NCBI RefSeq assembly: GCF_006345805.1
Contig: NC_043001.1
Coordinates: 103,354,001-103,418,000 of the forward strand
DNA from: Octopus sinensis
Taxonomy: Eukaryota
Length of the DNA stretch: 64,000 nucleotides
Direction of reading: 5' to 3'
Shown: in pieces, positions 1 to 64,000 of the stretch
Position numbering within the stretch: position 1 is the first letter of the stretch
Layout: every line of letters starts with the position of its first letter
Translations under genes and position numbers: made by a program
The notes under the pieces: generated by a model
Databases searched by the model: none
The model's input: the letters and a program-made list of their open reading frames with translations, nothing else
What the model was told of the DNA's origin: nothing

Positions 1-116
1 TTATATTTCGGAATGGTCATATTGCCAGTTTAGCCAATAAAAACACACGCACTATATATTTGGTGTTATTTTGCTTCAGTGTTATTTATTTTTTACATTA
101 ATCTTAATCTTATTTC

Positions 117-160
117 GGCCAGAGTTATTTCGTCACACTCCTGTGACCGCATCAGTGGTC
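117..160 (-). ncRNA. Degenerate type I hammerhead ribozyme motif in the PLE 3' pseudo-LTR
   Basis: Minus strand reads GACCA CTGATGCG GTCAC aggagt GTGAC GAAA taacTC TGGCC. Stem II is perfect, stem I nearly perfect, and core CUGAUGA is altered. Confidence 0.6.
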
Positions 161-506
161 CTTTGTTTTCTTCTTACTTATTTGTGTCTCTCCTTACTAA
201 CCGTCAGCCATTTTGATATTCTATTGTATGTCTTCATTTGCGCATGCTTATATCTCTATGTGCGTCTATGTTTATTTAGTGTATGTGGGGGGATGCCTGT
301 AATATTTGTATCTTCTGTTTATATATGTTCATGTAATTTGTATTTTGTTTTTGTTGTTTTTGTTTTTCTTATTTTGTTCAGTGTTTACATCCACTTATTA
401 TTATCATTACATATGCTTGTATGTATGTATGTATGTATGTATAACATGTAGTATGTATGTATGTATAATAAATCGAATATATATATAATAATATATATAT
501 ATAATC

Positions 507-548
<42 letters not shown>

Positions 549-624
549 TTTATTTCTATTAGTTTATTTATCTGTGTATTTATTATGTTTTCAGGATTCT
601 CTATCGTCATATGTTGTGGTGTGT

Positions 625-1136
625 GTTAGTGCTCCATTCTAGTTTTCTATTCAGGCTAGGTTATTTTCTTTATGTGTGTAGCTTCTGTAATTGTCTATTG
701 TTGCATCTGTTCTATTGTGGACAATATTTTAATTTCTATGTTATTGATTGATCCCCCGTGTTCCTGTTCGGCGTGTTGGTACAGAATCGATGAGCTTTTA
801 CCTTCCTTAAGTTGTCTCCAATGTCCGTTTACCCGCTCTCCTATGCTTCTTGCCGTTTCCCCTACGTATGTCGTTGTCTTGTTACTGCATCCTCCCTCTA
901 TACATCTTATACTATAGACTACATTTCTGGCTTTACAGTTTGTTTTATGGGCTAAATCTACATACTGTACAGTACTTATCCGTACAGGGGGTTCTACTAA
1001 AAGGATAGGTTCTACAAATTATAGATTTGATAGAGTTGCCTGGCTTTTCAACAACCTTAATTCTTAGCTTAAGTTTGTCTAGGGTCCTTCTAAAGCGGTA
1101 CGCCAGTTCACCTCCAGGGGTGGTGTCAACGAACAT
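625..1136 (-). pseudogene. PLE GIY-YIG endonuclease and Cys/His linker, frameshifted
   Basis: After a frameshift at about 945 the frame reads HKTNCKARNVVYSIRCIEGGCSNKTTTYVGETARSIGERVNGHWRQLKEGKSSSILYQHAEQEHGG (VVY..YVGET..R motif with CCHH residues), then hits stops. Confidence 0.88.
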
Positions 1137-1200
1137 GACACTCTGGTATTTATGGCTATCATATCAAGAGTTGGCCTTCCTATTTTCTTTTTTGTCCTTT

Positions 1201-3417
1201 CTATAGTGTTCCATGACTGTTTCCTATAGAGTGGACAAATCCTATTCCTATCATTACATATATATTATCAAATTTCTTCATGGCTCCTTTGTATACTCTG
1301 ATCCTTTCTTTATAGCTGTAACCTGAGAACTGCATGCGGTGAATGAAATATTGTATGTGTCTCTTTAACTCTGTGGGCTCGCACATGCGTGACACATTTC
1401 TCATTATTCTGACGAGGTCTGCCATCAAAATATTGAATTTGGCATTGTCCGCAATGGCTGAGTTCCGGTGGATCAAGTATTTTGAGGCCATAGGTTTGGC
1501 ATAGTATGAATGAAGGATTTGGGTTTTATTATTCACAATTTCTAGCCAGAGTTCAGTGTTTAGTACTGGTAGTCTATGGTTGGGGTGTTTAGTGGGGTAG
1601 TCTATTGTGACCTTAATACTCTGGTGGATGGAGTTAGCTATTTGCTGGATGCTCTCCATAGTATTAGTTTCTATTACTATATCAACATTACTCTCTTGTG
1701 GGAGTGCCTTTACCACTATGTTGATATCATCAACATAGCGAGAGTACATGTTTACTAGTATGGAGTTCTGTGTTAGGCGTTCTTTAAGCCTTCTGTCCCA
1801 CCATACCATGAAACGGTTGGCCACATCACTAGCGATACTAACGCCGATGGCTGCCCCCTCGCCCTGGGCATATATTTTATTATTAAACTTAAACGTGTGG
1901 CCTTTTAGGGTAACTCTTATACTAGCTCCTAGTGCATGTGCGATCATTTTCTTTATCTGATGGACATTTGCGGGGCTCCGTATGGCTCTGGTCCATCCGC
2001 GCCATCTTTCTACATGTGTTTTCCTAGCCATAGAAGTAATTGTGGGCGGTCTACCTCTTAAACATCTGCTGGGGCAGAAACTACTAAGATTATGTTTATC
2101 TAAGTATTGATTATTACATGTCAGTCTAACTAGGAGGTCCAGTTCTTCTGTGTTGACATTACGGAACTCCACCTGGCTCTCATTGATCATCTCCACGCAC
2201 TTCTCCACCGCAAAATCTACGTCGATCGATGGGTATAGGGATACCACATCCATGCTACCCACCATACATCCTGTCAGGTCACAAGTGTTGTTACAGTCAT
2301 CGATCCTGCTGAGGAGATCTTCTGTGCTGTCACAAACATCGGGTGACATCCGGATTATAGGGCGTATGATCATTGAGAGGAAGTAGGAGATTCTGTAATT
2401 GCTAGCGATATTCGCTCCACAGACTGGTCTTGTTGGTGGTCCTGCTATAGGGTCAGTAATTACTTTATGGTCCTTGCGAAGTCCATACAGTGCCGGGATA
2501 TCATTGTTCCAGGCTTGGAAATTATTTGCTGTACGTTTCTGGGGTCCCAGAACAATTGTCCACATCATCATGTGGGCGTTGAGGACCTTTTCTCCCTCCT
2601 CATGTGCCTGTACAGTTGTTATTTTTGTATTGACGATATGAGGTTGCATTGCCTGGGTGTAGTTCGGTAAGCTGTCTATTGACATCCTGCCGGACTTATC
2701 TGTGGGAAGGCATACCGCCTCCCCGTTCCTCGTGCGCTGAATAAGCTTATGTAGGCCACTTGCAGGTTTAATCCCGAGGTGTTGGGCCTCTGTCCTATTC
2801 TGTCTCTGTCTCTTAGTGTATAATCCTAAAATCTGTCTAAGTTTGGTCCTAGCTATAGTGAACTGTGCTTCCATATAGTCATTAGTATGTCTTGGGATGT
2901 AGACTCTTTTGTTGAAGGGTAATGTTGTTGGATAAATCCGGCTCATGCAGTAAGTTTTGTCACATACGTTGAAGAATTGAGTGTCAAAGGGGTGGGTATA
3001 CATGTCAATGGTCATTCTAGGGTTATCTTCATTATCGTTACTGTTTCCATCATCAGCCTCCCTATTATTATTACTACCCTTACCACTACTACTATTATTA
3101 CTATTACCACCACAATTACCATCATTACTACTTCTACTGTTACCACTACCACTATTATTGTTATTACCATTATTCCTACCATTGCCATTATTACTATCAT
3201 TCTGATTATCGCTAGTGATATTTTCATTGTTCTTGTTTCTGGTGTATGTGTTGTTCATATTAGTGTTGGGTTTTATGTCTGTCTGTTGGTCCCTGTCATT
3301 CCCTCTGTTGTGGTTGTTATTTTTGTTCCTACGAGTATTGTTATCTGTTTCAAGTCTACTGACTCCCTGTCCAAGGATTCTGTTGCATTCAACTTTATTT
3401 TCCATCGTGACCCCCAC
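1201..3417 (-). pseudogene. PLE reverse transcriptase ORF (RT core open, ends frameshifted)
   Basis: Motifs PTDKSGR, PPTRPVCG, SMDVVSLYPSID (A), EGAAIGVSIASDVANRFM (B'), YSRYVDD (C), LPVLNTELW (E) and YYAKPMAS (thumb). The RGRPPTIT insertion between A and B' is as I recall for Neptune-type PLEs. Confidence 0.9.
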
Positions 3418-4150
3418 GACACAACTTTTATTCGTGTTTTTGTGACTGTGGTTATCTGTGTGTATGTTTGTGTGTCGGTTCTCCCTATAATTGTTGTTGT
3501 TGTTGTATACGATTTTTTCTCTCTGTTTATGTTTTTGTTTTTGTAACTATTGTTTGTGTCTATGCATTCATTTTTTCTATTGTTGTTGTTGTTACGGTTC
3601 GTGTTGCTTTTGTTGCTACGGTTGTTATTGCTGCGCTCATTATTGTTTGTGTTGTTGTTGCTGCGGTTAGTGTTTTTCACGTTGTTGTTGTTGTCGCAAG
3701 TGTTGTTGTTATTGTATCTATTTAAATTCCAACGTATTTTTGTGAACGACTTTTCAATCTCGGACAGGCATTTGATGGTATTCACCTTACTATACACTGC
3801 ATACTTTGGTGGTAGCTGAAGTATCGATATTTCGTCTGGGTCCGTTGTTACTCCCCCATAGATGTTCGTTTCATTGTCTTTATTGAACTCTTCTGGTAGT
3901 AGCACATCTTCCATAATAATTCCATTTATTGTATCTGGATACTTCTGCTTTTCTTCCTTTGCGAGCTCATATTGATGTTTTTGTTTCAATCACGATAACT
4001 TCCTCTTAAAATGGATATTGCATTGGTGTATTACGTGTCTGTTTTCTTCATATATTAAATCCATTAGTGTGGTTTTCTCCTTTCGTGTGGTGATGTTTTT
4101 AATTTCTTTTAAAAATATACGTATGTAATTATACACATCACTCCATATAC

Positions 4151-4213
<63 letters not shown>

Positions 4214-4245
4214 AGAGAGTGGAACACGAGTTGTGATATATACAA

Positions 4246-4559
4246 AAAGGAAATGAAGAAATGCTGACAAAATAGTTTAAGTAAAGGAGAGAGTGTATTT
4301 AATTAGGTGAAGGTTCTTTTACCGGTTACGCATTTGTTATGCTTATCAAAAGATATATTTTTAGAGCGATAGAGTTCCTTTCTGATAGATTTTTTTCTCT
4401 TATCAGATAAGAGAAAAAAATCTATCAGAAAGGAACTCTATCGTTCTTAAAAATATCTTTTGATAAGCATAACAAATGCGTAACCGGTAAAAAGAACCTT
4501 CACCTAATTAAATACACTCTCCTTTACTTAAATTATTTTGTCAGCATTTTCTTCATTTC

Positions 4560-4563
<4 letters not shown>
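4246..4563. repeat. Fold-back palindrome, about 159-bp arms, 1-nt loop at 4405, with (AT)n tracts on both sides
   Basis: ctcttatc-a-gataagag centre. Arms stay complementary out to aaaggaaatgaagaa / ttcttcatttccttt with few mismatches or indels. Confidence 0.95.
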
Positions 4564-4601
<38 letters not shown>

Positions 4602-4962
4602 AATAGGATTATAATGGCGCAGGATGGCTGTTTGGTTAAGTAGCTTGCTAACCAACCACATGGTTCCGGGTTCAGTCCCACTGTTTTTGCCCCCTACTTG
4701 CTTGACACCCGATGCTGTGGTGTTACGTCCCCGTCACTTAGCGGTCGGCAAAAGAGACCGATAGAATAAGTACTGGCGGTGCTCCAGCATGGCCGCAGTC
4801 AAATGACTGAAACAAGTAAAAGAGTAAAGAGTAAAGAGTAATATGTTGAAATTTCAATGAAGGATCCTGGGATCTAGGTTAGAAACCAGTTCTTACTCTA
4901 TTGACCTTGAAATATACTGAATAATGACATACATTCTTATGTACACACACACATATAGATAG

Positions 4963-4999
<37 letters not shown>

Positions 5000-5625
5000 A
5001 GGGGAGGGAAGGAAGAGAGAGAGGGAAGGAGGGAAAGAAAGAGAAGAAAATTCATGCCAGCAGCGACCAGTGGGAGCGCCAGATGCATTTCACCCGTTCT
5101 GGGCCTTTTTATTGATGCGTACTCGCAGCCAGCCAGTCGTATCCTCAGACGAAGATACGACGATTCGTTGTCTCTGGTGTAAGAATATGTGACTATTGCA
5201 TTCGGCAATGTTACTATCATCGACAGTGTTTACACATAAAGTTTGATACGTAGATTACTATTTTAAACAAATACTGTTTCAAAACCGTATATCAGATGCT
5301 TTGTTATCGGAAACAAAGAATTATTTTACGATCATGTGACTGGCTGAGAGTAAGCGACATTGAAAAAGCCCCTAAAAGGACCAAATGCTACTGGTGTTCT
5401 CGATCGTTGTTGGGACGAGTTTCCGTCTCCCTTTGATGTTGAATGTACTTTTAACACAGAAATTCCATAAAGGATGTTATCTCAGAACAAATACTGTAAT
5501 TACTGGCCTATCGACAGTGTATATACATTAAGCATGATACATAGACAACTATTTTAATTAAACGCTGCCTCGATTGCCCAGACAGGATACATACATACAT
5601 ATAATATATACATATATACATAATA

Positions 5626-6416
5626 TATAATTAAAATCACAATAAGAGTGAAAAAAATTGAATATTAATTAATAACATCAATTCAAAACACCAAGTGGCC
5701 TAGCGTAAAAAAAGACTGGGATACAGTAAAAATCATTAATACAAGTAATAAGAGAGAGACCACATGTGGTCACTCTAACGCAAGATATAGATCAAGCAAT
5801 TGCTTGAGAACAATTCTTTAGTGGTGGATTCCCTTTGCGGATCTATATCTAGCGTTAGAATGACCACATGTGGTCTCTCTCTTATTACTTGTATTAATAA
5901 TTTTTACTGTGTCCCAGTCTTTTTTTACGCTAGGCCACTTGGTGTTTTGAATTGATGTTATTAATTAATATTCAATTTTTTTCACCCTTATTGTGATTTT
6001 AATTATAAATTAATATGTTCTCAACCGGCAGTAAATTACTGGGGTAGTATTTACATCCGTATTTTCAACCGCGCCAAAATGAGGATATTTGAACATAACT
6101 GCAATATAATCGGCTGTGCCGTTCGCCTTTGCTCGGCTTCGTATGGATTTTGGCGTTCGGTTCAGCAAATTATATTTTTGATATACTCTACTGAGGATTC
6201 GAAAATGATTATGTAAGTAAAATTACACATCTATTAACGATGAAACAATGTATAGAGTTAATCTATTTTTTGGTTATTTTTCATTTGCCCTGCCCGCTTA
6301 CATTCTTGGCGTGTTGAATTATTGCTTGAGAACAATTCTTTAGTGGTGGATTCCCTTTGCGGATCTATATCTAGCGTTAGAGTGACCACATGTGTTCTCT
6401 CTCTTATTACTTGTAT
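5626..6416. mobile_element. Small non-coding element: inverted arm plus 522-bp partial tandem, ending in an AT/CA microsatellite
   Basis: 5626-5793 is the reverse complement of 5840-6007, and 5799-5894 is repeated directly at 6321-6416. This layout resembles PLE pseudo-LTRs. Confidence 0.75.
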
Positions 6417-6514
6417 ACATACATACATATATAGTATATATATATATAATATATATATATATATTTATACCTACATATATACATACACACACACCCAACA
6501 CACACACACACACA

Positions 6515-6560
<46 letters not shown>

Positions 6561-6612
6561 TATATATATATACCTACATATATACATACACACACACACA
6601 CAACACACAAAC

Positions 6613-7010
<398 letters not shown>

Positions 7011-7705
7011 ATATATATATATATATATCTATATATATATATATGTGGTTAGGCTATTACGCCAGTCCAGAAACCGGTCTATGTGAGTCCAAATACTTGA
7101 ATGTATGCAGAGAGATTGTTTTGGCCCGTTTGCTTTCGGACAGTTGATTTCTATAGTTATTATCAGTGTATTTTGGCGATTTAAATAAGTGTTATTTCTA
7201 GCAGATAGACAAACTTAGTATGTCCTTTGATTAATTTTTATCCTTCAGTTATTTAATGCTGTTTGGGGGGCCTGCAATCACCTATATTATTGCTTCTGTT
7301 ATCATCATTTTTAAATTGTTACACTAGAAAATCACAGGGTCAATGATATATTCACAAATTATTTTTTCGTGAATTATTTGCTCCATATCGAAATTATATA
7401 TATATATGTAAAGTGGCGGACTGGCCAGGTTCCAGCTTGTCCGATGGAAAGTGGGCCCCTGCACCATTAGACTCCATATATGGGGGCCTATGTTAGTATC
7501 TAAGGGGCCCATCCCCTCAAGTTTGAGAATTTTTTTATTCACTCCTGGAAGAATACATTAATTATTTCAGCCTTGCTGTGTTTGTAGACAGTTGAAAAGA
7601 ATACTTTTACAAAAAAAAAAGAAAGAAAAATTAAATGATAGCATTGTAGTTGCAGGTGGACCCCTTAGTCTCCTAGCAACCAATACTTTTAGACCCAGTT
7701 CGACA

Positions 7706-7758
<53 letters not shown>

Positions 7759-7760
7759 GA

Positions 7761-7801
<41 letters not shown>

Positions 7802-8009
7802 GAGAGAGAGGAATTATTTATCTACTTCAATAAATTCGGGCAATTTTTTTTAATGACAATTTTATGTTTATTACATAATTATGATGCCAAAACAAATAGA
7901 TTTATAAATCTTAGGTCAAAACCTCCTTGACAATTTTCAACATGTCCTCCGTCTGTATCACTGCAAATTTCATATCTATCGTTGCAAAGAATATTTTTGA
8001 AGTACACTG

Positions 8010-8395
8010 CTAACTTTACGTTCTGAGTTCAAATTCCACCGAGGTTGACTTTGCCCTTCATCCTTTCGGGGGTGATAAAATAAGTACCAGTTGAATACTG
8101 AGCCATTACCTCGGAATTGCTGCCCCTGTGTCGCAATTTTAAACCAATATTAATATTATTATAGGCGGCGAGGTGGCAGAATCGTTAGCACACCGGGCGA
8201 AATGCGTAGCATTATTTCGTCTGCCGCTACGTTCTGAGTTCAAATTCCGCCGAAGTCGACTTTGCCTTTCATACTTTCGGGTCGATTAAATAAGTACCAG
8301 TTACGCACTGGGTCGATATAACCGACTTAATCCCTTTGTCTATCCTTGTTTGTCCCCTCTATGTTTAACTCCATGTGGGCAATAAAGAAATATAT
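8010..8395 (+). mobile_element. tRNA-derived SINE family B (partial copy + full copy)
   Basis: aggcggcgag.tggcagaa..gttagca...gttctgagttcaaattccgccga.gtcgactttgcctttcat; many other copies in the window. Confidence 0.85.
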
Positions 8396-9062
8396 GTTAA
8401 TGTTATTATTGAATTATGAATTGAATAAATAAGAATAAACCTATTTGATTGATCTCTTAAATAATTTAAACAAACCAGTTAGTACAAATAAATCCTTTTT
8501 GTTTTAGTAGTGTATCCTAATGATAGCTAAATCGATGACTTAGTAGCTAGGACTAACTGTCCAACCATAATAACAGTGAAGAGGGCGAGTTTGAATCGTT
8601 GATTACATCATCGATGGATCTAAGCTAAAGACTGTAAATAAATAGGACCTCGTAATTGTAGGGGTCATGTCAGGGCTTATCTTGAAATCAATAGAAAAAC
8701 CAAAGTGATGACAATAGATCAATAACTGCTTAATAATTGCGGCAATAAATTTGACTGCTTAACTGACTCTTACATACATACGTACATACGTACATACATA
8801 CATACATACATACATACATACATACATGCATGCATGCATACATACATACATACATACATACATACATACGTACATACATGCATACATGCATACATGCATA
8901 TATACATACATACACACAAAAATATCCTGTTGTTGATATTGAAGTTCCAGTGAAGGAGCCTTGGATATAGGTTAGAAACCGGCTCCTACTCTATTGGCAG
9001 GGAATCTTTAAATAAAACTGAATACTGACATACATACACACACAATTGCAAAAGAGCTATTA

Positions 9063-9285
9063 ACAGTTTCATGCTTTAAGATACATTAAATTAGTAGATT
9101 TATATTACATCCTATGTATTTCCAAGAAATCATTCAGACTCAGTTAATAACGTTTTTTCTCGTATTTTCTCATAGGCCAGCATTCTTGTTTTTAATGCTA
9201 TGAACTGAACCTGAATGATTTCTTGGAAATACATAGAATGTTATATAAATATGATAATTTAATGTATCTTAAGGCATGAAACTAT
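9063..9285. repeat. Imperfect inverted repeat (83-bp arms, 57-bp spacer), probable MITE or fold-back
   Basis: 9063-9145 is approximately the reverse complement of 9203-9285. Confidence 0.75.
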
Positions 9286-9374
9286 TGGTAACTTTTTTGT
9301 AATTATTTATTTCAAATGACATTTATCTCCCACCGGATGGAGTAATTTTTTGCTGATCCTACCTATAATGGACC

Positions 9375-9410
9375 TATAAATAGTATATATCTATATACCG
9401 ATACCAGTGT
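9375..9410 (+). promoter_or_regulatory. Possible TATA + Inr core promoter of the calcitonin-like gene
   Basis: TATAAATA at 9375-9382 and CCAGT with A at 9406 (31 nt from the TATA T). A non-coding first exon is required because the ATG exon has splice acceptors. Confidence 0.3.
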
Positions 9411-9939
9411 GTGTGTGCGCGATGACAATGGGCACTCAATACCGCGTTGGTGGATGAAAATTCTTTATTTGTGTTTTAAGGCTACCATTAGATTCATTTT
9501 AAGAAAATATCTTAAAAATTTTCAAGCCGATCACATGGAGAAATTGTGATATTTTCTTAACATGAAATACACAAATAAAGTTTGTGTGTGTGTATGCAAT
9601 TATTAACTTGTGCGTATGTAATGTCTTTAAAATATAAAATAAAAACAATAAATTTTAAAATAATTTTGACTTAAAAAAACATTAAAATGTGTGTTTCGAA
9701 GATCTGCGATCTTCTGGACAGCGGCATTATAGTCGCTCCAATTCATTGATTGTTGGCTTTCTAATATAAATCGTTTAAAGAAATCTTTTAAAATTCCCGA
9801 AAACAATTCCTGCTTGTTCGGCAAATAAGCCGAGGTAACTTTTTCAACGTTGAAATCTGGGACCAAAATTTCGGCTTTTATGCCGGCATATCCTGTACTT
9901 TTAATGCATGGGTTAGTATTAGTACAGTATACCTCTTAA

Positions 9940-10150
9940 GGGTCTATGAAACAAACGCCCGCATCTGTGTGACTGTGTGAAATGTTTGTTCACTATTTTA
10001 AGGAATATCCTTCCCACACAAGTTTTAACGGTCAGTGAGAAGGGTGACACAAACCAAATGACTTTAACGGTGGCATTTCCTTTGCAGGTGTTAGGGCCCG
10101 GCATATAGGAGATACGGTCCTTAAATCCACTGGACACCAGAGCCTCGTTG
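9940..10150 (-). mobile_element. Penelope/Poseidon-type PLE fragment (thumb-linker)
   Basis: KVIWFVSPFSLTVKTCVGRIFLKIVNKHF resembles the PLE 'IIWFNPPFS.NVKTN.G..FL.LI.KHFP' segment. Confidence 0.7.
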
Positions 10151-10271
10151 TAATATAGAGCAATAGTAGAAGACACTCGCTCGAGGTGCCACGCAGTGGG
10201 ACTGAACTCTGAACCATTTGGTTGGGAAGCAAACTTCTTACCACACAACCATATAGAGAATTCTTTGACAT

Positions 10272-10660
10272 AGGCGCAGGAGTGGCTGTGTGGTAAGTAG
10301 CTTGCTAACCAACCACATGGTTCCGGGTTCAGTCCCACTGCCTGGCATCTTGGGCAAGTGTCTTCTGCTATAGCCCCGGGCCGACCAATGCCTTGTGAGT
10401 GGATTTGGTAGACGGAAACTGAAAGAAGCCTGTCGTATATATGTATATATATATGTATGTGTGTGTTTGTGTATCTGTGTTTGTCCCCCTAGCATTGCTT
10501 GACAACCGATGCTGGTGTGTTTACGTCCCCGTCACTTAGCAGTTCGCCAAAAGATACCGATAGAATAAGTACTGGGCTTACAAAGAATAAGTCCCGGCGT
10601 CGATTTGCTCGACTAAAGGCGGTGCTCCAGTATGGCCGCAGTCAAATGACTGAAACAAGT
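10272..10660 (+). mobile_element. tRNA-derived SINE family A (full length)
   Basis: Head ggcgcaggagtggctgtgtggtaagtagcttgc...ggttccgggttcagtccc, body ttgggcaagtgtctt, tail gctccag.atggccgcagtcaaatgactgaaacaagtaaaa. Other copies at about 4616, 12560, 14120, 18440, 20905, 39180, 45755, 48785 and 50625. Confidence 0.88.
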
Positions 10661-10749
10661 AAAAAAAAAAAAAAAAAAATGTGTAATTTCGTCATATTAA
10701 GTCGTCTTTTTTCTCTTCTCTTTCAGATTCTTTATTTTCTCCAACAGCG

Positions 10750-10838
10750 ATGGCCATACTTTACTATCTCCTCACTTTGCTTCTTGTGCTTCCTTATAAC
10801 TGGGCTTGGTATGATCCGCAACTGAGCGAATTAAACAG
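10750..10838 (+). CDS. Calcitonin-type neuropeptide precursor, coding exon 1 (signal peptide)
   Basis: MAILYYLLTLLLVLPYNWA/WYDPQLSELN is a hydrophobic signal peptide. Two polypyrimidine-CAG acceptors (AG ending 10726 and 10747) lie upstream. The phase-2 donor AG|GTAAAA at 10839 is in phase with 18317. Confidence 0.78.
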
Positions 10839-10944
10839 GTAAAAGCCTTTCTGTTTTTTTCATAGGGTTGAATTAAATTGAACTATCGAAGATATAGATG
10901 CGCGCGCACATACACACACGTTATTAAATGCCATGTCTATTTCT

Positions 10945-11112
10945 ATATCACGTGATCGACCAGATTATAGGATGCTGTTATACATCGCTGGTCACAATGT
11001 GCTTTGCATCATTTCAGTTTTTGCATGATGTCACCACGCATCATTCGAAACACAACGCATCGTTTGGTCTGGGAAGCGAACCCACGATCACTAGATCGCT
11101 AGTGCAAAACTC
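10945..11112 (-). mobile_element. tRNA-headed SINE family C with RTE-derived tail
   Basis: Head ggcgcgtggcccagtggttagag...gggttcgcttccc. Tail tgttataca.cgctggtcacaatgtgctt is shared with the RTE relic at 37400-37730. Confidence 0.7.
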
Positions 11113-11272
11113 TAACCACTGGGCCACGCGCCTTCTCCTATTTCAATTCCTATTTCAAAATGTATTCAATACACGAAGATTAGGCAGGAAATCACACACT
11201 CACCTATAAGAGAACAGGGCATGCGCAGACTAGAAACAACAGCCACGCTTAATGGATGTTAGCTTACAAGGC

Positions 11273-11755
11273 ATTAGTCATACACATCAAACATATTAGA
11301 CATATACATCAAACATATTAGTCATATACATCAAACATATTAGTCATACACATCAAACATATTAGTCATATACATCAAACATATTAGTCATACACATCAA
11401 ACATATTAGTCATACACATCAAACATATTAGTCATATACATCAAACATATTAGTCATACACATCAAACATATTAGTCATATACATCAAACATATTAGTCA
11501 TACACATCAAACATATTAGTCATATGCATCAAACATATTAGTCATACACATCAAACATATTAGTCATATAATCAAACATATTAGTCATACACATCAAACA
11601 TATTAGTCATACACATCAAACATATTAGTCATATACATCAAACATATTAGTCATACACATCAAACATATTAGTCATATACATCAAACATATTAGTCATAT
11701 ACATCAAACATATTAGTCATATACATCAAACATATTAGTCATACACATCAAACAT
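11273..11755. repeat. Minisatellite, 22-bp unit (catatacatcaaacatattagt), about 22 copies
   Basis: Direct tandem array with a C/T variant position and one 1-nt deletion; no spacers. Confidence 0.97.
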
Positions 11756-11819
11756 ACATGACGGCGTCTGATGAAAAAGTATCCGGGCCGATGCTATATA
11801 AAGAAAACTACACACACAT

Positions 11820-12010
11820 GTTTTGTTTTTGGATTTAGTTTGCAAGATTCTTTATATGAGTTCGTGTGTTGAAGTATATTCTGTTGTGTCTGGGGAGAGT
11901 CATTTTCTTTTTGTGCTTTATAATGTAACACACTCACCGGTAAAATTTCCACTTGTTTCTTGTTTTTATTTTCCTAAAATTTTCGTTGCGTCTTGCAACC
12001 CTTTCGATAG
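11820..12010. repeat. Dispersed non-coding repeat (pseudo-LTR-like); also at about 48510-48605 and 49560-49760
   Basis: ttgcaagattctttatatgagttc.tgtgttgaag.atattctgttgtgtctggggagagtc...cactcaccggtaaaatttcc is seen at three loci. Confidence 0.8.
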
Positions 12011-12094
12011 TTTCTCGGTGATTGTGTTACATTATAAGGCAAAAAATGAAAATGACTCTCTCCAGACACAACAAAATACACACACAAGAACCCG

Positions 12095-12480
12095 GCATTT
12101 AATCCCCTTCGAAGTGGTCCCCTTCCTGCGCCATTTCCATTGATGGAAGCATTCCTGGAACTCCTTTTAAGGGAACGCGAGCAGCTGTCTCAGTGCATTC
12201 GCTTCTATTACTTCGATGTTTTGAAATCTTGCTGGGGGGGGGGGGTCTTCCATTGAAAAAAACTAAGCCTTGGATTCGGGATCGTAGCTATAGACCCACC
12301 GTTCGTCACTTGTTATGACCGTTTTCAAAAGGTTTTCGTCTTCTTCGACACAATCAAGGAGATCCTGCGCAGCTAAACCTCTCTCATATCTTTGAGACCA
12401 CCACACTCTACACACTTTACTTCAAAGCACTTCTATACACAACGGAAGTGAACGAGAACGTTATAACTTAACGATCAGAT
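12095..12480 (-). mobile_element. mariner transposase relic (second copy 13738-14040)
   Basis: LAAQDLLDCVEEDENLLKTVITSDERWVYSYDPESKAQ (TGDETW motif) and C-terminal KEFQECFHQWK...HFEGD; internally deleted. Confidence 0.85.
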
Positions 12481-13223
12481 AATTGGTGATCATAGGGTTA
12501 CTAGTGCAGTTCGAATAAGGAATTTACAAAAAAAAACCTATTTTCTAAGTATTTTTTCTTTTATTCTTTTATTTGTTTCAGTCATTTGACTGCGACCATG
12601 CTGGAGCACCGCCTTTAGTCGAGCAAATCGACCCCAGGGCTTATTCTTTGAAAGCCTAGTATTTATTCTATCCGTCTCTGTGGCCGAACTGCTAAGTGAC
12701 GGGGACGCACCAGCATCGGTTGTCAAGCGATGTTGGTGCACAAACAGACACACAAACTTATACATACATACGACGGGCTTCTTTCAGTTTCCGTCCACCA
12801 AATTCACTCACAAGGCTTTGGTCGGCCCGTGGCTTTAGTAGAAAACACTTGCCCAAGGTGCCACGCAGTGGGACTGAACCTGGAACCACGTAGTTAGTAA
12901 GCAAGCTACTTACCACACAGCCACTCCTACGCCTAAATAAGTTAAATAAAATTAAGCTAGGCAATAACTTAAGTTTTAAAACATAAAAAAATATAATATG
13001 TTGCATAACTATGAATTTGTAAAATTAAAAATTCATAATGTTTATATTCACAGATGCACCCCTGCGGGTTTTTAGACGCTTGTAATTAATAATTAGTACT
13101 AAACAGTTCTGAAACCGTTGCCTGGAACAGTGGGTGGCAACACCATTTGGACTGAAAATGTTTTGATGTCTTGCAGGCCAAAGCGAACGAAAATAAAATC
13201 TCAATTACAGCCTCACACAATTA

Positions 13224-13266
<43 letters not shown>

Positions 13267-14791
13267 CGGGCCTGTCTACCAAATCCATTCACAAGGCTTT
13301 GGTCGGCCCGAGTCTATAGTAGAAAACACTTGTCCAGGTTGCCATGCAGTGGGACTGAACTGGGAACCATGTAGTTGGCTTTTAGTTCTATTATTTATCA
13401 AAAAACTATACACAGACATTCAAACATATAATGGGCTTCTTTCAGTTTCCATCTACCAGATCCACTCACTAGGCTTTGCTCAGTCTGAGGTTACTGTAGA
13501 AGACACTTGTCTAAGGTGCCATGCAGTGGGACTGAACTGGGAACCATGTGGTTGGCTTTTAGTTCTATTATTTATCAAGAAAACTATACACAGACTCACA
13601 AACATATAATAAGCTTCTTTCAGTTTCTATCTACCAGATCCACTCACTAGGCTTTGCTCAGTCTGAGGCTATAGTAGAAGACACTTGCCCAAGCTCCCAC
13701 GCAGTTGGACCGAACCCGGAACCAAGTGTTTGGTAAGGGACAGCGAACAGCTGTCTCAGTGCATTCGCTTGTATTTCTTCGATGTTTTGAAATCTTTCTT
13801 GGGGGTCTTCCACTGAAAAAAACTGAGCCTTGGATTCGGGATCGTAGCTATAGACCCACCGTTCGTCACTTGTTATGACCGTTTTCAAAAGGTTTTCGTC
13901 TTCTTCGACACAATCAAGGAGATCCTGCGCAGCTAAACCTCTCTCATATTTTTGAGACCACCACACTCTACACACTTTACTTCAAAGCACTTCTATACAC
14001 AACGGAAGTGAACGAGAACATTATAACTTAACGATCAGATAATTGGTGATCATAGGGTTATTAGTGCAGTTCGAATAAGGAATTTACAAAAAAAAACCTA
14101 TTTTCTAAGTATTTTTTCTTTTATTCTTTTATTTGTTTCAGTCATTTGACTGCGGCCATGCTGGAGCACCGCCTTTAGTCGAGCAAATCAACCCCAGGGC
14201 TTATTCTTTGAAAGCCTAGTACTTATTCTATCCGTCTCTGTGGCCGAACTGCTAAGTGACAGGGACGCACCAGCATCGGTTGTCAAGCGATGTTGTGGCA
14301 CAAACAGACACACAAACATATACATACATACATACATACGACGGGCTTCTTTCAGTTTCCGTCTACCAAATTCACTCACAAGGCTTTGGTCGGCCCGAGG
14401 CTTTAGTAGAAGACACTTGGCCAAGGTGCCACGCAGTGGGACTGAACCTGGAACCACGTAGTTAGTAAGCAAGCTACTTACCACACAGCCACTCCTACGC
14501 CTAAATAAGTTAAATAAAATTAAGCTAGGCAATAACTTAAGTTTTAAAACATAAAAAAATATAATATGTTGCATAACTATGAATTTGTAAAATTAAAAAT
14601 TCATAATGTTTATATTCACAGACGCACCCCTGCGGGTTTTTAGACGCTTGTAATTAATAATTAGTACTAAACAGTTCTGAAACCGTTGCCTGGATCAGTG
14701 GGTGGCAACACCATTTGGACTGAAAATGTTTTGATGTCTTGCAGGCCAAAGTGAACGAAAATAAAATCTCAATTACAGCCTCACACAATTA

Positions 14792-14840
<49 letters not shown>

Positions 14841-15671
14841 ACGTCGGGCCCGTCTACCAAATCCATTCACAAGGCTTTGGTCGGCCCGAGGCTATAGTAG
14901 AAGACACTTGCCCAAGCTGCCACGCAGTTGGACTGAAATTGGAACCATGTGGTTGGCTTTTAGTTCAATTATTTATCAAGAAAGCTATACACAGACACAC
15001 AAACATATAATGGGCTTCTTTCAGTTTCCATCTACAAGATCCACTCACTAGGCTTTGCTCAGTCTGAGGTTACAGTAGAAGACACCTGTCCAAGGTGCCA
15101 TGCAGTGGGACTGAACTTGGAACCATGTGGTTGGCTTTTAGTTCTATTATTTATCAAAAAACTATACACAGACACGCAAACATTTAATGGGCTTCTTTCA
15201 GTTTCTATCTACCAGATCCACTCACTAGGCTTTGCTCAGTCTGAGGTTATAGTAGAAGACACTTGTCCAAGGTGCCATGCAGTGGGACTGAACTGGGAAC
15301 CATGTGGTTGGCTTTTAGTTCTATTATTTATCAAGAAAACTATACACAGACACACAAACATATAATGGGCTTCTTTCAGTTTCCATCTACCAAATCCACT
15401 CACTAGGCTTTGCTCAGTCTGAGGTTATAGTAGAAGACACTTGTCTAAGGTGCCACGCAGTGGGACTGAACTAGGAACCATGTGGTTGGCTTTTAGTTCT
15501 ATTATTTATCAAGAAAACTATACACAGACACACAAACATATAATGGGCTTCTTTCAGTTTCCATCTACCAGATCCACTCACTAGGTTTTGCTCAGTCTGA
15601 GGCTATAGTAGAAGACACTTGCCCAAGCTGCCACGCAGTTGGACCGAACCCGGAACCAAGTGTTTGGTAAG
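12168..15671. repeat. Tandem segmental duplication, unit about 1.56 kb (mariner relic + SINE A + 178-bp repeats)
   Basis: 12182 matches 13748 and 12540 matches 14100. The junction has TAAG microhomology (12168-71, 13734-37, 15668-71). Confidence 0.92.
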
Positions 15672-15700
15672 CAAGCTACTTATCACACAGCCACTCCTGC
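14835..15700. repeat. SINE-derived tandem repeat, about 178-bp unit
   Basis: gggcttctttcagttt recurs at 15012, 15189, 15367 and 15545; a shorter array lies at 13270-13740. Confidence 0.92.
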
Positions 15701-16074
15701 GCTGGAAGTCTGGAAAATAAAACTATAGACATCAATCGCTTATTTGGTTTATTTGTTATATTTGTGAAAACAGTTCTGAATAACAATGCATCGAAGGCGC
15801 TCTTGTTTTAGGATGAATTTCTAAAAACCGTAAATTAGATTTTTAATAAACGGCGACGCCCATGAATGTCTTTTTTCGGTTCCCAGTTCAAAGAACGCTG
15901 CTCTTCTCTCTTACAAAATGAGAACAAATTCGATTATGAAGTTATATCTGTTTGCGATCGTTGGCCAACCCGAACAAAGCTGACCTCGCGCGAATAACAA
16001 TTCATTTACAAAAACTCCAAAATGCAATCAATGAAATCCACACACATTGACAACGACACACGCATAAGCCTATA

Positions 16075-16080
16075 AACACT

Positions 16081-16166
<86 letters not shown>

Positions 16167-16720
16167 CACACACACACACACACATACACACACACACATA
16201 AACATACAAGCACACAAATAAACACACACACACACACACAAACACACAAGCACACAAAGAAACACACAGAAACACTGATACAAACATACACACATTTATA
16301 TACACACACATATATACACACACGCATATACGCACACACAAATACACACTCACGCACACACACACATGCACAAACACTGATACAAACACATACGCACATA
16401 AACGCACACGCACACACACACACAAACACACGCACGCGCGCACACACACAAACACAAATGCACTCACACACAAATAAACAAACACACACACACACACACA
16501 AACACTGATACAAACACACACACACCCGAACACACGCATGCACACACACACGCACACAAACAGAAATGTACTCACACACAAATATACAAGCACACACATA
16601 CACAAACACCGATACAAACACATACACACCCAAACACACGCACACACACGCACACAAATACACAAACGTGCTCACACTCAAATGAACAACCCCCCCACAC
16701 ACACACATGGACACACACTC
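16075..16720. repeat. Compound (CA)n microsatellite
   Basis: Long degenerate CA-rich array; source of the spurious VCVC ORFs. Confidence 0.97.
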
Positions 16721-17034
16721 ATGAAAACGTTGGTCCACATAATGTTGTTGATATTCAAGCTTCAGGATGTCCCGAGCGCGTTTCTACGACTGAAGAATAC
16801 GAAGAAAAGACATTCCTATCAGAAGACCGGCTTCATTTTTTTTTCCCCCATTTTGAAGTTTCCTTCCTGTCTTGATATCAGTCTTCCGTAGAGTTGCATG
16901 GGACCCGAAGGTAAGGTTTGTAGAGAAGTAAGTGGTGAGTGGGGGGGCGTACAAAAAGGTTTTAAAACCTACTTCGCAAAGTATAGGATTAACTTAAGAT
17001 TCGGTCGCTGTTTTTCAAATATTGGTTTCAAATT

Positions 17035-17421
17035 TTGGCACAAGGCCAGCAATTTCGGGAGAGGTGGTAAGTTGGTCCCAGCGCTCATTTGGTGCTTATT
17101 TTATCGATCGCGATAGGGATGAGAGACAAAGAAAACTTCGGTGGAATTTGAACTCATGATATAAAGATGGACAAAATGCCGCTAAGTATTTTGTCCGGCG
17201 TGCTTACGATTCTTACTCTAGGCACAAGGCCTGAAATTTTGGGGGAGGGGGCCAGTCGATTAGATCGACCCCAGTACGCAGCTGGTATTTAATTTATCGA
17301 CCCCGAAAGGGATGAAAGGCAAAGAAGACCTCGGCAGAATTCGAACTCAGAACGTAAAGACAGACGAAATACGGCTAAGCATCTCGCCCGACGTGCTAAC
17401 GTTTCTGCCAGCTCGCCGCCT
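17035..17421 (-). mobile_element. SINE family B (nested or tandem pieces)
   Basis: Reverse complement of the family B head and body; ends ...ctgccagctcgccgcc. Confidence 0.8.
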
Positions 17422-18316
17422 TAAGGCTGCTTATCAAATGCTAACAGGAAGTAATTATATAGTGTTGCAATGAGGGACCTAATCCAATAACATAAATTTC
17501 CACATTCGTCATTTTAGCCTTAAGCTATTGTCCTGCAATACACACGCACTGACTAGTTCCCCTTACTATACTACCAATGTGTCTCGAAGTTTATCCCACA
17601 CCGTTGTTATTGCCTGGAAACACGCTGCGGTAGTTAAGAATCTCGTTGTTAAATATATAGCTAAACACTACATCGATCTAGGAGACGTTAGTGGTTATAG
17701 CCTGTGTGAACTGGTATCCAATAGCAACTTGACCGACGTGGTACGTTTAGGTCACCATCTGACAACCGTTACAGTGAGTGAAACTGTAAAAATGTAGCAA
17801 ATCTGTTTTAGTTTGGATTATTGTTTGCGTTCTTCGCTTCAGTCGTGCGATATTTCGACAATAATGGAATGCTATGATGATCATACTTAATTTGGCACTC
17901 TGTCGGTTACAATGTCCTGCGGGTTCCAGTTGATCTGACCTGCGGAATAGCCTGCTCGTGAAAATTAACATGCACGTGGCTGAGCCCTCTACACACACGC
18001 ATACGCTTAAAGTAGTTTTCAAGGGGAGTCAACATGACTCAGAAGGGTACAAAGCTGGCCCTTTGAATGGCGGGTACGACTCATCTGACAAAAATGAGTT
18101 GTACGTCTATTCATAGCTATTCGCTGGGGCATTAGGAGAGTCAGTTAAGTTGGTTTGCAAGACTGGGTGACTCAACAGACGCTTATATCTTCGCCTTTTT
18201 CGTTCGTTCGTTAAACAATGTCTGCATGCATGAAATACACAGTATTAAACAGAAAATATATCACAGGATAAATAACTCTTTTATCTTCTTTTCTTTTTTT
18301 CTGTTGTGGTTTACAG

Positions 18317-18394
18317 TATTCGTGTCAATCCTAGTGCAAGGGATGTACCGCTAAACAGGTTCCAAAACAGACTTCAGACTCTTCTCAGACAAGC
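18317..18394 (+). CDS. Calcitonin-type precursor, coding exon 2 (propeptide)
   Basis: Strong acceptor ttttcttttttctgttgtggtttacAG and donor GC|GTGAGT. The exon is 78 nt, phase 2/2, and reads (S)IRVNPSARDVPLNRFQNRLQTLLRQ(A) with no stops. Confidence 0.82.
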
Positions 18395-18908
18395 GTGAGT
18401 ATAATCGTGAGACAACGATTTGTTTCATGACTTTTAATCTTTTATCTTTTACTTGTTTCTGGCATTAGACTACGGCCATGCTGGAGCACAGCCTTGAAGA
18501 ATGTTTAGTCGAATTAATCGACGCCAGTACTTGTTTTTAAAAACCTGGTACTTATTTCATCGGCTCCTTTAGCTGAATTGCTAAGCTACAGGGATGTAAA
18601 CACAACCAGCATCGGATGTCAAGTAGTGGTCGGAACAAATACAGACACAAGGACACACACACATAATAACGAAAGTGGTTCGACACAATACAAAACCAAA
18701 ATGGAACATTCAGTTGTCACTAATAGTGGCTGAGGGTGTAGGGTAGCACCTACATTGCTAGAAACAAGAGTCAAAGAACCTGATAGCTACAAAAAGCACA
18801 TCATCTATATACTGACAGGGGTGATAACTGCCCCACAGCGAGCGACGTCACTATACTAGCACGCTAGTTTCCGTTGAAATTAAAGCTCATCAGTAATGAT
18901 ATATATAT

Positions 18909-18967
<59 letters not shown>

Positions 18968-18968
18968 G

Positions 18969-19130
18969 TTATGAGAGATAATGGTGTCAATAAGACTATT
19001 GCTTAACTATTTTCTCACACCGTTTCCGATGAAGGAATATAAAAAAATATCCCGGAAATAGCTGTAAAACCTATTTATAAATGTTCTAAAATGTTCACAG
19101 CCTTGGTTTTTTATCTCATTCTGAAAAAAA
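18969..19130 (+). mobile_element. PLE pseudo-LTR fragment with hammerhead-like motif (19022-19070)
   Basis: GTTT CCGATGA a GGAATAT aaaaaa ATATCCC g GAAA TAGCT GTA AAAC: stems I and II, palindromic short stem III, one core substitution. Flanked by (AT)n/(AG)n. Confidence 0.65.
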
Positions 19131-19704
19131 ATTATATATATATATATATATATTTAAGTAGGCGAATGAATTATCCTTATATACACAAAGGTACTACATG
19201 AGTACCTATATCGCTAATGATAGAAGTCAAAAAATACTTCTGTACCACCGAATCGTCACAAATCTATTACAGACAAGACAGGAAAAAATATCAGAGAACA
19301 ATAATAATGTCTTACCTCAAATGGGTCAGAACAAGAAAATGCTGGTCAACCTGGTACCGGTTTCGCGAACTTTCGCAGGAATGACGATTTATATAATCGT
19401 CAAAGTTTCATAAACGTATTTATATATTTTATAAGGTTATACTCCAAACAAAGATGTGAGTAAACAATTTCTTTCTTTATACATTAGCATAAATGCGAAA
19501 CTGTGGTGGGGAATAAACACACTTTAGATTCGTTTGGATTTGTTTCTGACATATTTTATATTCTAAAAAGAAGTTCACTGCAATTTACCGTGAAGAAAAA
19601 GAAATTGCTCGATTATAGTAAGGGATAAATATATTGTTGTCAGATCAGTTGCGCCCTCCTTTGGGTCCCTAGATTCATTTCTGGCTCGTTATCCTCCTAT
19701 GGCA

Positions 19705-20126
19705 GAGAATACCTATTTCTTTATTACCCACAAGGGGCTAAACATAGAGGGGACAAACAAGGTCAGACATAGGTATTAAGTCGATTACATCGACCCCAGT
19801 GCGTAACTGGTACTTAATTTATCGACCCCGAAAGGATGAAAGGCAAAGTCGACCTCAGCGGAATTTGAACTCACAACGCTGCGCCTGACGAAATACCTAT
19901 TTCTTTATTACCCACAAGGGGCTAAACACAGAGGGGACAAACAAGGACAGACATAGGTATTAAGTCGATTACATCGACCCCAGTGCGTAACTGGTACTTA
20001 ATTTATCGACTCCGAAAGGATGAAAGGCAAAGTCGACCTCGGCGGAACTTGAACTCACAACGTAACGCAGACGAAATACCGCTAAGCATTTCACCCGGCA
20101 CGCTAACGTTTCTGCCAGCTCGCCGC
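19705..20126 (-). mobile_element. SINE family B partial tandem (about 183-bp period)
   Basis: tacctatttctttattacccacaaggggctaaaca is repeated at about 19710 and 19893. Confidence 0.88.
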
Positions 20127-20593
20127 CCAAAGAGGGGTGACCCTCAGCTGATTAGTAAACCGCCGTAGCTTTATAATAAATTAGTCAATACTAGTGACTC
20201 ACTGGCATTCGTTGACCGCCCAGTCTGAACAAATACTTAAGTTGAAGCGTGAAGCAATGATGGGAAATAAATTTTAGGTGAGTTCAGATATGTTTGTAAC
20301 TTTTAAAAGCAATTTCCCTGGAGTTTACCGTGCTAGAAATTTATAACGAGCCAGAATTCCATTTTGGGGTCCAACAGAAGGCGCCACTGAAGTCACGATG
20401 ATGTATTTATATATAAGAGAGAAATTTTTCATGGTAAACCGCAGTGAAATTGCTTTTAGATGCATAAGTATGTCAGAAACATATTTGAAATAACATGAAG
20501 CTTCTTCCTTTCTTTATGTAAATAAAACAAAAAAAAACACACTTCGCTCAGATTCTTGATAAATATATTGTTTTCATTTCCTTTCTGTTATAG

Positions 20594-20777
20594 ACGGAAG
20601 AGAGGCTGTGATAGTAAAATAGGCGGGCTTGGAGGCCAGTGTCCAACGTACCACACCTCGTTAGATTTAGACAGATGGCGTTATCTGGACAGTTCGCAGA
20701 GTCCCGGCCGGAGGAAGAGGAATATCATTCAATTAAAATCAAAACTGCAGCAGAAGCGTGGCACCAATCTTATGTGA
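20594..20777 (+). CDS. Calcitonin-type precursor, coding exon 3 (mature peptide)
   Basis: Acceptor ttttcatttcctttctgttatAG, then RKR-GCDSKIGGLGGQCPTYHTSLDLDRWRYLDSSQSP-G-RRKR-NIIQLKSKLQQKRGTNLM*. This gives convertase sites, an N-terminal Cys pair and C-terminal Pro-Gly (amidation). Confidence 0.9.
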
Positions 20778-21824
20778 AGAATGCTTTATTAATTCCTAAA
20801 CAAAAACAAACATTATTTATCTCGTGTTTATGTTTCGAGAATAAAGAGAAATATTTCGGCAACATCTCGGTTTTGTTTCCTTTGTCTTTTGTTTGTTTTC
20901 AGCTATGAGACGCCGGTCATGCTGGGGCACCGATTGAAGAATTCTTGGTCAATCGAATCTATCTCAATCCTTTTATAAAACCTGGTACTTACTACTATCG
21001 GTCTCTTTGGTCGAACTGCTAAGTTACGGGAACGTAAACACACCAACGCCAGTTGTCAAGTGGTGGTTGGGGACAAATAGAGTCACAAAAGCACACACAC
21101 ACACACACGCACAGATACACACACGCACACATATGCACGCGCGCGCACTGCGGTCAATGTTGATTAATTTGCGATGAAATTTCTGTAAATATTTGTTTAC
21201 CAATTATAATTACTATTGTTTGAAATTGGTTGCTTTAAAAATAAATTCACTTAACCCAAACAAATCCAATGTGTTTTAAAAGGTTTCTCATATTATAAGA
21301 TTTAAGCTTTATTAATCCATTACTTTTGGCACAAAAACAAAAATTATGGAAGCCGGATTAAGTCAATTCGAATAACAATAGAACAGCTGGATGTGAAGTC
21401 AGATCGTGAGGAACGTCTGCCGCTACGTTCTGAGTTCAAATTCCGCCGAGGTCGACTTTGCCTTTCATCCTTTCGGGGTCGATTAAATAAGTACCAGTTA
21501 CGCACTGGGGTCGATATAATCGACTTAATCCGTTTGTCTGTCCTTATTTGTCCTCTCTGTGTTTAGCTCCTTGTGGACAGTAAAGAAATAGGTATTTCGG
21601 CTGTCGTTAAGTTCTGCGTTCATATTCCGTCGGGATCGACTTTGCAAACATAACTTCTTATGTAATTCTTTGACTTTTAAGATTATAAAGATTAAAAAAG
21701 AATATCCAGTAACGGATTCGGCATGAAAATTACATCGACGAATAGGTACGAACATGCTTGATGTAGCGAGTAAGAAATTTTGATCAATTAAAATTGCGTC
21801 AACAGTAACGAGAAAGAATGATTA

Positions 21825-22291
21825 TAGTAAAGATTGTTTGCCAACATAAAGTGGCAGTCCCGGTTTAGGACGAATGTTGCTGTAATTCAGCCCCAGGAAA
21901 CATCGTCCCTAGCTGGTTATACGACAAGATCTGAGTCCTTTTATTTTCGAACAAGGGAATCTAGCATCCCCACTCAGATCTCTGTATCGCGATTTCCAGG
22001 TTATTTCCTTTCATCAACACCGGATAATTGTTTGGCTAGAGGTGGCGCTAGCAAATTCCCGTTCGAAATATATAGTTTTCAAAGTAACAACTAGTCACTG
22101 ATCTATAAATTAGAAAATTACTATTTTTTAAATCTCACAATGTGAGATATTCAGTGAGATATTGTTCGAAAATATAAGGAGACAGATCGTGTCGTATAGC
22201 CATCTAGAGACGATGTCTCCTGGGGCTAAATTACAGCAACATTCGTCCTAAACCAGGACTGCCATGTTATGTCGGCAAACAATCTTTACTA
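21825..22291. mobile_element. MITE with about 109-bp TIRs
   Basis: 21825-21933 (tagtaaagattgtttgcc...) is approximately the reverse complement of 22183-22291. Confidence 0.85.
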
Positions 22292-22574
22292 CAAAGAACG
22301 ATTAGTTCAATTATTTGTGTTCGTTAAGTAAGTCAGAGGAGATAAGCTTAGAATTCCAATAAAAATTTAAATTAAAATGAGAGGAATGCAGTGATAGGAA
22401 TGAGAGTGATCTTAGCAGTGTGCGAATAATTTCGCATGTTTTGTTCTTATTCGGCCTCATCAGTATAGGATATACTGATTAAAGATAAGATATAAAATTC
22501 TAAATACTGTAACTCTGCAGTGTTCAGCACTTTATGTCAATTTGCATTTAAGTTGCTGACATAAATTACAGCTG

Positions 22575-22601
22575 CCGCCACCGCCGCTGCTACTGCTACT
22601 G

Positions 22602-22669
<68 letters not shown>

Positions 22670-22705
22670 ACTACTACTACTACTACTACTACCACTACTA
22701 CTACT
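22575..22705. repeat. (CTA)n/(CTG)n trinucleotide microsatellite
   Basis: Direct reading. Confidence 0.95.
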
Positions 22706-24169
22706 TATACCAACCCCATTAAATTGGTAAAAAAGTTCTAATCGAAGAATTTTACTTGATGTTCTTCAGACTTGGCACAATCTCATTATAGAAGCGAAAT
22801 CTTGAAGACTAACAAGAAGCGCAGACAGATTGGACAACAACAACATGAACATGACAACAACAACAACAACACACAAACAGCAGCATCGAGAAAATGAATA
22901 ACACCAGCAATAAAAACTCTCATTTCGCCCCTTTGGTGCCCTTCATTCGCACCAAGCATCTATTTAGTCATGTCTCTCTACATAGTCTCTTTCAAAAGCC
23001 CAACGCCGTAGATCTCCAAAGTCCCAAAGCCGCAGCTCACCAAGCAAGAGTATGGAGACTCTCTCTTTCGAAAACGGAGTGGCCTTCACCCAGCAACGAA
23101 ACTCTAGCAAGTCCATTGCCCAGTCTTCTCAAATGGCCCCCTGCCTTTCTCGCCTCTGACATTGCGATCGATCTTTTTAGTCCCTTGTCAAAGGAATCTT
23201 TAACAATTTCGTGTAATACTCTTTTCCTTTATCTCGTAACAACGATGGCACCGTGAGATGTACACGCCTTGAGGAAAGCTTCCATCTTCGTTTAGCAACA
23301 AACTCCATGCTACGCATTCATTGTCAATCTCCACCGAGTTTATCCCCTTCCAACCTTCGTATGCCTTTGTAATATCTTAAATTTTAATTATGAATGATTG
23401 TACTTATATGTCAATAATAAATATTTAATTGCTGATAAGGTAAAGATATTTCGTTTTGTTACTATAATGTACAGGGTGTCCACGAATTATCTTTGCAATT
23501 TGAAAAATTCAGAAAAAATATTTGAAAAATATGTATAATTGAGCAGAATTTATTGGAAAACACAAGCAAAGAAATAAGTTTTATTAGAAACATCAGAATA
23601 CTTTGTCCACATTGTTCATTCCATCATGCCTTAATTTTGTACCTCAGGACGTGCTCTTACACTCACTAATCTCTTTAATCTTTCACTCTTTATTGGGATA
23701 CAACCTGACATTCAGAAACGTGTCATGGTATTCCAAAGAAAACAACCCCCTTGGCTCATTCAGTCTGCCTTCTTATTGCATTCATTGCTAATATCTCTAT
23801 GCTAATAGAAACAGTTATAGACAATGGCGTTCTCTACCATCTTCAATCTCTAGCTGCAGATCCGAAACCGAATCGCTGGATAGCCGAGTAGATATCACGA
23901 CCAAGCCACTGTTGTTTCATGTGCTCTGCCGATTAGCGACCAATCTGCGTCAATCCGTCGAGTAACAGATTGAAAGCACACATTTTGCCGTCAATAATAT
24001 AACGCGACTATTTTCCTGTTGTGATGGATCAGCCACAGATTGATCCGTACCAGAGAGTTTGTCGCGGATCCCAGTAATACATCTCTTCCGTTCTACAATT
24101 GTTGCTTTTATTTTTCATCCAAAGAACATCACAGAAAACATTATGTGCAGTAAATAAAGGTTCTCTGAA

Positions 24170-25080
24170 TATTTCGTGAATATTGTTGATTTTTTTTTAA
24201 CACTCAGACCTTATCGTTTTGCACCAATATCAATGCAGAGACACATCAACACCCATTCTTTACTGTCTTTAATGACTCCCAGAATGGCTTGGCTCGTGCT
24301 GAGGCAGATCTATTCGGGACCTATTCTGTGTATGACAATCAATGATGGGTTCTTGCCTCGGAGAATTTCGATGAAAGCAATCTTGTTGCTTAAACATCAG
24401 AAAAGCCATCGATCGTGTCTTCTGAGATGCGAGTCCCTTATCGAAGTTCTTCACCTAAAGGTACCACACATCTTTTATCTCTTGGATCGACAGCTTCCAA
24501 TCAAACCGCATCGTCGCGATATCGTGTTGACATAACTCTTCCTGCCCCACTCTCAATCAACAATGGGGTGTTCTCTGTTTTCTTTCTAGACATCAATTAC
24601 CGTCAAGTCCAACAACAACACGTGCGCGCGCGCAAACACACACACTGATGATTTCTCCTCCTCCTCCTCCTCCTCCTCCAACCCTACATCTTCCCCATGC
24701 AACCTACACATCACGTGATCTAGTTGGTGGCGTGGTTCCATGGGCGGAGACCTCGACAGCATCCTCGAACAAACTAAAATATTTCTCATATCAAGAAAGA
24801 AATCTCATCCCACACCCCCACCCAGTCAACGAGTGTAACCCCCCCCACCTACAGCCTCCGTAGTTGGGCCCAGATTCTTGGCCTCACTATTACCAAGGAT
24901 CACTGTTACCGAAAGTAAATCCTTAACATAATTAGGATCGCATCCTTGAGATTAATCTTTCTCGTCAGAAGAAGAAAATACTTTCGCTCCCGAACAATTG
25001 CCGGCACCCTAGAAAGCTAAAGTGAGGTCCACAATGCAATGTCGCTTCCACAACTGGGCCGGTGCTGTTATTACACATTT
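24170..25080 (+). mobile_element. Highly decayed CR1/L2/Jockey-group LINE relic
   Basis: About 24880-25070 reads ILGLTITKD...IASLRLIFLVRRRKYF, like the post-YADD RT region; many stops. The left part of the interval is uncertain. Confidence 0.45.
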
Positions 25081-25082
25081 GA

Positions 25083-25456
25083 GGCACTCCGTCGGTTACG
25101 ACGACGAGGGTTCCGGTTGATCCGAATCAACGGAACAGCCTGCTCGTGAAATTAACGTGTAAGTGGCTGAGCACTCCACAGGCACGTGTACCCTTAACAT
25201 AGCTCTCGGGGATATTCAGCGTGACACAGAGTGTGACAAGGCCGGCCCTTTGAAATACAGGTACAACAGAAACAGGAAGTAAGAGTGAGTGAAAGTTGTG
25301 GTGAAAGAGTACAGCAGGGATCACCACCACCCCCTGCAGGAGCCTCGTGGAGCTTTAGGTGTTTTCGCTCAATAAACACTCACAACGCCCGGTCTGGGAA
25401 TCAAAACCGCGATCCTACGACTGCGAGTCCGCTGCCCTAACCACTGGGCCATTACA
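25083..25456 (-). mobile_element. tRNA-headed SINE family D
   Basis: Reverse complement of 25626-26007; A box tggcccagtggtt and a B-box-like gtttgattccc. Confidence 0.9.
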
Positions 25457-25625
25457 CATACAGACATCCAGGACCGCATTCGGAGAAGGGTCACTCGACA
25501 TATACACATTAAATGATTCACAGACACATATCAGCTTCTAACCCACAGGTTAGCTCTCTCTGCTTTCTGTATGGCAATTATAACACGTCTCTTCAATCCA
25601 TGCCCCTCACCACCTTCTATTGTGT

Positions 25626-26007
25626 GGAGGCGCAATGGCCCAGTGGTTAGGGCAGCGGACTCCCGGTCATAGGATCGCGGTTTCGATTCCCAGACTGGGC
25701 GCTGTGAGTGTTTATTGAGCGAAAACACCTAAAAAAAAGCTCCACGAGGCTCCGGCAGGGGATGGTGGTGATCCCTGCTGTACTCTTTCACCACAATTTT
25801 CTCTCACTCTTACTTCCTGTTTCTGTTGTACCTGTATTTCAAGGGGCCGGCCTTGTCACTCTCTGTGTCATGCTGAATATCCCCGAGAACTACGTTAAGG
25901 GTGCACGTGTCTGTGGAGTGCTAAGCCACTTAACGTTAATTTCACGAGCAGGCTGTTCCGTTGATTCGGATCAACCGGAACCCTCGTCGTCGTAACCGAC
26001 GGAGTGC
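25626..26007 (+). mobile_element. tRNA-headed SINE family D
   Basis: ggcgcaatggcccagtggttagggcagcggactc...gtttcgattcccagac head; tail ...cgtcgtcgtaaccgacggagtgc. Confidence 0.9.
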
Positions 26008-26215
26008 TTCTTCTTCTATTGTGTCCAACCCTGCACATTGTGGAAACTTGAGGGAGAAAGGGCTGCGGCAGAACCCTGTTTGGCATTCCTTACAGCTGCT
26101 TGTACTGGAGCAATAAGAAATGAATGAAATGAGTGAAATGAAATGTCTTACAGTTCTATATTTAGGAGATGAGGAATTATGCCCACGGGCATAATAATAA
26201 TAATAATAATAATAA

Positions 26216-27060
26216 AAGCAGAGAGCGAAGGTTTCATCCTGGCTGCTCAAGACCAAAGCCTATTAACCCGGAACTACCAGGCCAATATGATGAAAAATGG
26301 AGCAAACCCAAAATGCCGATTCTGCAACGACATGATTGAAACAGTGGACCACCTAATCTCTGGATGTAAAGTCTTAGCACCAGTGGAGTATAAATTAAGA
26401 CATGACAGAGTTGGCCAATATCTCCACTGGCTAATAAGTCGGCATTACAATATCAAAACTGCCGACAAGTGGTATAATCACCACCCTGAGGCTGTAACTG
26501 AAGGAGAAAATGTAACCATTCTGTGGGACTTTCCAGTACATACAGACCGAACCATCAAGGCCAATAAACCAGATATTGTTGTGAAAGACCAAAACAATAA
26601 AGTTTGCTTATTGATCGACATGAGCATCCCCTGTGATCATAATATCTCAGCGAAAGAGTTTGACAAGCTCAGAAAATATAAAGACCTACTCATTGAAATT
26701 GAGAAAATGTGGCATCTCAAGGCGGTTACAATACCAGTGATCGTAGGAGCACTAGGAATGATCAAGAAGGGAACCGAAAATTATATGAGAATGATCCCTG
26801 GCTTACCATCCCTGCAAGAAGTGCAAAAGATTGTCTTAACTGGTACATCACACGTATTGAGAAGAGCATTGTCGATGTGAGAACTGTTGCTGCTCATGTA
26901 TTTTAATTTAACTTTAAAAAAAAAAAAAAAAAAAAAAAAGAACGAACTACTGAGTTTAGTTTAATGGCCTACCAATATACACTATGAGTTTCTTTGCCCT
27001 AGGAGTCGGGAAGACACTCGGCAAGAAATGGAAGAAAATTTGAAAGAAGAAAAAAAAAAA
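26216..27060 (+). mobile_element. 5'-truncated R4/Dong-like non-LTR retrotransposon (CCHC finger + restriction-like endonuclease)
   Basis: CRFC..MIETVDHLISGC zinc finger, RHDRV, WDFPVHTDRTIKANKPDIVV, LIDMSIP, K..KY.DL and VIVGALG motifs; stop at 26880. The 3' UTR ends in an A-run, and (TAA)n lies on both sides. Confidence 0.9.
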
Positions 27061-27303
27061 GTAATAATAATAATAATAATAACAATAATAACAATAACAA
27101 TAATAGTAACAATAACAATAACAATAATAATAATAACAACAACAACAACAGCAACAACATCGAAAGATACCTTAGGAATGAGAACCCAGGTTCCAAATTT
27201 CCCCAAGACACCTGATGAAGGCTGGAGGGTATATCAGCTGAAATGTTGTGTTAACAACAAAGAAGGTGAGGGCAAATATCCGTCAAATGTAAATAATGTA
27301 AAT
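27061..27303 (+). mobile_element. Body of a SINE-like element carrying a hammerhead-like core (27212-27244)
   Basis: (AAT)n(AAC)n, then aagataccttaggaatgagaacccagg...acac CTGATGA a GGCTG gagggtatat CAGCT GAAA; homologous to 37800-37930. Confidence 0.75.
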
Positions 27304-28444
27304 AATGAAATGTCTTGATCGAGTTCATAACGTCTCGCCCGGCCAGGAAGGGAGCTCATAACTCAATGAATATGAGTCAAACAGCCAAACTGCGAGGTCC
27401 CATGTTTCCATTTGAACACGAATTAGATTTCAAGTATTTCTAACAAAGCCCTTCATCAGTAATATAAGTATGCATTGCCTTATGTTATTCGGTGCTAAAG
27501 CTTTCTATATTTATTTCATCACCAACAGGAATTGATACCGCCTCTTGTCCAACATCTGTAGTCTCATTGTACTCTAGTGGTTATATAAGTATTTCAATGT
27601 CTTCAGCCTGCCACGCTCCTCCCTATTTTTCTGTTTCTTTTCTCTCGTTATATCGTCCATTGGCTCAATCTACTTCACCCACTCACCCGTTTCTAACATC
27701 TCTCCCCTCTCTCAATCATTCTCTTTAATCAAATTATCCACCCACCATAGACGACTTTGTTTCTTTTAACATGTCTCTGGTTTCTTAACGTTTTTATGAA
27801 AGACATCAACATCAAAACCGAAACTCGATATATCGGCCGTGAATGAATACATCTATTCTTAAATTCTATTGCGCTGCTTCCTTCTATTAAAGATTGTTTT
27901 GTTTCACAATAAGGAGACGTGGGACTTGACCAACCGAAGAATACAAGACTCACTACTGAATACACAAAACAGAGAGAAAACGAACAAGAACAAAAGAAGA
28001 AACCTTACCAACAGCATCCTTTATACAACAATATCAATGTCCCTTGTTTCGCCATGTTATTCATGTAAATGCAACTTGATACGTTTAAAGCTATTCATTG
28101 GAAATTTCATAAAACAATTGCTAATAATTGGCAGATGATAAATATAATTGTTCAATAAAGACTAACTTTGGAATTTGAGAGAGAATCTATTATATTAACT
28201 AAAGCAGTAGAATTTATTGAAAACGGGCCATGAATTATGATTGCGTATTGCATATTTTATTTTCATTTTATGATAATATTGGTGAACAATGGCATAATGG
28301 GCCTTAGGATTTGATCTGATCAGTCACGAGTTGCCTGCATTCCTGACGCTCATAACGGAAAGGAATTCAGTGCAACATATATCAGATAAAGCTATAAATA
28401 CTAGCATGGAGGTTTTGGGCTGAAAGCCATTTGGGGTTTGAAAG

Positions 28445-28526
28445 AAAAAAGCTGAAGAACGCCCGAGGGTCTCGAACCCACAGACACGATAGGCATTCGA
28501 CCATTGGACCAATGCAATCCTTCAAA
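28445..28526 (-). ncRNA. Candidate vault RNA (Pol III small RNA)
   Basis: TTTGAAGGATTGCATTGGTCCAATGGTCGAATGCCTATCGTGTCTGTGGGTTCGAGACCCTCGGGCGTTCTTCAGCTTTTTT. A box TGGTCCAATGG (28511-28501), B box GGTTCGAGACC (28478-28468), TGAAGGA/TTCTTCA terminal stem, T6 terminator. The 3' part matches the human vtRNA 3' segment as I recall it (GTTCGAGACCCGCGGGCGCTCTCCAG) at 23/26. Confidence 0.65.
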
Positions 28527-28558
28527 TTTCTCGAACCATTTTAGAAACTTTATTCTTA

Positions 28559-28793
28559 CCTATTTCTTTACCACCCACAAGGGGCTAAACACAGAGGGGA
28601 CAAACAAGGACAGACAGACGGATTAAGTCGATTACATCGACCCCAGTGCGTAACTGGTACTTAATTTATCGACCCCGAAAGGAAGAAAGGCAAAGTCGAC
28701 CTCGGCGGAATTTGAACTCAGAACGTAACGGCAGACGAAATACTGCTACGCATGTCGCCCGGCGTGCTAGCGTTTCTGCCAGCTCGCCGCCTT
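28559..28793 (-). mobile_element. SINE family B insertion with 13-bp TSD
   Basis: aactttattctta (28546-58) and aactttattatta (28794-806) flank a full copy. Confidence 0.9.
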
Positions 28794-29609
28794 AACTTTA
28801 TTATTACCAGCGAGAATTGTACGCTGTCAGTTTTTTCTAGAAGGTACCGTGTTGGTACAGAGGGTAGAGGTAGGGAGGCTCAGGAATGTAGTTTCCAGTA
28901 AAATAACACAAATGATACATAAATTCATAACTTATTGAAGTTTGTTAATACATCAAATACAAAATATACGCACCATCCAAACATCCATACGGAAGATGAC
29001 AAGTCTTTCAGCAGTTTCACCGATATTGTCTGTCCAATTTTTCCGAAAAAACAAAAAAACAAAACAGAGGACGTTGAAGACTTCACAATATAATAAGATT
29101 CCATAAATGCAATTAGAAATAATATTCAGCCATATTGATAGATCATCCATTAATGGTGACTATATCGATATTATGAAATTGGTTGTTGATCAAACGTGAT
29201 TTGGAAGTATTGGTCATTGTAATAACGATTTCTTACAAAAATGGTCGACATTTAAAACGTCTACGTCAGTATATTACAATATCGTTTTTGTTCTTTCTCA
29301 GCTCTCTAATCGAATCTCACTGGAATCAATAAAACATGAGTTCTATAGAACCAAGCCATATTGTAGGAGGGGCGGCATATTTGATTAACTTTGTTTTGCC
29401 ACCCATTTCTCGATATGTTCCCTTGTTTTTATGCGACGGTTTACGTACCCCTCTAATTTATGCGCCGGTTGATGATTAATTCTGAATACACCCCACCTCC
29501 ACCCCAACAGGTTTATACAAACTAATTGCAGAGCATGTGCGGTTCTATACACAACTCAGTAACGCATTCAACTGTGTCTCGCACCAAAACTTCTGTTTTT
29601 CATCTAGAC

Positions 29610-30109
29610 CAGCGGTTCTTAAGTGAGAATTCATATGACCCTTGCTGTTGTTGTTGTTGTTGTTGTTAAGCAACAAGACGGGTAAGGGTGATTAGGTGAT
29701 GGTATAGGGCTTAGGAGCGGGAGACTCCAGACCTTGGGAAAAAAAATCTTTGGACGTCTTGTTGTAGTCGAGGGCTCTTCGTTGACGCCCGACACCACTG
29801 GGAGGTGACCCTCGAAGTCGCTAGAAATGGAGATCTCCAGGTTCAAATTCTTGGACGACTATGACCCTGACCGGGGTGTGGTGGGGGGTTACAATATAAG
29901 ATTTAGTTGTTAAAATTTCTGTGCAAGAATTTGGTTATGCTTTTCTACAATACACAGAATATTTTTTTTAAAATTTCAATACAATTCCTATTAATATTAA
30001 ATTCTAAAAATATACGATTTTTTTAAACATCGAATGGCTGTAAGGGTCTACCCAAGCACAATAAAAAACAAAAAGGCCCACAGATAAAAGAAATGGTTGA
30101 GGAACACTG
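29610..30109. mobile_element. hAT (Charlie-like) MITE
   Basis: Termini cagcggttctt / gaggaacactg in NTCTAGNN target sites (atctagac, gtctagtg). Confidence 0.6.
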
Positions 30110-30124
30110 GTCTAGTGGATCGGA

Positions 30125-30840
30125 ACCTTCTTTCCAGGGTGTGCAGATAGACCTGTCTGTGACCCACGCTCTATCAGCTCTGTTGTACCTCGGGTGTTTC
30201 TTCCTCTAAATCAATGACCTACTTAGCATCACTCATAGTAACGCTTCCTCCAATGTAAACTCTATCACGCATCACTCTTATGTAATTTTCCTCACCCAAA
30301 TCTCATCCATATGTAATCTAGACATTTTCTGAACCGCATCCATGAAGCGGGACACCGAGAAAAGTCTCCATTGATGTTATATTCATCTTGTCCCGTTCAT
30401 CGGCACAAAGCCACAATACATAAATATTGCAAGCAAAACGTATTGCGACCCTAGTCGTGGAAAAATGCAAACTGAATCTGAAATTGTTCGAAGCACATTA
30501 TCTCAGAAAATACCTGTACTATCAAGGGCCAGAAATTGCCTCAGCTCACTCAAATTGCTGTATCTCTAAAGGGTCGTGCTAGAGCCAAAATATAATACGG
30601 TCTTCACACGTTGAATGGACGAACCCCGCCCCCAGACCACATCCAGAAAAAGCCATCACACTAATTGAAATGGCGTTTCTCACAACACTAAACAACGGAC
30701 GTGTTCCCTCCTCGCTAAGCCTCTTTTACTCCTCGGAGTTGGTTGGTCACACTCTACTTCACCGAAATCAAACTAGTTTACACGTCTCTTTTCTGTCACT
30801 CAAACTGTGGTCTTCCCCACTATTTCCACCGGAGAATCTA
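30125..30840 (+). mobile_element. Decayed CR1/L2-group LINE RT relic
   Basis: FL*INDLLSITHS (B'-C region) and IQKKAITLI-like C-terminal remnants; many stops. Confidence 0.5.
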
Positions 30841-31129
30841 TAGGGAGACTATATGTCACAAAACCAAATACCGGAATCCCGAAAAGCCAAATTATCGAAA
30901 GTTTTAAATAACGAAAATTAACTTACTGAATCCTATAATTTTGATAATATTGGAAGATGAAACGCTGAATTTTGAACTAGTTAAGGATCATATTTACAAA
31001 AGAAAATTTAAAGTGTACTCTTGTGATTCGATATCAAAGACTTAATCGAAAATGCAAGTAGTTTATTTATAGAATATGACAGTTCTTTTAATTTTTTGGT
31101 ATTAAATAATTTCATTCTTTCAATACAAG

Positions 31130-31380
31130 CATAAGTGTATCGATACTGAGTCAGCAATGTATGCCTGGTCGAGTGGGCAAGTATTTGCATTTCTAAAGTT
31201 ACATTTTGGAGTTGGCGTCTGTTGTGACTTACGTGTAATAATGTTTAACACGTTTGAGCAGAAACTGTGAGAAACTTTCACGGAATATCTATTAATATTT
31301 TTATACTTATGGCTATTTGGGAAATGGTTTTTTATCAAGGCTAGGAATTGCCTATCTTCGTTTTGTCTTAGCATTCAAAG
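31130..31380 (-). mobile_element. PLE linker fragment
   Basis: RQFLALIKNHFPNSHKYKNINRYSVKVSHS...KCNFRNANTCPLD matches the PLE 'KHFP..H...IFNR..VKVSYS...CNCR....CPL' pattern. Confidence 0.7.
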
Positions 31381-31799
31381 ACAAACGAGAGTGAACCATT
31401 TGACCTTCCTTGGTTTATTTTTAGGCTTCGTACTTTTTATGGTAGGAGTGTAAATTATCTTCTCTTTTAAGCCACTGTTAACTATGGCTGTGTATGTACG
31501 TTAGAAGAATTAGCGTCCTGCTGAACAATCTACACCAAACCCTGAAATTTACAAAAGAGAAGAGCCCTACAACATTATCATTTCTTAATAGAATGGTAAC
31601 AACAGTTGTATATTAAAAAGTTACAAACTCAGTGCCTAAACGTTAAATCATATCACCTAGCACATGTAATATATAACATTCCATACTATCTAACCAAGAA
31701 AATTTGCACCGTTGTTGATGATGTAAATATCAGAGGAGAACGACACGCAGAACTCAAAGGATTTCTAGTTAAACAAAATATCTGCTCCTATTTATACAA

Positions 31800-32400
31800 A
31801 TGGAATTGATTGCGCAAAACAAATACCTTTTGAGCAACCCAAGAAAGAGAAAAGGAAAGACGAGATTGCAACTTTTGTAGTGATCCATAATACACAGAAT
31901 CGTATTTTTAACGTTGCCAAATGAAAATTTTCTAAAGTCAGACAATGTGATAAGTTAAATGACTTAATTATCATTCGAACAATTGTTAACGAAGGTAAAG
32001 TTTGATGTAAACATCAGCGATAAAGAAAACATAATGGTTTCTAATTGCAATGATATTCGTTGTTATACATGTCAGTTTCTATATGATGATCATTATATCA
32101 ACACAAACCCAGAAGACAAATATTTACAAATACAAATATGATCTGTGAGGACAGAAATTTAGTATACTGAGTCAAATGTTGCCAGACTAGAGATTCTTTA
32201 TCAGAACGCACGCGAATACACCGGCAGCAAATTTGGATACATCTGTCAGACAAATCTCTTCATGTACTCGTGTAGAAACATGCAGCTATAAAACAATTTC
32301 TAAATTACAATTTCATAAATTTTATGATTCAAATGATGTTAAAAAACAAAAGAATAGAGATTTACTCAGATGTGCAAACTAGTTTTGAATGGATATGAAT
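31800..32400 (+). mobile_element. Decayed PLE linker/GIY-YIG relic
   Basis: QPKKEKRKDEIATFVVIHN and NMICEDRNLVY*VKCC...HRQQI remnants. Confidence 0.5.
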
Positions 32401-32777
32401 TTTGATTAAAGTTTATTTGAAATTAACATTCATTTAAAAGTTCATGGAATACGGTAGCATTCTCTCCATTTAAATACACTTCGATTAATTGTAGCCACTG
32501 TTGCTATGGAAAGATCAATATTCATTTAAATATCCACCTAAATGTATTTGCTATATAAGTATTTATCTAAATACAGCCGCTATTATAACAAACGTTCACC
32601 TGATGTTTGTTGCAAAAGACATAAAAGTACTTATTAAAAAATAAATATAATTAACCGAGAAAACCTGCGTTTATTGAAGTTTGATTGACTAATATAAGGT
32701 TTCTGTATACAGTTTCACCGACCATAAGTAACTATATAAGTAAATACATACATACATAAATGCATATATCAGTATAT

Positions 32778-33016
32778 GTGTATGTATGTATGTATGTATG
32801 TATGTATGTATGTATGTATGTATGTATGTATGTATGTATGTATGTATGTATGTATGTATGTATTATGTATGTATGTATGTATGTATGTATGTATGTATGT
32901 ATGTATGTATGTATGTATGTATGTATGCATGCATGCATGTATGTATGTATGTATGTATGTATGTATGTATGTATGTATGTATGTATGTATGTATGTATGT
33001 ATGTATGTATGTATGT
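32778..33016. repeat. (ATGT)n microsatellite
   Basis: Direct reading. Confidence 0.98.
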
Positions 33017-33196
33017 GAAGATTGCAATAGAGAATTTAGCCATTTATTTTCAAATTCTGGATTTTATATATCATGTCGCTCGAAAACAGCTTTATTGAGA
33101 GGAGATAAAATATGACTGATAATATTGCGTTTCTAGTGGTTTTTGACTGCTATTTCTAAACATATAAAATGTTTTCAAGCCTTATAAACACTCTTC

Positions 33197-33277
<81 letters not shown>

Positions 33278-33441
33278 AGGCGGTGCTCCGGCATGGCCGC
33301 AGTCAAATGACTGAAACAAGTAAAAGAGTAAAAGAGAGAGTAAATAGATATATGGTTCAAAATAGTACAAAAACGACAAAGACAGGTGAAGGAACAGCAA
33401 ACAAGGTGTATTAGTTTGACACTCAGGGGATGTGTGAGAGT

Positions 33442-33477
33442 CTTTGATGTTTCGAGCCTACGCTCTTCTACAGAAAG
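33442..33477 (-). ncRNA. Minimal hammerhead-like motif in a dispersed repeat
   Basis: CTTT CTGTAGA a GAGC gtag GCTC GAAAC ATC AAAG: perfect stems I and II, variant core. Confidence 0.55.
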
Positions 33478-33675
33478 GAATGAGGATAGAAAACTGATGG
33501 AGGGAGAGAAAAACGGAGAGAGAGAAAAAGCGTGTTTGGCGAACACGTTGAATTCATATATGGCCTACTCGCGCTTAGTAACATCATTGGAAAGCTAAGA
33601 AAACGATACGAAGTGCATTGTAACCAGTGATGTGTAACAACATCCGTTTGTCTGATCGATACCATGAAATACATA

Positions 33676-33896
33676 TATGAGGGGATACTGAAAGTTCCTG
33701 GCTTTAGGTAAAAGAAAATACAAGGGGTTCAGTTAATTATGATTTTATTTAACATATTCCCTTCTCAGATTCATACACTTGTTGCAGCGATCCTTCAGTT
33801 TTTCTAAGCCCTGCAAAAGAACTCGGAAGTTTGGGACTCCAAGCAGGCCTTTCGCGACACTCTTAAAAGCCAGGTACTTTTCAGTACCAGCTCGTG
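33676..33896. mobile_element. mariner-derived MITE
   Basis: TIRs tatgaggggatactgaaagttcctggcttt / aaagccaggtacttttcagtaccagctcgtg. Confidence 0.8.
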
Positions 33897-33941
33897 TGTG
33901 TATGTGTATGCATATATGTATGTACATGTATATGTATATTA

Positions 33942-33972
<31 letters not shown>

Positions 33973-33977
<5 letters not shown>

Positions 33978-34162
33978 ACAATTTAGGAGTGACCTTAACA
34001 GGCCATTCGTCCACCAGAAAGAGCAGCCATAACTCACACCGCCAAGTAGTAGTAATTCAGAAATTAATTAATTTCTGAATTACTACTACTTGGCGGTGTG
34101 AGTTATGGCTGCTCTTTCTGGTGGACGAATGGCCTGTTAAGGTCACTCCTAAATTGTTATAT
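33973..34162. repeat. Perfect 190-bp palindrome with no spacer
   Basis: Centre agaaattaattaatttct (34067/34068); complementarity checked out to 33973/34162. Confidence 0.97.
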
Positions 34163-34249
34163 TATATATTTAGTCTTTGACTATTTTCTCTTTTCCACTA
34201 GGCCGCTGGTAGCGATAAATTTCTATTGAATTTTTTGCTACCCTAAATT

Positions 34250-34282
<33 letters not shown>

Positions 34283-34285
<3 letters not shown>

Positions 34286-34885
34286 GAGACTAAAATCCAG
34301 TCGAAGCAATGGAAGCATGATAACTCACCACTTTCAAAGAAGACTCATGTCCAACCCTCAGCAGGCAAGGTGATGGTCACAGTTTTTTGAGACCAGCGCG
34401 GAGAAGTGATGATGGATTTTCTAGTAAAGGGCACCATAATTAATTATGCTTTCCTGCTGCAGAAATTGCGGGGCGCCATTAAAGCAAAGAGGCGTGGCAT
34501 GTTGACCAAAGGAGTCCGCCTCCTCCAAGACAGCGTCCCAGTTCACAATGCGCATGCTGCCCAGATAAAAGCACACTCCTGCATCTATTAGATCCTTCCT
34601 CATCCCCTTTTTTCTCCCGGATTCGCACCATCTGACGTCCACCTCTTTCCAACTATTGAACTCTTTTTTTGAAGGGGAAGCACTTTTCGGATGATCCTGA
34701 ACTTATTTCCGAGGTAAAGTCTTGGTTCCAGATGCATCTTACCGACTTCTACAGACGAGGTCTTCACAGCTGCATAAATCGATGGGTGGCCATGTAGAGA
34801 AGGAATAACAATTATGCCAAGTTTCGTTTATCCCAGGCGTTGGGAAGTTGGTCAGGGTAAATCTTTAATGAACCCCACCTCGTAT
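34283..34885 (+). mobile_element. mariner transposase C-terminal relic with TIR
   Basis: KQWKH...QPSAGKVMVTVF*DQRG...LLQDSVPVH...LPHPP.SP.DSAPSDVHLF; TIR-like end at ...gaaccccacctcgta. Confidence 0.88.
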
Positions 34886-35189
34886 ACATACACATACATA
34901 CATACATACATACATACATACAACATACATACATACATACATACATATACACATACATACATACATACATAAATACATACATACATACACACATACACAC
35001 ATACATACATGCATGCATGCATACATACATACATACATACATACATACATACGTACATAGTACATACATACATACATAAATACATACGTACATACATACA
35101 TACATACATACATACATACATACATACATACATACGTACGTACGTACGTACGTACATACATACATACATACATACATACATACATACAC

Positions 35190-35222
<33 letters not shown>

Positions 35223-35618
35223 TACATACAAACATACACACACACATACATACATACATACATACATAAATACATACGTACATACATACATACATACATA
35301 CATACATACATGCATGCATGCATGCATACATACATACATACATACGTACATACGTACATACATACATACATAAATACATACGTACATACATACATACATA
35401 CATACATACATACGTACATACGTACATACATACATACATACACACACACATACATACATACACACACATACATACATACATACATACATACATACGTACG
35501 TACATACATACATACATACATACATACATACATACATACATACGTACGTACATACATACATACATACATACATACATACATACACACACATACATACATA
35601 CATACATACATACATACA

Positions 35619-35647
<29 letters not shown>
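34885..35647. repeat. (TACA)n compound microsatellite, about 760 bp
   Basis: Direct reading; source of the MYVC/HTYI ORFs. Confidence 0.98.
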
Positions 35648-35649
<2 letters not shown>

Positions 35650-35928
35650 CGAAACGCGGAGTAGATAAAAAAGGGGACAACTGATGAAGAGAATGTTCTT
35701 TATGTTGCCTGTCTCGTTTCTCTGTTTTATTTCTTTCTTTCGTTGTTCGAAAAAAAGTTCGTTTTATATGATTTTGTTTCTATGTTCTCGTTTCTCATTC
35801 TGTCCACGTTTTTTTATGTCCTGTACTCATATATGCATGTATGTATACATATATATGTAGGTATGTACATATATATTTGTATATATGCATATACTTATAT
35901 ATCATTTATATTATTACATATATATTCG

Positions 35929-35983
<55 letters not shown>

Positions 35984-37399
35984 CGTGTGTGTGTGTGTGT
36001 GTGTGTACATACATGCATAGATTAAAATTATGTGCTGCAAATATTTCAGAACCGCTGATAAATTCTCAGAATCTCTCTTTTACTCAGATTTATTCAAACC
36101 ATGGAAAATGTTTGACAAAAGAATATGAAAAGAGAAAAAGTATAAACTGTGACTCTGACTGTCAGGTATTTTATAAAATAGATGATGATGATGATGACGA
36201 TCGGGTAAGGGGGGAGGAAGAAGAGGTTTGGAAGATAATGGTGGTGGTGGTGGTGGTTGTGGTGATGTTAATTATGAAAATCCTAATGATCAACGTCAGG
36301 TCATTAAGACGTACACACTGAATGATTTCCTCTTTGGAAAGAAGATATTTCCTCCATTTTAACCCTATTTCTTGCTATTTTAACATTAATCGTGTTCTTG
36401 TTTGTTTGTTTTTCTCTTTTGTTCTTATTATTTTGCTTCTTATTAGTTTTGCTAATTAGTCCGCTCTTATTATTGCTTGTAATGGCATACTTAAGTTTTT
36501 CATAACAGTTGACTTCCATTTTTTAACAGCACCGGAAATAGAAATTACTTCATGGAATCAATTGATTAACCATAAAAGGCAACGCAGGAATTGCTATGAC
36601 AAGGCATTTTCCATTTCCTAAGCGCATTATTTGCAGAGAAATAAACTATTGACCAGAAATTTATTGATTAAAAGCTATGAATGAAAAATGACCATGAAAG
36701 ATGTAGAATAATGTGAATTTGTGAAACAAAATTCTCTGAAACCATAACTATGAAGTATTATGTTGTGGCATGTTTCTAAATGAGAAGTTAAGAGCACCAA
36801 TCCCCAACCATTTTGGCACCATGAAAGACGATTTTTCCACTGACCGGGGAGTCGCGAGCATAACATAACACAATAAAATTCATTATATATAATTTAGGTA
36901 CGAATGGTTTTGTTATACAGCGCCGTAGTTTACAATTCAGCAAATAATCATTATGGTATTTTTATATAAGCTTAAAGCAATTACCGTGCATTGACTAAGG
37001 AAATTAGTCTAATAAAGGGACATATAAGCCCTCCACATCCTATCCGCATGCGAGCGGAACCCACATCCTTTTGTTAACGCGACTAAGTATGTTACCTTTA
37101 TGCCAGCAAATCAGCCTCCCCACTTCTGTCAAATTTAAGAACTATAATAGTTCCTGTTTGATTTTATGTAAACAAACTTTCTATATGTTTTCGGTGCGAA
37201 TGGTTTTGTTATATGGCGCCGTGTTTTACAATCCTGTAAATAATAATAATGGTGTTTTTCTATAAGCTTTAAAGCTTACGGCGATCACCGTGCAATGACT
37301 AAGGAAAATAGTCTAACAAAGGGGCATATAAGCCCTCCACTGAAAAAAGAAGCCTTTCCTATCAATTATTCCGTTTTATAATACATATTTATCATTAAA

Positions 37400-37730
37400 T
37401 ACATAACAGATATATCACAGTAATCCACTAGACCATCGGACGTTGTTATACACCGCTGGTCACAATGTGCTTCCAGTTCTGTCTTGAATGTGCCTTTCTT
37501 TTCCATCTTGACTCAAATCACTTAACTAAATCGTCTTCCCATCGTCATGGAGACCTTCCAAGTGACCTTTTCCGAACCCTCGGGATACTATTCAGCAACT
37601 GCATGGGTCCACCTGTTCTCTGTGGACCTTGTGACATGTCCGCCTCAGTGGCACTTGTGCCTCTGATATTCTGTGATTACATCGTTCACTCCGCTCCTTT
37701 CTCAAATCAACTCAATTCGAATATGCTGTC
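37400..37730 (-). mobile_element. RTE-clade LINE 3' end relic
   Basis: GGHVTRSTENRWTHAVAE*YPRVRKRSLGRSP*RWEDD matches the RTE C-terminal 'GHV.R..D.RWT.....W.P...R..GRP..RW.DD'. Confidence 0.75.
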
Positions 37731-37731
37731 G

Positions 37732-37930
37732 TATGATGTAGTGGTTAAGAGCGCGGGCTACTAACACCAAGATTCCGTGTTCGATTCCAGGCAGTGACCT
37801 GAATAATAATGATAACAACAACAACAACAACAACAACAATAACATCGGCAAAATATCTTAGGAATGAGAACCCAGGTTCGAAATTTCCTCAAGACACGAG
37901 GACAAATATCCGTCAAATGTAAATAATGTA
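37732..37930 (+). mobile_element. tRNA-headed SINE of the family seen at 27061-27303, hammerhead segment deleted
   Basis: tgtagtggttaagagcgcgggctactaac...gttcgattccaggc head, (AAT/AAC)n, body with caagacac|gaggacaaatatccgtc junction. Confidence 0.8.
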
Positions 37931-37931
37931 A

Positions 37932-38317
37932 ATAACGATCTTTGGTTTCAAAACGAAAGGTATTCTTCAATCGGGATAATGCTCTGCTACATACTGTGAG
38001 GGTAACTTTCCAAAGGCTGGAGCAGTTTGAATGGGAAGCGATGCTGGACATTGCCTCAACTGATTATCATTTATTCCGCTGTCTACAAAATCATTTGGAC
38101 GGAAAAAATATGAATTCTGCAGACGAGGTCAGAAGAGTACTGGAGCAGTATTTTCGTTACGGACAAGTGAATTTTGGTAGAGGAGCCTTGTAAGTCTACC
38201 AAATAGATGGAAGAGCATTTGAGAAGACGAAGGAGAGTATATTTTTGATTTAAAAAGTACTTTGTTTATCTTAATTTTGGAAAATAGAAGAAGTATTATT
38301 TATGGGATGACCCAATA
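37932..38317 (+). mobile_element. mariner 3' relic with TIR
   Basis: KRKVFFNRDNA..H...DYHLFRCLQNHL; ends ttatgggatgacccaaTA. Confidence 0.85.
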
Positions 38318-38800
38318 TTAGGTTGCCTAGAAGGTTCTGAACGTTTTTAAGCTAAATCTTTTAATGCTACATTGAGCACACCTGAAACATAACACAGAAC
38401 TTTGGCGTTGCTTAAAGTGGCAGTACATCTCCTCTTTGTTCCTGACTAATAACAGATTTATCTTTCATGTCGGTTACATTTGAAATGGATAACCAAAAAT
38501 TTCATAATCGCGTTGTAATGATTTTCTTTTTTAAAAAGGAGAAAATGCTGCAAAGACTTGCAAAGACATTTGTGAAGTTTATGGTGATGATGCTGCTGTA
38601 GGTGAATCAACCGTTCTTTGAAGATGGTTTGCAAAATTTAAAGCTGGAGAGTTTAGTTTGGAAGAAGACAGTTGCAATGGAAGACCTTCAAAATTGGATG
38701 AAGATGTTTTGAGAGCAAAATTCGAAGAGAACTTAAATATCTAGATTACAGAACTTGCAGAGGAGTTGGAAGTTTCTAAAGGTACGGTTCATGAAGTCTA
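38318..38800 (+). mobile_element. mariner 5' relic
   Basis: TIR ttaggttgcc; KGENAAKTCKDICEVYGD...RWFAKFKAGEFSLEE...GRP HTH region. Confidence 0.85.
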
Positions 38801-39179
38801 TCCCGTTTTGCATATTAAAAAACGCTCAGAACTTTCTGGACAACCTAATAATTATCATCTATGAGAGATTGGATGGTGAAGCGAATACATATGCAGAACA
38901 ACAAAGCGGTGTTCCAAAGTTCATCTTCTACCGAGACACCTGGTTCTCGAACAATCCCGTTCAACCAGTTGTATGTAAGTATTTCTTGTAAGAAATAAAG
39001 CACACCACTGAAAGCAGTGACGGCGTTAGGAAACTGGAGACAATGTCGTCAGTATGCGGCACTGAGTTCATTTCTGTGTAGTGGCACTCGATCGGTTACG
39101 ACGATGAATGATCCAGTTGATTCGACCAATGGAACAGCCGCGTCCTGAAATCAACGTGCAAGTGGCTGTGTACTCCGCA

Positions 39180-40150
39180 GACACCTTTTCTTTTATCTTT
39201 TACTTGTATCAGTCACCAAATTGTGGCCATACTTGGGCACCACCTCGAAGAATTTTTATTCAAATGAATCGATCCCAGTACTTACCGTTTCCTTTTTTTA
39301 AAACCCAGTACTTATTCTATCGTTCTCTTTTGCCAATCCGCTAAGTCATGGAGACGTAAACACATCAACACTAGTTGGCAAGCAGTGGGGCAGGGCAAAT
39401 ACGGACACACACACACACCACACACACACACAAATATACACTCATATTCTCATAAGGCCTTGGTCGGTTCGAAACTACTGTAGGGGACACTTGCCCAAGG
39501 TTCCACGCAGTAGGATTGAACCTGAAACCATGCTATTGGGAAGCAAACTTCTTACCACATAGCCACACCTGTGTCTAAGTGTACCTTTGGGAGCAGAAAA
39601 GAATGTACATCTCGTGGAAAGCGGCGAGCTGGCAGAAACGTTAGCACGCCGGGCGAAATGCTTTGAGATATTTCGTCTGCCGTTACGTTCTGAGTTCAAA
39701 TTCCGCCGAGGTCGACTTTGCCTTTCATCCTTTCGGGGTCGATAAATTAAGTACCAGTTGCGCACTGATGTCAATATAATCGACTTAATACCTATGTCTG
39801 TCCTTTTTTTCTCCTTTTTGTGTTTAGCCCCTTGTGGGTAATAAAGAAATAGGTATTTCGTCTGCCGTAACGTTGTGAGTTCAAATTCCGCCGAGGTTGA
39901 CTTTGCCTTTCATCCTCTCGGGGTTGATTAAATAAGTACCAGTTACGCACTGAGGTCGATATAATCGACTTAACCTCTTTGTCTGTCCTTGTTTGTCCCC
40001 TCTATGTTTAGCCCTTTGTGGGCAATAAAGATATAAGAATCGTAAGCAAGCCGTGCGAAATGCCTCGCGGTATTTCGTCCGTCTTTACGTGCTGGGGTCG
40101 ATCTAATCGACTGGCTCCCTCCCCAAAAATTTTCTGGCCTTGGACCTAGA
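39180..40150. mobile_element. Cluster of SINE A (-) and tandem SINE B (+) copies
   Basis: Family motifs as above. Confidence 0.82.
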
Positions 40151-40912
40151 GTAGAAAAAGAATATACATCTCGTGCTCAAAATAGTTATCAAAAGTTTTG
40201 GCTTTGGAAGCATGAGGAAATATTTATACTGCAGTTAGGAGTTAGCTTCCTGGAAACAATTTCAAATGATAACGTTTGCATCAGATATACGTCCTCAACA
40301 AAATTTTAAAATGAAATTTACAGGATTCTCTGTTTGATCCAATTTTATTTAGTCTCACCATAAATATTGGTTTCAAATTTTGGCACAAGGCCAGCAATTT
40401 CGAGGGGGTGGGTGGGATAAATCGATTACTTATTCTATCATCTCGAAAGGGATAAGTCAACCTCGGCAGAATTTGAACTTACAGCGTAAAGTCGGATGTA
40501 ATGCCGCTAAGCATTTGGCCGGTGCGCTAACGATTCTGCCACCTCGACATTTTATTGTCATCAGCGAAAATACGCTGCGATTATGAAATTCATTTGCCAA
40601 GCATTTGCCGATGGCTTTAAGATATTTATGGACGTAAACTACAATAACAGCACCGAGATGTTTTGTTCGATATGGTGTTGCATTTTGTGGGTAGAATGGT
40701 TCTAAGTTGTGAATTTCCAGAGGGCAAAATCACAGATTAACTACGTTTATGATGGAGAGAATGACAAGTGAATATCGAACCAATTCAAATAGAATAAATA
40801 CCACAAGGCATTTTTGTTCGAAAACATCAGTTTATCGGTTCTCCCGCCGATGATGAAGTCACTGAAGCACTCACTTCGATTAACACGCGCATCGATGCAC
40901 TCTCTATCTATT

Positions 40913-40952
<40 letters not shown>

Positions 40953-41039
40953 TATGTGTATGTATGTATGGTATTATTAAAATACCGTCACGAGTGGCAA
41001 GCGAATTATCAGCCGTTCAAGCAAATTAATAAAATATAT

Positions 41040-42279
41040 ATCCGATTTTATGTCCGAATATGTCCGATTTTACCTTTTTTAAAATTGAATCAAATTTAAA
41101 AGTATTTAAGAATGTTTAATGGAATTAAAAATCATTTTTATGCTTTGGTATACATTTAAACTAATTAAATATTATTTTACAGAATAGGATTAAAATTTCT
41201 TTGATTAAAACCCTTTCTAACATGGAAGTATCCAAAGAGCATTTGAGGCGCATAATGCTTTATGAGTACAAAAATGGAAACTCTGCAGCCAAAGCACTCG
41301 AAACATAACACTCTGTTAATGGGAAAGAATGCTTGAATCAAAGAACTTGCAGAAGATAGTTTGCAAAATTCAGAAGTGGAGATTTCAACCTTGAAGATGA
41401 AGACCGAACAGGACGTCCAGTTGAGTTTGATGATAAGCTCCTTGGGGCATTACTTGAAGAATTGGCAATAAAGCTTAGTTTAAACCATACAACTATTCAT
41501 CGTTATCTTCAACAACTTGGAAAGATTCCTAAACTTGGAAAATGGGTGCCTCATGAATTGTCCGAAAGCAACTGCAAATCCCGAGTTGACATCTGCTCTT
41601 CTCTCCATTCTCGCGAACTCCTTTTTGGATAGACTTGTGACTGATGACGAAAAATGGATCTTCTATCGAAATGTTAAACATCGTAAACAGTGGCTTGGTA
41701 AAAGAGAAAAAGCTCAACCACAACCGAGAAGGGAACTTCATGGAAAAAAGGTTCTTCTCTCTATCTGGTAGGATTGCAAAGTAATTGACTTTGAATTGTT
41801 ACCACCTAATGCAACAATCAATGCTCAAGTCTACTGTCAGCAATTAGAGCGTTTAAACCAAGCTTTGAAGAAAAAAAGACCCGCTTTAGTGAATCGAAAA
41901 GGAGTGATGTTTCATCAGGACAATGCGCGACCCCACACTGCAAAGATCACATCACAGAAGATCGAAGAGCTTGGTTGGGAAAAAATTCCTCATCCACCTT
42001 ATTCTCCCGACCTTGCTCCTTCAGACTACCATTTGTTTCGTAGTTTACTGAATCATTTGGGAGAAGCCAGGAGGAGGTCGAAATTGACATTTCAGAGTTC
42101 TTCATTTTGAAACCAAAAGAGTTTTACATTGATGGGATTAAAAAGCTTGTAAATAGATGGAAGGAAGTCATAGATAATCAGGGAAAGTACACTGATGGTT
42201 AAGTTTCAATTAAATATAACATTTGATCACTTGTTTTCTTTATTCAAAATTCGAACAGAACTTATGGGATGACCTGATA
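41040..42279 (+). mobile_element. Near-complete mariner (DD34D) element, disabled
   Basis: ATG at 41222; WVPHEL, VTDDEKW, HQDNARPH and HPPYSPDLAPSDYHLF motifs; stop 42202; 3' TIR cttatgggatgacctgaTA. Several stops and frameshifts. Confidence 0.93.
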
Positions 42280-42319
42280 CATATAATATTAGGTATGTAC
42301 ATATATACACAAGGGCACT

Positions 42320-42578
42320 ACGTGAGCACCTACACCGCTAAAAATAGAAGTCAAAAATACTTTTGTGCCACCGAATAGTCACAAATCTACTACAGACATG
42401 ATAAGAAAAAATTTCAGTGAACAATAATAACGTCTTACCTCTGCTAGGTCAGAACAAGTAATGCTGGTCAACTTGGTACCGGTTTCAAAATTTAGCGCCA
42501 AATAGGCGCCTGATTTCTCATCAGTCAAAGTCTGCTAGCTAATTGACTTCTATTTTTAGCGATGTAGGTGCTCACGTA
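42320..42578. mobile_element. MITE with 36-bp TIRs (related copy about 19190-19410)
   Basis: tacgtgagcacctacaccgctaaaaatagaagtcaa / ttgacttctatttttagcgatgtaggtgctcacgta. Confidence 0.85.
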
Positions 42579-44157
42579 TAACCAGCCAAAATTGCAAAGA
42601 TAATCAGGAACTCGACTGACGAAAGAAAACTCCAGATGACCCGTCCTTGTTTTTCCATGTCACTTTGTTGTATCATCTGTCTGGATGTTTTGCGTTCTTG
42701 TCCCATTTTTTGTATTCTTTTATATATATATGTCATTATCCAGTTTATTTCAAGATTTCTTGCCAATAGAGAAAGAACTGGTTTCCAACCTAGATCCAAA
42801 GTTCCTTCACTGGAATTTCAACATCAACAACAGGGTATATTTCTTTGTATGTATGTATTTGTGCATACTTGGATGCAGGCGCAAATACACACACGGTCTA
42901 ATATGTAAGTCTTTCACACGTTTACTCTCACACACACATATATGCATATGTATATATGTATATACATGCATACATGCATATATATATATATATAATATAT
43001 ATATATATAATATATATATATATATTATATATATGTGTGTGTTTGTGTGTGTGATATATGATATATATGTATGTGTGTATTTTTTAGGAAGTTAAAAGTT
43101 ATGGCCGGTCATCGAGTGACCATTGGCTTCGCACCTTTAAAACGCTTAACAGTGTAGATGACTCGTCAGACTCAAATGTCTTAGGGTGCATAACCTCTCT
43201 ACAACTAGAGAAAGAATTGTGTAACGGTCAAAATAAACAAATTGCCAGTGTTGCAGGCGAGACGGGGTTCTCCCCCTTACATCGGCTCCGGCTGTTGTGA
43301 TATTCGACGGGGCTGTGGTGGACCAGTGCAACAACTGGGGAATTCTGAGTTTGAAGTAGGAAGCGTTTTAGATGAATAACTGGATTATATATATGTGTAT
43401 ACACACACGCGCGCGCGCGCACACACACACACACGCATGCACACATACGTATACGCATGAATGCCCTGTGTGTGTGAGAGAGGGAGAAAGAAAGAAAGAG
43501 AGAAAGAAGGAAAGAAAGAAAGAAGGAAGGAAAGAAAGAAAGAACGAAGCGTTTGTGTGTTAGATAAATATCGATTCCTTTGATTAGCAATTACAATTAG
43601 TGAATAGTTCTTGATTGAATATCCACACATCTACATGGAAAGTAGACTGTGGAATATGATTTCAGAAATTCATTGAAAAAAATTTCTTTTTTTTTTTTTT
43701 CTTTTATGTTGCTATTTGTGTATATTTTGTCTCAATTCTAATGCAACATCATATCTAACTGGATTGTCGATCCATTTTTATTTCGACCCGGACCGTGAAG
43801 GGGCCGCAATCGACTTTGTCCCGCTTGCAACAGTGACGTTTTAAGGAAAGATAGAACCGATGTAAGGGACATAACTTCAGATGCCGTTTCACTGTGTCTT
43901 AACAGTTTGCGGAAAGAAGAGGGAAAGATAACCGAGAATTGCGTTGCCAGTGACTTTTCCGAGGCCTTTTCGTTCAAAGCCTGCCCAATGCATTATGAAT
44001 AACAGACATGCATTATGAATAACTGAACCCATCAATAGTAGTGCTACAGCATGGCCGCCGTCCACTAACTGAAACAAGCGCAAAGGGAAAAAAAAGTACG
44101 ATCAAAAGAAGAGACGCCGGAAAACATTCAAAAGCTTATATTTTCAAATTTTCCTCT

Positions 44158-44825
44158 CAGGCAGCGAACTGACGGAATCCTTAGCACGCCGGACAAAATG
44201 GTCAGCTGCATTTCGTCCGTCTTTACCTTCTGAGTTCAAACTCCACCGAGGTCGACTTTGTTTTCTCATCGTTTTGAGGTCGATAAATTAAACACTAACT
44301 GAGCACTGGGGTCGATGTAATCGGCTTAGCTTCCATTCCCACCCGAAACTGCAGGCCTTGTGCCAAAATTTGAGGCCAACAATTTTTTTTTCTTTTACAA
44401 TCTTATTTTCTTTTAGTAATATTCTTTTCTACTCTAGGCACAAGGCTCAAAAATTTAGGGGAGGGGGCCAGTCGATTACATCGACCCCCGTACACAGCTG
44501 ATACTTAATTTATCGACCCTGAAAGATGAAATGCAAAGTCGACTTCGGCGAAATTTGAACTCAGAACGTAAAGACAGACGAAGTACCTATTCCTATTTCT
44601 TTACTACCCACAAGGGGCTAAACACAGAGGGGACAAACAAGGACAGACAAACGGATTAAGTCGATTACATCGACCCCAGTGCGTAACTGGTACTTATTTA
44701 ATTGATCCCGAAAGGATGAAAGGCAAAGTTGACCTCGGCGGAATTTGAACTCAGACCATAACGGCAGATGAAATACAGCTACGCATTTCGCCTGGCGTGC
44801 TAACGTTTCTGCCAGCTCGCCGCCT
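44158..44825. mobile_element. SINE B cluster
   Basis: One + copy followed by tandem - copies. Confidence 0.82.
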
Positions 44826-45754
44826 TTATTCTAATGAAATATTAAAACCCACAAATTAAACATGATATCCTGAAACTCATTACTATCAATGAACCAAACG
44901 AACCCGGTTTGAGATCTTTACAATTCTAGGAAATACCAACTTTACAAGATCTACTTTGGTTAAGAAGTCTTTTCCGTTGATATCACTATTGTATTAGTAC
45001 ATTTAACTTATCATCAAAATTTTGACCTATTAATCGCAGCTTACTTTTTATCTGGCAAAATTATCTGTTCTTTACAAACACACGTATATTATTGAAACTT
45101 TGTAATTGTTCAGATCTGTCTGATAAAGAAATGATAGATATGTATTGAGTAAAAACACTAAACACGATTTGGTTTTCTGTCCGAGTTACCGGTTTTCGGG
45201 ACTCGTCGATGCATTTATATTCAAATTAAAAATTTTTTGGCATGTTCTCTTAGTTTTAAAAAAGGTCTTTACTAAGATTCTGGCCTATTTTTGTCTGTAC
45301 ACACACACACACACACACATGTGCACGGTGGCTTATTTTTCTGTTGTCAATCTTGAATTTCCATTTACAACAGTTTTATTGAGGAATGTTAACATTTAAA
45401 CTTGTTCAATGTCAAGAGTTGTTTCAGTTCAAACCTGAAATAAAGCAGCGAATTAGATTAATTATTAGATGCTTAATTAGATGTCTCATTATGGCCTACA
45501 ACTTAAGAAACCCAGTTTCTAACCACAATATTACAGCTGTTTATTTTCATGACTCCAACGGAACCAAACTCCAGTGTAGCAGAATTAGAACCCTATAGCA
45601 CCGTATTCCTGGTAGAGTGGGAATAGCCTAAATCTGATCTCCACCGGATATTCCCATTAAAGCAGCAATGATACAGGAAAAGAAGATGAAATATTAGAGA
45701 CAGGAAACTGATCCACATTGCATCTTTGTAGTCTGTGTCCTCCACACTTGTTCT

Positions 45755-45952
45755 TTTATTCTTTTACTTGTTTCAGTCATTTGACTGTGGCCATGCTGGA
45801 GCATCGCCTTTAGTTGAGCAAATCGACCCCAGGACTTATTCTATCGGTCTCTCTTGCCAAACTGCTAAGTGACGGGGACGTAAACACACCAGCATCGCTT
45901 GTCAAGCGGTGTTGGGGGGGACAAACACAGACACACAAACATATACATGCAT

Positions 45953-45989
<37 letters not shown>

Positions 45990-46150
45990 CGATGGGCTTC
46001 TTTCAGTTTCCGTCTACCAAATCCACTCACAAGGCTTTGGTTGGCCTGAGGCTGTAGTAGAAGACACTTGCCCAAGGTGCCATGCAGTGGGAATGAACCC
46101 GGAACTATGTGGTTGGTGAGCAAGCTACATACCACACACCCACTCCTGTG
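45755..46150 (-). mobile_element. SINE A
   Basis: Family motifs. Confidence 0.85.
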
Positions 46151-46754
46151 CCTATTGTTTACTTGAGTTTAATTTTTTTTTAAATGTTTTAATTGGAATC
46201 TTTTGGCAATGAAATAAACATGTAACAAACCCAGCACTTAGTCTGGTAAAAAAAAAAGGGCCAGGCCTGGCCTTTTTACATTTGAGGACATTTATGATGA
46301 TATGAAGTGTTTACTCTTATGCAGACAATGAGAGCAAATCTGTTCGTTAATGTGCCTGCAGTCGTTATTCTTGAGCAGGATATGTGACTCTATATTTTTG
46401 TGTTCAGGAGCCTAGGTGGAAGGTGGAGTTAGACACAGAGGGCCCAAGTCTGAAGGGGGTTAATAACAACAAAAATGGATATTATTCATCTGGTATTCTA
46501 ATCCAGAGTCACAGGAATGGTAACTGGTTTGGTGGGGAAAATATGAAACCCAAGTTCTATAGAGAATTGTAAGTAATGAGGTGCACGCATTTCTCAAAGG
46601 AATGAACTAATTAAGGGAATAAATCTAACTGAAATTGGAATCAATTAAGGGTGCAGCAAGACTTGAAACTTAGCCATCAGACATAGCACAACCTTGTTCA
46701 TGTGAAGGATCAAGTTATTGACCAATTAGTAACCAGACTTCATCTGATAAAAGG

Positions 46755-46985
46755 CGGTGAGCTGGCAGAAATGTTAGCATGCTGGGCGAAATGCTTAGCA
46801 GTATTTCGTCTGCCGCTACGTTCTGAGTTCAAATTCCGCTGAGGTCGACTTTGCCTTTCATCCTTTCGGGGTCGATAAATTAAGTACTAGTTACGCACTG
46901 GGGTCGATGTAATCGACTTAATACCTTTGTCTGTGCTTGTTTGTTCCCTCTATGTTTAGTCCCTTGTGGGCAATAAAGAAATAAG
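46755..46985 (+). mobile_element. SINE B
   Basis: Family motifs. Confidence 0.88.
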
Positions 46986-47756
46986 ACTTCATCTGATAGA
47001 TCATCCTGGATCCTTCTGGAATGTCCCTGTACAAGGGTTGTACGAAGTTTGTTTTTAGCACCAATTTTCAGTGTGTGACAACCCATGGCCCACACCACAT
47101 ACTCCTGTCTCATTATAATAATCATTATAATGACTCTTGCTCCACCTGGATGTATCAATATAGTTGGCCAATGTGAATCTAATGTGCTCAGTTTCTCCTA
47201 TTTTGGTAAAATTCAGTACAAAACCTTTGTTATCAACTATTTATGGATGCTGCCAAATTATTCTTTCAATTGTGTTGACTTGTTGTGGAAGTTTTCTAAT
47301 TCATGACCAGCCTCAGTATTTCTTGTGCAGCGAAATAAAAAAAGTTATGATTAAATTTTTGCTTTGATGTGGTTATATCATTCACAAGCAGCTTCACACG
47401 CATACAATCCATACCATCATAGCAACAAAGGTAACAATACAAAATCTGCAAGAAACAGCTCCCGAATCTGACTAAGATTTCAACCTTTTATCTAGAAGAC
47501 ATATAAAGATGAGATAGTCACAGATGGAATGTCTTTGAGAATAGATTGTCTTTGTCAGAACCAACTTAATGCTAAAAGACAACAGCAACAACAAAGTTTT
47601 CTTTTTCTCTGAGAAAATAAGACATCCAGTTTATGGTAGCTCTACTCAGAAATAGCAGCTAAATCACTTTCATATTGTACCCTATCCTATTAAAAATAGA
47701 AGGATACATTATTCTTGACAAAATAAAGATAGAATGCTCAATGCGGGAATATTTTT

Positions 47757-47995
47757 AACCCTTTAGCTTTTAATCTGACCAGATCTGGCCCATATATTCA
47801 ACCTGTTTTATGTCCAAACAGACCAGATCCAACCCCTCACACCTACCCTACAATGTCATTCAAATAATATACAAACAGACCAGTGAAATTTTGAAGTTAC
47901 GAGATAATGGATGATTAATTCAAAACAATTTTGGCATAGATTTGTCAAGCGAATAAATAAGCATTACATTTGACAGAGTAATCTGAATGCTGTAA
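47757..47995. mobile_element. Possible piggyBac-type MITE
   Basis: TTAA-CCCTTTAG left end; right end degenerate. Confidence 0.4.
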
Positions 47996-49029
47996 AATCT
48001 TTAAACTTTAATCTTTAATCTGAATGCTGGAACATCTTTAATCATAAATCTGTTCAATTATGGCTAACCCAAGGTTAAACAAAAATTGAGTTCTAATTTA
48101 TTTAAATTTTTGAAAATAAAACAAAATTTATTTTTTCCATCTATGATTCAAATAGTTCAAAGTTAAACAAATTAATTTTTTTTTCTTGTAAAATATTCTA
48201 AATATAAGTTCCAAAATGCAAAATTGTCAAACTTTAGACTTTTAACGAACTTCACAGACATAACATTTCCTGCTATCTTATCTGCATTTTTCTTTTCTAT
48301 TTGCTTATTCTTTTACCTTTACTTAATTATTTTTCTATCAAGTTCCAAAGACAAAAGATAATAATTGATGTTTTTTAGCCCCTGGTCAGTGCTGATTAAG
48401 CAGATCTATGATCAAAGACATTTCTACTGTGAGCATCCTGTCCTATTTTACAGAAATAGAGCATCTTAAGCTAACATATCTAAATCCTTCTTTTCTCTAA
48501 AATATTAGGGACTTGTTCTGTTGTGTCTGGGGAGAGTCATTTTCTTTTTGTGCCTTATAATATAACACACTCACCGGTAAACTTTCCACTTTTCTTCTTA
48601 TTTTTATTAACATCTTAATATGTTTGAAGTTAGAGGTTCACCTGTGAGTGTGTGTCTATGTCTGTGTGTCTGTGTATGTGTGTATGTTTGTGTGTGTGTG
48701 TGCGTGTCTGTTTGTGTCCCTTTGTGTGTATGTCTATGTGTGTGTGTCTGTATGTGTGTGTGTGTTTGTATGAGTGTGTGTGTGCATGTGGTAAGAAGCT
48801 TACTTCCCAACTAAGGGATCTTCAGTTCAGTCCCACTCTGCAGCATCTTGAGCAAGTGTTGTCTTCTACTATAACCCCAGGCTGATCAAAGCGTTGTGAG
48901 AGGATTTGGTAGACAGAAACTGAAAGAAATCCATCACACACACACATGACAGGCTTCTTTCGGTTTCCATCTGCCAAATCCTCTGTGAGGAAGCAAAAAG
49001 ACATGATGATGGTTCAGGCAGGAACCTTC

Positions 49030-49350
49030 ATCAAATTTCACAAACTATATCCGAACATGGTCGTAGCCAGCGCCACCCTGACTGGCCCCCGTGCCGGTGG
49101 CACGTAAAAAGCACCATCCGATTGTGGCCGTTTGCCAGCCTCGTCTGGCACCTGTGCCAGTGGCTCATAAAAAGCACCCACTACACTCATGAAGTGGTTG
49201 ATGTTAGGAAGGGCATCCAGCAGTAGAAACACTGCCAGATCAGACTGGGCCTGGTGCAGCCTTCTGCCTTCCCAGACTCCAGTTGAACCGTCCAACCCAT
49301 GCTAGCATGGAAAGCAGACGTTAAACGATGATGATGATGATGATGATTTC
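49030..49350 (+). mobile_element. RTE-type 3' UTR fragment ending in (ATG)n; related pieces at 50075-50280 (+), 58395-59010, 60050-60170 and 63588-64000 (-)
   Basis: ...aacccatgctagcatggaaagc.gacgttaaacgatgatgatg end. The longer copy at 58.4-59.0 kb has internal subrepeats and a motif shared with the RTE ORF relic near 60960. Confidence 0.7.
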
Positions 49351-49798
49351 GTTGAGCATTACCATAGACTAACGAGTGTAAGAGACTGCAAACAAATCTG
49401 TTATCAATTACAACCATCCATCAATATTGCTGATAAACAAGTTGTGATTCATTTTTCTCAATAAAAAATTTTTTGGGGGTTTTTGAGACAAAAAAAGGAG
49501 CCTCTATATCGTCATTCAACCTTCAAGAAATATCTGCTGAATTACCTTCAAATCAAGTCCCTAATTTCGTTTTTGGATTTGGCTTGCAAGATTCTTTATA
49601 TGAGTTCCTGTGTTGAAGCATATTCTGTTGTGTCTGGGGAGAGTCGTTTTCTTTTTGAGCCTTATAATGTAACACACTCACCGGTAAAATTTCCATATTT
49701 TTCTTATTTTTATTTTCCTAAAATTTTCGTTGTGTCTTGCAACCTTTTCAATAGTCTTGACTGTTGAAAAGGTTGCATATATATACACATATATATAT

Positions 49799-49990
49799 AT
49801 CTGTAATATGATATGTGACAATTATTAGGTTGTTATAATAAGACTCTGAGTTTCGGATGTCGGGTGGAAACCTGCTCTGATATCTCATCAGTTATTGAAG
49901 AGATGCTGGAGCAGGTTTCCGCCCCGACATCCAAAACTTGGAGTCTTATCATAGCAACCTAATAATTGTCACATATATTATATTACAGAT
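49799..49990. repeat. Fold-back inverted repeat (about 80-bp arms, 31-bp spacer) containing a hammerhead ribozyme on - (49837-49896)
   Basis: Minus strand reads AATAA CTGATGA GATATC...GACATCC GAAA CT cag AG TC TTATT: intact core, GUC triplet, 5-bp stem I. Confidence 0.75.
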
Positions 49991-50342
49991 AAATTCTTCT
50001 ATTTACATAATATCGAGGTCTCATTCATTCTTTTGTTGTCTTACCATTACTAATTAATATATATATATCAGCTCTGTCTGGCACCTGTGCGGGTGGCACG
50101 TAAAAAGCCCCCACTACACTCACGGAGTGGTTGGCTTTAGGAAGGGCATCCAGCCGTAGAAACACTGCCAGATTTGACTGGGCCTGATGAAGCCTTCTGG
50201 CTTCACTGACCCCAGAAGAACCGTCCAACCCATGCTAGCATGGAAAACGGACGCTAAACGATGATGATGATGATGATGATATATATGTGTGTGTGTGTGT
50301 GTATATATATAGATATAGATATGTATGTGCATATACATACAT

Positions 50343-50373
<31 letters not shown>

Positions 50374-50575
50374 AAAGAAAATGGAGACCGCATTTAACAA
50401 AATATAATGAGGCTAATTTAACCTCTAATTGAATGTGTGTGTGTGTGTGTATGTATATGTGGGCACAGGACGTCACGAAACGTGTACAACAAAAACAAAC
50501 AAAATAAAATACGAGCACGTGCTTCGTATTTTTTGTTGTTGTTGTACATGTTTCATGACGTCCTGTGCCTACATA

Positions 50576-50626
<51 letters not shown>

Positions 50627-50810
50627 TTGTACCCCACCCCCACCGTCGCTTGACAACCGAAGCTGGTTCGACAAGAGACCGATAGGATAAGATACTCGGC
50701 TTACAAAGAATAAGTCCTGGGGTTGATCTGTTCGATTAAAGGCGATGCTCCAGCATGGCCGCAGTCAAACGACTGAAACAAATAAAATACACACACACAC
50801 ATATATATAT

Positions 50811-50952
50811 ACATATTAGAAGGAAACCACTATGTGGACACCCTTATGCTACGGTTGTCAAGCGACGGTGGGGGTAGGGTACAAACACAGACCATAGCGG
50901 ATCTATTTCTAGCATAAGGGTGTCCACATAGTGGTTTCCCTCTAATATGTAT
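50811..50952. repeat. Fold-back inverted repeat (about 41-bp arms) with a captured local sequence
   Basis: Arms 50811-50851 / 50910-50952. Spacer 50852-50888 is the reverse complement of 50623-50659 (1 mismatch). Confidence 0.9.
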
Positions 50953-51299
50953 ATAATAGAATTTTATTGAACCTTCAGTTTTTTTTTTATATGCTAGACC
51001 ACTGGTGTGAAATCGATGTTAATTAAATTAATATCTAATTTCTCACCCTCATTTTAAATTTATATATATATATATATAAAGTCATTCTCCGTTTAGAAAC
51101 TAATTGCTTCCATAGTTGCAAGTAGTCCGGCTTTTCATGATGATGGTGGGGGGATGCTGTGTCATTCATGCCTTCCTTAAAGATATTGGTGTCGTAAAAG
51201 AAGGGAAATGACTACAACCGCATAAATTGATCCTTAGACTTTGCTTGTTTGATAACTTCGCTGAAATTAAAGTTTAAAACTAATATTTTAAGTTGATTG

Positions 51300-51620
51300 A
51301 TGGTAGCGGTATTGGTGTCGCTGTAGAGTCGCTCGCGTTGACTGTTGTAGCCGCCGTGACGACGCCAGAAGCCGTTTATTATTATCACTGGCAGCAGCAG
51401 CAGCAGCAGCAGCAGTAGCAGCAGCAGCAATGATGTTGGTGACCGTCTTACCTTTGCGTGCGGAGTGAAGCAACGAAGGGAGGTAATGCTGGGTGACTGT
51501 GCTTAGAACGCCCGGGTTGTGCCGTGTTTTCGTGGAAAAAAAAAAAAAGAAGCGAGAAATCGGTCAGAGTTGGATTGTCGAGAGACGACGGCGACCGTGT
51601 TCAAGGGGAGGGCCACGCTT
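51300..51620. promoter_or_regulatory. CpG-enriched promoter/5' UTR region upstream of the phosphotransferase gene
   Basis: Locally GC/CpG-rich unique sequence with a (CAG)n tract 0.6-0.9 kb upstream of the ATG. Candidate donor at 51483 and acceptor at 52040. Confidence 0.5.
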
Positions 51621-52240
51621 TTGTTTTTTTTTTTTTACGTTCGATTCTACTTAAGTTGATGTAGACACGTCTCTGTGTGTTCACTAATATCTCAGCTTAT
51701 CTTTATCACTATATTCGTATCTTTTTTTTTTTTTCTCTTCCTCATTTGATGACTTGTCTGAAAATATCTCGAGTTTGGATTTCTTTCCTCTCGTCTCAAA
51801 AAGAAAGTCATTCAAAAATATGAGGTTTAGAAAGAAAACGTAATTATGGCTTAAAGGAAAAGAAATAGCAAGTTATTTTCATAAAAAGAACCCGTACAAA
51901 GACACAGTCATTCAGATAAATGTATGAAGTGGGAAAAGCAACACAATTCGAAGTGAAAGGAACAGAGTTACTTTGACCGAGGACTTAATTTTCCGATCAA
52001 CCGATGACTTGGTAACAAATTTGTTATTCTATTCGTACAGATAGATATATGTAAGGATATATATTTATACATTATAAATATTTATATATGTATATCAACA
52101 CATTGGACGCTGCTCCCTAACAATTTGTTGTCGAAAGATCCAAGATAAAAGAAAAACTTCTACCACCAGTGATAAGTTAAAGCGATACATATATATATAT
52201 ATATATATTCTTTTACTGTTCCTTAAAATAAATTGCAACC

Positions 52241-52477
52241 ATGGTGACCAAGGGCAAAGAGGTTCTAACAAATATTCAACTTCGACGGTTATTGGAACAT
52301 CAGTACAAAGCGGAAGGTTCGTCCCTTCTTGAACCGGTCATGCAGAAATTTTGGCGATGGTTAGTTGAGCAAGTGCCCCGTTGGTGGGCTCCTAATGCTA
52401 TTACGGCCACCGGTCTTGTTTTGAACATTATGACCACTCTGGTGATGGTTTACTACAGTCCTGATGCTAAACATAAG
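52241..52477 (+). CDS. CEPT1: Choline/ethanolamine phosphotransferase (CEPT1/CHPT1 family), first coding exon
   Basis: [79 protein letters not shown] matches the family N-terminus (QL.RL.EH.Y...G.SLLEP...W.WL...P.W.APN.IT..GL). Phase-0 donor AAG|GTAAGT at 52478. Later exons were not found in the window. Confidence 0.93.
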
Positions 52478-53261
52478 GTAAGTTTGATAACCAAGCACCT
52501 TAAAAATAACATGATGGTCAAAACTATGTCCATTAAATATCTCGTTTCTTTTCTTCCTCTCCCGTTTACGAGTGACTTACCGACTCCGTTCAGGACATTG
52601 GGTTCACCCTTACCTTGACTACCATTATTAATACTAACACCACAAGAACAAATATATCAATTACCCGTCTAATTAATAAACGAATTAACTAAAGAATCAA
52701 GTCACTCCCCCTTCTAGTCATTTCCCCTTTCTTCAACTGTCAAGCCGCCTTCACTTACGAACGATCCCCTTCTTTTCATTAAATTAGCAACTAATTATAT
52801 GTAATTAATATTTCGCTTCATATAAAACAATATTTAATACAACACACACACTCATATATATATTCTTTCTGTTTACGACGTGTTTGGAATATAAGACCAA
52901 GCCAGTCTTTATCAATATCATCCCGTCTAGTATAGCTAAATAAACTATTTTTTGGTTAATGTTTACTCTATTTAATTGTAACCGTTTTATTTTTGTAAGT
53001 TCGTATTATACTGAGGTCATCTTTGCATTTTGTCCTTCTGTGAACAGAAATAGCAGTCAGATTGGGACTGGCCAATTTGTGACCCTGTGCCAGTGTTTAG
53101 TAATCGATATTACTTAACTCGAATTCAATAAAAGTCACATATATTGAACAGATGGAGTTATCAACATTAACAGCAAGCTGGTTCAATACTAAATTGTTCG
53201 TTATATAGTTTTATCGATATTCGAATGACTAGCGATTACCTTTTAAAAGTTTGTTTTTTGT

Positions 53262-53316
53262 CTATCCATCTATCTATCTATCTATCTATCTATCTACCTG
53301 TCTATCTATCTACCTG

Positions 53317-53352
<36 letters not shown>

Positions 53353-53360
53353 CCTGTCTG

Positions 53361-53421
<61 letters not shown>

Positions 53422-53475
53422 TTATCTGTCTGTCTATCTGTATGTCTATGTATCTATCTATCTATTTATCTATCC
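53262..53475. repeat. (TATC)n microsatellite
   Basis: Direct reading. Confidence 0.97.
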
Positions 53476-54374
53476 ACCCACACACGTCACTAAACCTCGA
53501 AAACTTTTCCTGTTTTCTTTGATTCATCTCTCTCACACTCACACCCCCTCTCTTTCACACACACACACACACTCTCTCTCTCTCACACACACGAACGTTA
53601 TTCAATGATTCGTTCATGACAAACCTAACCCGAGGCCATCACATGCTTCAGTCACTGGTCTAACATGTGTTTTTGTTTATTGTTTTTCCTTTTCTTTACC
53701 ACCACAATCATCTTTCGTTCCCTACTATTCACCCTTAATCCCATCTTTTTTGTTTCCTCTTATCACCTCCAAATCCCTTCATAATAAACCCACGTACCCC
53801 ACTTACCCAGTTCCTTCGTCATTAGCGACCATCTTGGGTGTTTTTTTGCTTTCTATCATTTACATAACACACCCAGTTGCTATCACCACTACTAACATCT
53901 GCACTCACTCTCAATATCTCCCACACACAATATTAGTCAATATTTATTATTCGACAGTTGCTCATGAAATCTTCTAACCCGAACCAGGAGATCCAGTCTA
54001 AACTACCTAACCCCATTATTACTTCTTTATTATTACAACTGATAAACTGCCACTGACGCCCTTCTACCTCTACCATACACACATACCTCTCTTGTTTACA
54101 CCTATCTGTTCATTTCGAACAGCTCCGCTCTAAGATTAGCTTCTGCTCAACACATTTCTTTGCACCTATTTTGCTATTGTTACGTATGTTCAGTGGTTAA
54201 TTAGACCCAGATGTTTAAAGCATGCCGCACACCCAATTACGGATCGAACTCTCTAACTAAAGCACCTGCTTCTCTGATCACTCGAAACCCCAATATTGTA
54301 GCATTCGCTACGGATATCGGGATTTCTTGCCAAGGCTGAAAATTATTGGCCATATTTCGTTTTTAAATCGGTAG

Positions 54375-54413
<39 letters not shown>

Positions 54414-57177
54414 GTAATATCTTTTTTATAAGCAGACCTGCAGAAAACAAAACAAAACAAAAAAAAAACGAACACTCCAGAACATTCGAGTGCGTGTGTA
54501 TTTGTGTATCTCTGTATATGCGTTTGTGTATCTACGTGTGTGTGTGTGCTTGTGTATCTCCATATGTGTATGCGTATTTGTGCATCTCCATATGTGTGTG
54601 TGTGCTTGTGTCTGTGTGTATGGGTATGTCCTTGTGTATCGACAGTTTTACATTTTATATCAATGGTTTAAACTGATGAATGATCGACCTCCGAGTATTG
54701 CTGGTACTTTATTAAACCCGGCGAAATCTTTTCTTGAACGCAAAAAGTCAAGGTCTAATTGCCATAACCCATTTATTCACACAGATCAGAAAAAAAGTAA
54801 TAAAAACAAAGATGAAGGCAGAAAGGTTGTGTGTAAATTTCTCCATTGATAAAAATCTTTGTAATGACGTTTGTTAATCTTGACTGCGATGTCTGACGGA
54901 AGGTGTTTCAACCAGGAGACCCCCTCCTTTTCTTAGAGTTGAATGGAATTTGAGGCAGATTTCTGTGTTATTTAGCAGGTCGATCGACCACGAAGAGAAT
55001 AATTCAGTAACTTGTGTTTAAACACGATGTTTTGGTAATATTGTCGATATTTTTTATTATAGAATGGTCAGGACGAAAGACGAACTTGGGACATTTTTTA
55101 CTTCCTGCGTTCGAATCTCGTCCAAAATCGATTTTATCTCCAATGTTCTGGGGTCGATAGGAAGCATCGTGGTCGATTTAATCGGTCGGTTCCTTTCCAC
55201 TGACATTATTATGGTCTTGCTGTTTGAAATAGATATTTCATACAGTAGCAATGTGCATGAAATAGAAAAGTGTAGAATATTTCGATAAACAGCTTCGCAA
55301 AAACGTTACATAAGGAAGCGATAAACAAACAAAGGTTAACGACCGAGCAATAATGTAAACATTAACCACAAATATTGCTCTAAATTATTGTATTGTCTAA
55401 AATAGGCATTTGTAGTGGAAATGTCAACGATCTCCACACAAAAGGAAGCTATTTTATCTCCAAAATTCATTACCTCCAAATCCTTATTCAAAATAATTAT
55501 ATTTAAAAGATATCGTGCCAAAAGTTGATGCAAAAAGTTTAAAACCCAATTTAGATACGACCGAAGAATTTGCGCGCTCGAGCACGTGTGTGTGTGTGTA
55601 TGTGTGTGTGTAAATGCCCCGTAAACAGGAGTGTTTTTTCATTAACTATTTTGTCTTTAGGAATGGTCTGTTTGCAAGTCCATCCCTCGTCAAATATTTT
55701 TTTCTTCGCACTATGAAAATAACATTTTCTAATAAATATTTCGAATCACTAGCGATGCCCCCCACCCCGTTGTTTTTTCAGGTTCACAATTCCTTTACGT
55801 TGTCCAATCTTGTGACTATTATTATCTTGATGGTCGTGGGTGGATGGGCCACCCTCCTCTCACTGCTGCTGCACTACACTAACAAAATTCTTCAGTTATA
55901 TAATAAAAAATACCTTTGTATAAGTTACACAATAGCGTGAATGTGCCTACTTCTCCACGGTACCACAGTTTGGTGAGCTGGGTTAACGTTAACTGATTTG
56001 ATATTCTATCGATCGATCGATAAGCGCTGCTATTATATCGGCTCAGGTTCCTTTCATTTGTCTTACTTTGAAGGTGAAAGTTCTAAGTTTATTTTACTGG
56101 GTTTTTTTTAAAACCTTCCCTGTTAATACCATAATTTTCCTCAAAGATGAGATTAAATCGCATGGCTATAATCTTTTTACAAAAACATTGATCCTACAAA
56201 AGAAATCTTCTCTCGCCTCCTCTCTTTTTGTTTCTTTTACTTGTGTAAGTTTTGATCAACATCCAAAACTTCGTTTTTCTCAATCACTTTAAGTCTTTCG
56301 TTAAATATCGACAACCCAATTGTTGAATTCTTTCGTCCTGTATACAAATAATTCGACTAGAGTCGAATGCTTTAATTAAATGCCTTAATTAAACTCTAGT
56401 CATATGCAGTAATTGTTTCAGCGGGATTAAATAGAAATAAACCCCTTCCAAACATTAAGAAAAGTTTATATTTTCTTCCCCAACTTTTACCGCTGCTCTC
56501 AGGGGACTCTGTTAATGCATTCCTGTATGAACCAAATTCCACATGTCTGGGATGACCTTGCTACATCCATCTACAATTAATGTACGGCAAATTGAGTCCA
56601 TGAGGGGCGGTGGGGGACCAAGTACACCGATTACCCATCCTGTAACGATCTTGTCCCGAGTGAGGAAGAGTCGCATGAAAGAAACATCGTATTATGAATG
56701 TCATAATTATGTCTCTCTCTCTCTCACACACACACACTGGATGACAGTTCTGGATCGAAGCCACAACATAGCATGCAGATGATGATGATTATAAATAAGC
56801 ACGTTGACGACAACCAAGCGTGTCTACGCAGACAGTTTTTCCTTTCCATCCAAAGAATGTTGTTTATTGTTTACACTTGTTCATATAATAGCTGAAACAC
56901 TTGGTACTTCTCAATTACTACTTCATGTCTACTTAGCTCATATTTCCACATCTACCTCTCAAAATGTTACAGGTTCCTTTTATCCTGTTATTTCGCACTT
57001 AGTAACCATCACCGCCATCACCACCACCATTTTTCAGTTTAAACATATCACGTTCTATGGCTTTGTTCCCACAGTACACACACACCAGTGTGTGTTTATA
57101 TTTGTGTTAGTGTGACAACGTTATTGTTTATTTTTAGCCAAAACATTCATAATGCAAAGATTTTTACAAATCTAAAA

Positions 57178-58310
57178 TATTGGGACATGCCATAAATAAT
57201 GTGCTTTTTTTATACTTTCATTTTTCAAAATTAAGTAAGATAAACAAAGTTCTTTTTTAATCTAAAATATACTTTATTTTATTTTCTACAATGCTCGTCC
57301 ATTTCTCTGCTAGACTTGCAAGGTCCCTCTTCCAAAATTCATTTGTCCCTGATGAAAAATACTCCCCCAATATTGTTCTGACCTTATCTACTGTATTTAT
57401 ACTTTTTCTGTCCAAATGATTTTGAAGACTGCGGATGGAGGCAATGTTCGGCGAATATGGTGGTTGGGGCATTGTTTCCCATTCAAACTGCTTCAGTTTT
57501 TGGAATGTCATCCTTGCTATATGTGGGGAAGCATAATCTTGATGGAAGAGCACTTTTCGTTTTGAAACCAAAGCTGGTAATTTTTCTTCTAGCGCTGACT
57601 TAAGCCACTCAAGCTGGTCACAGTAGATCTCCTTTATTATCGTTTGGTTTGGGCTTAAAAGTTCAAAGTGGACTAAACCTTTTTTATCCATCCAAACAGA
57701 TAACAACACCTCACATGGGTGAAGACCTTTAGCCCAGGGTCGCTTGACATTTTCATAGAGAACCCATTTCTTGTCACCAGTTACTGTTCAGTGCAAAAAA
57801 AGTTCATTCGTGAGATGTGACAGTAAAGAAGAGCACGCATTCATTCTCTGCACGTGATTAGACTCGGGAAGTTTGTGAGGAATCCATTGACCCAATTTGC
57901 TGACTTGTCCAATGGCACGCAGGTATCGATGAATGGTTGAATGACCAAATCCAAGCTTCTCTGCTAGTTCCTCAACAGTTATGATGGGATTTTGTTCCAC
58001 CAGGGTTTGCTGGATGTCCTTGTTGAGCTCTACAGATCTTCCAGGATGAGTCCCTTCTTCTAGTCTGTAGTTTCTGGCTCGGAATTTCTGGAACCACCAT
58101 TAACACTAGCTTACCCTTATTGTCCAATCTCCATATACTGCATCAGTATTCTTTGCACTTTCCATTGCATTGTTGCCTTTATTGAACTCATGAAGCAAAA
58201 TATGCTGAATATGCTCCTTTGTTGCTTCTGTTATAGCTTTGAAATATAAAATAACTGTTAAAATCAAACTGCACTCTTCAAAACTTGCACTAAGAATAAG
58301 TAACACAATA
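57178..58310 (-). mobile_element. Near-complete mariner element, disabled (intronic)
   Basis: EATKEHIQHILLHEFNKG, WIPHKL, LLSVWMDKKG, FHQDYASPH and PPYSPNIAS; TIR TAttgggacatgccataaataat. Confidence 0.92.
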
Positions 58311-60959
58311 TGCTGTCCAGTCTGGGAATCGAACCCATGAGTGAGTGCAACATCTTAACCACTCGACCACATGCATTTATACTTCTTCAGGTAATCATCA
58401 TCGTTTAACGTCTGTTCTCCATGCTAGCATGGGTTGGATGGTTCGACCGGGGATCTGAGAAGCCAGGAGGCTGCACCAGGCTCCAGTTTGATCTGGCAGG
58501 GTTTCTACAGTTGGATGCCCTTCCTAACACCAACCACTCAGTGAGTGTAGTGGGTGCTTTTTATGTGCCACCTGCACAGGTGCCAAGCGAGGCTGGCATC
58601 GGCCACAATTTGGATGGTGCTTTTTACATGCCACCGGCACGGAAGCCAGTCTAGGTGGCGCTGGCATCGGTCACGTTCAGATGGTGCTTTTTACGTGCCA
58701 CCGGCACAGGGATCACAACTGCAGTTTCCATTGATTTTGATGTTGGTGTACTTGACTCAATGGATCTCCTCAAGCACAGGGTCGAAATAGTGTTTCTTCA
58801 CTTGCCACCTGCACAGGAGTCAGTCCAGTGGTCCTGGCAACTGCCGGGTGCCAGTCATAGGATTGGTTCAATTTCGATTCCGATTTCACTTGCCCCAACA
58901 GGTCTTCGCAAGCAGCGTTTAGTGTCCAATGAAGGGAGTTTGGCATGGGTGCCTGTCGTCGGATGAGGTTCGATTTCGACTTCGCTTGCCTCAACAGGTC
59001 TTTGTGTGTCCGAGGGAGGAAAGTCCTCTCCTAAAACTGCACCTTCAGTATAACCTATGTGAACCTTTACACCATCTCAAGAATCATTCATTTCAGAAAA
59101 AAATACAATTTCAAAGAAAATTATGTATTTCATGGTTCTCTATAAACTTCTGTTTGTCTTGCAGTTTTTTAAAATAACCATGGAATTTCCACGGACCCTG
59201 CTGGCAATAGGAATCAAAGACTATCAATACAGATAGTCTGTAATGTTGTATTTGTTCTATAATTTCGTATTTAAACAACATTTTTGGTCTCTCCTTGTTG
59301 CTTAGTAGTGTTGATTGTCTGCTTGTTTCAATTGAGGACTGACAGATCTTTTCTCTTGTTTTCAATTTTTTCTGGATATTATTTACCCACAGGGTTCCTT
59401 TGGTTGGTGGTACTCCTGTTTGGATGGGTTTAACAGAGGTATCCAGCTTCTTTTGTGGCCACAGAGGCTGCTGCAGATATCATCATTTAGCCTGGTCATA
59501 TTGACATTTGTTTCTGTGGCTATTTGTTCTGTGATGTCCACGTTCATGCTATTTATGATTGATGTTGTTTTAGTATCAATTTATTATTGTTGTTGTTGTT
59601 GTTAACTTTAAATGACATGCAATCAGTAGTCCTTAAAGAGTGGTAGCAGCCAATAAATAGGCCAGTTATCAATGGTTTAAGAATCAGGCCTGTTTCTGTC
59701 CAATCATTGATCCTGTCACCTTGCTACAACTTTCTGACATTCATTGCAGTTATGCTTTTCTTGATATCAGCAACCTTTTTAGTTTCCTCATCTAATCGTA
59801 CCTTCACTCCTATGTAGATAACAACCACTCCGTACCTCTCTTAACACATTTTGCATTTAGATTAGACTTAATCTGCAAGTGACTATAGTGGCTGACTTAG
59901 GCCCAGTGGAGGTTTCATATGAGCCAATGAAAAAGCTCTGTGTAGCTACCCAGTCTGCTAGAAATAGGAATCAAATTTCTCTCAAATCACAGCCAACCAG
60001 CTTTAAAATGGAATTTTACATTGACTAATATAGACCTAGGTATATCGTCTTCATCATCCGTTTTCCATGCTGGCATGGGTCGAATGGAATTGGCAAGACC
60101 AGGAGCCCCACCAGGTTCCATTGTCTGTTTTGGCAAGGTTTCTGTGGCTGTCTCCAGAAAACTGGAAAATCCTGAAATCTGGGCCACTTCCAGTCCTAAG
60201 CTGGCAGATATTTGGTCCGGCGCTGTACCTAACACCTTTGGTTTAACTAACAAAGTAGATACTTTCTGAAATTTAATCTGTACTGTTTGCAGTGAATGCA
60301 TCCTAAGACAGCTACACTCTTATTGTTCCCCTGGATTAAGGTGGCAGACATCTTTATAACTCACAATAATTGACAATATTTCAGTGTTATCAATGATATG
60401 TTGTTTTGAAATACAAAGTTTATTGTATCAAATTCTGTTCTGTCACTTTCAAATATACAGATCTTTTGCAACTCATACATTGATTTGTGTGTTGCTTTCT
60501 ATTTTTTTGTGTGAAAACTAGTTTTTTCAAAAGCTATAACCTTACAGTCCCCATATATAGGTACAAGTTCAGAAATGGTGATGCCATTTCACCAAAATGA
60601 CTTACTGTTGTTTGTAGTGAACATGTTGAGCTTGTTGCTCAACACTTTTCCCCCTAGTATTGTAGTCTCCAAATGAGAGAGTCAGCATTTCGCTTCCACC
60701 CTCAGCCTTCTGTAATTAATTAATGGTTCCAAGAAGAAAGGAGGTGACTTTCAGGGGCAAAGAATGGGTTGGAAGTAATATGTGCTGATCCTGCTCTCAA
60801 TAGGTTACGGCTTCCAAGTAGCACCATAGACAGAGGTGTAATGAAGGGTTGTGTTTTCGGAAAATGGAATGAGGATGTGGTGGATGCTTGACAGAGCAGA
60901 ATGGGGGTAAAAGCTGATGCATAATGCTAAATAAGGCATCATTTTTAGTATGGAGGCAG

Positions 60960-61370
60960 ACTCTTCTTGAACACAGCAAATTCCCAATCATCTCAGTGAG
61001 GCTTAGCATCATGAGATCAGCTTTCACTGCTTCCCCTCGTCCATGTCTTCCTGGAGCTCCTATTTCTACAGAAGCCACCAGCTTTCAGTCACTGGCCCTT
61101 CTTTACGCAGCTGTCCTCATCCATGCACATCTCATGACCAAACCAGCACAGTCTTCTTTCTCACACATCTGATTCTTCTAATGTCTAATCTCAATGCTTT
61201 AACCCTTTGTTGTACATACACACTGATATTGCACATCCAATGGAGCATACTAGCTTCATTCCACTCTAGTTTCCACATGTACCCTGCTTTCACGTACCAT
61301 TGCCATTCAGTCACTAGCTTCACACGACCTGCTTTTCACTCTGAGACACGGACCTTTTGTACGCAACAGA
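60960..61370 (-). mobile_element. RTE-clade LINE C-terminal relic
   Basis: KLEWNEASMLHWMCNISV...RRIRC...GR...VKADLM matches the RTE C-terminus. Confidence 0.85.
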
Positions 61371-62158
61371 GGTAACAGCTCTTTGAATTTTCTCCACCGT
61401 ATTCTAGCAATTGGGGTATGGCTATATGGTTAAAAAGTTCATTTCTTGGCCACATGGTTTTGGGTTCAATCTGACTGCATGGCACCTTAAACAAGTGTCT
61501 TCTACTTTAACCTTGAGCTGACCAAAAAGCTTCTGGTTAAATTTGACAGACCAAGCTCCATGGTATATGCGTGCGTGTGTTTGTTAACATTTGGGTTCTA
61601 TGAAAGGCGTGAGCTGTGACAGCACATCAATGCACCCAACGTTTGTTTGTGTTCCCTGGTTACTGCTGGCAGATGATGCCTCTACACCATGCAGGTGACA
61701 ATCCTCCCTCCAGCTCATGGGTCTGTTTAGGGTAGTCGTTACTTATGAAGGTTTTATGAGGTCAGAGTGCAAATCCTTCCTCAACCTCTTTTAGTTGCTT
61801 TTTATGGTATGCAGAGGAAAACTATGAAAACTGTGACACACAAAGGAGAACTCCTAGAAACAATAATATGAAGAAACTATTAAATTATTTAACAGTTCAC
61901 TTTGGTCCCAAGTCTGAATATGTTTACAGATATTATATCACTCATGGTTTGTAGGTTTATTATTCTGTTATGTTGCTTTGTTATTTTCTTGTATTTATTT
62001 TGTTCTATTGTGTTCTTCACCATTGTTCCAAACTAAAATGTTCTCTAATTATTTATAACTTGTCACTGATGTTGTTAATCGATGGAAACATTTTTTTCCT
62101 CAGCTCTGTGATGGAGATCGTCTGCTCACCTCTCTTTCATCTTGATTATACTCTAGAT

Positions 62159-62356
62159 CAGTGGTTTTCAGCCGTTTTAATATTTGGACCAGAGCCAGAT
62201 CCTAGATTTTTTTTAAGGGGTCACACCAAAAACAACTAAAACACAAATCAATTAAAGAAAAAATTGTTATATTTATAGAGGAAAGACTGTATAGGGTTGC
62301 TTGAAGGATGCTTGAGGGCTGCACAAGGCCCTAGGGGCTGCCGTTCAGAACCATTG
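62159..62356. mobile_element. hAT (Charlie-like) MITE with 8-bp TSD
   Basis: ctctagat-CAGTGGTTTTC...GAACCATTG-ctttagat. Confidence 0.75.
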
Positions 62357-64000
62357 CTTTAGATATACAACTCTTCACAGATGAACCACAATGGCTTTGG
62401 AAGCACTTTCATTACCATGTCCTATTTTTTTTTTAACCATGGGTCAGACTGGTTACCAGTAGGCCATTCCTTTCTCTCTGTTGCTGCTATTCCTCTCTTT
62501 TGTCAGTTTCAATCTCTTGAGACTAATCTTTGCAACTTCTCTCTATGCTTCTTCCTCTTCTTTAGGTTCCTTTCTTTCGGCATTTGGCACTTCTCATCTA
62601 TTGTCATCATCCATGTGCCCTACACACGCCCATGCCAGTGCAATCTTTTCTCTTACCATTTATCTGATTCCTCTGGTGTTCAGCCTGACTCACATTATAA
62701 CCCTTGTAAAGTATGCTCACTACATTTAGTAGAAGTCAAATTTAAATGCACCACTCCATTTGTGACCATTGCTCCTCATCTGTTATCATGCTACATTCCT
62801 TCAAGACATGCCTCATACAATTTGCTCTTCACTTGCAGAATGAATCCCTTTCTTGGCAGCAGAGTTAAGAAATAACTCCTAGAATTGTTTCCATTCTGTT
62901 GTTCTGGCTATTATGATTTCAGGATGTTAAGTTGATGATTTCGGTTAGTCTTTTCTCAAAGAATGGGACAGAATTAAGCTTTGTTGTTAGTGAAGATGAG
63001 CAATAATAACAGAAAAAAAAATTTCAACAAGTTGAAAAGGGCAAAGAATTTTTTGTTTGTGTTCCCCTGTTACTACTGGCAGATGATGCCTCTACACCAT
63101 GCAGGTGACAACCCTCCCTCCAACCCATGGATCTGTTTGGGGTAGTCGTTACTTATGAAGGTTTTATGAGGTCAGAGTGCAAATAACAGAAAAAAAAGAT
63201 TTCATGAAGTTGAAAAGGGCAAAGAATTTTTGTGTCTTGGGAATTCATGAACTGTTATTTGAAGATGGAAGCATTTCCAAGATGCTAAATCAGTTGTGTT
63301 GTATGGTTTTGAGTGTTAATGTTTTAAAGGGTATATTGAAAATTTGTTTTTTTTATAATGGCTGTTGTAGGAATCTATGCCTCAGTTTACAAGCCAAGAA
63401 AATTCAAATGTTTCTTTTAGGACAAATTGCCTCAGATATGGTACGTGCTAGTTAATTAAGTGATGACATTTACATCTGTCATATCATTAGTTAATACAGC
63501 AATATGCTACACTGCAAAAGAAGAGAATTAATGCTAGGCTATTGATTTGTAAGATATGAATCTCTTATGGGACACACCTTGGAATCATCATCATCATCAC
63601 CGTTTAACGTCCGCTTTCCATGCTAGCATGGGTTGGATGATTTGACTGAGGACTGGTGAACCAGATGGCTGCACCACACCCCAATCTAATCTGGCGGAGT
63701 TTCTACAGCTGGATGCCCTTCCTAATGCCAACCACTCTGAGAGTGTAGTGGGTGCTTTTATGTGCCGTCGAACGAGGGCTAGTCAGGCGGTTCTGACAAC
63801 GGTCACACTCAAGTGGTGTTTTCTACATGCCACCTGCACAGGAGCCAGTCCAGCAGCACTGGCAATGACCTTGCTTGAATGTTTTTCATGTGCCAGTAAG
63901 GCAACGCTGGTAACGATCACATTTGAATGGTGCTTTTTAAGTGCCACCGGCACAGAAGCTAGTCAGCTGCTCTGGCAGCGGTCACGCTTGGATGGTGCTC

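Follow-up and report, generated by a model that had tools for sequence, protein, structure and literature searches.

Gene structure and annotation

The DNA analysed, referred to as the window, is a stretch of 64,000 nt of Octopus sinensis, identical to O. sinensis chromosome CM016863.1 over 103354750-103384777. It carries a gene whose three coding exons on the forward strand join into 351 nt, that is, 116 codons and a stop (script translation). The original prediction described a three-exon, GT-AG gene with phases 2/2 and a 116-aa product, and the translation obtained here is identical to its string. The features of the gene are as follows.

10727-10749, +: 5'-UTR part of the first coding exon; acceptor AG at 10725-10726
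10750-10838, +: coding exon 1, 89 nt; donor AACAG/gtaaaa; signal peptide MAILYYLLTLLLVLPYNWA and start of the propeptide
10839-18316, +: intron 1, 7478 nt; phase 2; GT-AG
18317-18394, +: coding exon 2, 78 nt; acceptor tttacag/T; donor AAGC/gtgagt; propeptide SIRVNPSARDVPLNRFQNRLQTLLRQ(A)
18395-20593, +: intron 2, 2199 nt; phase 2; GT-AG
20594-20777, +: coding part of the terminal exon; acceptor ttatag/A; stop TGA at 20775-20777
20595-20603, +: RKR cleavage site, within the terminal exon
20604-20705, +: predicted mature peptide GCDSKIGGLGGQCPTYHTSLDLDRWRYLDSSQSP, with processing deduced from sequence signals
20706-20708, +: amidation Gly, followed by RRKR at 20709-20720
20721-20774, +: C-terminal tail NIIQLKSKLQQKRGTNLM, in the terminal exon
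20778-20868, +: 3' UTR, with AATAAA at 20840-20845; end approximate

The start codon is flanked by G at -3 and G at +4. An acceptor AG lies just upstream at 10725-10726, and at least one further exon must therefore precede the first coding exon. The 131-aa O. vulgaris isoform CAI9723353.1 reads ...GHE-DSLFSPTA-MAIL..., and reading in frame from this acceptor yields DSLFSPTA. The upstream exon itself, represented by MSKRGHE in the O. vulgaris isoform, was not found within window positions 1-10726. Intron 1 is rich in repeats, with a 22-bp minisatellite, 178-bp tandem SINE-like arrays and (AC)n. The extent of the 3' UTR is marked by the end of similarity to both terminal exons of the Argonauta gene at 20858-20868.

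The gene was thought to be hidden and liable to be missed by annotation, a view that has to be withdrawn. It is LOC115212395, and the identical protein is present in RefSeq as XP_029637143.1 and, from O. vulgaris, in GenBank as CAI9723354.1. Only one residue distinguishes the O. bimaculoides orthologue, to which UniProt gives the name "Calcitonin peptide-like domain-containing protein". An orthologue is also annotated in Argonauta hians (68% identity), with two alternative terminal exons. It keeps the Cys pair, RKR and PG-RKKR, which bears out the expectation of a conserved homologous precursor in a related cephalopod. No transcriptome-derived copy of the octopus protein was found in a collection of 15 billion proteins. 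The original reconstruction is correct, and the gene is ordinary and already catalogued, a divergent new member of the known lophotrochozoan calcitonin-type family.

Conservation and selection

Exon lengths, phases and GT-AG sites are the same in O. sinensis, O. bimaculoides and A. hians. When 12 kb of Octopus was compared with 28.5 kb of Argonauta, only the three exons and short UTR flanks were colinear and alignable, with similarity starting at 10705; one extra alignable stretch lies out of order downstream of the gene (window 21470-21589). Intron 1 is 44% alignable to O. bimaculoides and not at all to Argonauta. Between Octopus and Argonauta the overall dN/dS is 0.13, at a dS that is above 1 and saturated. 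By part, RKR, peptide and GRRKR together give 0.05, the propeptide gives 0.22 and the C-terminal tail exceeds 0.3. O. bimaculoides and the two Argonauta exon copies all keep the RKR and PG-basic sites. The precursor is under purifying selection, and the peptide, together with the sites for its cleavage and amidation, is the most constrained part.

Precursor organization and predicted processing

In the precursor, signal peptide and propeptide lead up to RKR. Behind it come the 34-aa peptide with its two cysteines, P-G-RRKR and a short tail. Its N-terminus is hydrophobic, with a heuristic Kyte-Doolittle mean of 1.8-2.2 (residues 1-13 / 2-14). The signal cut is predicted between A19 and W20 by a heuristic other than SignalP; it has a counterpart (...IAA/W) in the related precursor P0009, and the N at -3 is atypical. 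C61 and C72 are the sole cysteines of the precursor and enclose 10 residues. Basic residues flank the peptide on both sides, with RKR59 upstream and SP-G-RRKR downstream. With a Cys2-Cys13 disulfide and a C-terminal Pro-amide, the predicted mature peptide would have a monoisotopic mass of 3708.70 Da. Downstream of the ring comes a segment that begins with Pro and is weakly amphipathic (maximum 11-mer muH of 0.30, vs 0.48 in human and 0.60 in salmon calcitonin). AlphaFold places a helix at residues 78-88 with a pLDDT of about 50; the mean pLDDT of the whole model is 52, which makes it uninformative.

Gene structure, conservation, purifying selection and family relationship are established by the analysis; the signal cleavage, processing, disulfide and amidation of the octopus peptide are inferred, as are its tissue of expression and its receptor. 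The hydrophobic N-terminal segment would target the 116-aa protein for secretion. Prohormone convertases would then cut after RKR59 and at RRKR95-98, a carboxypeptidase would trim the basic residues, and an amidating enzyme would use Gly94 to form Pro-NH2, while the two cysteines would close the N-terminal ring. The 34-residue product may be secreted as a neuropeptide or hormone that acts on a class-B GPCR of the calcitonin/DH31 type. The tail is the receptor-facing end in calcitonin-family peptides. By analogy, a calcitonin-type receptor is a reasonable target for the octopus peptide. In the oyster, the animal's calcitonins activate its receptors in the nanomolar range, according to the summary of Schwartz 2019 given in PMC8557429.

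Family membership

An octopod profile was searched with HMMER against 1.84 billion representative proteins. It matched the two-peptide calcitonin precursor of Owenia fusiformis (E 2.9e-5) and the transcript-derived precursor P0009, which contains PCRLNLGGRCATEIASDLVKAWHYLNSANSP-G (E 4.3e-4); the remaining three matches were repeat artefacts and were discarded. In profile searching 47 proteins were found, and all those with a named source came from molluscs, annelids or nemerteans, including 'calcitonin-1/-2 [Urechis unicinctus]'. Pfam, including PF00214, gave no family at E <= 10 for the Octopus protein, the O. vulgaris isoform or the Argonauta proteins.

The tail of the octopus peptide, DRWRYLDSSQSPG, spans 21 residues from the second cysteine to the amidation Gly, as in 23 of 25 family peptides, vs 25 residues in vertebrate calcitonin. 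It contains the family motif D-x-[WY]-x-[YF]-L-x-S-x-x-S-P-G. Against shuffled sequences, the family PSSM of the tail gave z = 2.4 for Octopus and 3.1-3.3 for Argonauta, and the octopus score lies at the bottom of the family's leave-one-out range. In the reverse direction, an HMM built from the 25 family peptides gave the octopus precursor 6.5 bits, which ranked it fifth among itself and 2000 shuffles.

The precursor layout and the full-library profile search agree with the original prediction of a calcitonin-type prepropeptide, and its relatives are found in annelids and molluscs. LOC115212395 probably encodes a single-peptide precursor of the lophotrochozoan calcitonin-type ('CALC-like') family, a reading that includes a secreted ligand. 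DH31-type peptides have no cysteine pair in the mature peptide (PMC6425005). Such a pair is present in the octopus peptide, which is therefore calcitonin-type, and DH31-type identity was rejected.

Ring size and alternative readings

The ring was first described as unusually large. This is true in comparison with vertebrates, but it is not a special feature within Lophotrochozoa, where rings hold 6-10 residues. Among 25 lophotrochozoan calcitonin-type peptides, one ring has 6 residues, fifteen have 7, five have 8, two have 9 and two have 10. The octopus ring therefore tops the known range and does not exceed it. Rings of 10 residues also occur in Mytilus CALCIIa, one Capitella peptide and Urechis calcitonin-2, and a Gly-rich loop is frequent in lophotrochozoan rings.

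By alignment, the octopus peptide belongs to the 'second-position' (b) type, with the ring CxxNLGGxC-x-T and the tail D-x-W-x-Y-L-x-S-x-x-S-P-G. MAFFT aligned the octopus LGGQC-x-T to LGG[HR]C-x-T and left over a three-residue insert; duplication of an IGG/LGG triplet could have lengthened a b-type ring from 7 to 10 in this way. Descent from the 'first-position' (a) type, in place of a b-type ring with an insertion, is unlikely. That type has long Gly-rich rings of 8-10 residues (CTWGGGMSDEMC, CDVSGGNAGYSC, CAIGGGLSHHC), and a ring of 10 with a GG-containing loop, as in octopus, is its hallmark. Capitella CDVSGGNAGYSC and Urechis CDISAGNAGYAC also open with C-D-x-S, close to C-D-S-K in octopus. 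However, the eight best pairwise matches of the octopus tail are all b-type (8 of 21 residues are identical to the b-type tail), the ring motif LGGxC-x-T is b-type, and in the HMMER search the octopod profile aligned with Owenia at its b-type peptide (residues 148-188). The last-peptide position, followed by G-RRKR, a short tail and a stop, is likewise that of b-type or single-peptide precursors such as Lottia CALCII.

Other readings concern the product. It is improbable that the gene, though of calcitonin-type descent, makes something other than a neuropeptide ligand for a calcitonin-type receptor; such a product could be a non-neural gland peptide (salivary or reproductive), or its target may have been shifted by the expanded ring and the weakly amphipathic mid-region. 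The missing transcript-derived copy, the Pro right after the ring, the low helical moment and the family PSSM score of the octopus peptide, one of the most divergent, are consistent with this, and at least one other octopus peptide, more canonical and with seven residues in its ring (Cardoso 2020 supplement), could fill the ancestral role. The strongest purifying selection nevertheless falls on the peptide and its processing sites, the 21-residue tail and the DxWxYLxSxxSPG motif are retained, and two reviews on cephalopod venom and neuropeptide mimicry name no cephalopod calcitonin-like toxin. It is highly improbable that ORF fragments were joined by chance here, or that the gene model is decaying or unexpressed. 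The absence of a Pfam match would fit such a reading, but three species share an identical three-exon structure, only the exons are conserved within the gene, dN/dS is 0.05-0.13 at saturated dS, and there are significant matches to genuine family members. The shared exon structure, exon-only conservation and low dN/dS effectively refute it.

Evolutionary significance

Octopods may, tentatively, carry a lineage-specific, ring-expanded b-type peptide (7 to 10 residues, IGG beside LGG), strongly constrained since before the Octopus-Argonauta split and duplicated in Argonauta as alternative terminal exons. As Argonauta has two such exons, one gene could give two calcitonin-type peptides by 3'-exon choice, which, if true, would be a case, arisen independently, that parallels CT/CGRP splicing in vertebrates. 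Calcitonin-type signalling in molluscs is linked to ion balance and shell mineralisation, and cephalopods are, to our knowledge, the least studied mollusc class in this respect. The natural expansion of the ring from 7 to 10 residues offers a ready structure-activity comparison, and the strongly conserved 34-residue octopod peptide is a concrete ligand candidate. For the two calcitonin/DH31 receptor clusters of lophotrochozoans, the matching of peptides to receptors has yet to be settled (PMC8557429); if the expansion is real, the ring might tune selectivity between these clusters. The general picture is unchanged, as the gene fits a known family and already has its annotation and an automatic label.

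Comparison with known systems

The octopus precursor resembles those of vertebrate calcitonin, CGRP, amylin and adrenomedullin in its predicted N-terminal disulfide ring, C-terminal amide and small size, with cuts at dibasic sites. At 34 residues the octopus peptide is as long as the vertebrate family peptides (about 32-37), and its predicted Pro-NH2 is that of calcitonin. In contrast, the octopus peptide has no sequence match to PF00214 (Pfam E > 10), a ring of 10 vs 5 residues, a tail of 21 vs 25 and weak amphipathicity; the short ring (Cys1-Cys7 or Cys2-Cys7, with 4-5 residues between) is absent from it. The Octopus gene shows no sign of a second peptide exon in the CT/CGRP style, whereas Argonauta has its two alternative terminal exons.

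CALCIIa of Mytilus galloprovincialis (CTWGGGMSDEMCSTVDIDEIQRSFQVIHDRNSP-NH2) and the a-type peptides of Capitella and Urechis are similar to the octopus peptide in their 10-residue Gly-rich ring and Pro-amide. The tail has 21 residues in octopus and CALCIIa and 22 in the Capitella a-type peptide. Unlike the octopus peptide, they come first in a two-peptide precursor and have a different tail, and the rings are unalignable beyond GG. CALCIIa increases calcium uptake by the mantle and activates the mussel class-B receptor CALCRIIc with an EC50 of 2.6e-5 M (PMC7200681).

The single octopus calcitonin-like peptide in the literature consulted, GCTTNFEHLCSAQEAAELAELLRFLQSGEGP-G of O. bimaculoides (LGKD01399119.1; Cardoso et al. 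2020), is not the LOC115212395 peptide. Both have a G-C start, a 21-residue tail and a P-G-basic end, but the published peptide differs in sequence, has 7 residues in its ring and lies on another scaffold. It is absent from the window, and the profile search did not recover it among annotated proteins.

The b-type precursors compared include Lottia gigantea CALCII (XP_009062318), Capitella teleta TCQFNLGGHCATESAASVADHWHYLNSPLSP-NH2, Owenia fusiformis CAH1785545.1 and Urechis unicinctus calcitonin-1/-2. The octopus precursor differs from them in its ring of 10 vs 7 residues, the Pro after the second Cys and a mid-region that is more acidic and polar and less amphipathic, and it holds one peptide where most relatives hold two. 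It shares with them the order of signal peptide, propeptide, dibasic site, Cys-ring peptide, P-G-(K/R)n and short tail, as well as the ring end LGGxC-x-T, the tail D-x-W/Y-x-Y/F-L-x-S-x-x-S-P-G and the 21-residue spacing. Lottia CALCII, like the octopus precursor, encodes a single peptide and is of similar length (112 aa, as aligned, vs 116).

Gene structure and precursor

On sequence grounds, the peptide encoded by LOC115212395 is regarded as a divergent new member of the known calcitonin-type family. Its 116-amino acid precursor is encoded by three coding exons:

10750-10838, forward strand: exon 1 (coding), 89 nt, donor AACAG/gtaaaa
18317-18394, forward strand: exon 2, 78 nt, pyrimidine-rich acceptor ...tttacag/, donor AAGC/gtgagt
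from 20594, forward strand: exon 3, acceptor ...ctgttatag/, stop codon TGA at 20775-20777

Joining the three exons gives a CDS of 351 nt with two phase 2 introns, and a G occupies both -3 and +4 of the exon 1 ATG. Stretches read directly and joined by script gave a translation that matches, letter for letter, the three-exon reconstruction of the original prediction. The precursor consists of a signal, propeptide, RKR, peptide, G-RRKR, and short tail, in this order, and C61 and C72 are its only cysteines. No further calcitonin-type exon was found in the window by six-frame regex search and tblastn.

A splice acceptor AG is located at 10725-10726, 23 nt 5' of the ATG, within the region 10705-10749. 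The 131-amino acid O. vulgaris isoform CAI9723353.1 (MSKRGHE...) reads in frame through this acceptor from an upstream exon; the MSKRGHE exon was sought in window positions 1-10750 and was not found. The acceptor and the isoform together imply at least one extra 5' exon outside the window, over 10.7 kb further upstream.

Annotation status

The gene was initially described as hidden and as one that annotation could miss, a view that does not hold, as four octopod genome annotations already contain it with the identical exons. An exact-sequence look-up returned the identical proteins XP_029637143.1 (O. sinensis, uncharacterized LOC115212395) and CAI9723354.1 (O. vulgaris), and the O. sinensis locus CM016863.1:103354750-103384777 is identical at every base to window positions 750-30777. 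A protein search added XP_014768345.1 of O. bimaculoides (LOC106867831; 116 amino acids, one residue different), named "Calcitonin peptide-like domain-containing protein" in UniProt (A0A0L8HYE1), and a 113-amino acid protein of Argonauta hians with 68% identity. The peptide strings gave no papers in a full-text literature search and no match in the accessible part of the De Oliveira 2019 supplements. The exact octopus peptide is thus absent from the searchable literature. Public databases already contain the gene model, together with an automatically assigned calcitonin-like label.

Conservation and selection

Only the same structure recovers the annotated proteins of O. bimaculoides and A. 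hians: an 89-nt exon 1, a 78-nt exon 2, and a terminal exon, all with GT-AG introns. When 12 kb of Octopus DNA was compared with 28.5 kb of Argonauta DNA (E < 1e-8), the colinear plus-strand alignments were limited to exon 1, starting at 10705, exon 2, and the terminal exon plus roughly 90 nt of its 3' UTR, where similarity ends at 20858-20868, just beyond the AATAAA at 20840. One more alignment, at window positions 21470-21589, lies 3' of the gene and is out of order.

The dN/dS ratio between Octopus and Argonauta (Nei-Gojobori) was 0.13 overall, with dS near saturation. By part, it was 0.05 for RKR, the peptide, and GRRKR, 0.22 for the propeptide, and above 0.3 for the C-terminal tail. These results show that a secretory-type precursor is conserved, with the strongest constraint on the basic cleavage sites and the amidation signal. 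Such a selection pattern is as expected for a prohormone in which the flanked peptide would be the functional part.

Terminal exon copies in Argonauta

In A. hians (locus L002, BAAFZT010000005.1), the terminal exon occurs in two intact copies, at about 27777-28046 and 34659-34909, 6.9 kb apart. Both have the acceptor, dibasic site, Cys pair, PG-basic motif, stop codon, and 3'-UTR similarity. Argonauta supplies the homologous precursor in a related cephalopod that the original prediction requires, with the Cys pair and PG-basic motif in both copies. The annotated Argonauta protein uses the distal terminal exon only; the proximal copy, absent from the annotation, codes for QKR-GCNSQVGGLGGQCPTYNASVDLDRLRYLNSAQSP-GRRKR-SIIQFKSKMQHHSNLH*. 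Between the copies, dS is saturated and dN/dS is 0.16. The sequence of this gene suggests that alternative terminal exons may give two calcitonin-type peptides. Unlike Argonauta, the Octopus window has no second terminal-exon copy.

Family assignment

None of the Pfam families matched the Octopus, O. vulgaris-isoform, or Argonauta proteins at E <= 10; the vertebrate calcitonin model is blind to the octopus protein. An exhaustive HMMER search of 1.84 billion representative proteins with the octopod alignment gave six matches: one Argonauta orthologue, three tandem-repeat artefacts (P0005-P0007), which were discarded as relatives, and two calcitonin-type precursors. The precursor CAH1785545.1 of Owenia fusiformis (E 2.9e-5) contains two peptides, TCAIGGGLSHHC...SP-G and NCLFNLGGHCATEKAASVADQWHYLNSAISP-G. 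The other, P0009 (E 4.3e-4), is derived from Logan transcripts L004-L009 (runs SRR7369732 and SRR8281661-74) and carries PCRLNLGGRCATEIASDLVKAWHYLNSANSP-G. P0009 is octopus-like in its signal peptide (MASLQYIFPLLFVLPFIAAW) and exon-1/2 junction (AACAG/TATTCG, ...NSIR), and no nucleotide similarity to the window was found beyond this AACAG/TATTCG junction. A broader profile search brought in 47 proteins. Those with a named source were all from molluscs, annelids, or nemerteans and included "calcitonin-1" and "calcitonin-2" of Urechis unicinctus. The calcitonin-type assignment of the original prediction was therefore right, as profile searches reach mollusc and annelid calcitonin precursors.

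P0009 is the closest non-octopod relative, and its ring is canonical, with 7 residues (PCRLNLGGRC...). Should its organism turn out to be a decapodiform or nautilus, the expanded ring would be octopod-specific.

A different octopus calcitonin-like peptide, GCTTNFEHLCSAQEAAELAELLRFLQSGEGP-G, was reported from O. bimaculoides scaffold LGKD01399119.1 (Cardoso et al. 2020 supplement, PMC7200681). It differs from the peptide of the window and lies on another scaffold; six-frame regex search and tblastn did not find it in the window. The profile search did not recover it as an annotated protein, so its gene may be one that annotation has really missed.

Predicted processing and action

The signal would be cleaved near the A19/W20 bond, and a convertase would cut after RKR59 and at RRKR. 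Basic residues would then be trimmed by a carboxypeptidase, amidation via Gly94 would give Pro-NH2, and a Cys2-Cys13 disulfide would form. The predicted 34-residue product has a calculated monoisotopic mass of 3708.70 Da. No transcript-derived copy of the octopus protein was found in the protein collection.

By analogy, the predicted peptide may act on a class-B calcitonin/DH31-type receptor. Mytilus CALCIIa, whose ring is equally large, activates mussel CALCRIIc with an EC50 of 2.6e-5 M and raises mantle calcium uptake (PMC7200681). PMC8557429 summarises the activation of oyster receptors by oyster calcitonins at nanomolar levels. In the octopus peptide, the ring is followed by Pro, and the segment after it is weakly amphipathic (maximum hydrophobic moment 0.30, versus 0.48-0.60 for human and salmon calcitonin). 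An AlphaFold2 model from a three-sequence alignment (mean pLDDT 52, pTM 0.18) is too uncertain for structural use. A venom or "doppelganger toxin" reading was rejected; two reviews and preprints on this topic name no calcitonin-like toxin from cephalopods.

Rest of the window

Outside the gene, the window is rich in repeats, including reverse-transcriptase-like and mariner transposase fragments, SINE-like tandem arrays, and microsatellites, and no further host gene was apparent across the 64 kb. Intron 1 also contains repeats:

11273-11756, 13275-13733, 14853-15667, 16082-16664: intron 1 repeats (22-bp minisatellite, two arrays of 178-bp SINE-like units, long (AC)n tract)
1201-3417, reverse strand: 738-amino acid ORF, weak reverse-transcriptase match (RVT_1, below cutoff)
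26179-26880, forward strand: 233-amino acid ORF, weak zf-RVT match
57257-57709, reverse strand: 150-amino acid ORF, mariner-type Transposase_1 (E 5e-11)

The minisatellite has 22 copies with 95% matches. The gene span in O. bimaculoides is about 3 kb shorter, and a large part of the difference in intron size probably reflects repeat turnover.

Comparison with known calcitonin-type peptides

The reference for the octopus peptide was a set of 25 calcitonin-like peptides from molluscs and annelids, taken from Cardoso et al. 2020 (PMC7200681). These have 6 (n=1), 7 (n=15), 8 (n=5), 9 (n=2), or 10 (n=2) residues between the cysteines, the longest being Mytilus CALCIIa (CTWGGGMSDEMC) and a Capitella peptide (CDVSGGNAGYSC); outside this set, Urechis calcitonin-2 (CDISAGNAGYAC) also has a 10-residue ring. 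The octopus ring, first considered exceptional, is thus at the upper end of the known lophotrochozoan range and not past it.

In 23 of the 25 peptides, 21 residues separate the second Cys from the amidation Gly, and the octopod peptides have exactly this spacing. A PSSM of these 23 tails scored the octopod tails above shuffles, with z = 2.4 for Octopus and z values of 3.1-3.3 for the two Argonauta exons; these scores are near the bottom of the range spanned by the family itself. An HMM of the 25 peptides alone gave the octopus precursor only 6.5 bits and placed it fifth in a set of itself and 2000 shuffles; such a model is too short and indel-sensitive for a decisive result. All eight of the top pairwise tail matches (7-8/21 identities) were b-type, that is, the second or only peptide of a precursor. 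MAFFT placed octopus ...GLGGQC-P-T against ...NLGG[HR]C-A-T, with a three-residue gap in the others. We read the octopus peptide as a putative b-type peptide with a ring enlarged from 7 to 10 residues, possibly by duplication of an IGG/LGG triplet.

The octopus peptide differs from the vertebrate Pfam calcitonin family in two criteria, as it lacks the profile match and the short ring; human and salmon calcitonin also have 25 residues between the second Cys and the amidation Gly, compared with 21 for the octopods. Its Cys pair sets the octopus peptide apart from the DH31 type, which has none (PMC6425005). It agrees with the lophotrochozoan calcitonin-type family in every sequence-level criterion tested, and the single-peptide Lottia CALCII precursor has the same architecture as the octopus precursor.

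Follow-up and report, generated by a model that had tools for sequence, protein, structure and literature searches.

The question raised by this locus is whether an 82-nt unit on the minus strand of an Octopus intergenic region, put forward in the preliminary description as a vault RNA gene, is indeed one. Vault RNAs (vtRNAs) show little conservation, and work on them outside deuterostomes has been scant. No description of a cephalopod vtRNA was found in the literature searched. As the best explanation of the sequence, we suggest that the unit is a Pol III type-2 transcription unit complete in itself, or a copy of such a unit that has recently lost its activity. Judged from the sequence, its 3′ ~40 nt, comprising the B-box hairpin, the 3′ strand of the stem and the U-tail, are related to the vault RNA 3′ module, and its 5′ ~35 nt resemble a tRNA and do not contain the vault 5′ hallmark. 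Since the 3′ half is vault-related and the 5′ half tRNA-like, we tentatively regard the unit as a vault-RNA-related Pol III copy, possibly a divergent paralogue or a pseudogene, and not as a demonstrated octopus vault RNA. The earlier caution that it may be a real gene or a pseudogene still applies.

The unit reads UUUGAAGGAUUGCAUUGGUCCAAUGGUCGAAUGCCUAUCGUGUCUGUGGGUUCGAGACCCUCGGGCGUUCUUCAGCUUUUUU on the minus strand of the window, by which we mean the whole 64-kb stretch of DNA that was analysed (Table 1). Its A box was recovered with the tRNA-type pattern T-R-G-Y-N-N-A-N(2-3)-G-G and is followed, after a gap of 22 nt, by the B box, exactly as the preliminary description had it. The T6 tract is the sole run of four or more T on the minus strand within 28801-28400. 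A strict scan for the combination of A box, B box and T4 returned two instances in the window, namely the unit and a SINE-type head at 58.3 kb, and the combination was found in none of 200 first-order Markov simulations of the window. The boxes of type-2 promoters are typically 30-40 bp apart according to PMC7279448, and the 22 nt of the unit are thus shorter; this short spacing could weaken the promoter. The AT-rich stretch upstream of the unit may, from its sequence and position, act as a TFIIIB site.

Table 1. Positions in the window of the unit, its parts and the adjoining SINE family.
Feature	Position	Strand	Basis
Whole unit, candidate Pol III type-2 transcription unit	28445..28526	-	Sequence read, fold, single copy in window
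A box TGGTCCAATGG, tRNA-type	28501..28511	-	Pattern scan
B box GGTTCGAGACC, a perfect match to GGTTCGANNCC	28468..28478	-	Pattern scan
T6 Pol III terminator	28445..28450	-	Sequence
9-bp terminal stem, 5′ strand UUGAAGGAU	28517..28525	-	RNAfold MFE and centroid
9-bp terminal stem, 3′ strand GUUCUUCAG	28452..28460	-	RNAfold
5′ hairpin GCAUU...AAUGC around the A box	28493..28515	-	RNAfold
3′ hairpin GUCUG-U-GGGUU-CGA-GACCC-U-CGGGC around the B box	28461..28485	-	RNAfold
Vault-RNA-like 3′ module UGUCUGUGGGUUCGAGACCCUCGGGCGUUCUUCAGCUUUUUU	28445..28487	-	Rfam Vault alignment (model ~62-99); pairwise alignment with human vtRNA
TATA-like, AT-rich stretch TCTAAAAT, 12-19 nt before the first base of the unit	28538..28545	-	Sequence
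tRNA-derived SINE, 240 bp, same orientation as the unit, just upstream and not part of it	28554..28793	-	Window copies and target-site duplication
Further copies of the SINE family	44592-44826, 19894-20127, 46751-46983, 39618-39855, 8148-8392		Examples among at least 11

RNAfold arranged the unit as a three-way junction of a terminal stem and two hairpins, at -27.5 kcal/mol. The fold has a z-score of -2.33, and 2 of 200 shuffled sequences folded equally well. The paired ends and the terminator noticed from the sequence were recovered here as a 9-bp stem next to the T6 tract. The 5′ hairpin is like a tRNA D arm and not vault-like, with no match to positions 1-32 of the Vault model. Depending on the start and on the length of the U-tail, the predicted RNA would measure ~73-80 nt, which is at or below the lower bound of the ~80-150 nt quoted for vtRNAs.

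The human vtRNA1-1, 1-2 and 1-3 sequences were used as printed in PMC10087102, and they agree with the vtRNA1-1 3′ end that the preliminary description had given. Its figure of 23/26 identical positions in the core was also correct. The similarity to vtRNA1-1 in fact covers ~41 nt: it begins at UGUCUG, takes in the B box, CGGGCG and UCU.CAG, and reaches the U-tail. Smith-Waterman scores of the unit against vtRNA1-1, 1-2 and 1-3 were 51, 48 and 45, compared with 23.7±3.3, 27.5±4.1 and 23.2±3.0 when everything but the A and B boxes was shuffled, and the observed scores were reached by 0 of 2000 such shuffles. The human vault RNAs (RF00006; VTRNA1-1, 1-2, 1-3) and the unit have in common the Pol III type-2 layout, box A, box B, the paired ends and the U-tail, and they are nearly identical in the 3′ ~40 nt (UGUCUG..GGGUU..CGAGACCC.CGGGCG.UCU.CAG..UUUU). 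The elements by which a vault 3′ module can be recognised, that is the B box, CCCGCGGGCGCU, the 3′ stem strand and UUUU, were all present. So were box A, box B and an oligo-T terminator, at an atypically short spacing: the gap between the boxes is 34-44 nt in the human vault RNA genes (counted from the PMC10087102 sequences) as against 22 nt in the unit.

The Rfam Vault model gave a less favourable picture. On the tightly cut stretch, Vault was the top family of 4227 (23.3 and 22.0 bits, E = 0.002-0.004), but it was matched in 5′-truncated mode only, over model positions 25/33-99. The score came wholly from the 3′ 38 nt, aligned to model positions ~62-99 and including highly conserved consensus positions, and it was 11.2 bits when 30-50 nt more context was included. 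The gathering score of RF00006 is 34 bits, so that the scores on the tightly cut stretch are 11-12 bits too low for membership. No RF00006 match was obtained at the gathering threshold or in a 301-nt scan at E<=10, and in a whole-window scan at E<=10 none appeared among the 150 matches listed, all of which scored at least 23.8 bits. By extrapolation from the E-value, chance alone would produce some tens of 22-bit partial matches in a genome several Gb in size. The RF00006 search that the preliminary description had named as a check therefore did not bear out the assignment, with scores below the gathering score and no match in ordinary scans; tRNA models failed too.

Canonical vtRNA carries GGUUACUUCGA. 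The 5′ hallmark, box A plus UUACUUCGA, does not occur in the unit. No sequence within the unit or further upstream matched Vault model positions 1-32, which hold the 5′ stem strand and the hallmark, and neither TAGCTCAGCGGTTACTTCGA (with up to 4 mismatches) nor GGTTACTTCGA (with up to 1 mismatch) was found anywhere in the window. Vertebrate vault RNAs possess a GGCUGGCUUUAGCUCAGCGGUUACUUCGA 5′ module that the unit does not have. The box-A region of the unit folds on itself, whereas in vault RNAs it pairs with the strand that follows the B box, and the terminal stem lies ~4 nt further inward than in vertebrate vault RNAs. When the unit was folded as a vault-type panhandle, with inner UCGAA/UUCGA and GGUC/GACC helices, it reached -12.4 kcal/mol, 15 worse than the -27.5 kcal/mol of the minimum free energy fold, a comparison made on a single sequence. 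A longer vault gene starting at an upstream GCUGG and split by the SINE was considered and rejected, as there is no box A there and the 5-bp complement is at chance level. Of the vault RNA assignment, then, the layout and the 3′ similarity (0/2000 shuffles) stood. The model score of 22-23 bits against 34 and the missing 5′ hallmark spoke against it, as did, less decisively, the disfavoured panhandle. As two of the defining features tested were lacking, the unit should not be filed under RF00006.

Homologues of vtRNAs have already been reported from Lophotrochozoa, as Rfam matches in Lottia gigantea and Helobdella robusta and as five expressed vtRNAs in Fasciola hepatica. These reports have to be added to the earlier remark that deuterostomes and trypanosomes are the main groups in which vtRNAs have been characterised. 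Box A with UUACUUCGA is the most conserved part of vtRNAs across animals, including Lottia, Helobdella and Fasciola, and the 5′ hallmark of the first two served as the probe that found the Fasciola vtRNAs. All five expressed Fasciola vtRNAs keep GGGUUACU(U/C)CG, and their B box is weak. These lophotrochozoan candidates, which belong to the same superphylum as the octopus, resemble the unit in their comparable size, paired ends and T-run terminator. In these candidates, however, GGGUUACUUCG is retained and the B box is weak or lost, whereas the unit shows the opposite, a perfect B-box module without the hallmark. We consider it distinctly unlikely that the unit is the working vault RNA of the octopus, remodelled and reduced to a minimum, in which a tRNA-like 5′ domain would replace the otherwise animal-wide box A-UUACUUCGA module and the 3′ module would have stayed near the vertebrate one.

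No tRNA was detected in the window by ARAGORN with default settings, and at the 80% threshold the program returned only a forced and implausible 95-nt “tRNA-Met” fit, in keeping with the earlier remark that a cloverleaf cannot be formed. The Rfam tRNA model (RF00005) had no match at the unit at E<=10 with lax filters, on stretches of 85-156 nt. The unit thus has no cloverleaf with an anticodon arm and is detected neither by the model nor by default ARAGORN, and its identification as a tRNA gene was rejected. It does share with tRNA genes and SINE heads an A box in tRNA register, a D-arm-like hairpin, the T-loop UUCGAGA and a GGGCG acceptor-like strand, but unlike tRNA genes it has an extra outer stem and lacks an anticodon arm, a cloverleaf and a match to the tRNA model. 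For control, a eukaryote-type tRNA-Lys-like gene from a metagenome (L006) was compared. It contains an identical 19-mer, GGTTCGAGACCCNCGGGCG, followed by a T-run, and it was matched by the tRNA model at 17.4 bits and not by Vault. The similarity score of the unit was 39 against this gene and 31.5 against tRNA-Lys-CTT, in what we take to be its sequence. It follows from this comparison that part of the common motif is a tRNA-Lys-type T arm and acceptor. At the sequence level, the unit is clearly closer to vtRNA (45-51) than to the tRNA-Lys-type sequences compared (31-39). ARAGORN found no real tRNAs in the 450 kb of fetched loci for a yardstick panel.

A tRNA-like minihelix (AAUGCCU/GGGCGUU plus T arm), reminiscent of mascRNA/menRNA (RF01684), can also be drawn in the unit. 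The RF01684 model scored 14.1 bits there (E ~1-3.5), compared with a gathering score of 42.5. mascRNA is excised by RNase P from a long Pol II transcript, unlike the unit, which has its own A and B boxes and T6 terminator. Scores for mascRNA-like RNAs, YrlA and other Rfam families were at noise level, and these candidates were discarded.

The adjoining SINE, which lies upstream, ends 27 nt short of the unit. It is bounded by an 8-bp target-site duplication, ATAAAGTT, at 28546-28553 and 28794-28801, which shows the SINE to be the later arrival, inserted into a site that already existed. Its family, with copies of ~235-240 bp, has a head with the B box GAGTTCAAATTCC and a body containing GGGGTCGATAAATTAAGTACCAG. 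At least 12 copies were found in the window and none of them extends into the unit. Given this and the boundary set by the duplication, the possibility that the unit is part of the adjoining SINE was ruled out. Because the SINE has no internal T4, a Pol III transcript initiated in it would stop at the T6 of the unit. The SINE landed in an AT-rich stretch 19-27 nt upstream of the unit, approximately where TFIIIB would sit; this may be a coincidence, or it may hint at targeting to a Pol III gene.

A second A/B-box pair with a short gap (23 nt) was observed at 58325-58369 (minus strand), reading TGGTCGAGTGG...GGTTCGATTCC and then CCAGACTGG. It is located directly downstream of the (GAT)n tail of another repeat, and its CCAGACTGG is common to the SINE at 25.6 kb. 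Homology of the unit to this element or to the 25.6-kb SINE was rejected, as the similarity was not significant with the boxes held fixed (p = 0.13-0.41).

The unit appears to stand alone in its surroundings. In agreement with the preliminary description, blastn found no second copy in the 64-kb window, and no overlap with any repeat of the window was found. It was also absent from 24 kb of O. vulgaris sequence. As had been noted, no SINE body is attached, the T6 directly following the head; dispersed copies composed of head, body and tail and flanked by target-site duplications, as expected of a tRNA-derived SINE, were found neither in the 64-kb window nor in the 24 kb of O. vulgaris, and the unit differs from tRNA-derived SINEs in both respects. 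A pseudo-protein assembled from six-frame ORFs of the flanks had no match among 5.8 billion proteins, so no coding remnant was found there. A 9-mer, GGTTCGAGA, situated 3-11 nt upstream of the unit (28529-28537, minus strand), equals the core of the B box of the unit, and the 5′-truncated Rfam alignment took it as the vault “UUCGA” element. A decayed tandem second copy in the flanks, including this 9-mer, was rejected as not significant (405/1000 and 132/1000 shuffles), and the flank around the 9-mer has no significant overall similarity to the unit.

Only one clear cellular gene was found in the window, a choline/ethanolamine phosphotransferase gene (CEPT1/CHPT1-like) on the plus strand, with its first coding exon at ~52241-52482 (ORF 52232-52615). 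The position of this exon places the unit ~24 kb upstream of the CEPT1-like gene, in unique non-coding DNA. The exon was 85% identical to Logan ORFs and 61% identical to its nearest named relative, CEPT1 of Elysia marginata, and it had no 100% match in the protein collection, in which the species of the window thus seems not to be represented for this exon. Apart from the exon itself (78% DNA identity), nothing aligned with the DNA of the nearest relative, and exact look-ups of the ORFs of the window led to no orthologue of the unit. A pattern scan of JGI metagenomes returned 67 loci, nearly all of them GC-rich prokaryotic coding sequence, together with three tRNA-Lys-like genes. Pattern scans of GTDB and of viral sequences returned nothing except one chance 20-mer in a bacterium.

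Several readings compete with that of a vault-RNA-related copy. The unit may be a relic derived from a tRNA, either a decayed or internally deleted tRNA gene or the solo head of a low-copy SINE, with no function of its own. Its T arm and acceptor would then resemble a vault RNA because the boxes of vault RNAs are themselves tRNA-like. The abundance of tRNA-derived SINE heads is consistent with such an origin, one family being present in the window in at least 12 copies and a further one at 25.1-26.0 kb, in addition to the 58.3-kb head, as are the tRNA register of the A box, the D-arm-like 5′ hairpin and a total length close to that of a tRNA. The tRNA-Lys-like control, with its identical 19-mer and T-run, and the scores of 39 and 31.5 point the same way. 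However, the tRNA model had no match even with lax filters and ARAGORN found nothing by default; the similarity to vtRNA exceeds that to the tRNA-Lys-type sequences, and the control itself is not matched by Vault. Two perfect boxes with an intact stem and terminator are unusual for an old relic, and neither a SINE body nor homology to the SINE heads of the window beyond the boxes was found. We consider a tRNA-derived relic possible but somewhat unlikely. The unit could instead be a small Pol III RNA gene that is tRNA-like and specific to its lineage, comparable to other tRNA-like regulatory RNAs, with a function that has nothing to do with vaults and a 3′ half shaped by shared Pol III, La or structural constraints. 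This would agree with features resembling those of an intact gene, with a favoured three-way junction that differs from the vault panhandle, and with the failure of both the tRNA and the Vault membership tests. Yet the resemblance of the 3′ half to vtRNA extends far outside the B box and the U-tail, which shared machinery alone does not explain, and this reading seems quite unlikely to us.

It would also be very unlikely, in our estimation, for the unit to consist of Pol III-like motifs brought together by chance in non-coding DNA and noticed because many windows were read. Such an assembly would fit a sub-threshold Vault match whose E-value is not significant genome-wide, and the terminal stem alone is modest (z = -2.33). 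The absence of the A box, B box and T4 combination from all 200 Markov simulations argues against it, as does a similarity to vtRNA that none of the 2000 conditional shuffles reached; boxes, stem, terminator and similarity moreover coincide within 82 nt. Finally, the unit could serve mainly as a termination or 3′-end cassette of the upstream SINE, giving a chimeric read-through RNA of ~345 nt. The common orientation, the 27-nt distance, the lack of a run of four or more T in the SINE and the position of T6 as the first terminator downstream would all suit this role. But the target-site duplication indicates that the SINE came later to a pre-existing site, the other SINE copies do without the unit, and any downstream T-run would terminate transcription. 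We regard a cassette as extremely improbable.

If the preferred reading of a vault-RNA-related Pol III unit is followed, its anatomy suggests how it would be transcribed. TFIIIC would recognise the two internal boxes, and TFIIIB would be placed on the AT-rich TCTAAAAT upstream, which was preserved when the SINE inserted. Initiation by Pol III would be close to the first G/A of the unit, and termination would occur within the T6. The product would be a U-tailed RNA of ~75 nt, probably folded as a three-way junction of the 9-bp terminal stem, the D-arm-like box-A hairpin and the extended box-B hairpin.

An expressed and conserved unit would provide a handle on cephalopod vault biology and would represent an unusual case of an RNA whose two halves differ in conservation. 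If a remodelled vault RNA were the true explanation, it would be the 3′ module, and not the 5′ hallmark, that is under deep constraint in cephalopods. If the unit is a relic, it is a warning that, in genomes rich in tRNA-derived SINEs, perfect A and B boxes can be present together with a vault-like 3′ module even though the defining 5′ module is absent. It would also warn that Rfam scores vary strongly with how a stretch is cut.

The other elements of the window were mostly mobile. A Penelope-like retroelement at 698-3546 (minus strand) consists of a reverse transcriptase ORF of 781 codons (1204-3546) followed by a GIY-YIG-type ORF. Its reverse transcriptase was 93% identical to “Hypothetical predicted protein [Octopus vulgaris]” (OX597831.1), with the next-best match at 50% or less. 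One O. vulgaris locus (L071) held several Penelope-like copies with 88-91% DNA identity, and repeat families common to the window. The genome had been taken for that of a cephalopod from the sequence alone, and the 93% match and the common repeat families support this and point to an Octopus. Frameshifted remnants of mariner/Tc1-type transposases were observed at 41360-42107 (plus strand) and 57260-58099 (minus strand), the latter with a match to Pfam Transposase_1 (E = 5e-11). An ORF of 235 codons at 26173-26877 (plus strand), with a weak zf-RVT match, is probably the C-terminal part of a LINE ORF2. A “Sprouty” ORF at 62.4 kb was dismissed as a low-complexity artefact and not a gene. Simple-sequence and palindromic tracts were present at 34008-34127 and around 32.7-33.0, 34.9-35.9, 50.3-50.6 and 8.8 kb, and they attracted many sub-threshold Rfam “microRNA” matches on both strands, such as mir-2513 (83.3 bits, compared with a gathering score of 89) and mir-297/mir-466. 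These matches are almost certainly low-complexity artefacts. Two copies of the other tRNA-derived SINE family, at 25081-25466 and 25621-26010, are 92% identical, inverted relative to each other and 154 bp apart, and as RNA or DNA this pair could form a hairpin of ~390 bp.
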